Of a DNA stretch of 64,000 nucleotides, positions 1 through 64,000 are shown one piece after another. Within the stretch, counting starts at the first letter, position 1, and every line of letters starts with the position of its first letter. The notes under the pieces were generated by a model that saw only the letters and a list, made by a program, of their open reading frames with translations, was not told the DNA's origin and searched no databases. The DNA comes from Tubulanus polymorphus. Lineage: Eukaryota > Animalia > Nemertea. Location of the stretch: assembly GCF_964204645.1 (NCBI RefSeq), contig NC_134025.1:15066001-15130000 (forward strand). Reading direction: 5' to 3'. The translations under genes and the position numbers were made by a program.

Positions 1-110
1 CAACCCACTGGTCCGACCTTTTCGAAGACGGTTGGCCCTCCCGGGACGTCTCTTGTGGCTACCGTCTCCGTTTCCCAAGGCGACCGCGCCTGACGAGGTC
101 ACCTCCCGAC

Positions 111-1830
111 ATGCGGCCAAAACCAGGTCAGGAGACTCTAATCTCTCCGGCTTTCAAGGAATTGGCCGAGAAGGGAGTGATAGAACCAGTTTGCAACGAA
201 ACTTCTCCCGGCTGGTTTTCTCGAATATTCATGGTACCAAAGGCCACAGGGGGTCAACGGACGGTGATAGATCTGTCATCCCTCAATCGGCACCTAGACA
301 TTCCAAGGTTCCGGATGAACAAACCCAAGGACGTGATTCAAGGGCTCCGTCCGGGTCAATGGGCGGCTTCGTTGGACCTGAAAGATGCTTACTTTCAGGT
401 TCCAATTCACCCAGATTCCAGCGATTTCTCAGGATAAAGTGGAAAGGCCGCCAGTTCCAATTCAGGTCTCTTCCATTTGGCCTCAGTACGGCCTTGTGGG
501 TTTTCACCAAGTTGGCCAAGTCAGTTCAGAAGGTGCTTCAGTCAAGGGGTGTTCGACTGTTCGTTTACCTCGACGACTGGTTTATAGTCGCGAACTCCGC
601 TCAAGAATGTCGGGATGCAATGACCTCATTCTTGGACTTAGTCCATCAGCTAGGGTTCCGCGTAAACAGGGAAAAAATCTCAGTTGACGCCGGCCCAACA
701 GTTCACTTATCTCGGCATGGACTTCGATCTCCGAATCGGCAAAGTCTTTCCTCAATGGCTCGAGTAGCCAAACTTCAAGAAGCTGTAGCGGGAGTGTCCA
801 CAACCCCAAGAACAGCTCGTTACTGGTCACGGCTTCTAGGTTCCATCAGCTCCATGGGTCTGGTGGTGCCCTTTGGCCGCCTCAGAAGCAGGCGCTTGCA
901 ACAATATTGGAAGGTCTTCTGGTCTCGGTCGAAGGGCAACTGGGAGACCTTGATTCCCGTACCTCCAACCGATCTAAGTTCGGATCTTCATCGGTGGGCG
1001 GCAACTACGAATCTTCGGCGCGGGGTGTCACTAGCCCCGTTAGAGGCTCCAGTTCGTGTATTCACGGATGCCAGTCACCAAGGATGGGGGCACATCTGGA
1101 GAACCGAGTCAAAGCCGGGAGATAGTCTCGCTACGAGGCCACCAACCACATAAATTTCCTGGAAATGGTGGCCGTGTGGAAGGCCCTGAAGTTCTTTCAC
1201 AGGAGAGTGGAGGGCCACCACGTTTGGTTAGCCACAGACAATTCAACAGTGAGGGCTTACCTTCAGAACCAAGGGGCACACACTCAGAAATCCTCACGGA
1301 TCTGTCGGCCAAAATTCTTCTTTGGTGCCAGACAAAGGGCGTGTCCCTGACTGTGGCACGTTTAGCAGGGAAAAGGAACGATGATGGCCGATGCTCTTTC
1401 TCGTCGAGGTCAGGCTATTGCGACAGAATTGGTTCTCCACCAAGAAGTAGCCGATCGGGTTCGAGGCATGTTTGGCAATCCGCTGCTGGTTCTGTTTGCC
1501 ACCCGGTTCAATCGGAGGTGTCCTCTGTTTGTTTCCCCGTTTCCAGACGCAGAAGCGTGGGGGGTCGATGCCTTCTCTCTGGACTCGTCGGGGATGCATG
1601 CATGTTCCCGCCCACACCAGTCCTGCCGCGCTTGCTGGATCAGATAGAGAGATCAGTCAATTGCAACATAGTTCTGGTAGCACTATGTTGTCCGGCTCAG
1701 AAATGGTTCCTACCACTTCTCAACCTACTGTGCGACAACCCCCAGGATTCTTTCGAATTTCCCATCGCTTCTGTCTCAGGGGAACTTTCGGCATCATCCA
1801 AACAGCCAGTGGTTAAATCTGCTCGCCTGG
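111..1830 (+). pseudogene. pol: DIRS pol (RT, RNase H, methyltransferase-like), frameshifted
   Basis: Motifs spread over several frames: FSRIFMVPK, LDLKDAYFQVPIH, LPFGLS, YLDDW, FTDASHQGWG, TDNSTV, ADALSR, LFATRFN and GVDAF. Confidence 0.88.
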
Positions 1831-2039
1831 CCAGTGTCCAGTGATCCTTGTCAGCTTCAGGCTTTTCAGAAAGACTTTATTTTTGCTGTTCTTGGCTTGC
1901 TCGGCCCGTCGCTCTTGAGATTCATGCGCTTTCAGTCCGACAAGTTCTGTTGTCTTCGGGCCAGCGAAGGAATTTGTTTCGCTGCGGCATGCTTTGGAGT
2001 TTTTGGCAAAGAACCCACGGCCAGGCTCGGTTGGGCGTC

Positions 2040-2365
2040 AATGGCGAATTGAAGCCCTAATACATCGAGTGGAACCGGGTCTTCCGGACAGGACATTATG
2101 TCCTGTGCGGGCGTTGTGTTTCTATTTAGATCGCTCTGCTCCACGGAGGGGTTCGCGGGAGCGGTTATTTATTCCGCTGCTGGATCACCTGAAGGGTGAT
2201 ATTTTTCGGGACCCAGTGGTCCGATGGGTCTCCTCACTGATCAAGGACATTTTATTGAAGGAGAATCTTTCCTCGGAGGTAGTGGTTTCTCATCAAGTGA
2301 GGTCTATGGCTACTTCCTGCGCAGCCTTTTCAGGTGCTCTGTTGGAGGAGGTCTGTCGTCAGTCT
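2040..2365 (+). pseudogene. DIRS tyrosine recombinase, C-terminal fragment
   Basis: LCPVRALCFYLDRS, RLFI and HQVRSMATS (HxxR motif) are present. The catalytic Tyr region is missing. Confidence 0.75.
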
Positions 2366-2921
2366 AGCAAAAACCATAGGAAACGGTAAACAGTACTCGA
2401 CGGAAATATTACGAAGTACTTACCCTTTCCTATGGTTTTTGCCAATATTTTCTAAATTTGGATTGATCGCCAATGGTTTTTCTATACGACCCGGCCCTGC
2501 GGTATCGCATTTAGCTACCGGCGAAATCTGCCATCTTTTTACGTCATAGCAGACCCAAAAAATGCAGCTATGCGGGGCAGGTGGGCGGGATTCCCACCAT
2601 AGGAAAGGTTAAGTACTACTCGGAAATACAAATTTTAGTTCCAAAAATTGTAATTTTTGAGCGTGTCATAGATGAAAAGAGTGGCTTTAAGTGTGTAGAG
2701 ATCATTTATTTTGAGAAGATTGAGTTGTTTGAAGAGTGGTTCAGAGTGGGCAGTAAATTTAGACTTAGTAATAATTCGAGTTATTTGTTTTTGAAGTAAA
2801 AGACATTTTTGCGTGTGTGGTGAGTGACCCCATGATTATATACCATAGTTTTTTTAAGTGAGGAAGGACAAGTGCATTGTAGATGAGGATGGGGTGATTT
2901 CGATTTAGAATTTGACTGCAT

Positions 2922-4215
2922 TTATATATGATACCTAGGCCTTCGTTTGTGAACTTTTTCTATGTGGAGTTTCCAGTTAAGGTTTTCTTGTAAAGTAATG
3001 CCTAGAAAATTAATGTTATCTACTCTATTTATCTCTTTACCTTTAATACAGAGTTTTAGGGGATTTCTCAGTGCATTACTAATGAAAGGCTTAGACGTAC
3101 GTTGACTAGAGTGGAAGAGGATAAATTTGGTTTTTTTCCACGTTGAGAGATAGTATTTTAGCAAGTAACCAATCGTGAAGAGAGTCTAAATCCTTATTAA
3201 CCTTTGTTAGAAGAGAATTTATGCCCCTGTCATACGCCAACCCTGTAGTGTCGTCTGCAAAAAGAACTAAGTCTAAGTTAGGTGTTGAAATGTACAAGTC
3301 ATTGATATAAACGAGGAATAATAATGGCCCGAGGATAGAACCTTGAGGCACTCCACAAGAAATCTCAGGAACGGATGATTTAACGGATTGAAAAGAAACA
3401 TATTGGTGTTTGTTTGATAAAAAGGAGGACAACCAATTTAGAGCAGTTCCTCGTATACCGTAGCGCTGAAGCTTATGAATAAGAATATCATGGTTGAGCG
3501 TGTCATAAGCTTTAGAAAGATCAAGAAAGATTCCAATTGACCAGTATTTGTTGTTGATAGCTGTGGATATACGCTCAGTTAACTCCATAATGGCATGTTA
3601 AGTTGAGTGGCCCTCTCGGAAACCATATTGAGATGAAGAAAGGTTGTTATCTAATTAGCTAATTAATCCATTATGCATGAGTTTTTCATGAACCTTTGAC
3701 AGAGAGTTTAATAAAGATATTGGTCTGTAGTTTTCTAAGCTCGATTTATCCCCTGTTTTGTGAAGTGGAATTATTTTTGATATTTTGAGTGAGTTCGGAA
3801 ATATACCTAATTTAAATGATTGGTTTATGAGATTAGTTAGCGGGGAAGAAATTAGTAAGATAATTTGTTGTAGCAGAAATGTGGATAGCGAGTCATCGCC
3901 GTAACTGTGTTTCGATTTAAGATTGTTTACCGTGCGAATAACTTCCAATTCTGTGACTGGCGTTTGAAAAAAATTAGTATTGTGCCTAGGTGTACGATTT
4001 TGATAGTCAATGTATGACTGCGTTGGAGTAGGAAATTTTCCGGCAAGATTTGGCCCTATGTTGTTGAACTGTTTGTTGAATGAGTTACCTATTAAATTAG
4101 GGTCCGAGGTTTCTTCATTGTTTATGTTGAAGGTGTGGATAATGTCAGACTTATTGTTAGTTTTACCGATGATAGTTTTGAGAATGTTCCAGGTTTTTGG
4201 TTTACCTTTGTCAGC
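2922..4215 (-). pseudogene. LINE reverse transcriptase, broken by stops and frameshifts
   Basis: Motifs NYRPISLL, IFLDLSKAYDT, GVPQGSILGPLLFLVYINDL, LFADDT and FLGITL. Confidence 0.9.
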
Positions 4216-5074
4216 GATATGTAGTTGGCATTGAGCCAATTCATGTAAAATCGCGGAACGTTTTTTTATGTGAGCATTTGTTTCATTGTTTCTCGGCTTA
4301 AACGACGTATAATCGATGCGATTGAAGACATGGCGAACCTCCGTCGATGACATGGTCAACTTGGTTGAAATTCTACGAAAAACTGTTTTTGGCGTGAAAA
4401 TTCTTAGCTCTCGCGTATAGAATTGCAATGACCTCGATCGATTGGAGGGCGTCGTCTCTACGAGCGAATGGGATTGGCTGTTTTTTGGATATACGGGGAA
4501 TTCCGGCGCTACTAAAATAATTATGGGAAAGCCATATAATGGCGTACGTTTCATTGGACTAGGTGCCGTATACGTGCGAATTTCATATGCTCATTGCTGG
4601 TGAGGATGTACTTATTTCACACATCCGCCATAGGTATTGTTTTATTTTAATACCCGGTGATTGTTATGATTGACATTGATTGAGGTGTAAGCGAATATTC
4701 ACTTACACGAGGCCCCCACGTGCCCGCGGAGTACACGAAACACGCACAAGCTCGTACAGTGCACTAATAAGGGTGATGCTGTAATGCGTGCAAGTTTGAC
4801 ATGAAAATATGCTGAATAATCGTAGCAGAAGATGAGCGCTGTGTTCGATAGAATTTGTAATAAATTGTAATTTCTTGTCACCTGAAAATACTAAGCAGGA
4901 AACTATAAGGTCTGTCGAGGTCTGAATATTGTAGTGGTAAATTCCTTGATTTGAAACGATCTTATAGCCGATTTCTTCTGTTCCGGTATTTTAGCTTCCG
5001 CGGCCAACATTGGAAGAGGTTTCCAAGACCCAATACTCAGCCACCCTCTGATATGTGACATCATATGAATTTTA

Positions 5075-6373
5075 GGCCATCCCAAAATAATGGTCTGTTT
5101 GCCGTTACCCGACCGACCCGACTTCAAAGGTACCGAGTGAAAACTTTTTTCTGATTCATTGAAATAAATTTCATTTTTGATAAAAACGGCTGACCGACCG
5201 ACCCACTGCCGACGTATAAGCTACGTAATGATTGAATTCAAGTGTGCATCGTGTGAAAACATGACATGTGGCCTAATTTAAGTTTTCAGGTAACTGGCAG
5301 TGTTCCAATAAGCTGCCATTCATTCTAATAGTGAATAAATTAAAGCTGGTAACGTAAAAGCGCGCACATATTCAATGTACTGTTTCATTTTTGGTTCGAA
5401 GAACGAGAACCTAAGCTATCGTCAAGTTGCAGTCATGAAGTCACGTGACAGGATCGGAAGATTTTTTTTTCAGATTGAGTGATACGCCTCAATGAAATAG
5501 GTCCGCATACGTAATTCGCTTGTCTTAAGAATATTATAATTATCATGATAGATATATTCACATACTCTGAATAATATCATTTTCTAAAATCATGCATAAT
5601 GAATGCCGATTTAGCGGTTGGTAAAAAAAAATCATTACATCTACTCGCGCATAAATAAACCATCAATGCTGAGCCTGTTAAAGCGACAGTACCCGTACGT
5701 ACAGCCATACACACGTTGATGCCGACACCGGCTTCCACTTCAAAAGTTAAGAATAAAATATTAGAAATATTTGTAATCCGATTTACACCAAATAAACCTT
5801 TAAAGTAGGTATTTAGCATCGGATATTGTGCCGAAAATTCTAGTTTGATACACTACATAGTTTTTCAAGTAAGCGCATTTTTAGTGTAAACCAATTATGT
5901 TGATTGACAGGCAGGCTCAGCTGCGCGCCTCATTTTATCGATGACATCAGATGTTAACAATAACATTAACACGTGCGCAATGCAAACGGAAAACAAATTG
6001 AATTTTTTTAAACAAACTTCTCTAATGGAATATCAATTTCTTTTCATAATTTGCCTCTCTTTTATGTGATTTATAATTTGTACATCAGACTTTGCTTCTT
6101 CGAACCCCAGGACATTGAAGTCCTCTTGTTAACAGAGATGACGCTCTGGACAAAGTTATAATTTTAGAATTATTCTTGAAATCTACGCTATTAGACAAAT
6201 TTCCCTTGCACAACGTAGATGATTTTTTTGTGATATTGTTTCCATGTAAAAAAGCCCAAAGGTGAAAAATTCGTTTTTGTTGCCCTTAAATTTTGCAAAA
6301 AAAGATTTCTACCGACTCATGCTGAAAAGTTGAATCGGTGTTACGGCAAACAGACAATTATTTTGGGATGGCC
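5075..6373. mobile_element. Non-autonomous PIF/Harbinger-type DNA transposon
   Basis: 31-bp TIRs GGCCATCCCAAAATAAT(G/T)GTCTGTTTGCCGT with one mismatch, flanked by a TTA duplication (5072-5074 and 6374-6376). Confidence 0.85.
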
Positions 6374-6494
6374 TTATTTGAATATTTTTTCATATTGTGA
6401 AACATATTTTTTTGAAAATATAAAATAGTTTCCCTGCCGCGCCTACCTGTACCCTACAAAATTTTGGACGTGGGCCGTAAACAAATGTATATCC

Positions 6495-7930
6495 TAGGTC
6501 TTTTTTGACTACAAAATAATTCTATAAGAATGATAAAATACAATATAAACTTGCGGAACTTTGAAGTCACGAAGATTTTTCAAGCAATGCCCTTATTCCA
6601 AACAACCTCTAGCTTTCCAGGTAAACCACACTTTGCCCATGGGCAGTTTATTTAATATTCCCATTTGAAAGAGAAAGTGCTTTTCGAACATTAAGTTTCT
6701 TGGAAAGTTTAATTATCTCATTAAGTTTGTTGCGATATTTTTTAAAGAGAAAGAGTTCGACTTGATAGGCAATTTCATTTGTTCGGGCCAGTAGATGTTT
6801 ATATTTCTTATCACGATTATACATAGATTGTATGATACCCCTGGTTATCCACGATTTTTTGCCATTCTAAATTTGTGGAATTTCTTTTTGGTGGATGATG
6901 CATTGGAAATTTGACGGTTAATTACTGAGGAGAAATTGTCAGAGTTAGTGTTTACTGATAGAGATAGAGACTCATCAAACGAGGTAAGGATATTTGAGTC
7001 TAAAATGTTGTCGTGAATCTTTTTGATGGCAGATTTATCTAAGAAATTGTTGGAAAAGGAGAATTTACTGTTTGGTGCTTCTGTTATAGTCGTATTGCAG
7101 GTGAAAGTAAGAAAATGGTCAGAAAGCGGAGACGTGACTATACCAGAAGAGTATTTGTGTGAGCGGTTTGTGAAGATATCTATTAATGAAGAGCTTTTGT
7201 GTGTAACTCTCGTTGAAGAGTAATTAGGGGTTTGAAGGAATTACCAACCATCAATTCAAAGAATTGGGAACTGTAGTTTTCATCGTTACACTTAAGAAGA
7301 TCTATATTGATATCACCGCGGATAATTATTTCCTGATTTTTGTTTTTTGATTTTGTGAGAGTATGTTTAAATTTAGTAATAAAGTCGGATATGTTGCTAT
7401 TCGGGGGTCTACATACTGAGCCGATGATCTTTTAATTTTTTCTAAATTTACTTCTCCAAACATTCACAAATTTCCACTGGAAGATATCATCCTTGCAAGA
7501 CGTTAAATCATTCATTATAGAGTATTGAAGGTTCTTACATATGAAGAGACCTACCCCACCTCCATGAGCATTACGACAGAAGGCTTCAAAATTGTATGAA
7601 TCTAACTTAATAGTACAAATCATTTCGGAATCTAATTTGATCTCTTGAAGAGAAATAACATCAAAATGAAAGTTGCACTTAGATTGGAGCAAATATAAGA
7701 AAGTTGATAAGTCCTCAATTTTACTTCTTAAACCGTTGCAGTTCCAATTCAAAATTTTAAGGTTACTGGTTCTTAATCATTTTTTCTGGAGTTCAATAGT
7801 ATCAATTAAGGTATCTCATTCATAATAAGGAGAGGGCGTAAAATTGAAAATGTCATCGTTCGTATCATTTTGAGATGCTGCTAAATTAATTTGGTTTACA
7901 ACTAAGTTGAGGTCAAGTGGCTGAGTCATT
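6495..7930 (-). pseudogene. LINE APE endonuclease and linker region
   Basis: ORF 7432-7752 carries APE N-terminal motifs. The downstream reverse complement reads GDINIDLL, SDHF and PWIT. Confidence 0.8.
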
Positions 7931-9889
7931 ATTATACAAATTCAGTCTAAGAGGTGGTGACATTGGATATTCAAAATTTTGATTCAGGACCAGTGTTCAC
8001 GTGAACCCGCGGTATCGTCTACCGTTTTACTTCCGGGTTTTATTTTAAGATTAGACTGGTTACCGGTCTCTATCTTCAATTAGAGACCGGTTGTGCCCAT
8101 CCTCCATTTTACATTCTCGATGCATGTCAAATAAGGTCAAACATGTGAAGTAGCAAGTTATTTTCTGGTTAACATGGCGTCTCTTCGAATCATCATCATC
8201 ATCATCACCATCATCTTTATTTTCCTTTTCAATTTCAGTTACATATAATGCAAAAACATTATTTACGTGTAGCTGGTGTTATAGCTTCCATTGTAATTTG
8301 CTGTTCTCAAGCCAATAAACCAATTCCCGGTTGTTTTTTTAAATTTTTACAGATTTTGTTCTGTTTTTTCTTTCGGTCGTTATATTCATTTGACGCATCA
8401 AAATCGCTTTCAACGATCAAATAGAGACGATTTGGCCCAGGTCAAGTTTGGCGATAGCGCGTTCACTCGCAAATCACCCATTCGATACAAAATAATGCTT
8501 AAGCAAAGCGAAGAGAGTCATTTCCGGAAACAGTTGCAATTCACGCAAAATAATTTGAATTGGGCTCGCGCTAAAATTTGGCTCGAATAAACAAAGGACA
8601 CAGTCGAGCCAAACAGACACGGCTACGGGCCCATTTGGCACCCGGTGAACAATTTATCCGGGCCAGAAGCACTCGTCTGATTGCGGCTATGTGTTATGCG
8701 ACCCGAAGAAATAACCAATCTGGGCTGTCTTTTTCATACACAACGATACGACTTGAAACGATTTGAGACAAAAAGGGAGAAGGTAAACGACTTATTCCAA
8801 ATAGGATATTCATGAAGTTCTCAAAATACTTACGTCAGATCGTTCACTGTGTCCTTTGTTTATTCGAAACATATACCGAACTGATTATAAAGCAAAGAGG
8901 ACATGTTTCTCAGTCGAAGAATGCCCGAATTTACGGTAGACTGCGTTTACCCCGGAGTTGATTACGCAATAATACAAGAGCACCATGGGGCCTTGACGCG
9001 TAGCTTCACGAATTATAAAAGATCTCAAGACCTGGCCTTCAATCAATTTCATACTTCGAATGCTCGAAGAAAAGGCATAAATCATTTCCATGACTTTTTT
9101 TTGCAGAAACTTGTTTTAAACGGAAATATCAAGATAAAAATAAAAGATTGCTTTTTTCAGAATTACATATGAATGATGAAAACACACCTTTTTCAACGTG
9201 ATGTTTTGGTAGAATATCAGAGGGGATCCATGCTTCAAGTAGTTAAAAAGCCTAACATTTCTCCACTTGAACCAAAGAATTCTTATATGAAAATGCGTCA
9301 AATGAGACGATCTCAAAATACATCAGGCGAATACGTGGTAGTGGGATTTCCCCAATGACTCAAATAGAGATCTTCCGATGCTGAAGGATTTCATTTATTA
9401 CATACGTACACTGTATGAAATTGAAATGAAGTTTGTTAGACAATTTATTATTATAAATATCAAAATTTCTTACAATAATACTTTATTACAATAATCAAAA
9501 TTCAAGATTTCAAGATATTTGTTTATTTAGCCAATCAGCGCACATTAAAAAATATTTAGTCAGGGCGCGCTTTCTCTAACACACTTCAGATCGTCCACAG
9601 TTAACATGGGTTTAACCACTTCGCATAAAAATTATTAGTTTGAAAAAGAACTGAAATCATCAGGCATTATACTTTTTATCAGCACAATTTTTCCAAAAAA
9701 GACTGATCGACCATAATTCACTCATGGTCTGGATTCCATCCGAGATTGTTTTATTGGAAATGGATTGAAAACCCCAGACATACGATACTTTATAAGCACA
9801 CTTGGAGCAATTCCCCGCAACCTTTCAAAAGTGATCAATAGCGAGCATGAGAGGGTACCAGATTTCCGAGAAATGTTAAGTCTTATGTT

Positions 9890-10798
9890 TAGGGGGTCTT
9901 AGGTTTAGTGACACCTATATATGATATACTAAACCTAAGACCCATAAACCTAAGAATAATGATATCATAGATAATGTTAATACAATTGAAACTAATGACA
10001 CCATAGATAATATAAAAGATAATGTCGATACAATCGAAACTAATGACAATGAAACAATTGATGATTCTAAAAAACATTGTAATGTTTGTAATTTAGATAT
10101 TTCTAAAAGTAATTTTTCGAAGCATAAAAATCTCAGGCGCATATAGAAAATGAAAGGGAGTTAGAAGAACATGAAAAGAAACTAGAAGAAATAAAAAGAA
10201 ATAAGACGTGTCAATATGTTTGTAATTTAGATATTTCTAAAAGTAATTTTTCGAAGCATAAAAATCTCAGGCGCATATAGAAAATGAAAGGGAGTTAGAA
10301 GAACATGAAAAGAAACTAGAAGAAATAAAAAGAAATAAGACGTGTCAATATTGTAATAAGAAAAAACCTGTTGATGAAAATACTCATTATAAATCAAAAT
10401 TACATCTAATTAATGTTTATAAAAATGTAAGTATGATACCATCGTTAAATAACCCAATGAAATATATCAAATATTTTGATCCTAAAACTAAACAATATTA
10501 TATATTCTATAAGTTGTTATTTGAAAAATTATTAGCTTATGCAGAAGATAATCCTAAACAAATATATAAATTATTGTATTCGAGAAAAATTGATTTAAGT
10601 TATCTAACAAAAAATTTTGGATATCATTTTGATTTCTATTTTGATGAATACTTTGAAAAATTAAGAGAAGGTCAGATACATACTAATTATCATAGAATGA
10701 TCGCTCAACTAAAATTAATAAATATACGTAAGCATTATTATGAATTAGATATAAACAAAGATGATTTTATAAACTTACTAGAAACAAAATTAGAATAA
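9890..10798 (+). pseudogene. Polinton U1/C2H2-type zinc-finger protein, frameshifted
   Basis: An N/D/T-rich linker is followed by CNVC..H..H and CQYC..HYKSKLH fingers and runs into ORF 10433-10798. The architecture parallels ORF 46569-47483. Confidence 0.5.
10082..10350 (+). repeat. 134-bp direct tandem duplication
   Basis: ATGTTTGTAATTTAG...CGTGTCAATA occurs at 10082 and again at 10216. Confidence 0.92.
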
Positions 10799-10805
10799 TT
10801 ATTGT

Positions 10806-11415
10806 AAAACTATTTATGATATTTATGTACTAGACGTACGAGTAAGAATCTAAGAATTCTTACTTTCTTACTCATACGTCTAGTACATACATATATAAAT
10901 TAGTTTTTATGAAAATTAAAAATATAAATTATTGATTGAAGTAAAGAAATAGTTATAACATAATCTATTTTTTCTATTTTTATTCAGTGAAAACATAATT
11001 TATTCATTTATATATATTTCATTTAATAATTTAAATTTGTAATTATTATAAACTGTTTATATATCTATGTGCTAGACGTACGTAAGAATCTTGGTAAGAA
11101 TCTTGGTAAGGATTCTTACGTACGTCTAGTACATAGATATATAAATAGTTTCAGAATAATTATTCTAAATATAAATTATATATTTGTACCCCTGTGTAAA
11201 CATAATTTATAAACATAGTTTTAATTTATTCATTATTATATATTTCATTTAATAATTTATATTTATAATTTTTATAAAATAAGGTATTTATATATCTATG
11301 TACGAGAGGTACGAGTAAGAAACCAAGATTCTTACTTTCTTACTTTCTTGGTAAGAATCTTGGTTTCTTACTCGTACGTCTAATACTTAGATATATAAAT
11401 AGTTATTTTAAAAAA
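10806..11415. repeat. Three tandem units of about 230-240 bp, each with a long imperfect palindrome
   Basis: TATGTACTAGACGTACG..TAAGAA.../...TTCTTAC..TACGTCTAGTACATA at about 10806-10908, 11041-11161 and 11271-11415. Confidence 0.85.
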
Positions 11416-11475
11416 GGGGGGTTTTAAGTATTAAGGTATCTAATACGTATCTAAAACATAAACGCTTAAAATACC

Positions 11476-12078
11476 TTATTTTATAAATTTATATTCATAG
11501 GGAAATTGAAGCCTCAGTAATAATTTTGAACATTTATTACTTTTTGATTTATTCATATATTCATCATGTAATTCAGTAGGTATTATTTGATTCTCTTCCA
11601 ATGATTGTTGCATTGATTTTCTATCTTTATTGTAGAATAAAACTAAAAATCTAATATTCTCCCTAAAGTCCTTAACAATTGAATTATATTTTTTATTTAA
11701 AACCCATGTTGTTATCCCAAAATGTCTCCCAGAGAAAGCTCGATAACATAGTTTACTTTCTCTAACTTTTGAATCATGGAAATTTGCACAATCATCAATA
11801 ATGAATAATGTATTTGATCCTTTATAAATATCAGTTGCTATTTTAATACAATTATCTTTCACTGTTTTTGGATTTAATATAACAAACTTTTTTATCTTAA
11901 CTATATCTCTATTTTATGTTTTATTCATTTCATAGGTAGGGCAGAATAATATTATATTATCAAAATGATTCTTATAAATAGTTTCTAATAAATCTAATAT
12001 GAAATGTGTTTTACCATAATTTGTTACTCCAGATACTAACATATTATGTGGTTCAAATATAAATAAATCTTCATTCAT
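11476..12078 (-). pseudogene. A32/FtsK-like DNA packaging ATPase (copy A)
   Basis: Close homolog of 33652-34266, with LFIIDDC and SGRH. It has a premature stop and a deletion. Confidence 0.88.
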
Positions 12079-13127
12079 TTATTCTTTTAATTTTACTAGA
12101 TAAAATCCATTCATTAAATTTATCATCATAGCTTTTATATTTCACCAAAGAATACTTTTTCCTTTAAGAGTTTTTGTTTTCAATACTTTTTCTATTTTGT
12201 ATTCTATATAATCTGGATTTGGTACAAGTAATAATTCTTGTTCATGAAAATAACCTAATATTTCTTCATCTTTTAAATCTTCCAATTTATAAACAAATGG
12301 TTTAGTTAATATTATCTTTTTAATCTTAAATATTTCTTCAGTAAAATTAGGAGTATAACCTTTATAAAATGTTTTTCGATATTTAGATATTCTTACATGT
12401 TGTCCTATTTTAAATTTAGGTTCTCCAAAATCATGTGTAACAAACGCTCCATATAAATTATTCCAAACAACTTCTGAATTATCTTCTTTTCTAGCTTGTA
12501 TAGGTTTCATATTATTATAACCTCAACAAATCATCTAACACATAGATATATTTATATGTTTCATTAGCAGTAAAATATTTCCACATTCTAGTTTTCAATG
12601 TTTTATTAAACCTTTCTATGATAGATGCATTTTTATCTGAGTGTGTTGAAAAATATTCTACATCGTTATCAGATGATAGTTTTTTTAAATGTTTATTATA
12701 AAATTCCTTACCTTCATCAAATCTTACCTGGAATAGCTTCTTTAAATATTAATTTAAAAGCATTTGTTACTTCTATACCAGTTTTATTTTTGATTGGAAT
12801 ACTCCATGCGTATCTACTGAATATATCTATAACACTTAATATCCAGAAATATCCATTATTGTATTCTTCTAAGTTCTTCATGTCAATCAAATCCGCTTGC
12901 CATTGTTGATCAATTTATGAAACCATAACTTTTCTCGTTAAATAATTTTTATCCATGTTCTTTTGGATTTGATATGTGGGTTGGTTTTGTAACCATAATC
13001 TTAGTTCACTATATTTTATATTTTCTTTATCAGATTTAATTTTATCCCATAATTCTGAAACACTAGAATATGATACTTCAATCTCTGGGTTATAATATAA
13101 CTCTCTTAAATATTGTTCTTTTTTCAT
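12071..13127 (-). pseudogene. int: RVE integrase with C-terminal chromodomain (copy A)
   Basis: ORF pieces 12915-13127 and 12142-12510 match 32578-33659. WQADLIDM and IERFNKTLK are present. Confidence 0.88.
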
Positions 13128-13135
13128 CTTATTTT

Positions 13136-13498
13136 AATCCATTAATAATAATTTAGATTTAGTTTCAATGACTTTATCATTTGATTTATTTTCTGGTGTA
13201 ATAGGTTTATCATCACTGCTATCATTATCATCATATTTATACTTATATTTCTATATTACGCCAGAAAATATAATAACTGTTCCTAATCCAATTGTAATAT
13301 ATAATTATTATTACTTCCAGCATTAGAAAAATCAGATGAATTATCATTCGAATCAATAACAGATAATTTCTGTGATTCATTTATATCAGATGATTTCTTT
13401 TTCTTAGCTCTTTTTAATTCTGCAGATCTTTTACCTAATTCCCTTGCCCATTTAATTTGTTTCTCAGATCTAGGTTTCTTCTTAACATCATCACTCAT
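13136..13498 (-). pseudogene. Polinton small membrane protein (homolog of 32200-32571)
   Basis: Shares the RSEKQIKWARELGKRS N-terminus and is frameshifted before the TM segment. Confidence 0.75.
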
Positions 13499-14051
13499 TT
13501 ATTTTAGTTAATTTTTGTTCTGATTCACTTTTATCTTTGTATTCTATAGGTTTGATATTAGAAAATGTTATTACGCCAGTAGTAATCAATGTCATTATTC
13601 CTTCTAATTGAAATGAAACGTATCCAACCCATTTCTGTAATTATGTCATTACTAAGTAGTCATTTTTTAAATCACTATATAATTTATTTTCATCATCAAT
13701 TGGTATTACTCGGTTACATAATTTAGAGTAACATTTTACTATTCCATCACTTATAGAGTCATTTATTCTAGCTAATCTAGCTTCTTCGTATATTTTGAAA
13801 TGTTTTATTACTTTATCTGGTTTCATATTATCTAATTCTTGAAAAGTTATAATTTTGCCAATAAACTCATTACATTTGCTGCTAGCAATTAGTAACTCAA
13901 GATGGTGCTTACATGTTAAATAGTATTCAAAATCAATATTAGTATTATTTTGAGCACAATTAGAAACAACTGTATCTTTATTATCTGTAATACCTAAATC
14001 CTCAATTGTCTTTTCAATATCGGTGTTATTTTTACTCGATTTCTTTGACAT
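13491..14051 (-). pseudogene. Polinton hypothetical protein (homolog of 31605-32207)
   Basis: Shares KHHLELLIAS and RLARINDSIS. It has a premature stop. Confidence 0.75.
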
Positions 14052-14869
14052 TTATATTAGAGAAAAAGCGAAAAAATATTATAAGTATTCTTCAAATGAT
14101 ACTAGCTAGTTAAAGTTAAAGAATTCTAGTATTGACTACTGATACTAGCTATTTGAAGTTAAAGAATTTTTATTCAAATCTATTCAAAATATAAAGTATT
14201 CTCCTTTTGAAAAGAAATAATAGATTTTGAATAAAAATATAATAGAATTCACTATCTATTTGAAGATATGTAATTTTTATTCAGTTCTTATCAAAATCTA
14301 TTCAATCTAGCGTCAATTAGAATTGCAAAAGAAAATATTAAGAATATAATAGAATTCACTATATAGTTGAAGTTATTGTTTTTCAAAGACTTAGGATTCA
14401 ATATCTCACTACTATTGTCTATCTATTAGGAGCGGTAACTATAACTGTCCAGATAAGTCATTTCGGATCCTTGATATCAAATCCTCAAACTGAAAATCAA
14501 TTCAACGAAACACCGGGTGGAATTACTATTTCATAAACACATATATCTATTATGCAAATTGTAGCGATCGAAGATAGAACAATGGAGAACAATAGAAAAG
14601 CAGTCCTAGAAGACCGCTTTTCCCCAGTGCGCATGCGTCAATTATATAATTTATTCTGTAAACTACAACATTCAAACATAGAACTGTAAGCAATCAATAC
14701 AGAACAGCCGTCACCATCAACAACGACCGAACGTTTAATGCATAACAATACAATATTAAAGCAGATTTACACAATCAAGATTACATTTTTGATATCTATA
14801 TTACAAAGATCTTCAGCGTTATAATTTATAATTTCGTCCAGAATTCTTTAATTACTAAATCGATTTTAA

Positions 14870-15567
14870 TCATTTCTTCAATTTCTGGCAAATAGTTGAC
14901 AACTTCACTAAATGTTGGAATTTTTCATATTTTATCCATCTTCCTACTCTTCTCAATTTTCTTTCATAACCGGTGCTGATTTCTATATACTTTTTAACCC
15001 AAGCCCCCCAAGAAATCCCCTCAGTTTCTTTCTCGAACATTTCAAACCCTATATTCAAATAAATCCCGAAAATGATGTTGTCCCATAGGTGATTTGCTTT
15101 TCTTTTTAATATGGTCTTATAACTTATTTTTATTATATTAGTAATTTTATCAAATGAAATAACTTCACCACTTTGTATTTCTGGAAAGCTTAAATGTTCT
15201 GTTTCAATAATTAATTTAGATTTTAAAAACGTATTCAACTCTTCTCCACTCATTTTCTTAGTTTTCAATTTCTCAGAGTCCCGACAGCAATTCAGATTCC
15301 TTGAGTCCCAACAGCAATTCCAGGTTTGTTGTTGGTAATTGTGATAATTGTGGTTCGCGTGGTAATTGTTTATTACGAATTACATCACCCAGCATTTTCG
15401 CCATTTCTTTATGATAATCCAAATATTTTTGTAATTTTTTTAAAGTTTGTTTTTCAATAACTTGAGTTCCTTCCTCCATTTCTGTTGAATCCTGGGTTTC
15501 ACTATCCATCCTTTCTGATTCCCCTGCTGATGGTTGACTTGGAATTTCTGGTCGATCTCTATTCCAT
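14870..15567 (-). pseudogene. Polinton accessory gene with a DUF3102-like helical segment
   Basis: ORFs 15273-15509 and 14870-15268 appear to be one broken gene with ATG at 15567. FGIYLNIGFEMF..WGAWVKKYIEISTGYERKLRRV resembles the DUF3102 pattern (judged by eye). Confidence 0.4.
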
Positions 15568-16010
15568 TTTAATCTAAAAGATGTCGTGAAAATGAATTAC
15601 TGTACTTAAATATGTTTAAAGTACCCCCTTTCCCTACTTCATAATAACTACAAAAACGGTACTTACATTTAGATTTAGAACGGTAAACTGTGTTTTGAGA
15701 GAGAATATCCAATACGTCCTATGTATGTGAATGTTGATTTCTAACTGCCAACGCGGCGCAGGTTCGACCAAACTGATTATTTCTGTACGTTCGCCTGGAT
15801 GGTAACAGGTGTTTTTTTATGATGAAATTAATTAATTCCTTAAAATTGAAAACAATCAAGCGACAGATGTTTTTGTAATCAACTGTATACATACAGGGCT
15901 CAAATAGAGTTGTCGGTTTTCTAACCACTGATTAAAACCTCAGAATGCGGTTGATTCTGCGAGCTACTATTCCATAATTCAACAGATGTCTTTGCTTCAT
16001 CTAATTGCTC

Positions 16011-16506
16011 CTAATATAACTGTAAATCTAGTCTGTTAGATTTAATTATATTTTCCTTCTTTTCAAGAGGCCTTAAATTTCTCCAATTCCAGATTAGCTT
16101 CATTTCATCATTGAACTGATATACAATCCATGATTTTAAGAATTCATCTGTACAACCCAATAAATTAGATAGTGTTGCTGAATGCGTTTGTTTGTTGAAT
16201 AATTGTGTTAATCTAGACCGTAAACATTGTTTCATTTTGAAATTAAGATCTGTTTTATATCTTTCTCTCATATATTCTGTCATATAATCATTATAATGTT
16301 CTCTATTATCTGCCCGATATTGCTTAGTATATAGTTTAATACAAGTTTTGCAGCAATATTGAAAACCACCTTTGCTAATGTTACGCTTACTAAATTCTGT
16401 TATAGTTAATTTATCTAATTCACATTTAGAACATTTCTTGTAGTATATATTTATAACGCCAGTGTTATTTTGTAATATTGATAGTTTGTGATTGTTCTGG
16501 CTCCAT
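16011..16506 (-). pseudogene. Zn-finger/HNH-like endonuclease with internal deletion (copy A)
   Basis: Homolog of 30624-31298 that lacks the HIDHVLP segment. Confidence 0.8.
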
Positions 16507-16582
16507 TTTAATATCAAATTTTTTATTAAAATTGATTTCATATGTTATTCATTTATATATAAATATATATGAACATTTTAAG

Positions 16583-16734
16583 AGTAAATAGGAATAAGTT
16601 GTTCTAGATTAAAGGTTGAGGGGTCGAATTCATAAGAAATGAAAAATAAATTCGAGTGTGCGAGAATTTATTTTTCATTTTTTATAAATTCGACCTCTCG
16701 ACCTTTGATCTAGAACAACTTATTCCTATTTACT
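16583..16734. repeat. Terminal fold-back hairpin of Polinton A
   Basis: Arms of about 71 bp (AGTAAATAGGAATAAG...ATAAATTC and GAATTTAT...CTTATTCCTATTTACT) surround the loop GAGTGTGCGA. Confidence 0.92.
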
Positions 16735-17586
16735 GGCATTGTAATTGAGCATTACAGGGGCACTGAATCTGATTCCATGTATAAAATTGATCGTTCTGAA
16801 TACTTTGAAGTGTGGTACTTGAAGTCAGGCGAATTTACGCATTGCCCACGTGGTAAATGGCTTGACAACCCGGAAATTTTAATATTCAACACCCCCCTCG
16901 GTAGGCAAATAAAGTAATGTAATTGATTGGGCCAATGCTAAAATGGGCCAGGTGTACAAAAGCAATGATAACAGACACCTACCTCTGTTACCTTTACTTA
17001 GTGGAGTTAGTGTGTTTGATCGATTAGATGACATTGAACGAGTTCTTTTTAAAATTTGCGGTGCTTTCATGATGGTTGAACGACTCGGGGAAGCGGTAAA
17101 CAAACTTTAGCTTGAAAATGCAATCGAATAACATTCAAAATCAATCTATTTCCATTTAATACCCAACAGAAAAATTCGACAACAATGTATGTCTTAATAG
17201 AAATACCTAAATTCAGTCATATATATATATAGAGAGAAAAATCCTGTTTTAATATGGGTACTTTTTTCCAAGGAATCAGCTAAGTCAAGTCCATCCATGA
17301 AATAAATAAAATGTTGTTAGAGGAAAAATGTTGACTACCGCATTAGCGGCAAGTGCGGTAGGCTAAATCCGCCACTGATTAACAATAGTTTTCATATCTT
17401 TGGTTATTCAAAGTTTTCACGATTAAATGTATTCGAATTCAGTAATGTATATCAATTTGTGACTCTACGATGGGGAGTCGGCGTACTATTCCGCACCGCG
17501 GCGCTGCTACGCAACTCGGTTATTCACCGACCGCTACGTTTTCGGCATCGCTGCGTCGAATGTTTGAACTTATTTTACGTTAAATC

Positions 17587-17672
17587 ATGGATTTAACCAT
17601 CGAAAAACTTAAAGAGGAGCTCAGAGCTAGAGGGGCTAAGGTGTCTGGACCGAAGAAGGAGTTAGTTGAAAG
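17587..17672 (+). other. Isolated exon encoding a SAP DNA-binding domain
   Basis: MDLTIEKLKEELRARGAKVSGPKKELVER fits the SAP consensus and ends at an AG|GTATTT donor. Confidence 0.65.
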
Positions 17673-18745
17673 GTATTTATCGACTTTTTAAGCGATTATC
17701 GTTGACAAAATGGTTATATTTTGCGCGGTTTTTCAATTTTGAATTTTTGCGTACGCGAGGCCGACCCCCGATCCGGCTTTGCCCGCCAATCTAACTTATC
17801 CATATTCAGACAGCAAATTCACGTTTATTACTCTTGAGAGTGAGTTTCGAATGGTTGGCCTATGAAATTGAGGTATCAAATTCGTCACCCGCCCGCATGG
17901 ATCGTCAGGTCCCGCATGAACATTTTCATTATTTCATTATTTTTCATTTTTTATGTTCTAATTTGTTTGTTATTATGATCCAGAAAATGAACATAATGCT
18001 GAAAACATACATAAATCATTGACAAAATGTTTTTCAAATCAATATCTAAGATGTAGATTGCCATTAGAAGTTTAGATGGCAATGTTTGTGTGTTGATATT
18101 TAGGGATAATTTTCGGAATGTGACTGTCTTGTCAGTAAAGTTATTTTGACAGCTGAGCTACTACTATCGCCATCTATCGAACATAAATTTAAGCTTTATT
18201 CAGCTTATAGAGCTATTATCATTGGACTTCAAGCTTTTTGGTTTTGCATATTTTGTGACTCAAAATAATGAATAATGAAAAAAAAACCTCATAAACTTTT
18301 GATATTTGAGGTGACGGTAAACTGATTCCCTAATTCCGTAGGCCTAATTGTCAATCTGTGTTTGAAAACAGCCCTTATTCGTTATTGACAAAAGGTCCCG
18401 TTGAAAAAAAAAGAAATCTAACACCGTTAGGCCTAGGCCTAAGCATAACCCTCTCAGTCTTGTCCAGGTTAGCCTATGGGCCTACGTAGCGGCATTTTAA
18501 AATGCATGATTTCCATAGGCAATCAGGCAGGAGGCAATCAAAACCCTGGCAAGCCAGTATATTTGAAATAGTGAAATTCGTTTTTTTACACGCAGTCCGC
18601 TCCAAAAGATAGGCTACTTCTTTCTAATTTCCGGCCAGTAAAATAAAAACCTGCCAACCGGGTCGCTGAAAATTAGTTACGTTCTTGGTTTATAAAAAAG
18701 AACGACACCCACCCGAACGGTTCTTAAGAACAGTTCTTAAGAACC

Positions 18746-21437
18746 TAATTTGACAAAACGCTGTATGTTCGACACCCCATATTTTTCTTAATTCAACGTT
18801 TTAGTTTTTTCCACAGCCATCCTACAATATATGTCAGAGATGTTCACAAATGGTTAAAAATGTGTATATAATCATGTATTACCATGTGATAATGGTATCC
18901 TATGAAAATAATTTTGTTTTTCTAGAAAAAAATACATACTTCAGTTTGTCAAATTGTTTAAGTCGACGCGTTAGATGTCGTCCTGTAGTATGTTTAAGTA
19001 ACTGCATTTTGTCATAAAAAATTTATGAGATGCCGCTTTCTGTAAAAGCAGCTATATAAAAATATACTAACAATATGCTTTAAGTTGAAATGAAATGATT
19101 TAATTTTAATTTTGAATAATTTCATTTGAACAATTCATCAATTAAAAAAAAGTATATAATTCTAATAATTTATGCAGTTATTATTTCGCCAATTGAAACC
19201 GTTTGAATTTTCACTGAAAAATGATTTCTAACAGTTTAGGCGGTAATTTCTCAAAACACGGTACATTTCAACAACCTTTTTATGTAATAGTCTGCATCAA
19301 TTAAGTCGGCCGAATTTTCACTGACAAATAATGATTGCCAAAAACTCCTGCGATTTTCAGGCATGATTGGGCAGAGCTTGTCAATAATATCTTGCTTCTT
19401 ACTTGAAGGGATACCTCTCGGCTATCTTCACATTTGCCAACAACGGCTCATTTGTATATTTGCCGCTGGATGTCTCATTTTCATACAAAATGAAATCAGC
19501 CGGTGACATGATTATACTTTTCCCACAATTGTCAATAATTTTGATAAAGTCGTCAAAGTCGTAAACGTTTTTCGGGATCTCATCCCAGTTTCGACTTTCG
19601 AATGAAAAATATCCGCACTCATGAAAGTATGGCCTTTTTCTAAGTATTTAATAGTTACTGATTCAACATTTGGGTTTACATTTGCCTCCCAACAGAGAGC
19701 CGTGTAGAGGGTCCAGTTTTCGTTTTGACCCCCACAGTTATCGCAGTAAAACTGGAAATGCTTTATATCTCTATGATCTCTAATGATCTCTAATTTTATA
19801 AAGGTGCTAGAGATATCTTCGTCATTACGAACACTCAAGCCCTCATGCCAATGGGCTTAATCTTTGCTTAATTTCTCCCTAGAGGTGCACAGGTTTCATT
19901 AAAAACTACTAATCGCCGAGTAAATATTGCAGTTTTTACCCCTGGTAGTCTGGGTAACATGATTACTTTTTCAAGATCTACTGAACATACTAGAGTGCCC
20001 CCATTGAAGGGTACATCCGCATCATTTCTATACATTTCACGGGCCAGGCATGGTGACAATGTAAAAATTCAAGAAATTTCACAAAATGGAGGATTTTCTC
20101 TCTCATTCAACTGGACTTAAGGAGTCTTTTTGCCAATCCATCTGATTGGTACAGAACTGGAAATATATCGGATATTCAGTTGTTGTCCGCGACTTTTGGC
20201 ATTCTGTTAAAACATAAATGAGGTATGTATCCCAAAAAGTAAGCATAATATCCCAGAAAAACAGGTCTCATCCATTAATAAATAGACATTAGTCGTTTTG
20301 TTGGGTATATTTTAACATGGTTGAAAACCCATGCTCTCCTCCTATCATCTTCCTCCATATCCCAAAACAATTCATGGATAACAGCTCTTCTTGCTTCAGT
20401 AAACTTTTCGTTACACTTTTCACGGGTGCATTTGCACGTTTTCAAAAGTGGGAGTTCCGCCTTTAATTTAAGATTTTGATCTCTTTTGCTGAGGCGTTTT
20501 CGCTTTTTGGTACCAACAGTTTTGGCTGGTGGAGATTCATTGTCAGGTTCACCAGTAGCAGCTGCTGGGGGTTGAACTTCATTAGACTCACCGGCAACAG
20601 CGACACGTTGCACTTGCAAATCTCCAGCAGGCTCATTATTATCAACTCGGTTTTCTGGCTCGGAAATAGAAACTTTGATTTCGGGCTCACCAGCTTGGTT
20701 AGAATTGCCTATCTGTTCAGTAGGCCTTTTGGTATTTTCTGTCCATGGTTTTTTCTGTAACTCCGTGTACGTATTATTTCCTGGTGGCGAATAATTGACA
20801 ATTGTTGTTGGTTCTAAGGCGCTGGTTTTGGGGCATCTATCACGCCTTCCTCTCTTAAAGCAATGAAAATCATTGAGAATGACAGCTGAGCCATCTTCCA
20901 AGTCCTGTAAAATAAGAGTGAAACCTATATAAAAAGCCCTACATAAATAGGCCGATTTAGTACACTTCAGTGTCAAATTATCAGTGTAAAACGGCTGTCA
21001 TTTTATTTTGGTTTTTGAAACACATCTTACCTTGAAATGTATTGCTCTTGTAAATGAAAACCTAAAAAATCTTGCCTGTTCTAAAATGCTAGACCTCAAA
21101 CCAAAAAATCCTTCAATTGCAACAATTAAAGCTGTTTGATTTTATAAAAAAACACTACTTTACTTTTACAAAATGAAGTATGTTGTCAGAAAAAATTGAC
21201 AAAACGCAGTAAGTCACAAGCATACTTCATTTTGTCAAATTTTGGATACATACTTCAGTTTGTCAACTTTAATACCAATTGCTTAGGTAACATACTGCGC
21301 TTTGTCAATTTGTATCTCAAAAACTATAGGAGATATTGATTTTAGGTTTCCGCCATTGAAAAGAGCGGGTTAAGTTTACCCAGAATCCATAAAAAAGTCA
21401 TTTTTTCAGTCTGAATTCGTTTGACAAAATACAGTTA
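18746..21437 (-). mobile_element. Sola1-like DNA transposon, degenerate
   Basis: Transposase motifs VDLEKVIMLP, CDNCGGQNEN and YLEKGHTFMSAD (19512-20059). Subterminal CATACTTCAGTTTGTCAA-type repeats occur at both ends. Boundaries are approximate. Confidence 0.7.
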
Positions 21438-22589
21438 ATATATATGGTGTTGTGAGTGAATCTGGACACGGGTACTCAAGACCTGTCTGCCTTGGTCCTT
21501 CGTGTCAATCAACCAAGATAGTCAAGGCATGTCAATGTAACAAACTATCGGTTATAACGAACATATTTTCTGGTACCGTGTCGTGAAGTTTGCTTTAACG
21601 AGGTTCCACTGCATCATTTTTTATGCCTTTGTGTGCGACTTCAGTTTTTAACCCCCTCCAACACGTTCCCAAATGTTTTGATACTTTCTCAGTTTGTATC
21701 AAAAATATTGCCAATTTTTGGTCCTTAAGTCCTGAAAAATGATAAATTTACAGCGTAAAATCGTACAAACGTGTCACTTATACTTCTAAACACTTTATTT
21801 GCGGACCAGTTTATGAATTGAGCGTGGGCCATAGAGCGCTATAACCGCCTTATAACGACTTTCAATTATAATTACGTAAGCTATTCGTGAACAAAATGCG
21901 ACCGGCGCACAATAGAAACTTCGCTCTATGTATTCTTTCATTACCGCCGACAAAGAGGGCCGATATTTTGCAAATTGGATTCGGGAGGTTTAAACCTCCA
22001 AAGGTCAAATCACTAAAATTGTGACCTTCGTGGAGATTATCTAAAAAGCCGATCGTAATCAATTTTAGCAGAACTTTTTACCTAAACGTCCAATGGTTTG
22101 AAAATGGCGTTCCTAAGTATTTGATGAAAGTTGAGAAATCATAAGATATTCACATAACCATGGACTCCTACATCGTTTTCGTGTCCCCGATAGAAAAAAA
22201 ACCTTTGCATAACGAAGAAGTAAATATTCGAATCCGATTCATCTGTTTTGAATTGATTCTCATAAAATGGAAGCAAATTTCATTGATTCGTTCATTAATT
22301 GTACATTGTACAATCTGTTTCATTTGTTGACCGTAAATCGTTGACATTATATCAATTTCATTCAAATAACTTTGCGGCTTTATAACGGCTATTTTTACTG
22401 GTTCCGCGTGACGAGATAATTCTGATAAAAGTTATTATATTAATTTCTATATGTATGTACGTAATGATACTCTTTTCTGAATAAAAGATGCACGTTATTC
22501 GAATCCCCAACATTGTTCTCTATGTACGTTCTTCAAACTTGTTGAGATAAAACCAGAGTTGCGCATGTTCACATCCACTGGCATGTTAT

Positions 22590-23415
22590 AGTAGTAATAG
22601 GGATAATAGGGGTTCAGGCCAAAGGTCGAGAGGTCGAGAAATTTTCCAAATATGAAAATAACAATAATTTCTAGTTGAATTAGTCGCGCACACTCCTAAT
22701 TGAACTAGAAATTATTATTATTTTCACATTTGTAAAATTTCTCAACCTCTCAACCTTTAACCTGAACCCCTATTATCTCTATTACTCTTAAAATATTCAT
22801 ATACACGAATAAAATATAAATGAATAACATATATAAGTAATAGGAAAAGTAGGGTTTCAGATCAGAGGACGGAGGACGAGCCATTATAGATAGATATATA
22901 GATATATTTTAAACATATTTCAATATTTATATTTGTATGAGTTAGATTTTTAAACATTAAAAGTGTCAGTAAAGTGTGATTGAAATAATTCATATATATA
23001 CATGAATAACATATAAATGAATAAAATATAAATGAATAAAATGTGTCAAATCAATTTTTAAAAAAATTTTATATTAAAATGGAAGCAAATAAGTACTACT
23101 GTTCAACATATAATATCAATATAGATAAATCTCAAAAATCAAGACACAATAAACCTAAAACACATTTAGAGAATAAATTGAAATTAGAATATGAAGATGA
23201 TATATTAGAAACTAAATTAGATGAATTAAAGAATGAAAAAGAAACATACACATGTGATACATGTAATCAATCACTTAGTGATAAAAGATATTATAATGAA
23301 CATTTAAAATCTAAAAGTCATATTAGAAATATGAATAATGATATTTTAGGTGAAGATTATTTTGATAATGACTGATAAGAAGCATAAGACAATTAAAAGA
23401 ATAAGAAATAAAATA
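22590..23415 (+). mobile_element. Polinton copy B: terminus plus 5' end of PolB
   Basis: Starts AGTAGTAATAGG, with a hairpin at 22593-22786. MEANKYYC... from 23079 is nearly identical to the PolB N-terminus at 52816. Confidence 0.88.
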
Positions 23416-23459
23416 TAGCTGCAAAGCAGCGATAACGGGTTTTCTGCACAGTCTTAGAA

Positions 23460-25030
23460 TCCTGTTCAACGGTGGATTTCAACAAAGCATTTGATAAGGC
23501 TCAACATCAGCCATTACTGAACAGGCTATTAGGAAACAGTATCAATGATAGGTCCCCCAAATGGCACAGCAGTTATCTCTGAACGGAAACTTGTAACCGA
23601 AATCAACGGAACTTTTCATCTTGGAATGAGACGGTCTAACTAGTGGAGTCACGCAAGGTAGTATCCTAAGGCTGTTCGAATATCACGGATACCGGACACC
23701 GGACACCTAAATACCGGATACTCGAGATTGCGGAGTATATAGCGCATCGGGTCTAATGATCAGCGGTAAACGGCAGTTCGTGTGAGATCTAGTAGAAGAA
23801 TAAAAGGCCTATATTATTTTCATAATACATCGGTTTATGCTTTTCAAGTACAGTAGCATACAAATGTTACCGGTTTAGACAATTCAATACCGATTTATTG
23901 CTTCCGAGTAATAACACGATTACATACGACAGACACGGTAACACACAGTGGACAGAAAATATTTTTTATCATTCTGCCAATTTGAACGGATTACCGAATA
24001 GACCGTTACCGTTTTGGGCAGAGCTACTGTACAATACAAAATATCTTTATCATTCAGTTTCACGAAGAAGGCCATTTTAATCAAGTTAAGCGTTATTGAC
24101 GATCTATATTTTCATGATCTTTAGAATCAAATTTAACATCAGGGTAAATAGTCACTTCGAACTATGGTAGGAACCGGTATTCGACGAACTGATTTTTGAA
24201 GGTTATACTCAAACAATTGGTGTCCAGTGGTGTTGATTTTCGACGACCGCCATGGACTCAATTTCATTTTTAGGGACATCGTGATTGAGAATGAAATGTA
24301 GACATATCGTCCAATAAATAGAATATACCGAATATTCTCCTCCATAAAATAAGAAAACGAATTTTTATTCTTTGTTTGTAAATACTTGTATTTCATTGGT
24401 GTTCAGCTCAACTATTCCATCGTAAATCAACAAAATGTACAGATCTTTAAAACAAACTTTATTAGAAGGAACTTTAGAACTGCCAGACTCGCTTATGGCC
24501 TTCCAACTTGAGATATAGGGCCTAGCAGCACTCAGTCCTATTAATGAAAGGATTTTACAGAAAAACCAAAAAGGGCCACCAATACATATCCATCACCGGT
24601 GAAGTAAGATAATAAAAAATGAATATAACGTTTAACTTCACCTAACTAAAGAAAAACAGTATTCAGAAAGAAATATGTATAATATTGAGATCGATGATGA
24701 CACTAAAAACGTGAAAGCAGGCTGTATATTAAGACAAATAAGTTGGGTAGCCGCTGTAACAATTTGACATAAATGAATTGTGTGTCGCGGCAGTACTACT
24801 TACAACAGCACGGAAACGAATCCTTAGACCCGACGCGCTATATACTCCGCAATCTCGAGTATCCGGTATCCGGTATTTAGGTGTCCGGTATCCGGTATCC
24901 GTGATATTCGAACAGCCGTATCCTAAGTCGTCTTCTGTTTAATGTCCTGACAAATGACATACACAGTAATCCAAAATATACCAGACTGAGTAAATTTCCA
25001 AAACAACCTTAACACACTGTTCGACCAAAA
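23460..25030 (+). pseudogene. LINE RT fragment split by a MULE insertion
   Basis: DFNKAFDK and SGVTQGSIL lie before 23670. LLFNVLTND resumes after 24926. Confidence 0.7.
23670..24917. mobile_element. Non-autonomous Mutator/MULE-type DNA transposon
   Basis: TIRs of about 90 bp (GGCTGTTCGAATATCACGGATACCGG...) and a perfect 9-bp TSD GTATCCTAA (23661-23669 and 24918-24926). Confidence 0.9.
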
Positions 25031-25042
25031 ACTTAATGTTCC

Positions 25043-25240
25043 GATAAAACCAAAATAATGAATTGTCGCGGGCGATAAAACCACAATAATGAATTGTCGC
25101 GGGCGTTAAAACCAAAATATTGAATTGTTGCGGGCGATAAAACCAAAATAATGAATTGTCGCGGACGACAAAAACAAACTATTGAATTGTTGCGTGCGAC
25201 AAAACCAAAATAATGAATTGTCGCGGGCGACAAAACCAAA
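25043..25240. repeat. 31-bp tandem repeat, short array
   Basis: About 6 copies of AAAACCAAAATAATGAATTGTCGCGGGCGA(T/C). Confidence 0.92.
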
Positions 25241-25299
25241 CTAGGGGTCCAGGGACACCATGCTCACTTGGGCAGTGGTTTCAAATGCTCAACAATCTA

Positions 25300-26060
25300 A
25301 CAATTTCAATACATAACGCCCTCTAGTGACCATATACAAAAACCAATGACCTTGAAACCCACCACAATTAAAGAACATGTGAGCAGCTATGATTTTGTAA
25401 TTGATTGTGATAACAAAATATGCCTCGTTACCAATTTAATATGGAAATACTAAGTTATTCTACTATTCAACGCCCCCTGGTGACCATATGCAAAACCCAA
25501 TGACCTTAAAACTCACCACAATCGTAGTACATGTCATGAAATACAACTTTGCAATTGATCATAGTAACAAAATATGCCTAGGTACCAATCTAATAAGGAA
25601 ATACTAAGCCATTCTACTATTCAGCGCCCCCTGGTGACTATATGGAATAACTAATGTCCTTAAAAACTCACCACAATCATAGACGATGTCATGAACTACA
25701 ACTTTGCAATGGATCATGGTAACAAACTATGCCTAGGTACCAATCTAATAAGGAAAAACTAAGCTTTTCTACTATTCAACGCCCCCTGGTGACTATATGG
25801 AATAACTAATGTCCTTAAAAACTCACCACAATCATAGACGATGTCATGAACTACAACTTTGCCATTGATCATGGTAACAAAATATGCCTTGGTACAAATA
25901 TAATATAGCGATACTAAGTTATTGTATTATTCAACGCCCCCTGATGGACACATACAAAAACCAATGACCTTGAAGCTCACCAAAATCATGGAACACGTTA
26001 TGGGCTACAACTTTCCAATTGAATATAGTAACACAATATGCTTAGGTATCAATTAATTGT
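25300..26060. repeat. About 155-bp tandem repeat, about 5 copies
   Basis: A CGCCC(C)CT(G/A)GTGAC-type core recurs at about 25317, 25471, 25625, 25780 and 25935. Confidence 0.88.
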
Positions 26061-26396
26061 GGAAAAACTTTTTCCCACCTACGAATGAGTACTGATGACA
26101 CCATGATGGCCGCCAATTGCGTCATAATTGGCTGATCAAAAATACCTGTTCCAGGTATAAAACATCCCTCTCTAAAGAATATCCATCAGCAATTGCAATG
26201 AGAAATGGCAAACCAGAAGGAATCTACAGGACCTAGAATTCAGGCCAAAATTGACATTTTTGGGCACTAAAAAGGTCATAGGACGGCCATCTTGAGTCAG
26301 ATCGACCCAATTTTCTTATGCTGATGGGCCTTTGGTAGATTCAAATATAAACGAAAGATCAAGGTAATTGATCAAAGTGTCTTCAAAATTTTCTTT

Positions 26397-28290
26397 GGGC
26401 GACAAAACCAAAATAATGAATTGTCGCGGGCAATAAAACCAAAATAATGAATTGTCTCATGCAACAAAACCAAAATAATGAATTGTCGCGGGCAATAAAA
26501 CCAAAATAATGAATTATCGCGGGCGATAAAACCAAAATATTGAATTGTCGCGGGCGATAAAACCAAAATATAAAACCAAAATAATGAATTGTCGCGGGCG
26601 TCAAAACCAAAAGAAGAATTGTCGCGGGCGACAAAACCAAAATAATGAATTGTCGCTGGAGATAAAACCAAAGTAATGAATTCTCGTGGGCGATAAAACC
26701 AAAATATTGAATTGTCGCGAGCGACAAAACCAAACTAATGAATTGTCGCGGGCGTCAAAACCAAAGAAAGAATTGTGGGGGCAACAAAACCAAAATAATG
26801 AATTGTCGGGCGACAAAACCAAAATGGTGAATTGTCCAGGCGACAAAACCAAAATGGTGAATTGTCGCGGGCGACAAAACCGAAATAATGAATTGTCGCG
26901 GGCGATAAAACCAAAATGATGAATTGTTTCGGGCGATAAAACCAAAATATTGAATTGTCGCGGGCGACAAAAACAAAACATTGAATTGTCGCGGGCGACA
27001 AAACCAAACTATTGAATTGTCGCGGGCGACAAAACCAAAAAAAGAATTGTCGCGGGCGACAAAACCAAAATGGTGAATTGTCGCGGGCAACAAAACCAAA
27101 AAAAAATTGTCGCGGACGACAAAAACAAAATATTAAAAAAAAATAATGAATTGTCTCGGGCGACAAAACCAAAAAGAAGAATTGTCGCGGGCGACAAAAC
27201 CAAAATAATGAATTGTCGCTGGAGATAAAACCAAAGTAATGAATTGTCGCGGGTGATAAAACCAAAATATTGAATTGTCGCGGGCGACAAAACCAAACTA
27301 ATGAATTGTCGCGGGCGACAAAACCAAAAAAAGAATTGTCGGGGCGACAAAACCAAAATAATGAATTGTTGCGGGCGATAAAACCAAAATAATGAATTGT
27401 CGCGGGCGACAAAACCAAAATGGTGAATTGTCGCGGGCGACAAAACCAAAAAAATGAATTGTCGCGGGCGATAAAACCGTAATAATCAATTGTCGCGGGC
27501 GATAAAACCAAAATAATGAATTATCGCGGGCGACAAAACCAAAATAATGAATTATCACGGGCCATAAAACCAAAATATTGAATTGTCGCGGGTGACAAAA
27601 CCAAAAGAAATTGTCGCGGGCGACAAAAACAAAATATAAAACCAAAATAATGAATTGTCGCGGGCGATAAAACCAAAATAATGAATTATCGCGGGCGACA
27701 AAACCAAAATAATGAATTATCGCGGGCGATAAAACCAAAATATTGAATTGTCACGGGCGGCAAAACCAAAAAAAATTGTCGCGGGCGACAAAAACAAAAT
27801 ATAAAACCAAAATAATGAATTGTCGCGGGCGACAAAACTAAAAAGAAGGATTGTCGCGGGCGACAAAACCAAAATAATGAATTGTCGCTGGCGATAAAAC
27901 CAAAGTAATGAATTGTCGTGGGCGATAAAACCAAAATATTGAATTTTTCGCGGGCGACAAAACCAAAATATTGAATTGTCGCAGGCGACAAAATCAAAAT
28001 CAAAATCATTGTTTTCACAAAACCAAAAAAAAAAAATTGTTGCGGGCGACAAAACCAAAGAAAAATTGTCGCGGGCGACAAAAACAAAATATAAAACCAA
28101 AATAATGAATTGTCGCGGGCGACAAAACTAAAAAGAAGGATTGTCGCGGGCGACAAAACCAAAATAATGAATTGTCGCTGGCGATAAAAGCAAAGTAATG
28201 AATTGTCGTGGGCGATAAAACCAAAATATTGAATTTTTCGCGGGCGACAAAACCAAAATATTGAATTGTCGCGGGCGACAAAATCAAAAT
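26397..28290. repeat. 31-bp satellite array, about 60 copies
   Basis: Same unit as 25043-25240, with variants and higher-order duplicated blocks. Confidence 0.95.
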
Positions 28291-28889
28291 CATTGTTTTC
28301 TTGCGTTATTTTATTTTTTGTCGTTTTGTCGTAATGTCGCCCTCGTTTGCATATTCGTGTTTTTTATCGTATCAGCCACCATACTTAAGCCTTAAGGTCG
28401 CGTAAAACTCGATAAACACTTCAAGCGACACAGCGAACGATCTCCTTTCCTCCACAGCGAACGCTTACTCCGAATGTCAAGTGTGAGTCCAGCCTACGGA
28501 TAGGAGTGTGTTGTATACTTGTATTTAGTAAATACCTTGTGGATTTGACAATGATCGGTATGTACTGTAGGAAATATAGAGTATTGATGGTATTGATATA
28601 GAGGTTGAAGCCCGCGGCCGAATAAAGTAATATATTTCTTTATTTTGATACCTCGTCGACATAACAGCTTTTCTCCGTTATATCTCTTGTTTAGTTTAGG
28701 CCTACGACTCCCCGGTACACTTATGATTTATCATAGTAAATACACGGTTAATTTGGTAAAGAAAAATAGGTATTGCTAAACTAACTGCTTGACGCCCGCA
28801 GCCAAATCACTGGTAGTTATAAATTAATTTGTACTCGATTTGATTCTCATGATGGGGAGAAACTCGCAGCTGATCCCCGGAACGACGAT

Positions 28890-29293
28890 AGTAATAGGGA
28901 ATATCTTGTTTCAGGCCAAAGGTCGAACGGTCGAGTTCATTAAAAAACAAAACATTAAAATTAATTTAAAACTATAATATATTTTCATAACCGTGTGCAT
29001 TTTATATTAAAACTAAATATTTATTCTAAGATATCAATAACCTAAAAAGCATATTGTATTAAATCAATTGGTCGCTCCACTTCGCTACCGCTCCGCTCCG
29101 CGACCAATTGATTTATTTACAATACACAAATTCATATAATCAAATATATTTAAATAATAATAATTATTCTATTATTCAACTGAAATACACACGGTTATGA
29201 AAACATATTATAGTTTTAAATTACTTTTAATATATGTTTCTAATGAACTCGACCATTCAACCTTTAACCTGAAACAAGATATTCCCTATTACT
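28890..29293. repeat. Terminal fold-back hairpin of Polinton C
   Basis: AGTAATAGGGAATATCTTGTTTCAGG... pairs with ...CCTGAAACAAGATATTCCCTATTACT over about 110 bp. A loosely paired middle section leads to an inner stem AAATCAATTGGTCGC/GCGACCAATTGATTT. Confidence 0.92.
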
Positions 29294-29373
29294 CTTAAAA
29301 TATTCATATAAATGAATAACATTTAAATCATTGAACTTCTAATATCAATTTTAATAAAAAATTTAGTATTAAA

Positions 29374-29610
29374 ATGGAAGCAAATAAGTACTACTGTCCA
29401 ACATGTAATATCAATATAGATAAATCCCAAAATGCAAGACACAATAAAACTAAAACACATTTAGAGAATAAATTGAAACTAGAATATTTACAGTTATATT
29501 CAGAACAGTTAACAAAAGCAAAGAAATTTATTGAATTATGGAATAATGATCCAAATAATGAACAATACGTTGAGGATCCGATGTTTATACTAGAACATGA
29601 TTCTATTTGA
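29374..29610 (+). CDS. Chimeric ORF: TIR-encoded PolB N-terminal Zn finger joined to an HNH-gene C-terminal tail
   Basis: The first 38 aa match the PolB start. LQLYSEQLTKAKKFIELWNNDPNNEQYVE matches the tail of 30624-31298. Confidence 0.6.
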   Translation: MEANKYYCPTCNINIDKSQNARHNKTKTHLENKLKLEYLQLYSEQLTKAKKFIELWNNDPNNEQYVEDPMFILEHDSI

Positions 29611-30623
29611 GCCTATATACATTCAATGTACAGAGCTATGGAATAAATCTATAAATTCACAGCTGTTACAGCTGTTACTATGACGCCGAGACTTATGACT
29701 CATTATTACAAACGTGCAGAGAGAGAACACTCTAGAACCGGAACCAGATGACGTGGCAAGAAATGAATATACGCTGTAATATTGTGCTCAGGATATTCTA
29801 TCTTTCGAAACGAAATTAGGAGTTTATAGTTTACAATTATAAATCTAAATGTAAGTACTGTTTGTTGTAGTTATTAAGGCTATTAAATATGAAACTTTTA
29901 GATATATTTAAGTGTATTTAGTATATCTTTTAGATGGCTAGAGTTGCCGCTAATATCTTTTAGATCAATAAAACGCCATACACATCAAGAAGTGATAGAG
30001 AAACTGAAGATACTCTTTCTGACTGAGGAATCAACAACAATGGATATCAAACCAATAGAATCACCAAAAGATCGAAGAAGAAATATAATAATTTCAAAAA
30101 CATTAAGACTCCAATGATTAAGTTTAACATTTGTTGATATAGTTAAATATTTACCAGCAATTGAAAAAATGTTTGTAATTATAAATTGTATTTATAGAAA
30201 TCAAATGATGTATTGGAAGAAATGACTGAACATATTTGTATAATATATTGTGTAAATCTGTTTGGTGAATTTTTATGTTCAGTCGTTTCAATAATAAATA
30301 TATAATTATGATTAACGCATGCGCATTAAGCAAAAGCGCGCATGAATGCGCGGTTTTACCTAGTGCGAACACGTTTTGATATTTTATATCGGTCGTTTCT
30401 ATTTTACAGAATTTACAGAATGAATATATAATTATGATAAACGCATGCGCATTGATCCAAACCGGGCCTGAATGCGCGGTTTTGCCCAGTGGTATTATTT
30501 AGATATCAAGGAATCGAAACACTTTATCAAAAGCAGCGAGGAATGAAAAAGGATGACGTTGGTTGAAGAAATGGAAGAGGATTCTAAAATATTAACCAAT
30601 TTAATAAAAAATACGTATAATAA

Positions 30624-31298
30624 ATGGAACCAGAACAACCACAAATTATCAATATTACAAATAACACTGGTGTTATAAATATATATTACAAGAAGTGTTC
30701 TAAGTGTGAATTAGATAAATCATTAACAGAATTTAGTAAGCGTAAGATTAGCAAAGATGGTTTTCAATATTGTTGTAAAACTTGTACTAAACTATATACC
30801 AAACAATATCGAGAAGATAATATAGAACATTATAATTATTATATGGCAGAATATATGAGAGAAAGATATCAAACAGATCTTAATTTTAGATTGAAACAAT
30901 GTTTAAGATCTAGATTAACACAATTATTCAACAAAGAAACACATTCAGAAACGCTATCTAATCTATTGGGTTGTTCAGATGAATTTCTCAAATCATGGAT
31001 TATATTTCAATTCGATGATAAAATGAATATAGATAATTATGGGGATTATTACCATATTGATCACGTGTTACCAATATCTAAATTTAACATGAATGATGAA
31101 TACAATAAAAAACTTATTTGGAATTGGAAGAATTTAAGACCTTTAGAAAAGAAAGAAAATCAAATCAAATCTGATAAACTAGATTTTCAGTTATATTTGG
31201 ATCAATTAGATAAAGCAAAGACATTCATTGATCAATGGAACAATATTCCAAATAATGAACAATACGTTGAGGAATTTGATATCAAGGATCCGAAATGA
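30624..31298 (+). CDS. Zn-finger plus HNH-like endonuclease (large-DNA-virus type)
   Basis: CSKC...CKTC followed by HIDHVLPISKF...WNWKNLRPLEKKEN. The 224-aa ORF is intact. Confidence 0.75.
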   Translation: MEPEQPQIINITNNTGVINIYYKKCSKCELDKSLTEFSKRKISKDGFQYCCKTCTKLYTKQYREDNIEHYNYYMAEYMRERYQTDLNFRLKQCLRSRLTQLFNKETHSETLSNLLGCSDEFLKSWIIFQFDDKMNIDNYGDYYHIDHVLPISKFNMNDEYNKKLIWNWKNLRPLEKKENQIKSDKLDFQLYLDQLDKAKTFIDQWNNIPNNEQYVEEFDIKDPK

Positions 31299-31604
31299 CT
31301 TATCTGGACAGTTATAGTTACTGCTCCTAATAGATAAACAAAAGTAGTGAGATAATCTAAATCCTAATTTAAATAAAAAGTATTTAAAAAACAATAACTT
31401 CAACTAGCTAGTGAATTCTATTATATTTTGAATACTTTCTTTTTAAAAAGAGAATACTTTATATTTTGAATAGATCCGAATAGAAATTCTTTAAATTCAA
31501 ATAGCTAGTATCAGTAGTCAATACTAGAGTTCTTTAACTTTAACTATCTAGTATCATTTGAAGAATACTTATAATATTTTTTTTGCTTTTTTTCTCTAAT
31601 ATAA

Positions 31605-32207
31605 ATGTCAAAGAAATCTAATAAGAATAGTATTGATATTGAAAAGACATTAGATGATTTAGGTATAAGTGATAATAAAGATACAGTTGTTTCTAATTCT
31701 ATTCAAGTTAATAACAATATAGATTATGAATACTATTTATATTGTAAGCATCATCTAGAACTATTGATTGCCAGTGGAAAATCTAAGGATTTCTTGGGAA
31801 AAATAATAACTTTTCAAGAATTAGATGCTATGAAACCCGATAAAGTAATAAAATATTTTAAGATTTATGAAGAGTCAAGATTAGCTAGAATAAATGATTC
31901 TATTTCAAATGGTATTGTCAAATGTTATTCTAAGTTATGTAACCGGTTAATACCAATTGATGATGAAAATAAATTATATAATGATTTGAAAAATGACTAC
32001 TTAGTTATGACTGAATTACAAAAATGGGTGGGATATGCTTCATTTCAATTAGGATCGGTTATGACATTAATTTCTACTGGTGTCATAACATTTTCGAATA
32101 TCAAGCCTATGGAATATAAATCAGGTAAGAATGAAACAGATGTACTACAACCAAACGTCGAAACAGAAAATGAATCAGAACAAAAATTAACTAAAATAAA
32201 TGAGTGA
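31605..32207 (+). CDS. Polinton hypothetical protein
   Basis: Intact 200-aa ORF with a TAAATG start, conserved in copy A. Confidence 0.8.
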   Translation: MSKKSNKNSIDIEKTLDDLGISDNKDTVVSNSIQVNNNIDYEYYLYCKHHLELLIASGKSKDFLGKIITFQELDAMKPDKVIKYFKIYEESRLARINDSISNGIVKCYSKLCNRLIPIDDENKLYNDLKNDYLVMTELQKWVGYASFQLGSVMTLISTGVITFSNIKPMEYKSGKNETDVLQPNVETENESEQKLTKINE

Positions 32208-32571
32208 TGGAGTTAAGAAAAAGGCTAGATCCGAGAAACAAATTAAATGGGCAAGAGAATTAGGTAAAAGATCTTCAGAATTAAAAAAAGCTAAGAAAAA
32301 GAAATTAACTGATATAAATGAATCACAGACTTTATCTGATATTAATTCAAATAATAATCCATCTAATTCTTCTAATGCTGGAAGTAATAATTACTTATAT
32401 ATTACAATTGGATTAGTAACAGTTATTATATTATCCGGTGTAATATATAAATCAAAATTCAAATCTGATGATAACAATAATGATTCCAATGACAATAAAC
32501 CTATCATACCAGAAAATAAGTCAAATCATAAAGCCATTGAAACTAAATCTAAATTATTATTAATGGATTAA
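32200..32571 (+). CDS. Basic single-TM protein
   Basis: Basic N-terminus and TM segment YLYITIGLVTVIILSGVIY. Conserved in copy A. Confidence 0.75.
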   Translation: MSDGVKKKARSEKQIKWARELGKRSSELKKAKKKKLTDINESQTLSDINSNNNPSNSSNAGSNNYLYITIGLVTVIILSGVIYKSKFKSDDNNNDSNDNKPIIPENKSNHKAIETKSKLLLMD

Positions 32572-32577
32572 AATAAG

Positions 32578-33659
32578 ATGAAAAAAGAACAATATTTAAG
32601 AGATTTATATTATAACCCAGAAAGTGAAGTATCATATTCTAACGTTTCAGAATTATGGAATAAAATTAAATCTGATAATAGTGATATAAAATATAGTGAA
32701 TTAAAATCATGGTTACAAAACCAACCAACATATCAAATCCACAAGAAAATGGATAAAACTTATTTAACAAGAAAAGTTATGGTTTCATATATCGATCAAC
32801 AATGGCAAGCAGATTTAATTGACATGAAGAACGTAGAAGAATACAACTAAGGATATTTCTGGATACTGAATGTTATAGACATATTCAGTAGATACGCATG
32901 GTCAATTCCAATCAAAAATAAAACTGGAAAGTAACAAATGCTTCTAAATCTATATTTAAAGAAGCTATTCCAGATAAGATACAATTTGATGAAGGTAAGG
33001 AATTCTATAACAAACATTTTAAAAAACTATTATCTGATAACGATGTAGATTATTTTTCAACACACTCAGATAAAAAAGCATCTATTATAGAAAGGTTTAA
33101 TAAAACATTGAAAACTAGAATGTGGAAATATTTTACTGCTAATGAAACATATAAATATATCGATGTGTTAGATGATTTAGTGAAAGGTTATAATAATTCT
33201 AAACATAGTTCTATAAATATGAAACCTATACAAGCTAGAAAAGAAGATAATTCGGAAATAGTTTGGAATAATTTATATGGTGCGTTTGTTACACATGATT
33301 TCGGTGAACCTAGATTCAAAATTGGACAACACGTTAGAATATCTAAATATAGAAAAACATTTTATAAAGGTTATACCCCTAATTTTACTGAAGAAATATT
33401 TAAAATTAAAAAGATAATATTAACTAAACCTTTTGTTTATAAATTAGAAGATCTAAAAGATGAAGAAATATTAGGTTATTTCTATGAACAAGAATTATCA
33501 CTTGTACCAAATCCAGATGAAATAGAATATAAAATAGAAAAAGTATTGAAAACAAAAACTCTTAAAGGAAAAAAGTATTCTTTGGTGAAATATAAAGGAT
33601 ACGATGATAAATTTAATGAATGGATTCTATCTAGTAAAATCAAAAGAATAAATGAATAA
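32578..33659 (+). pseudogene. int: RVE (retroviral-type) integrase with chromodomain
   Basis: WQADLIDM, DIFSRYAW, FDEGKEF and IERFNKTLK, with C-terminal YKIEKVLK..LVKYKGYDDKFNEW. Has a stop at 32848-32850 and a frameshift. Confidence 0.92.
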
Positions 33660-34266
33660 AGATTTATTTATATTTGAACCGCATAATATGTTAGTTACTG
33701 GAGTAACCAATTGTGGTAAAACACATTTCATATTAGATTTGTTAGAAACTATTTATAAAAATCATTTTGATAATATAATATTATTCTGTCCTACTTATGA
33801 AATGAATAAAACATATAATAGAGATATAGTTAAGATAAAAAAGTTTATTATATTAAATCCTAAAACAGTAAAAGAAAATTTAGATAATTGTATTAAAATA
33901 GCAATTGATACTTATAAAGGATCAAATACATTATTCATTATAGATGATTGTGCAAATTCACATGATTCAAAAGTTAGAGAAAGTGAGTTATGTTATCTAG
34001 CTTTCTCTGGGAGACATTTTGGGATAACAACATGCATGGTTTTAAATCAAAAATATAATTCAATTGTTAAAGACTTTAGGGAGAATATAAGATTTCTTGT
34101 TTTATTCTACAATAAAGATAGAAAATCTATGCAACAATCATTGGAAGAAAATCAAATTACACCTACTGAATTACATGATGAATATATGAATAAATTAAAG
34201 AATAATAAAGGTTCAAAATTATTACTGAGATTACAATTTCCCTATGAATATAAATTTATAAAATAA
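33652..34266 (+). CDS. A32/FtsK-like genome packaging ATPase
   Basis: Walker A GVTNCGKT, Walker B LFIIDD and the SGRH motif. Confidence 0.9.
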   Translation: MNKDLFIFEPHNMLVTGVTNCGKTHFILDLLETIYKNHFDNIILFCPTYEMNKTYNRDIVKIKKFIILNPKTVKENLDNCIKIAIDTYKGSNTLFIIDDCANSHDSKVRESELCYLAFSGRHFGITTCMVLNQKYNSIVKDFRENIRFLVLFYNKDRKSMQQSLEENQITPTELHDEYMNKLKNNKGSKLLLRLQFPYEYKFIK

Positions 34267-34410
34267 CTATTTATATATCTATCTATCAAATACGTATTGA
34301 ATACGTATTAAATACGTATTAATGTATTCAATACTTAAAACCCCTTTTTTAAAATAAATATTATTCATATAATTTTCAACCAATTTATTTTTATTTTTTT
34401 CACTATATAA

Positions 34411-34752
34411 ATGAATATAACTGTTGGACCGAGTATATGTTTTGGGTTTGATTTTAAACATGGTAAAGAAATGAGAATTAAACTAAATGTTGTAATTACT
34501 GATATAAAAAGTAAATCATTTAACAATGCGTCAATGATTGATAAAGAAAATTATAATATAGAAAAAGTAATTGATTTAATTAAATCACCTTTAGAATATT
34601 ATGAATTAAATGAAGATGGAATTATTGATGATATTAAAAACATATTATCCAAAATATATGATAATCATAAAAGTAGTAATGAAATAAATGTTGAATTAAT
34701 CATCACTAAGATAACTAAATATTTTGATGATAGTAATTTTTTTGATAAATAA
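34411..34752 (+). CDS. Polinton hypothetical protein
   Basis: Intact ORF with a TAAATG start. Its N-terminus recurs at 53919. Confidence 0.7.
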   Translation: MNITVGPSICFGFDFKHGKEMRIKLNVVITDIKSKSFNNASMIDKENYNIEKVIDLIKSPLEYYELNEDGIIDDIKNILSKIYDNHKSSNEINVELIITKITKYFDDSNFFDK

Positions 34753-34974
34753 ATGAGTGATAATAAGTGGATAATAACTGGATTATATAATGGCGCATTA
34801 CTATCAGTTGGAACTGTTGGTTATTCAATGGTATTAAAAAAAGTATTTAAAATGGGAAGTGTTAATGTTGATAGATTTGATATAAATGATATTTTAAAAT
34901 TAACATTAGCAGTTACTTTATCTAATTTAACTATTGATTATTTAGAAAAACAAAAATATATTCCTCCCATATAA
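34753..34974 (+). CDS. Small hydrophobic protein
   Basis: 73 aa with two hydrophobic segments. The ATG abuts the previous stop codon. Confidence 0.65.
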   Translation: MSDNKWIITGLYNGALLSVGTVGYSMVLKKVFKMGSVNVDRFDINDILKLTLAVTLSNLTIDYLEKQKYIPPI

Positions 34975-34998
34975 ATGCATAATTTTTTTGCTAAATAA

Positions 34999-35421
34999 AT
35001 GGCTTCTGCAATTATAACTATTATAGGATCGGCAATTGTTAACGCTTTGGCATTTACTGGTGGTGGATATTTATTTAAACATATTGGTAAAAATAGTTCA
35101 TTAGGAGAACAAAGAAGACATAACTTAGCATTAGAGAAATATAATAAAGCTGCAGAAGAATATAGAGAAAAACGACAAAACTATATGGATTACATAAATA
35201 AAGAATTATATGATCAGAAGATTTCACATAGAGATTTTCAAACAGTTGATGATGCAATGAGTTTATATAACGCGGTAACCAATAAAGAAAAATTACATCT
35301 ATACAAACCTAAATTATCAGATTATTATACCCCGAGTAAAGAACAGCAGAAATATGAAATAATATGGATTTTAGGTGGAACTGTTATTGTTATATTTGTT
35401 GCTTATAAGTTTACTAATTAG
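34999..35421 (+). CDS. Membrane-associated protein
   Basis: Hydrophobic N-terminus (IIGSAIVNALAFTGG), coiled coil and C-terminal TM segment. Confidence 0.75.
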   Translation: MASAIITIIGSAIVNALAFTGGGYLFKHIGKNSSLGEQRRHNLALEKYNKAAEEYREKRQNYMDYINKELYDQKISHRDFQTVDDAMSLYNAVTNKEKLHLYKPKLSDYYTPSKEQQKYEIIWILGGTVIVIFVAYKFTN

Positions 35422-35442
35422 TAATTTTTTTTTGTTAAATAA

Positions 35443-35877
35443 ATGGAAGATAAAGTTGATAATATTGATATCATTCCTCATGATATAAATAAAACTAAAT
35501 TAAAAACATATTTAGAAAAACAAATATTAGAATTTGAAAGTGACTTAAAAGTTAAAAAGAAAAAATATTTAAAAAGTAAAATTATATATTATTTGATTAT
35601 TAGTGGTTCGGTTACAATTAGTTCTGTAATAACATTTCTAGCAATATTCAGTCCATTAACACCTTTAGCTATATCAATTGGTGTGTTAGGATTAAGTTCA
35701 AGTGTTTTAACCGGTATAAGTTCAAAATTAAATATAAAAAGTAATAAAGAAAAAATTAAAACTAATATAAAAGAAATTAATAAATTAAAGAACACACTAG
35801 ATTATATCATGAGTTTAAATGGTCATATAACAGTTGAAGAACAAGATAAATTATTAAAAGAATTAATAAATTATTAA
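35443..35877 (+). CDS. Two-TM hairpin protein, possibly the adintovirus membrane-active (gasderminX-like) type
   Basis: A central hydrophobic hairpin is flanked by basic helices and followed by NGHITVEEQDKLLKELINY. The family assignment is by recollection only. Confidence 0.5.
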   Translation: MEDKVDNIDIIPHDINKTKLKTYLEKQILEFESDLKVKKKKYLKSKIIYYLIISGSVTISSVITFLAIFSPLTPLAISIGVLGLSSSVLTGISSKLNIKSNKEKIKTNIKEINKLKNTLDYIMSLNGHITVEEQDKLLKELINY

Positions 35878-35893
35878 TTTTTTAATTATATAA

Positions 35894-37287
35894 ATGCCAG
35901 ATAGTTTTCCAAAAGCTTTCCAATATAATAAATCAATTAAATATAATATTCCAGCAATAGATTTTAATAAAGATATTACATATAGAAATATAGTTTAAGA
36001 TTCATCAACTAATTTAGAAATTTATGTTACTGAAACTAATAATTTTAATGCAAAGATGGAAAATATATTTCATGTATATTTAATTAATTTTAAAAAATTG
36101 AAAGATGAAAAACAATGGTTATTAAAATCTAACATGAAGTATTGGCAGAATCAATTAAATTTTGCTGTTTATTGTGCAACAACAGGATGTGGAATTAGTT
36201 GGAATGATCATTTGAATAATTCTAAATATAAATTAATTCAAAGTTTATTTAGATTTCATACATACTTTCAAATCAGAATAATATTAAATGAATTAGAGTG
36301 CGCTTTACCAGGATCAAGATATTTTAAAGAATTAGATAATAATATTAATTTATCTAAGTTTTATAAAATTTGCAATTAATTGAATTTGATATAGATATAA
36401 ATAATTCTGATTTTAGAACAAAAATTGGAACAATCAGATCACTTCCTTGCCCTAAAAAGATTGCAGAATATTGTGCACTTCCCATACCATCTAATAGTTT
36501 TTATAATATCTATAATAATAAATTAGGTTATGGTAAAATAGAAACTAAGGATTTAGAAACATTAAATTTCAATAAATTACCGAAATTTTATGATCATTTA
36601 AAACAAGAAAACAATAATGGTTGGGTTTATTTTATTTTAGAAAATAGTGAAGGTTTTACTAAATCAGGTATAGAAAGAATAAATCAATCTATTAGAACTT
36701 ATTTGATTTGTATTCTAGGATCACAAGTTGAAACAAGATCACCGATAATTGGAAATTTAAATACATCATTCGATACACAAAAACAATTCAAAGTATTATT
36801 TGAAGATTCCATACATAATGATAAAAATAGATCGATACCAGAAAACATTATAAGATATCAAAATTATTTAGATAAATCTCATGTAAGGCTTAATTATTGT
36901 ATAGGCCCTAATCTATTAATTATTTCTAATGATTTAGTATTAAAGATGGGAAACATAATTGGTTATAATAATCTAATTAAAACTGCAACAATAAATAATT
37001 CATTTGGATTGAATGATATAAATAAAAAGATTATTACTGCTCCAAAATTAATGGAAGGCGAAAAAAATAAAAAACACATTCAATCAACTGAAACTAAAAC
37101 TAATAATATTAAATTAAATAATGATTCTAAAATAAAAGATTATAATACATCAGAAGATATAAAAACTGATATTATTCAACATGATATAATTAAACTAAAT
37201 AATAATAATAAATCCCATGAAAATACTAAATTAGCTATAACTTGTATAGGAATTGTAATCGGAGGAATATTATATTTTGAATTTTAA
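35894..37287 (+). pseudogene. Large Polinton hypothetical protein with C-terminal TM, broken
   Basis: ATG at 35894, pieces at 36056-36379 and 36370-37287, and the motif WQNQLNFAVYCATTGCG. The 3' part recurs at 54040-54414. Confidence 0.7.
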
Positions 37288-37303
37288 TTTTTTTATTATG
37301 TAA

Positions 37304-38758
37304 ATGGATGTAGAAGGTGGAGAAGATTATGAAATGGGAGAAATGGGAAATAATAATGAGGGATATATTGATGATGATTATAATGATGCAGGTGCTTATC
37401 TTAATGAAACTAATATTGATAATGATTATGAATCAGCATATAATTCTAATTTAGCAGATAGTGGTTCTAAAGTCCCATCAACAGAAGAAAATGATAGAAG
37501 AATTAGATCGAGAATACCTACTGAAAATTTAGACCCCAGGTTAGAAAGAGAATATATTGAAGATAATGAATATATTCATAAATTCAAACCTGCATTTGAA
37601 AGATCTGGGTATAATATAAATGATAAAGTCGCCAGATTTTTAGTAAAAAAATTAAAACTTTTTAAAGGTAAATATTATTATCGTTTGGATGGTGATTATT
37701 ATATTGATATCGCTGATCAAAGAACAAAACTAAATAGAATATTAGCGGAATCAACTTTGAGAAAATTAGAAACATTTAGAATTAAGAGAATAAGTAATAG
37801 TAATGAAATAACTGATGTTACACAAGAAGAAATAGATGATAATATAACAGAATTTAGTGAAGGAATTGATGACTTATTTGAAACAATCAATAATAATTTA
37901 GAACCAGAAACTAGTAGACCTAATTCAAGAGAAGTTCAAACTGAAAAAATTTTACCGAAGGGATTACTTGATGCAACAGATTAAGAATTAGAAGATTTAG
38001 ATATATTTTCTGGTAAAGCAATAAGAGAAATTGAAAGTATAAGACATGCATCTGATAAAATTGCACATGATAAAAGTATAAGAGATTTTAAGATTAGAAC
38101 TTTAGAAAAAGAATTAACTGATAAAAATAAAGAAATAGAACAACTAAAATTAGATAGAGATAATAAAGTTATTGAAGAAATCGAATTTAAAAAAAGAAAT
38201 GCATATTTAGAAAAAGAAAAAGATGATTTAGAATATAACATAGAATTACAAAAAGAAGAAATTAAATTATTATTAAAATCATATGATTATAATATTAATA
38301 GATTAAAAGATGTTTTTAAAAGATATCTAATAAAACCAGATTCTAGAATATCATTGAAAGATAGAATAAAATTGTTATTTAAATTAGAAGGAATAACAAT
38401 TCTTTCAATTCTAACAGCTGTAACTATGTTATTTACAACAATTGGTTTAGCTATATCAAATGCTTTAAAATCTTCTCCTACTCCCACTCCCAATAAACCA
38501 GATAAACCTCCAGGTAATAATTCTATACAAGATAAAGTTAAAGATGGTTTAAAGAAATTAGCAAAATATTTATGGGAACTATCTAAAAAATCTGCTGCAG
38601 CATTGCCAGGAGTTATTGCATCAATTGTTGGTTTTATATTGAAATCTGCAGGAAACATTATTAACGTTGCTGCTGAACATATTATTTTATTTTTAATTAC
38701 AGTTGTAAGTGCTATTATTTTTGGGTTAGTAAATATGATATCAAAAGATATCAAGTAA
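37304..38758 (+). pseudogene. Acidic/coiled-coil protein with C-terminal TM segments
   Basis: A single in-frame TAA at 37982 corresponds to CAA in copy D. Homolog at 54431-55890. Confidence 0.78.
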
Positions 38759-39165
38759 ACATGATATCAAAAAATATAAAGTAACCATGATTAAAAATAA
38801 ATAATTAATTTTTTTGTTAAATAAATGAGTGGGAGTTATATAAGTCCTTCTAAGATTTCTAGAATATCTAATGCTATTAAAGCAGAAAGATCACATCATA
38901 TAATTACTCATAACCCTTCTAATATTAATCCCGATGAAACTTTATATGTTAGAATTCCGAGATTAACACTTAAATACTTTTTATGTTCCAAATAGTATTT
39001 ATTTATCAGCTGATATAAAAGTAATCGGTAATAATAATAATAATTATGTTGTTGATAATGTTGGAAGATATTTGATTAAAAAGTTAACAATAAAGATTGG
39101 TCCGGAAACAGTTTTCTCATTAGATGATTATAATTTATTTATGCATTATAAAGATTTATGGTTAA

Positions 39166-39638
39166 TGTGAAGTCAATGTATATGTTATATGTAAAGTTAT
39201 TTGTTTGTATAAAGTGTAACGGTAGTTGGTCGTTCTTTTGTTCGTTCTCTTGTCAGTATTCCAGTATTCGGTAGTATTGTGTTGTATTGTTGTTGTTGTC
39301 TGGTATTGTTATTTTCCCGCCTCAAAGTTTATTGGCATATCCGTTTCCGGGTTACTCCCGCATTTTGTGTAATATTTTTGGCACTTGGTCGTTCGAGCTC
39401 CTCGGAGTATCAGTGCTTGTCTGTGTGCTTGCTATATTGGAATCTCCCTCAGTCGTCATGTAAGTTTTGTGCAAATTTATATTAATTAATTATTGTAACT
39501 GTTTACAACATTTCCTACCCTTATAATATTTGTTTTTGTAGAAACGTGTAATATTCGTCGTTTGTTTTTTGTCGTCGTAATTTGAAAATAAACGCATCAA
39601 TGAGAAGTATCGACTGACTTCGTTTGTCATTTGCAACA
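39166..39638 (+). repeat. BEL/Pao 5' LTR
   Basis: TGTGAAGTC...TTGCAACA. Two differences from the 3' LTR seen by eye. Confidence 0.95.
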
Positions 39639-42600
39639 CTGTTTATGACGAGGGAGATGGCATCACTTGACGAGAAGGTTAAATCGAGAGCGGGTTTCAA
39701 GGCCAACGTCACAAAAAGAAGCAACATCCTTCGGAAGGCGTTAAAAGAAGGGCTACCGTATGATGATGTAAAGAAATTAATCGACGACGTTACACAATCG
39801 TGGGAAAAGTTCGAAAACGCGCACGACGCCGTTCATTGTCTGTATATCGAAGATGATGACATTGAAAATTCATATATGTATTTCGATCGGGAAGAGAAAA
39901 AGTATCGCGAGTTGCTAGAAAAGGCAACCAAAGTTCAAAGTCCTGTGGTTTCGGATTCCGTAGCTGCGTCAACAGGCAATAGTGATAGTGATCTTGCTGC
40001 GATGGTAAAAAGTCTAAAACGAATGGCTTTACCACAACAAGAACTGCCAATTTTCGGCGGTGATCCTATTGAATATTGCTATTTCGTAAAAGCTTTTGAA
40101 AATATAATCGAAAGAAAAACCGATTGCAGTAGCCAAAGGCTGTATTATCTAATGCAATATACGCGCGGTGAGGTGAAAGAGTTAGTGCGAAGCTGCATGG
40201 AGCAACCACCAGACATCGGGTACTCAGAGGCGAAGCGTTTGTTGAAAGAACACTACGGTAACAATTATATAATTGCATCAGTACTTGTTGATAATTTAAT
40301 TGAAGGCCCGGTGATAAAATCAGAAGATGGTCAAGCTCTCCATAATTACTCTATGAAACTTATAAGTTGTAAGAATACTTTGGGTGAAATAGGCTACTTA
40401 AGTAAGGTTGAAAACCCAGATAATCTGCGCCGAATTATAGCTAGACTCCCTTATGATTTGCGTAAAAAATGGCGTGTCAAAGCAGATTATATCACTACGT
40501 TTAATGATCGCGAAATTCGACTTGACGATATTTCTAATTTTGTTCAATCGGAAGCTAGAGTGTTAAATCATCCGGTTTTCGGTAAGCTTTCCGATGGTTA
40601 TAAAATATCCGATTTAAGTGGTCAAAGCTCTTTATCCAAAGGCGGTTGTCGAAAACCTAATAATCCAGTCGGACAGTTGGGCCAGCGTAATTTTGCTATC
40701 AGCTCGTATAATCAATGTATGAATCGTAATCAAAATCAACGAGTTAATCTCGATACTATTAGAACACCCAGTTCTACGGTTTGTCAATTGTGTTCAGTTA
40801 GTAATCATTCTTTGTCAAACTGCTACAAATTCAGAGGGTACTCATATGACCAGAGGGTTAAGGTATTGAAGCAGAAGCGGTTATGTTTTTTATGTTTAGG
40901 TCAAAACCATATCGCGCAGCAATGTCAAAGTAGGGAATTCTGCGAAGTGTGTCACAGTCGACACAACACGCTATTGCACAGATACACTTTGTCGCCAAAC
41001 GTTGTCAATAGTAGTTCTGTACCTTGTTCAAATCGGCTTACGGAAGGAATGATTCACCACGATAATCGTAATTCACCACAGCCATCGACGGCAACTGGCA
41101 ATGTGACAGAAAATGGGCAAAGTTTATCTGCAACCAATCAGTGCGTTAAACAAAATATAACACGTCGCATAGGTTTGCCAATAGTGCCAGTGAAAATCAA
41201 GGGTTGTGGTGGGTTCGAATTTATTACATACGCCTTGTTAGATACCGGCAGCACCTCTACATTCTGCAACGAAAATCTGATAAAAGATTTAGGATTTATT
41301 TACAGTGACTTGCGTCAAACTAACCTATCGTTATCAACTTTGACAGAGGCTGATAATTTGACTCAATCTTATGTAACTGACTTGAAAGTATCGGACTTAG
41401 ACGGAACATACAGTACGGAATTGACAAATGTATTTTCGAGACCTTCTTTGCCTATGTCTGAGAAAGACATTCCCAGACAGTCCGATTTAAACGGATACTC
41501 GTATTTAAGCGGTGTTGTTTTAGCTGACGTCAATGCTTACGTTGGGCTAATCGTAGGTAATGACAATCATCACGTGTTAGAGCCCTTAGAGGTCATAAGT
41601 AGCACCAACGGAGGGCCCCACGCTGTCAAAACTATATTTGGGTGGGCTGTCAATGGTCCTCTTGGTGGGAGTACATGTGTAACCAACAAAATGGCCTTTA
41701 GCATAAATAGAAACGAAGATAGACGCGACAGCGAACTGACGAGACAATTTCAGCTATATTGCGACTTAGAATTCAATGATCGAATTTCGGATGATACTAA
41801 ATGCATGTCTCAAGAAGACAAACGGGCTTTAGAGATTATGGAATCATCCGTCACTCTAACTGACGATAAGCATTATCAAATAGATTTACCCTTTCGGGAT
41901 GAACAGATTAATATGCCCAATAATAGGGCTTTGGCTTTACATCGTTTGAAAAGTTTGAAAAAACGTTTTCTCAGCGACCCTATGTTGTTGAAAGAATATG
42001 CCGATTTCCTTGATAATATGATAAAATCTGGATTCTGTGAGAAAGTTCCTACAATTGACTTAGATCGAGACGACGGTATGGTCTGGTACCTACCACATCA
42101 CAATGTATATCACCCTACAAAAAAGAAAATCAGAGTCGTGTTTAATTGTTCATCGAAATATTTGGAATTCTCGTTGAACGATCATCTTCTTCAAGGCCCC
42201 GACTTGACGAACTCCCTGCTTGGAGTTTTGACAAGATTCAGGCAAGAAAGAATAGCCTTTATTGCGGATATTGAAGGAATGTTCCACCAAGTCCGAGTGA
42301 CGCCGTCGTTGTGCGATGCCTTACGGTTTTTATGGTGGACGAATCGTAATTTAGACGCTAATCCAGATGAATACAGAATGCGCGTGCATCTTTTTGGTGC
42401 AACATCTTCGCCTTCTTGCAGCAGTTTTGCTCTTCGAAGGTGCGCATTGGACAACACAGAATTATTCGATGCTACTGTAACTGATACCGTTCTGCGTAAT
42501 TTTTATGTAGACGATTGTTTGAAATCCGTCGGGACTGTTCACGACGCAGTAAGACTTTTGAGCCAATTGATCGAAATTTTAGATAAAGGGGGATTTCGGT

Positions 42601-45049
42601 TAACTCAAATTTCATCGAATTCTCGACAGGTACTTGAAAGCGTGCCAGAGACCGAAAGGGCAAAAACGATAAAAGATTTAGATTTCAATATTGAGCAACT
42701 GCCTATGGAGCGTACTCTTGGCGTATTATGGGATATGGAGTCTGACTCATTACTTGTTCGAGTTAAAATCGACCATTCGAAGCCCAAAACTAGACGTGGT
42801 ATCTTATCTACGGTCAGTTCCCTGTATGTCCCTATCGGATTTACTTCACCTATATCATTGCCCGTAAAATCATTGTTACAAGAGATGTGTAGGATTAAGT
42901 TAGGGTGGGATGACATAATTCCCGCCTGGTGCGATGAGTTTTGGTTGAAATGGCTAAACGAATTACCTAGTTTAGAAGGTTTACGCATCGGTAGATGTTT
43001 TAAACCATCAGGCTTCGATGATCCAATATCCGCTCAGTTACATCATTTTTCTGATGCTGCTGAGATTGGATACGGTGCAGTTAGTTTTCTGAGGTTATTC
43101 GATGGCACGACGGTGCATTGTAGTTTCGTGCTCGGTAAGTCTAGAGTGACGCCTCTGAAAACCGTGAGCATTCCACGACTTGAGTTGGCCGCTGCAGTTT
43201 TGTCAACGCGACTCGACGGCATGATACTAAAAGAGATCGACATACCTATCGAAACCTCATATTTCTGGACGGACAGTACAGCAGTCCTCAAATATATTCG
43301 AAACGAGGATAAACGGTTTCAAGTTTATGTAGCAAACAGGGTGTCAGCAATAAGAGAACACTCTAAACCATGTCAATGGCGCTTCATCGATGGCTGCCTC
43401 AACCCAGCTGATGACGCTTCTCGCGGTTTAAAGCCAACTGAACTTATTATCTCGTCGAGATGGTTAATGGGACCAGAGTTTCTTTGGAGAGATGAATCTC
43501 AATGGCCCAAACAGCCAGATGACGTGAATTTTGATATAGACCCTTCCGATCAAGAGTTAAGAAAGACGGTTAACACGGTTGAGGTGGACGAAGACCATCT
43601 ACTTAACTCATTCAGTCAATTTTCTTCTTGGTACAAACTCAAGAAATGTGTAGCCTGGATCCTGAGGCTCAAATCTCGACTATTGAGTAGAGTTCGGAAA
43701 ATCGACTCTGTGGTGAAATCCAATCGTATAACAGTTTCCGAGTTGAGACGTGCAGAGAATGCAATATTAGGTTACGTACAAAAACGGTATTACCCTGACG
43801 AATGCAGTCACTCTCTTAAAAGGACAAGTTCCCTTATCCCGTTAGATCCTGTCTTGGTTGACGGACTCCTTTGTGTAGGTGGCCGTCTCAGGCGCTCGAC
43901 ATTACCGGATAAACGTAAACACCCAATCATAGTTCCAAAGAAAAGCCACCTATGTACATTAATTATTGATTATTATCATAGAGTGTATGCGCATAGGGGG
44001 TGTGAGTACGTCTTATCAAACATTAGAAAGAAATATTGGCTAATTAACGCTAAATCGGCTATTAGGCGTAGATTAAATGCCTGTATTACTTGTAGGAAAC
44101 AAAGGGCTAAGGCTGTAGGACAAAAGATGTCTGACCTACCAGAAGATAGGGTTACTCCGAATTTACCCCCATTTACAAATGTGGGGATCGATTGCTTTGG
44201 GCCGTTTCTCGTCAAACGGGGCCGGGCGCAAGTTAAACGTTACGGTTGTTTGTTTACGTGTCTCACCTGTCGGGCTATTCACATCGAAGTTTGCCATTCT
44301 TTGAGTACCGATTCATTTATTTGTGCACTCCGTCGGTTTATCTGTCGACGCGGTAACCCCTTACGTATCAGGAGTGATAATGGTACAAACTTTGTTGGAG
44401 GCCAACGGGAGTTAAAAAAGGCGGTATCCGAATGGAATCAAGATCAAATTCACGAGTTCCTTTTGCAGCGTGAAATTGAATGGGTTTTTAATCCACCAAC
44501 TGCCTGACACATGGGTGGTGTGTGGGAGCGAATGATTAGGTAAGTGCGCGAAATTTTAGGTTGCGTATTAAGTGAACAAATCGTAGATGACGAAGGGTTG
44601 AGTACCTTGTTCTGCGAAGTGGAATGTATTGTAAACGGGCGTCCACTTACTGCAACATCGGATGACCCCAACGATTTAGACGCACTATCACCTAATCATT
44701 TGCTCTTACTTCGTTATGGGCCTGATTTACCACCTGGGAAATTTACGGATATTGATAATTATTCGCGAAAACGTTGGCGCCAAATTCAATATCTCGCTGA
44801 CGTGTTTTGGCGTAGGTGGTCAGCAGAATATTTTCAAAATGGTTTGAGTCGCGTAAAAACCTCTCGGTAGGAGACTTAGTCTTAATTGTGGATAATCAAG
44901 TCTCACGAAGTTTATGGCCTATGGCACGTGTACTGAACACATATCCAGATAAAGAGGGTCACGTTAGGAAAGTGCGTGTTAAAACAAAAAATGGTGAGAT
45001 TATACGACCCGTCCATAAATGTGTTTTCTTGGAAGGTTGCGAAAAGTAA
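39624..45049 (+). pseudogene. pol: BEL/Pao gag-pol polyprotein (gag, Zn knuckles, protease, RT, RNase H, integrase)
   Basis: CFLCLGQNHIAQQC, LLDTGS, FYVDD, HFSDA, GIDCFGP and SDNGTNF. Open for 1627 aa, then stops at 44505 and 44541 and a frameshift in the integrase tail. Confidence 0.95.
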
Positions 45050-45147
45050 ATTTAAGACGTTTTCGCTCGTTGAATTAATAGTAATTCACGTTTTTCACGA
45101 GTTTCGTTTGATTAAATTCCCTTTAAGTAATTTAATGAGGCCGGGAA

Positions 45148-45620
45148 TGTGAAGTCAATGTATATGTTATATGTAAAGTTATTTGTTTGTATAAAGTGTA
45201 ACGGTAGTTGGTCGTTCTTTTGTTCGTTCTCTTGTCAGTATTCCAGTATTCGGTAGTATTGTGTTGTATTGTTGTTGTTGTCTGGTATTGTTATTTTCCC
45301 GCCTCAAAGTTTATTGGCATATCCGTTTCCGGGTTACTCCCGCATTTTGTGTAATATTTTTGGCACTTGGTCGTTCGAGCTCCTCGGAGTATCAGTGCTT
45401 GTCTGTGTGCTTGCTATATTGGAATCTCCCTCAGTCGTCATGTAAGTTTTGTGCAAATTTATATTAATTAATTATTGTAACTGTTTACAACATTTCCTAC
45501 CCTTATAATATTTGTTTTTGTAGAAACGTGTAATATTCGTCGTTTGTTTTTTCTCGTCGTAATTTGAAAATAAACGCATCAAGGAGAAGTATCGACTGAC
45601 TTCGTTTGTCATTTGCAACA
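45148..45620 (+). repeat. BEL/Pao 3' LTR
   Basis: Direct repeat of 39166-39638. Confidence 0.95.
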
Positions 45621-46568
45621 GTTAACTAAAGAAAATAGAAATAATATGATATTTCAAGGAATCCAATCAGAAAACCAAAATAAATTAAGATCAGAAGCTA
45701 ATAGCGCAATATTAACTAATGCTGTAGATAAATTGATAAAAAGTATATATGGAAGCAAATATAAAATTCCATTAGACTTTGAATTGATAAATAATAATGC
45801 ACCTTTATATAAATACGCAATTCAAGAGGATATTATATTTGAGATAACATTTGCTCCTGTAAATGAAATTGTATTATCTAGCGTTAATAAAGATATGGGT
45901 TATAAATTATCGAATATATGTTTAGAATATGATACAGTAACTGATGAAAATATTTCAAGTATAATTCAAACTCAATACAATCAAGGATTTTCATTATTAT
46001 ATGATTATATTGATAAATTTAAAACCGTAACTATTAATGCAAATGATGAAATAATTAATGAGAATATTAACTTCCCAAGAAGATCTATTAAAGGTATATT
46101 AATATTTTTTACCATTGCAACATATACTAATGGCGCAATAAATGTTGATAATTATTATAATCCTGAAATAACAAAAGTAGAAATAACTATAGAAGGAATA
46201 GCAAATAAAATATCTGGTCAAGGAATGAGAATCATAGATCAATGGCCAGAAATTAGAAAACATTTTATGAATGAAAAAGTAAAATCATCTGAAAATTGTA
46301 ATATTAATCAAATTGATTATTATACCGGTAATAAATACGCATTATGGTTAGATTTTAGAACAACAGAGGATTATTCATTACATGGTTCTGGAAAAAAATT
46401 ACAAAACACTAAAGATGGAATACAATTATTCATGACAAAGAATAAAGGAATCAAAAATTTTAAAATGCACATTTATATTATATCTGACGCGCAATTAAAT
46501 ATTGTAAATTCACAATTAGATAGTGTTATGTATTAAAATTTTAACTTTAATAAAAATTTATTATATAA

Positions 46569-47483
46569 ATGGAAGGAGGTAAAGTATATAAACATATTCC
46601 ATACATCGATACACATGAAAATAATGATGGTTTATATTATATAATACCTTGTAATATAGCTTTGATATTTGATCCTATTTTCAAAATTTATAAAACTAAA
46701 CTAATAGAAATCGATAATAATAAAAGTGAAGTTGTTAATAATTTAAGTAATGTAATTGATAATAATGTAATACCTACTACATCTAATAATATAATACCTA
46801 CTACATCTAATAATATAATACCTACTATATCTAATAATATAATACCTACTACATCTAATAATGAAATAATATTTAATGTTAGTGAAAATAGAAATTATTG
46901 TGATTATTGTAAAGGTGAATTTTCAAACGCTCCATCAAATTGGAATAATCATATGAATACAAATTCACATATTACTAATGTTATAGAACGTGTTGGTATA
47001 AGAGAATTTATAGAACACCCATTTGTTTCAAATAAAAAAGTAGATGGTAAAGATTTATATAAAGATTTATTAGGTGAATTTTTATCTAAGGAACCTAGTA
47101 ATGATAAATTAGATTTATCTGCTGCTAAAAAAATACTAGAATCAAGCATTGTAAATACAATATTAAGGTCAAACACTAATAAAGATAATAATGAAAATGG
47201 TGCCATACGGCACCCACATGGTGATATAGTTACAGATAAGCATATTGATAATAAAGATTCTATGAAACATAAAGTAGAAAATAATGATAAATTTGATTGG
47301 ATGAATAAGTATAACAATGATACAACTATTGATGATATAAATGAGATGACTAATAAGTATATCAATGAACCAATTATTGATGTAGATTCGGTAGAGCATT
47401 TGAATAGATTGTTAGGGTCTGATGATGAATTGGAGAGTGATGATGAAAGTGATTCAGAAAGTAATTATAATTATCTCACATAA
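46569..47483 (+). CDS. Polinton zinc-finger protein with SNNIIPTT repeats and acidic tail
   Basis: Intact 304 aa with CDYC...HMNTNSH and a 24-bp coding tandem repeat of about 4 copies. Confidence 0.7.
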   Translation: MEGGKVYKHIPYIDTHENNDGLYYIIPCNIALIFDPIFKIYKTKLIEIDNNKSEVVNNLSNVIDNNVIPTTSNNIIPTTSNNIIPTISNNIIPTTSNNEIIFNVSENRNYCDYCKGEFSNAPSNWNNHMNTNSHITNVIERVGIREFIEHPFVSNKKVDGKDLYKDLLGEFLSKEPSNDKLDLSAAKKILESSIVNTILRSNTNKDNNENGAIRHPHGDIVTDKHIDNKDSMKHKVENNDKFDWMNKYNNDTTIDDINEMTNKYINEPIIDVDSVEHLNRLLGSDDELESDDESDSESNYNYLT

Positions 47484-47703
47484 TATATTAGTTGAAAATT
47501 GTATAAAATAATAGTAAATAAAAAATGGGGTTTTAAGTATTAAGGTATCTAATACATATCTAATACGTATCTAATACGTATCTAATACGTATTATTTGAA
47601 AATGCTTTAAATTATATTTCTTTTTTAAATTTATATTGAAACCTCAGTAATAGTAAATAACCTTTATTATTTTCAAACTTATTCATATATTAGTTGAAAA
47701 AAA

Positions 47704-48451
47704 TTACTCTCTACATCTTATAACTAATTCATAAATTACAGGGAAAATATTTAAATCAATTAAGTATCCATTATGATTTCTAATTTCTAATCTAAAATTA
47801 TTAAAACGAGGAATGCATGGTTTGAAATCACATTCTGTTAAATTATAATTTATTTGCGTCCCAAATTCTTTAACATTCTTCAATGGTAAAATGTTTGATA
47901 AACCAGAATTACAAGTTATATCTTTAGTTGCTTCGAATGTTTTTGTAGGATCGATTAAATTGCAATAAATATAAAAATGTGTGTAAGGTATTAAGTTTGG
48001 TGTAGTAGCGTCAATATTTGTAAAAGATCTATCTGGAAGAATTCCTAACAGTTTAGCTATAGGTTTTTTTACCATAAATTTATGTTTTTCACTATTAGAC
48101 AACCTTATCTTTATTCTATCAGAACTCTCACTTTTTAAAAATCTAATACTAAACCCAGAACTACTACCTAATTTGTGCCAGGCTTTTCTATTAATTTCTT
48201 GTGCGTATGTATCTAAATTATATAACCCTGGTTTTAAATATATATAGACCGATTCATTTTTATTTTTATTAAAAATTAAAAAAGCTCTATGTTCAATAGT
48301 TTTATTCGATATATTATAAACTTATATTAACTAATTTTAAATCTACACAATTCTTGAATTCTCTATCTAATTGTACTGGTAAATTATGTGATTTATAATT
48401 TGTAAGTTTTCTAGAATCTACAAATATTCTGTATTCTTTTAATTCCGCCAT
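47704..48451 (-). pseudogene. Minor capsid protein (penton, single jelly roll), frameshifted
   Basis: LKPGLYN, FYIYCNLI, GTQINY and LEIRNHNGYLIDLN..PVIYEL fit the Polinton penton pattern. Confidence 0.75.
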
Positions 48452-48468
48452 TTATTTTACATATTTTC

Positions 48469-48810
48469 TCATTCGAAATCTATTTCATGGTGCCCTTTTT
48501 CATTCTTACCTTTGTATACGAAATAGAAATCACCAGAACATAATTCCTCTAAATCTTCACTTGATAATCTATGAAATCTATCCGGTAAATATGTTCTGAA
48601 TTTATATGTATTTCCTTTTAATCCTTCATATTCTAAGTGTATAACTAATTTATCTCCATAGTTATTAGTAACTGTAACAATATTTGTAATTAGATATTTC
48701 TTATGGATTATTAATTCTGTTAACTTTTTGAATTTATAATCTACAGATTTTACATTTGTAGTATATTTAATTCTATTTAAGAATTCACTGTGTGTTTGTT
48801 TACTCTCCAT
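48469..48810 (-). CDS. PolB-adjacent small protein, possible OB-fold ssDNA-binding protein
   Basis: Intact 113 aa, beta-rich (KYLITNI, YGDKLVI, TYLPDRF, FVYKG). Function is inferred. Confidence 0.55.
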   Translation of the reverse strand: MESKQTHSEFLNRIKYTTNVKSVDYKFKKLTELIIHKKYLITNIVTVTNNYGDKLVIHLEYEGLKGNTYKFRTYLPDRFHRLSSEDLEELCSGDFYFVYKGKNEKGHHEIDFE

Positions 48811-48839
48811 TTTAATAACATATTTTTATTAAAATTTGA

Positions 48840-51800
48840 TTAACACGTTAGAATTCTTTTCATTATCTCGTTCTCTTTTGTTTCTTCTCTTTTAAATTTT
48901 AAGTATTCATCTAAATTACAACCATAAGCAACTGTATGAATTCCATCTAAAATATATCTTTTATCATCAAATGGGTTTAGACTTATCTTTTCAATTTCTT
49001 CAATCAACATTTCATGATCTTCAGATCTTAAACATCTCATCTTATGTTTTCTAACTTCTTCATTGAATATACAATTGATGTAATCTTTGAAATGAATATT
49101 CTTTTCTACTACACTTTTGGTTATTCCTTAGCTTAACTTTTTAGCTTCATGTTCTTAGTTTTATATGAATACATTTTAGATCTAATACCAATGAATTCAA
49201 TCATTTCTTCACCACCTAATTCATGTTTGAATTTACCGGGAACTTTTTTATTATCATTGCTAAACAATTCATGATTTTTAGGATAGTTACTAAAATCAAA
49301 ATGATGTTTTAATGTTTTTAAATCATCTGTTATGTTATCAGTTTTTATCTTTAATATGTAAGAATCTGTATCAAAATATAATATTTCTATATGTTTTTCT
49401 CCAAAAAGTGGTTGTAATACATTATAATAGAATTCATACATTAGTAATTTTGATAATTCTAAAACTGAAGCGCCAACATAGATTGGTTTATTAAATTTCA
49501 TTGATGTTCTTCTCATTTTAACTGCGGCTAAATTTTCTTCAAATATTCTGTTACCTAAAAACTTAGGATATGATTGTAAATGTCTAATTCTTTTACCATT
49601 ACTAACTAACTCAATATCATTTCTATTTCTAATATTTTCACAAGTCTTACCATAGAATGCATTATTCATTAACTTGAAGAAATCTTTTTCGAAATCAGTT
49701 TTAGCTTTAGTTCTCTGTTTGGTGTTAAAATCTATATATTTTTCTAACCACTTAGATTGATTGAATGAAATATATCTATGTACTTTTTTTAGAACCATTC
49801 CTTGATTTAGATAAAACTTTAACATTCTATAATGTACTACATAATTATATTTATCTTCTTGAGTTACCATTAACTTTTCTGTATGAATATGATTTTCGGG
49901 TTTAATTCTTTTTTGATAATTTGATAATTCTTCATGAGTTACAGTTTTATGTTCGGGACAGTAAGCTAGATTTCTAGATTTAAATTTAATATGTTCAGGA
50001 TATTCCAAATCTACAACAAAGAAGTAACCAGTATCTGAATCATCTGCAATATCTAGAATTCTTTTCTTCCAATCAAATTTATCATTATTTTCATTCTGTA
50101 AAACTTCACTTATTTCAAATACTCCATAAGGTTGTGGTTCCATCATTGCCCAACCATACAAATTATTTGCATCAATATATAATAACTTATATCCAGGGTT
50201 ATCATTTACATTGAAATATCTATTACCTAATACACCTGAAACACCTCCTCTTATAGATTTTTCAAATAATAATAATTGATCTATATTTGTTAACAAATCC
50301 ATTTTTATATCTGTAAATTTTAATCCACAATCCCATGTTAATCCTGGTGATGAATAACAATGACAAGGATCAATATTGAAATATTTTAGGTTTACATCTC
50401 TAAACCTTTCGAATATATCGGTTAATAATAATACATCTGATTTTAAATATAAATCTACTAATTGCCCATGATTTTCTATTTTGAAATGATTCCAAATATT
50501 CAATGTTCTATTGTAGACTTCATCTTTAACATATTCATTCTTTAATTCATCATAGAATTGTTCTTTTGTAAGTTCAGTTATATTGAAATCATTATGATTT
50601 TTATAGAAAGAATATGGAATTGCGCCTTTATATCTCATTAATGATAAGTTATCTAATGAACTATTTAAAAATCTATATGAATCTATAAATCTTAGGCAAC
50701 CAAATTGGAATGATATATAATTTTCAGATGTTTTAGCTAACATTCTAAATTTATAAGTTGGTATTTTATCTTTTGATCTATTTGAATTTAATATTTCTAT
50801 TTCATTATTAATTTCTTCTATTTTATGACATAACTGTTTGATAAATAAATGTGCATCATATCCTGATAGATTATGAAATATAACTGGTACAAAATTAATT
50901 TTCTTAGCTTGTAAGTTACAATTCTCATGTGCAGCACCTCTAAACTTTCCGTTCAAATGATCATGGTCTCTTATTTTTTTATCTTTATAATTAAATATCT
51001 TTTCACAATAATAACATTTACCTGAAAACGCAAATTCTTCTTTATCTTCTTCTGTCATTATAATTTCTATCTTTGTATTCAATAATTAACTAAATCTTAT
51101 TTCATATTCAATCAATAAGTCACAAAAATGATTAATAACATTTTCATTTCTATAATTATAATATTCACTTTTAATTAGTTCTGGATAATCAGATTTTATA
51201 TATAACCCGAAAGCAGCAGCTGATTGATGAATCTTTTTAATAGTATTTGTTTTTGGTGGTTCATCTGAAAAATCATTTTCATTAGAATTTAATTTCTTTC
51301 TTTTATAATATATTTCTTTTCTATCTTGATCAGTTAGTTCTTTATTTAATGATTCAAAATCTCCATATATTACAAATGGTACTTTATTTTTGTAATCATA
51401 TTTTTTGAATTCTAATATTTTATCTTTTTCATTTGGTAAAACTAATTTACAATAATCATGATTTTCACATTATTGTTTATGATTTAATAATGTACTTTCA
51501 TTACTGAATTTATGTAAACATTTTCTACATAGATATATTTTATTATCAAAATCATTTTCTGATTTAAAAAATAAATCAATTCTTTTAATCCACATATAAT
51601 GATTCTCATAATATAGTATATCTATAACATCATTTGAATCATAATCTTTTGATAGATATAAAGGTTCTAATGTATAATGTTTTATGTTGTTACCTTTTGT
51701 ATTTGGTAATTTGATTAAATCAAATACATTTATCTTTATATTATTATCTCTTTCTATTTTTGGGATGTTTTTAATTATTACAGGATACTTATCTATCTTA

Positions 51801-52816
51801 TAATTATTTTCAAATGGTTTATAATGAGTTAATCTATAAGTATGTTGATTATAATCTTCAACTGGATGTAAACAACTTATTATAGCCCATAGAAAACATT
51901 TATCATCTTCATTTTGTACATTTATAACAGCATTAGTTTTAAATGGTAGTTTAATATAACTTGTTCCATTTATACTATCATCTTTATAATAAGATAAATT
52001 ATTTTCATCTATTGGTTTCGATTTAGTTAACTTATTATATTTTGTGTTATAAACATGTAAAGTCATAAATATTATCTCATCAAATATTAAACCAGATCCT
52101 TCAAAATATTTCTCTTCTATTTTAGTTTTTACTTCATTATAACATTTATCTAATTTATCATCTATATGTTGTTTAGATATAATATGTTGTGAATGAGAAT
52201 TTATATTATATATTGGTTTATCTTCAGATTTTATAAACTTTACTTTAACTGATATACTAATTTTAGGATATTCAACATCAGTAATTATTTTTATTATTTC
52301 TTTCATATTTTCTAAATGTTTTTTATTTTCTTCTGATGTTTTTCCTTTATGAAATTTAAACTCAATAGCTGCTGGGCCAATATCACTTTTAAATGCTTCG
52401 GTTATCTCTATATCTTTTTTATTATCTAATGAATTAATATAATTTCTTACATCTTCCATGTATGGTCTTTTATTGTTTAATTTATTTTTTATGCTTTTAA
52501 TTGTCTTCTGTTTCTTATCATTATCTTTATCAAAATAATCTTCACCTAAAATATCATTATTCATATTTCTAATATGACTTTTAGATTTTAAATGTTCTTT
52601 ATAATATCTTTTATCACTGAATGATTGATTACATGTGTCACATTTGTATGTTTCTTTTTCATTCTTTAATTCATCTAATTTAGTTTCTAATATATCATCT
52701 TCATATTCTAGTTTCAATTTATTCTCTAAATGTGTTTTAGTTTTATTGTGTCTTGCTTTTTGGGATTTATCTATATTGATATTACATGTTGGACAGTAGT
52801 ACTTATTTGCTTCCAT
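48840..52816 (-). pseudogene. polB: Protein-primed family B DNA polymerase with Zn fingers, OTU-like protease and endonuclease VII-like domains
   Basis: DDKCFLWAI..HYMWI, YGDFES, CYYC..DHDHLNGKFRGAAHENCN, FHNLSGYD, YIDANNLYGWAM, KLMNNAFYGK and YFDTDS. Has a stop at 51470 and a frameshift near 49135. Confidence 0.95.
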
Positions 52817-53005
52817 TTTAATACTAAATTTTTTATTAAAATTGATTTTAGAAGTTCAATGATTTAAATGTTATTCATTTATATGAATATTTTAAGAGTA
52901 ATAGGGAATATCTTGTTTCAGGTTAAAGGTTGAATGGTCGAGTTCATTAAAAACATATATTAAAAGTAATTTAAAACTATAAAATATTTTCATAACCGTG
53001 TGCAT
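52703..53005. repeat. Right TIR of Polinton C, truncated inside the hairpin
   Basis: Reverse complement of about 29185-29487. Only the inner arm (52897-53005) remains. Confidence 0.9.
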
Positions 53006-53146
53006 AGATAGATTTCATAGATTTCATAGATTATCAAGTGAAGACTTAGAATAATTATGTTCTGGAGATTTCTATTTCGTATACAAAGGTAAGAATGAAA
53101 AAGGGCACCATGAAATAGATTTCGAATAAGAAAATATGTAAAATAA

Positions 53147-53902
53147 ATGGCGGAATTAAAAGAATACAGAATATTTGTTGATTCAAGAAAACTTACAAAT
53201 TATAAATCTCATAATTTACTAGTTCAATTAGATAGAGAATTTAAGAATTGTGTAGATTTAGAATTAGTTAATATAAGTTTATGTAATTCTTTTTATAATA
53301 TATCAGATAAAACTTTTGAACATAGAGGGTTTATGATTTATATGAGAAATAAAGATAAATGGTTTCATATATTTTTAAAACCAGGATTATATAATTTAGA
53401 ATCATGAGCGCAGGAAATTAATAGAAGAGCTCGGTTGAAAATCGGGGGCACTTCTGTATTTGAAATTAAATTTAATAAAATTGATAGTACTAATAAAATA
53501 AGAATAAAGATATCTAATGAACAACATAAATTTATGGTAAACAAACCACTGGCTAAAATGTTAGGAATTAAACCTCTTACAGTTACTGGAAACGCAGAAG
53601 GCAGCTCAAATATAATACCTTTTACACACTTTTATATTTATTGCAATTTAATCGAGCCTACAAAAACTTTCGAAGCAACTAAAGAAACAATTTGTAGTTC
53701 TAGTATGCTAAATATTTTACCGCTAAAAAATGTTAAACAATTTGGAACTCAAATAAATTATAATTTAACTGAATGTGATTTTAAACCTTGCATTCCACAT
53801 TTCAATGATTTCAAATTAGAAATAAGAAATCATAATGGTTATTTAATTGATTTAAATAACTTTCCTGTGATATATGAATTAGTTATAAGATGTAAAGAGT
53901 AA
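53147..53902 (+). pseudogene. Minor capsid protein (penton), copy D
   Basis: Homolog of 47704-48451 with an in-frame TGA at 53405. Confidence 0.78.
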
Positions 53903-54430
53903 TTTTTTTGATATATAAATGAATATAACTGTTGGGCCGAGTATATGTTTTGGGTTTGATTTTAAACATGAGAAAGAAATGAAATTTAACGTTAATGATG
54001 TAATTACACATATCAAAAATATTGCATTTTCTAATGAATTTAATTTAGTATTAAAGATGGGGAAACATAATTGGTTACAATAATCTAATTAAAACTGCAA
54101 CAATAAATAATTCATTTGGATTAAATGATATAAATAAAAAGATTATTACTGCTCCAAAATTAATGGAAGGTGAAAAAAATAAAAAACACATTCAATCAAC
54201 TGAAACTAAAACTAATAATATTAAATTAAATAATGATTCTAAAATAAAAGATTACAATACATCAGAAGATATAAAAACTGATAATGGTGCCGTATGGCAC
54301 CCACAACATGACATAATTAAACTAAATGATGATAATAAATCCCATGAAAATACTAAATTAGCTTTAACTTGTATAGGAATTGTAATCGGAGGAATATTAT
54401 ATTTTAAAGTTTAATTTTTTTATTATGTTA

Positions 54431-55890
54431 ATGGATGTAGAAGGTGGAGAAGATTATGAAATGGGAGAAATGGGAAATAATAATGAATGATATATTGATG
54501 ATGATTATAATGATGCAGGTGCTAATCGTAATGAAACTAATATTGATGATGGTAATGAATCAGCATATAATTCTAATTTAGCAGATAGTGGTTCTAAAGC
54601 CCCATCAACAGATGAACATGATAGAAGAACTAGATCGAGAATACCTCCTGAAAATTTAAATCCAGATTTAGAAAGAGAAAATTTTGAAAATTATGAATTT
54701 ATGTATGATTTTCAACGTGTATTTAAAGATTCTGGATATAATATAAATGATAGAGGCGCCAGACTTTTAGTACAAGATTTAAAGTTTTTAGATGGTGAAT
54801 ATCATTATAAATTGAAAGATGATTATTATATTAACATCTCTTATAAAAATCAAGACAAAATATTAGCAAAATCAACTTTGCTTAATTTAGACCTATCTAA
54901 AATTAAAAGAATAAGAAATAGTAATGAACCAGAAGATGTAACACAAGAATTAACTGATAAAAATAAAAGAGTATTTAAACAAAGAATTAATAAGTTATTT
55001 GAAACAATCAAAGATAATCCAGAAACAGAAACAACTTCTGAACAGAATAAAACTTCCAAAACTAGTAAACTTAAATCAAATAAAGTTCCAATTGAAAAAC
55101 TTTTACCGAATGGATTAATTGATGCAACAGATCAAGAATTAGAAGATTTAGATATATTTTCTGATAAAGCAATTAGAGAAATTGAAAGTATAAGACATGC
55201 ATCTGATAAAATTGCGCATGATAAAAGTATAAGAGATTTAAAAATTAGAACTTTAGAAGATGAATTATTTAAATCAAGAAAAGAATCGGAACAACTAAAA
55301 TTAGATAGAGATAATAAAGTTATTGAAGAAATCGAATTTAAAAAAAGAAATGCGTATTTAGAAAAAGAAAAAGATGATTTAGAATATAACATAGAATTAC
55401 AAAAAGAAGAAATTAAATTATTATTTAAATCATATGATTATAATATTAATAGATTAAAAGTTGTTGTTAAAGATTTGTTGATAAAACCAGATTCTAAAAT
55501 ATCATTAAAAGATAGAATAAAATTATTATTTAAATTAGAAGGAATAACAATTCTTTCAATTCTAACAGCTGTAACTATGTTATTTACAACAATTGGTTTA
55601 GCTGTATATAATTCATTGAAATCTACTCCTACTCCAAATAAACCGGATAAACCCCCAAATGATAATAATTCTATACAAGATAAAGTTAAAGATGGTTTAA
55701 AGAAATTAGCAAAATATTTATGGGAACTATCTAAAAAATCTGCTTCAGCATTGCCAGGAGTTATTGCATCAATTGTTGGTTTTATATTGAAATCTGCAGG
55801 AAACATTATTAACTTTGCTGCTGAACATATTATTTTATTTTTATTACAGTTGTAAGTGCTATTATTTTTGGATTAGTAAACATGATAAAA
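54431..55890 (+). pseudogene. Coiled-coil/TM protein, copy D
   Basis: Homolog of 37304-38758. An early stop is followed by ORF 54701-55855. Confidence 0.78.
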
Positions 55891-55919
55891 AATAAATAAT
55901 TAATTTTTTTGTTAAATAA

Positions 55920-56703
55920 ATGAGTGGGAGTTATATCAATCCTTCTAAGAATCATAGAATATCTAATGCTATGAAAGCAGAAAGATCACATCATATAATT
56001 ACTCATAACCCTTCTAATATTAATCCTGATGAAACTTTATATGTTAGAATCCCTCGATTAACACAAAATACTTTTTATGTTCCAAATAGTATTTATTTAT
56101 CAGCCGATATAAAAGTAACTGGTAATAATAATAATTATGTTGTTGATAATGTTGGAAGATATTTGATTAAAAAATTAACAATAAAGATCGGCCCAGAAAC
56201 AGTTTTCTCATTAGATGATTATAATTTATTTATGCATTATAAAGATTTATGGTTAACTAAAGAACATAGAAATAATATGATATTTCAAGGAATCCAATCA
56301 GAAAACCAAAATAAATTAAGATCAGAAGCACATAATGCAATATTAACTAATGCTATAGATAAATTGATAAAAAGTATATATGGAAGCAAATATAAAATTC
56401 CATTAGACTTTGAATTGATAAATAATAATGCGCCTTTATATAAATACGCAATTCAAGAAGATGTTATATTTGAGATAACATTTGCTCCTGTTAATGAAAT
56501 TGTAATATCTAGCGTTAATAAAGATATGAGTTATAAATCATCGAATATATGTTTAGAATATGATACAGTAACTGATGAAAATATTTCAAGTATAATTCAA
56601 ACTAAATACAATCAAGATTTTCATTATTATATGATTATATTGATAAATTTAAAACTGTAACTATTAATACAAATGATGAAATAATTAATGAGAATATTAA
56701 CTT
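55920..56703 (+). pseudogene. Major capsid protein, 3'-truncated, copy D
   Basis: Matches the joined halves of the copy C MCP up to ENIN, then abuts the Gypsy pol. Confidence 0.82.
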
Positions 56704-56709
56704 TATATA

Positions 56710-57625
56710 TAACTCTATAAGGCCTTTTCCGAATTGGGGCCGCGTCCCCTGTGTCAATGACGTGTTTGGCTAAGTCAGTTTTACCAAGTTCGTCCGGTGT
56801 TCGTGCAAAAATGTCCCGATACGATCGTATTAGTTCAAGAAGTTTCGCTTTCTGTGATGCAGAAAGGTCCGAGTCTGACATATCTATTTCCGGTATCCCA
56901 ATGTCAGCAGATGTCTGAGGGTAGTCCACATGTGTGACAGACACCTCTGGAGGTCGGTTCAGCTGTCCCGAATTCCCTTCATTCTTCAGGGATTGGTCAA
57001 GTGACCACCCATCTGTCCATAAGTGGCCAAGACACATATCCCCATAGAGGGTGACATGTCGTGACGTGGGATTCCTGACCCGAACTGGAATGCCTGATTG
57101 CGTAACGTCGACAACTGACCTTGCACTCATAAGATCATGTGCCCTTAATTGATTTGCCGGCTCAAAGACTGCCACCGATGCTTGTGTCCTGTCAATCGAA
57201 TATTTTCCGTCTATGATGACCTCACATGAGGGGGGAACGACAGTCATTCGCGTAACCTTGACGGACGAAGACTTGCCCAAATTGACAGTATTGTTGAAGT
57301 AAATTGCATCGGCCCCTGGTAACAAAAGGACCTTTCTTGCATAACCAATAACTGCCTGGTTTTGTTCTAAGAAATCAGCTCCAAGAATTACATCAAACGT
57401 GATACCGTCTACCACGTACATAGAGTGCGTAATTTCCAAATTGCCTAACACAAAATCCACAGAAATAACTCCTCTCAGGTCAAATTTAGTTCCATCTACC
57501 CAACGGGCAGATTGGAATTGACCGACCTGCAAAGGGCCATTTAATATCTGAGGATGAGTCGTAAAATAATCGTTCGATAATACAGAGATTTCGGCGCCCG
57601 TGTCGATCAAAAACTTAACGGTGTC
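56710..57625 (-). pseudogene. pol: Gypsy pol N-terminus: aspartic protease and pre-RT linker
   Basis: LIDTGAEISVL, ILGADFL and ELGKTDLAKHVIDTGDAAPIRKRPYR. Confidence 0.9.
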
Positions 57626-58761
57626 CCCGAATGGCTACCTGTCACTCGGTTAGCGACAGTTGCCATGATTGACGGGGAATAAACCTCTTGTTCAATAGGA
57701 TTATTCTGACTAGAAAGAGACCCTATGTCGTTGGTTGGCGTGTTACTTAAGTCGTCGTAATAGGTGGAAGTTGTTCCTGACAGTGAATAGTAGGTTGAAA
57801 CTCGGAGTTCGAATCTCCTATTCCAACATTGTCGTTGATTGGCATAATCGGTTTAGACGTGGGGACAACCTGACCTCTGTCCTGTACGTTGGACATTTCA
57901 TTACCGATTGGTTGATGAAAACCGCTGGTATTCGAGGTGACAGGACGATCCTGTTCTTTTTCGAATAACTGACAACAATTTTCCGATGTTGACACCTGAT
58001 TTGATACATTTGATACGACAGTCTCCGTATCATGATGATCATTACGACATTCCGACCGTGAACTGTTATTACTTAAATCAACCGACACTAGGTCACATTG
58101 TACCGCTGATTCGGAAGTTACCGGGTACTTATACTGATCAAGAGTGCGTTCGTGACAATTCAATTGAGACTTCTTATCTCTAAAAAGGTCATCTTCTGCC
58201 GAATCCGTCGGACCATTAACCCCTCTAGGGTGTGACCTATCAACACTAATATTGTCACCCGAGCACGCCATATCTGCACGTACCTCCTGCAATTCAACCG
58301 GATCGCTAAATGTGACCCTCCTGTGTCTTTTTACAGGCTCTCTAGTAACCGACAACTGGGAATTATTCCTCCAGCTGTCCTCAAAATTGGATCCCCGATC
58401 CATATAAAAATTTCCATCAAACGACAACTGGGTATTGTCCCTCCAGCTGTCCCCAAAGTTACGATCTTGAATGTCATAAACGTCATCGGCACCCCACGAA
58501 GGAGTGTGATAATCAATAAACTTATTCAAATGTAAAGGTTCATTGTCATCTAAGTAATCTGCATTACAGTTCCCCTCAGGTTCAAAATAAAGAGAAAATG
58601 AGTCAGCTAGCATGTTGCCCTGATCAAATGACATGTCGAATATATCATCCCTATCGTCCTCAAAATAATCATCAACATCATTAAAATATAATCGTCAATT
58701 ACTGGACTGTCATCGTCATATCTATGATATGAATATGAGTCGTCCCACCAAAGATCACTCC

Positions 58762-59913
58762 TTATCGCCGAATCGGGCGAGAGCTCAGTTGACCATTCAT
58801 TGCGCGACCCCACCCTTGTCGGACTATAGGATGAGGTCTCCGGTCGTTTCCCTGACTAAATGTTCGATTAGCCCCTTGGGAGCCACGCCCAATATTCTGT
58901 GGCCGAAACTGACCCCTACTAGCATTTTGGGGACGGCGATTATCACGCTGAAATGCGTCCCGGTTTGGTGACCTTTGTTGGTCGTAACGCCACGTCGGGC
59001 AATTCCTGGCGTAATGACCAGGGGCGTGACATTGACAGCACACCACCTGGCCATCCTGTGACCTTTGTGACGGGCGGCTTTCGCTATAAAATGTGGCTCT
59101 ATCATTCCGCTGAGAACGGGTAGACTTCTGGATGTCCATAATTTGGCGGAACATGTCCCGTAACTCAGTAATAACGTCACCCATCGCTTTATTTGGTTCG
59201 GTCCCAATTTGCGATACCTTGGGAGACGACAGAGCTTTACGTTGTTCGATATGCTCCGCCATTCTGGCTGCCTCCCATGCATCCCTAAATGTCGTCGGAC
59301 GCTGTGACAACAGGTAGACAGAGATGTCAGGGCGAGAAATGTTAATTAGTAACATCTTTTTCTGGTGGTCCGAAAATTTCAAACTCGAGGCCACACGATC
59401 AATCTCTTCCGCAAACCTATCGACCGGTTGTGTCTCCCCCTGTCGCATCGTCGTCAAAGCCGACTCCTTGACCAAAGCCCACGAGGTGGGGCTAAATTGC
59501 GCGCAAAACGCACGGACAATATTTTCCCAGGGAGTGAAAACTTTGCCACCGGCCGCATCGGTTCCCTGATCAATGCGGAGGTCATTGAATAGAACTAGGG
59601 CTGGGCCAGCCAAAAACCAATATAATTGCTTCTTTTTTGCAATTTCGTCCCAGCCCCTAAGCTCGGCCAAACGACCGAACCCTCTGAACCAATCAGAGAC
59701 GCACTGACTGTCTCGTCCCGTGAATTTGGGGAGCATAGAAAAATTCATAAAAGCGGTGGCCGTGTCCACTTGCTCGCGTAGGCCTGAGAGGGCCTCCAGG
59801 ACTGTGTTATCGTTAACGGGGGAATGACCCTGTGGGACCCCTTCGGCAGGGGGTTGCCCCTGCAAGCCGCTCGCACCGTCCTGCCCGTATGCAGTGCCGA
59901 TTCTAGTAACCAT
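58762..59913 (-). CDS. gag: Gypsy Gag
   Basis: LPKFTG..WF, MRQGETQPVDRFAEEI and the knuckle CQCHAPGHYARNC. It probably continued through the broken 57747-58760 region. Confidence 0.88.
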   Translation of the reverse strand: MVTRIGTAYGQDGASGLQGQPPAEGVPQGHSPVNDNTVLEALSGLREQVDTATAFMNFSMLPKFTGRDSQCVSDWFRGFGRLAELRGWDEIAKKKQLYWFLAGPALVLFNDLRIDQGTDAAGGKVFTPWENIVRAFCAQFSPTSWALVKESALTTMRQGETQPVDRFAEEIDRVASSLKFSDHQKKMLLINISRPDISVYLLSQRPTTFRDAWEAARMAEHIEQRKALSSPKVSQIGTEPNKAMGDVITELRDMFRQIMDIQKSTRSQRNDRATFYSESRPSQRSQDGQVVCCQCHAPGHYARNCPTWRYDQQRSPNRDAFQRDNRRPQNASRGQFRPQNIGRGSQGANRTFSQGNDRRPHPIVRQGWGRAMNGQLSSRPIRR

Positions 59914-59976
59914 AATATTGTTGAAACGGAGTAATTCTAATTATATTTAAGTATTTCTATACTACTATGTTAAATA

Positions 59977-60783
59977 CTAAACTCGATCCTGATGATCGGC
60001 CCAACAAAGCAGCTTTTCCCAAATGCGGTCAATATCCGCCACAGTCAACTCTTCGTTTGACGACGACAAAAGAATGTCGTCAATCCCCTCAAAATTCCAC
60101 GAAAAGGAAGGGCTGGGGACAGACTGCTTCTCTAAAAATGGGCTTAAACACTGACCAGGTGAAAGATCTAATGGCTGGTCAACCGCAGACACACCCAAGG
60201 ACAGGTCCAGTGGGAAAATTTGTACAGATGTGCCCAAAGATCCGCCCAATAATTGCCCAGCTGCAGTTGTGTCAACAGACGATGGTCTATCCGCCAACAA
60301 TGGGGACAGGTCTAATGGCTGCTCTGTGTCCAATGGACGTTCGGCATCCCCTGTAGGTGAATCAGGTGGCACCGAACAACAGCACGAAAAACTCGAGCTG
60401 CCTGAGCAGGTCGAACCAGCCGATGAAGCCCACGTGATAAGCTGGTCAGTCCCTATCGGACTACAACGGTTCGAATCCGTACCCGATGAATTCAGAGTGG
60501 GGAAAGAGGGTGCTGAGGGCGGACAAGTGCACCGTATCCGGTCGTAAAAGACCGCTAGCGTTGAGCACGTGCAGTATAAACAAGTGTCTTGTAACTCAAA
60601 GTCCGTTAGCCGGGAATACGGAGTCCCACTATTGTCCCTAGAAGGTGACCGTGCTGCAGCTATTGATGTCGGAGCTGCGGGTGTCAAGCGCACCGCAACG
60701 AGACACCTCTTTCGGGGTGGGGCACCCAAATAACCAGCGCTACGGCGTTTGGTTGTAACCCTTACCGTTATCGGCCCCGACAT
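59977..60783 (-). CDS. Gypsy accessory ORF with three PLDLS motifs
   Basis: GC-richer 268-aa ORF between AT-rich spacers upstream of gag. Contains PPRKR, a CLYC..CTC cluster, three PLDLS motifs and an acidic tail. Confidence 0.6.
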   Translation of the reverse strand: MSGPITVRVTTKRRSAGYLGAPPRKRCLVAVRLTPAAPTSIAAARSPSRDNSGTPYSRLTDFELQDTCLYCTCSTLAVFYDRIRCTCPPSAPSFPTLNSSGTDSNRCSPIGTDQLITWASSAGSTCSGSSSFSCCCSVPPDSPTGDAERPLDTEQPLDLSPLLADRPSSVDTTAAGQLLGGSLGTSVQIFPLDLSLGVSAVDQPLDLSPGQCLSPFLEKQSVPSPSFSWNFEGIDDILLSSSNEELTVADIDRIWEKLLCWADHQDRV

Positions 60784-61318
60784 AAACAATTGATAATAAT
60801 ATTAATAGAAAGAAAATGTATGATCATCAAGTGTTAAGCAATCTAGAATCCCTCAAAGTCACTCAAAGTAGCCGTATACCCGCGACCTGTCGGCTAACAA
60901 TATGTTGTGATCAGGGATAGCGCACAAACTAAAATCCCCCTGATCCCAGAAAGACGTATCGCTATCGGTTAATCCACCGGGTGGAGGGTTCGAATCCTTC
61001 ACTGGCTGTCCCACAGCCCCGACGGTGGTATTTCCCAACTAGACTTGGGAGCTGGGGCAAGTGTATGTGTTTTATAAACCGTAGCCCCCGCAGTGACCAC
61101 ACTTAAACCCAACCGACATGTATAACTATAGTGAAATATTAAAATAGCAAACCAATTATAAGTTAAATCTGGTTGTATGATAATTAAATCATTAATCAAT
61201 AATTAAATACTTAAATGATAATATTAAAATAATTTAAAAATAGTAATAAATAATTAATTAACAATTAAATACTTGAATGATAATATTAAGAAAATTGACG
61301 CCCTCTAGCCAACTCTAT

Positions 61319-61910
61319 TTAGGCTGGGCAAAGAAAATAACCATTCGCGTCTTTATCCTCAAAAATGAAGTCGTTCGGGTTCGCGAAATCCCGAAAAAAG
61401 TGTACCCAAAACGGGTCGAACTTGTCTGGCACCTTAACCAGCCGTACTCTGCGCCGGCGTTCCGAGGGGTTCGAATCCCCAAAGGTGACCAGAGCTGGCG
61501 CCTCGTGCTGTGTAGCACGTGGGTTTGGTTCCCACAAGGGCTCAGCGGGGGCAACCGAGGTGAGCAGTGGGTTCGTATCCCACAATGGCTCCTGATTATC
61601 TTCAATCAAACCTAATGCCTTTGGTATCGGTGGGTTAGAATCCCACAAAGGCTCCTGATTATCTGCAATCAAATCTAATGCCTTTGGTATCGGTGGGTTA
61701 GAATCCCACAAAGGCTCCCGGTGCTCTTCCGGTATTTCGAAAGGCTTAATCGGTGGGTTCGAATCCCACAATGGTTCCCGATACTCCTCCGTGCACGGGG
61801 TGGATTCGAATCCCACAATGCCTGTGTCGGCCTGTTTACTGCAGTGCGGCGCTCATTTGAGAATGCGTTCTTCGCACCACAGTGTGAACAAATAAAAATT
61901 CGAACCATTA
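61319..61910 (-). pseudogene. Gypsy accessory ORF with LWDSNP repeats, one frameshift
   Basis: MVRIFICSHCGAKN..LWDSNP shifts frame near 61795 into ORF 61319-61816, which carries further EPLWDSNPP units. Confidence 0.5.
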
Positions 61911-61961
61911 AAATTAATAAATTACAAGTAATAAAAGCTCGACACAATAATTAATCAATAC

Positions 61962-61974
61962 GGTTTCGGCACCA
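61962..61974 (-). promoter_or_regulatory. Primer-binding site complementary to the tRNA-Phe 3' end
   Basis: Minus strand reads CA-C-TGGTGCCGAAACC. Metazoan tRNA-Phe ends in GGTTTCGGCACCA. Confidence 0.85.
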
Positions 61975-61975
61975 G

Positions 61976-62828
61976 TGATACACCGCTCACAATCCTCTCT
62001 TTAATCGTTATCTATAAAATACTTGAGTAAGGCCCTGGCGAGAGAACGTGTCCGTGCACAAATCCGAATGAATAAATTGAAATACCGGATGATAATATTG
62101 AAGATAATATATTTCATTTACCTCGAACAAAGAATGATTTTCCTTATCCCTATTGTATATGAATCCCTATCGTTCCGAAGCTTCTCATGTCCTGCTGTCG
62201 ACACTCGTCTTACTAAGGTACAGATTCTCTCCTCTCTCTCGATAGCGGCCCCCTTTTGTAGAAAGAATCGGCATTCTCAGAATTCCGATTCTCCCACGCA
62301 GGGTCTTCCGCTTTTTGGCAAGGAGCAGCTACCCAACTGTCATGACCGTTTTTAGTTACGGAAAATTTAGCCCTACTGATTTGCTGATCTAAAGGTTTTT
62401 TAGAAACTGATTTGCTGATATAAACTTTTTCTTCCAACCCTCCTGTCATGACGCGTTGTGATTTACTCACTCCTTGCTTGGTTCCTGAACTTCGCTGAAA
62501 AAGCTGAAACACTGAAAAGCTGAAACGCTGAAATAAAAACGCTGAAATTTCAGGGAATTTCCGAAAAACGCCGAAATTTCAGGGAATTCCCGAAAAACGC
62601 TGAAATCGTGCTAGGTACCGACAATACACGTTTTGAAAATCATTCTTGGCCGGTGTCCGATGACGAGTCCTGAACCGTGTTTTATGCTCTTCCTTCGGTT
62701 ACAAAGACATGCCTTAAGGTCGTCGTCATGATCGACTTGATCGATTGCGGATTGCGTGGATTGTTAGATGTGTTTTTCGCCATAGTTTTATGTGCATATA
62801 CCGGTACGATCTAACAATGAAGTTATCA
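61976..62828 (-). repeat. Putative Gypsy 5' LTR
   Basis: Adjacent to the PBS with inverted ends TGATA...TATCA. The far boundary is unconfirmed because no second LTR is present. Confidence 0.6.
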
Positions 62829-64000
62829 CTTCATTTGAATAAATTCTTAATTACAGTAATATTAATTCACAATATTTTTTCTTATGTTTGGTGATTTCTT
62901 GCAACTTATCATTGCCAAGTCTCATACAAGTACGTAGCTGAATGAAAGTACAGTTAGGCTGAACGTGATAACCCAAATTAAGTGCTAGCATGGAACTAAT
63001 GATTATTTTGATTCTATTTTCGGTGTCATTGAAATTCGTTAATAAAGGTTCAACCGTCATAGTATACTGTACTTAGCATTGCTACGATTGGGTGCCATAT
63101 TTCAACAATTTCTACCAGGAGGAAGGAGTCTTTAAGTGTCTTTGTTCCCCGGTAGGGTATGGGGTAAAACCTGGTTTACTTTCTCTTTCGACTAGCCGGA
63201 GACTATTATCTGCAATGTATTGCATGCTTTGATTTGTCTGGCCTATAGGAGTCGAACGATATTTTCCCATACACAAGCTTGGCTTTAGTACTAGATGAAG
63301 GCTAGGCACTGCACATTGTGGATTGACTGGAACTCTAAACTCACAAAATTAAACGAGTCAACAAGAAAGATCCAATAATTTGACGTTTGTCTAATTATAT
63401 TATTTAACAGCTTAAAATAATACTTAACACATTCTGCAAGAGTACACAAAAGAAATCAGTTCTTACATTATATCAGAATCAATAGTTCGCTTAACTCGGG
63501 CTTGAATTCTGGTTCCATTGCTTTAAATTCTAATGAAATTCACTAGCATACCTTAGAATATTGCTTAGCTTAAGATAAAAAATTTGGTACCAGGAAAACG
63601 GGAAGTAAAGTGGGTGTACTGTACATCCCCAATTGACTTATTTCTCTCTGGTTGAATCAAGTTATTACTGAAATAGCATTCGAATAGCCATTTTGTTTTT
63701 AAAAATTGTGTCGTTCAGCTATCCTGCTGCAAATTTCGCAGTTCAAGTTAACTAGTGCCATCTGATTTCTCAGTATCTCAAATTTGCACATTCTTAGCCC
63801 GAGTCTAAAAATAGAAAAAAAGTGCATTTAAAGTAGGAAATAAAAGAATAGTGGCTAACACACTCTGGAGATATAGCCTATGGGGTGGGCCTAGTTTGAA
63901 AGCACTGAGGTCCGAGGGGACAGCACTTAGTAAATAAATACTGAAATCAAACTTACAAAACACCCAATACTTGAGATGATGTACTTGACAAGAAGTGTGT

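Follow-up and report, generated by a model that had tools for sequence, protein, structure and literature searches.

The locus described here raises the question of why a virus-like element should end in long, imperfect DNA palindromes, and whether one strand of these ends in particular is under selection to fold. Polintons are widespread, and several groups of eukaryotic DNA viruses have them at their root; accounts of how they exit the chromosome and start replication rest on models. In the window, a 64,000-nucleotide stretch of Tubulanus polymorphus DNA, a single kind of AT-rich, virus-like element is present in several copies alongside other repeats. The best-kept copy (C) extends from position 28890 to about 53005, and two partial copies have ends at positions 16734 (A) and 22593 (B). 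The ends in the window begin with AGTAA, and each copy keeps at most one of them.

Terminal palindromes in the window

The initial annotation proposed that the three intact termini are long palindromes, and all three are found where it had placed them, together with the outer and inner arm motifs that it quoted. The palindrome at the left end of element C (positions 28890-29293) is 404 nt long, and the strand favoured to fold is the minus strand, whose 3′ end is at position 28890, a terminus that is confirmed by sequencing reads. Its loop contains CGCT(C/A)C-type repeats, also as proposed. Palindrome B (22593-22786; 194 nt; minus strand) is the left end of an incomplete copy whose body continues to about position 23415, and palindrome A (16583-16734; 152 nt) forms the end of element A at position 16734, with the plus strand being the 3′-ended strand. 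Both A and B carry tandem G.A pairs at the tip. The terminal inverted repeats of C match at 98% over 303 nt, with the matching part of the left repeat located at positions 29185-29487 (plus strand) and the right repeat at 52703-53005 (minus strand). The right end is incomplete, being cut off at position 53005 inside the palindrome, but the inner arm (52897-53005) is retained there, including the T-type marks described below. The palindromes are the outermost part of the Polinton terminal repeats and are located at the exact ends of the elements.

An assembly artefact was rejected because whole-genome reads cover the entire palindrome at the C end. About 12% of the run yields several hundred-fold coverage in each direction, indicating a high-copy family. 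Exactly at position 28889, the flanking repeat is broken, with 3432 of its reads continuing differently behind this position, and mixed flanks are found ahead of position 28890 in 197 reads. The left flank of C (28700-28889) is itself a high-copy repeat that is split by the insertion at 28889. In addition, read joints between positions 28925 and 29283 reveal far shorter versions of the terminal hairpin in which 300 to 347 nt are skipped, some with tips like those of A or B.

The predicted fold of palindrome C is well separated from those of 100 shuffled sequences (z = -23 for the minus strand and -20 for the plus strand). Folding each strand separately, as the initial annotation had suggested, indicates that the 3′-ended strand is the more stable one as DNA in each of the three palindromes, with energies of -60.9 versus -55.2 kcal/mol for A, -75.2 versus -66.8 kcal/mol for B, and -116.1 versus -103.6 kcal/mol for C. 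The same strand also folds better when RNA energies are used. In the predicted folds of A, B and C, the 3′ end lies flush on its template.

Gene content and classification of the element

A stand-alone gene for an endonuclease VII/HNH-like protein is found near the left end of C (30624-31298, plus strand; phrog_1035, E = 2.3e-18), and a second copy of this gene lies directly inside palindrome A (16011-16541, minus strand). A likely retroviral-type integrase with a chromodomain is present in pieces (32578-33659, plus strand), as judged from a Chromo match (E = 4e-5) and from sequence. The integrase pieces in the window match Chromo only, with no match to rve, and the integrase of the relative L177 matches rve at an E-value of 2.9e-7, which is just under the cut-off. 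The A32-type packaging ATPase (33652-34266, plus strand) matches PF04665 (E = 3.5e-11). The likely gene for the major capsid protein, putatively of the double jelly-roll type (39032-46536, plus strand), is interrupted by an LTR retrotransposon (39164-45620), and its product shares about 35% identity with a family comprising 1904 unnamed proteins. A second copy of the capsid gene at position 55920 matches Capsid_N at an E-value of 0.0012, below the cut-off. Adjoining the incomplete right end of C, positions 53017-56703 hold a second partial copy of the middle genes.

The gene for a protein-primed family B polymerase (pPolB) is divided between two ORFs on the minus strand of copy C. The ORF at 49133-51082 carries the polymerase itself (PF03175, E = 1.4e-18; PF02945, E = 3.4e-5; and a motif), and its nearest named relative, at 41% identity, is from a coral. 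The N-terminal ORF (51470-52816), which starts inside the right repeat, carries zinc fingers and predicted terminal-protein (LF/PAD-like) and vOTU domains. Its structural model (pLDDT 82) resembles a Y-family little-finger domain (4ir1_F; Z 8.0, rmsd 2.8, 94 aligned) and a viral OTU protease (6oar_A; Z 7.5, rmsd 3.4, 104 aligned), with fold matches of Z 7.5-8.1 being middling by the tool's own note. A Foldseek search against the PDB yielded no match at E ≤ 0.001. The best viral match of this ORF is to Drosophila-associated adintovirus 2 (E = 3e-16), and the polymerase contains the cysteine motif of the vOTU domain. As judged from these models, the polymerase keeps its terminal-protein and vOTU domains, and the predicted priming module is apparently working.

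Terminal-protein and vOTU domains ahead of the polymerase constitute the pPolB layout described for Polintons (PMC11071308). Because the polymerase has this layout, a Polinton/adintovirus-type name fits the element better than the PLV label of the initial annotation. Polintons, Mavericks and adintoviruses also resemble the element in having a pPolB with terminal-protein and vOTU domains, an A32 ATPase, a likely integrase and capsid protein, and terminal inverted repeats (PMC8097293, PMC8502044, PMC10748475, PMC11071308). The ends in the window start with AGTAA, and AGT-type ends together with a 6-bp target duplication are found in the relative L177, which has its gene set in common with the element. 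In contrast, these sources in their relevant sections describe plain repeats, with no mention of palindromes or hairpins in PMC8097293 and none of hairpins in PMC10748475. For an adenain-type maturation protease, there was no Pfam or motif match in searches that are insensitive and were applied to decayed copies. No match to a Pfam family of HUH Rep proteins or tyrosine recombinases was found among the 28 ORFs of the window.

A nuclease insert in the polymerase was considered as a possible partner of the hairpin ends. An endonuclease VII motif is present within the polymerase at 85 of 168 loci, and the L177 polymerase instead has a presumably Vsr-like motif. The 85 loci include L106 (which is clipped) and L121 (in which 100 N are present), neither of which showed a hairpin. 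Since the insert thus also occurs without hairpins, its association with hairpin ends was rejected. Both HNH and VSR inserts have been described in Polinton polymerases (PMC10748475).

Terminal hairpins in related elements

The relatives comprise 170 loci, nearly all retrieved by way of the polymerase, and longer stretches taken from three host-contaminated bins. Of the 170 loci, most stop short of an element end. Terminal palindromes are present in seven relatives (L126, L054, L071, L192, L177:169-282, L177 and L175/L176), including two complete elements that have hairpins at both ends, namely L177 and L175/L176, the latter with ACAC-type ends. The palindromes range in size from 84 to 404 nt, with arms of about 40 to 200 nt. 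The inner arms of L126, L175/L176, L177:169-282 and L192 carry a small insertion near position 20.

In L077, which is a complete element, there is no terminal hairpin, and protein-primed Polintons therefore do not need one. On a quick tree of the polymerase, hairpin ends are scattered and cluster no more than shuffled labels (154 of 500 shuffles), which suggests repeated gain or loss. The end pattern of the window itself had no match in metagenome contigs, two end patterns yielded 14 and 21 matches in viral contigs with none within a palindrome, and a capsid alignment matched no viral contig. The prokaryote bins G001 and G003 contain eukaryotic DNA, with 173 and 5 matches to Polinton polymerases, respectively. 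The stretches sampled from the Polinton-rich bin G001, taken irrespective of true element ends, revealed no AGT- or ACAC-type terminal hairpin.

Two arrangements among the relatives were observed separately. At L177:169-291, the hairpin end of one Polinton lies 8 nt from the point at which a second one is inserted, which suggests that insertions cluster near ends. At L216:14867-15365, a 499-nt unit located near capsid fragments has inverted ends of the AGT type and contains direct repeats; it is possibly a non-autonomous mini-element.

Strand polarity of the mismatches

Most mismatches in the window palindromes had been described as G.T on the strand whose 3′ end is at the terminus and as C.A on the other strand. 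The raw count for A, B and C agrees with this description (26 G.T versus 3 C.A), although it takes in the poorly aligned middle of C. When only mismatches in a well-paired context are counted, there are 20 G.T versus 3 C.A (p = 2.4e-4). Three of the G.T pairs in C (inner positions 29187, 29204 and 29240) differ from C's own right repeat, with those at 29204 and 29240 also differing from about 99% of reads and the remaining one from 24%. These pairs are private or polymorphic, and their removal by hand leaves 17 versus 3. One further G.T pair, at position 28936, is present in most reads.

The polarity extends to the relatives. Across 10 elements, the 3′-ended strand carries 28 G.T versus 3 C.A mismatches (p = 2.3e-6), a count in which the ends are not independent, since A, B and C have marks in common and four ACAC-type ends are related, so that the effective number is about five lineages. 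The seven elements outside the window contribute 8 G.T and no C.A (p = 0.004). L177 and L175 have one G.T each, and L054 has well-paired mismatches without any G.T. A corresponding comparison of G.A with C.T in the stems alone (14 versus 6 in the 10 elements; p = 0.058) is not significant. The polarity count left out L077:377-684 and L111:4298-4644, which have perfect arms around unrelated interiors; L216:14867-15365, with short arms and a non-palindromic interior; L176:4382-4549, L178 and L189, which have no recognisable Polinton end there; and the second ends of L177 and L175, which belong to the same element.

The recurrence of the same mismatches across copies is also borne out, with positions 28 (non-CpG) and 35 (CpG) being C in the outer arm and T in the inner arm in all of A, B and C. 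Because the non-CpG position 28 carries the same marks in all three ends, CpG decay is insufficient on its own, and it was ruled out as the sole cause given that the marks at positions 27/28 are non-CpG and fixed. Pairwise comparison of the outer arms of A, B and C over the first 45 nt gives 14, 11 and 8 differences. Pairing is maintained in both hairpins at 29 of these 33, in keeping with the co-variation that the initial annotation proposed to examine. The marks at positions 28 and 35 outlast this turnover of adjacent pairs. Reads also carry matched changes in both arms, as observed for positions 28905 (56%) with 29278 (69%), 28904 (19%) with 29279 (17%), and 28994 (27%) with 29191 (19%).

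Mismatches of this kind are predicted to be tolerated on the 3′-ended strand only, and that strand therefore likely folds into a DNA hairpin. We consider it very probable, on sequence evidence, that there is selection for a single-stranded DNA hairpin on the 3′-ended strand. This proposal, made initially for the window, holds outside of it and is joined by an independent signature at the hairpin tips.

The tandem G.A motif at the hairpin tips

Tandem G.A pairs in such a context are stable in DNA. A strict tandem G.A tip, flanked by Watson-Crick pairs, is found on the 3′ strand of 6 of the 10 elements and on the 5′ strand of none, and the background of the whole tip motif is 151 occurrences in 2.66 Mb of strand. 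These six ends have the sequence motif for a predicted 3′-strand fold with sheared G.A pairs. The identical tip recurs at ends with unrelated arms. As judged by eye, the motif lies beside a bulge in L054 and L177, and L054 has a GCA triloop. C and L126 fail the strict test, and the latter has a GAA loop. The tip of C (29076-29099, minus strand) is a 24-nt purine-rich run of GGA/GAA units for which drawing by hand allows either a symmetrical stem rich in G.A pairs or a set of GNA mini-hairpins. A variant at position 29079 (about 32% of reads) would turn a G.T pair of this drawing into G-C. Mini-hairpins of the GNA type have a much greater stability in DNA than in RNA, withstand nucleases, and are present at origins (PMC13037366).

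An unrelated 110-nt palindrome at L071:338-447 apparently, by eye, has a tandem G.A tip as well, and the motif may therefore be common to other palindromic mobile elements.

Orientation of the ends

Poxvirus telomeres are covalently closed hairpins that exist as flip and flop isomers in equal amounts. Like the ends described here, they are imperfect and often AT-rich (mentioned in PMC11296320), but a single orientation is found in the present case, with the same polarity at 12 of 12 ends, all in integrated copies. Among reads aligned at 91% similarity, again representing integrated copies, no full flop form is present at 8% or more. The reads at the C end differ at 58 places at 8% or more, of which 40 are listed. 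The totals for each kind of change allow at most two unlisted A>G and at most three unlisted C>T changes, whereas a flop end needs four of each, and the full flop form is thus below about 8%. Reads lying entirely within the palindrome cannot separate flip from flop. The comparison with poxvirus telomeres made in the initial annotation is not supported, since no flip/flop was found in the ends or the reads.

Possible functions of the 3′-strand hairpin

The reading we favour, tentatively and at a little under even confidence, is that the 3′-strand hairpin could serve as a local duplex origin for protein-primed initiation, by analogy with Streptomyces telomeres. The element would pass through a single-stranded stage as a displaced or excised strand, in which the 3′ end would fold locally rather than with the far repeat 15-25 kb away. 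The 5′ end, with its C.A and T.C mismatches, would fold less well. The polymerase and terminal protein would then start at the 3′-terminal bases of the short duplex and displace the inner arm. Initiation at this site would copy the end without inversion and leave the integrase with ordinary ends. The inner copy would be marked as inactive by the fixed differences between the arms, located 20-40 nt from the end, such that excision or integration would use the outer copy. All of the evidence comes from integrated copies.

Streptomyces telomeres are likewise protein-primed, have a 3′ strand that folds with sheared G:A pairs and GCA loops, and carry a terminal palindrome that can fold back on an inner one, as in the present case (PMC4513846). 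They differ in having several tightly packed short palindromes that are patched after internal initiation, and in using a Tap protein (PMC4513846), whereas the ends described here form one long stem each on an integrating virus-like element. The likeness is one of analogy, not kinship. A point against a purely origin-based reading is that the folded 3′ end, flush on a template that runs into the body of the element, is also a ready primer, and fold-back extension has been seen in vitro with Streptomyces ends (PMC4513846).

The main rival is self-priming with asymmetric resolution in the style of the left end of minute virus of mice (MVM). The folded 3′ end would prime the second strand to generate a dimer bridge, and a nick at the outer-type arm alone, made by the endonuclease VII-like or Vsr-like domains, would restore one orientation. 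This scheme fits the flush 3′ ends of A, B and C, and the first 19-28 nt are usually perfectly matched and co-varying, as copying between arms predicts. A nuclease gene beside the end and a nuclease insert in the polymerase are on hand, and a priming role for terminal hairpins has been suggested elsewhere (bioRxiv 10.64898/2026.07.28.741278). In MVM and other parvoviruses, a 3′ hairpin serves as a primer, and a small asymmetry activates one arm for asymmetric resolution (PMC1185569); the inner-arm insertion near position 20 noted above resembles the arm-silencing GA/GAA spacer of MVM. However, MVM has a small single-stranded genome and needs the HUH protein NS1 (PMC1185569), and neither an HUH Rep nor a tyrosine recombinase was matched among the 28 ORFs of the window. 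Moreover, the predicted terminal-protein and vOTU domains are kept, the endonuclease VII motif also occurs in L106 and L121, in which no hairpin was observed, and in 85 of 168 loci, and no flop-type junctions are found at 8% or more. We regard self-priming as somewhat unlikely.

A composite of these two schemes is doubtful. Replication would combine protein priming with a parvovirus-like asymmetric resolution of hairpins. In several animal-type Polinton lineages, a repeatedly evolved 3′ hairpin that carries G.T marks and is capped by sheared G.A pairs would act as origin, primer and excision mark, and the endonuclease VII-like or Vsr-like insert of the polymerase, cutting mismatches or junctions, would be the resolvase.

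It is improbable that the palindrome is instead an excision signal, with replication being ordinary thereafter. In this scheme, a cruciform or lagging-strand fold, nucleated by the G.A tip, would be cut at the outer arm by the integrase or the endonuclease VII-like protein. T4 endonuclease VII is known to resolve junctions, and nuclease genes are present in the element, but the nuclease assignment is a family label with putative activity. The G.A and GNA tips would nucleate folding, and the arm marks would be most needed when both copies are internal. A model in which Polintons loop out as a single strand, restated in PMC4046053, is compatible with such a signal. A cruciform, however, folds both strands and does not alone explain selection on one of them.

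It is also very unlikely that fold-back copying at free ends produced the palindromes as mere by-products, which conversion then kept alike, with polarity arising from strand-biased mutation and not from function. The scattered hairpin ends on the polymerase tree (154 of 500 shuffles), the hairpin-less L077, the range of arm lengths from about 40 to 200 nt, and the shorter forms in reads would fit this reading. Nevertheless, the same tandem G.A tip occurs with unrelated arms and cannot be made by deamination, and the marks at 28 and 35 persist while adjacent pairs change. By our reasoning, strand displacement would also expose the 5′-ended strand near the firing end and thus create the opposite C-to-T bias.

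Scarcely plausible is an outward transcript that forms a G.U-rich hairpin as a terminator, processing signal or silencing trigger, a role raised in the initial annotation and consistent with G.U as a normal RNA wobble and with the better fold of the 3′-ended strand under RNA energies, but disfavoured because the ORFs adjoining both ends of C read inward (the 3′-ended strand is therefore antisense there), positions 9500-30500 yield no Rfam match, GNA triloops favour DNA (PMC13037366), and the stem stops at the last base of the element.

Relation to previously described ends and significance

The initial annotation considered hairpin ends to be undescribed for this group. With regard to terminal palindromes this does not stand, since they have been reported for Halocafeteria virophages and PLV subtype 4 with hairpin priming proposed (bioRxiv 10.64898/2026.07.28.741278). 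The polarity of the mismatches does appear to be new, and the main text of that preprint on protist viruses makes no mention of mismatch, imperfect, flip or wobble. Those elements are similar in being integrase-bearing DNA viruses with palindromes in terminal repeats flanked by target duplication. They mostly lack pPolB, and the palindrome given as an example is 52 nt, whereas the ends described here span 84-404 nt and are accompanied by a pPolB with predicted terminal-protein and vOTU domains, fixed polarised mismatches and G.A tips. For an alternative origin of the palindromes, the same preprint cites Kapitonov and Jurka 2006. Another paper (10.1101/2022.05.25.493380) concerns protein hairpins only. 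Neither strand-polarised mismatches nor G.A tips were found in the literature on Polinton ends, a scope that leaves aside supplements and Kapitonov and Jurka 2006.

The palindrome as such is thus no longer new. What is new is that the mismatches are strand-polarised, that the G.A tip recurs, that the orientation is fixed, and that these features co-occur with a predicted protein-priming module. Judged from comparisons among copies and relatives, the end structure is real and very probably selected. The polarity provides sequence evidence for a selected single-stranded DNA stage, and it identifies the strand and the bases that matter. It further suggests convergence of Streptomyces, parvoviruses and Polintons on one telomere design, with a folded 3′ strand, a sheared G.A cap and arm asymmetry. 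If true, a hairpin origin for protein priming would reveal how widespread Polintons begin replication, and the ends supply short, defined DNA substrates for test-tube assays.

Additional repeats in the window

Several other repeats and palindromes are located near the copies of the element. A third, diverged copy of the end motif in outer-arm orientation lies just inside palindrome B (22836-22885), and a long 31-bp tandem array occupies positions 25005-28323 between copies B and C. A 75-nt imperfect palindrome (9881-9955) is located close to the far end of element A. Element A also contains three more long internal hairpins (10806-10907, 11040-11168 and 11270-11415) between convergent ORFs. 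These hairpins have a core motif in common, lack a G.A tip and do not consistently favour either strand, and they may be transcription end signals. At the related junction in C (47482-47691), short repeats take the place of the hairpins. Finally, five repeats of 43-63 nt at positions 61515-61791 include a small internal hairpin that by eye resembles the T-arm of a tRNA.
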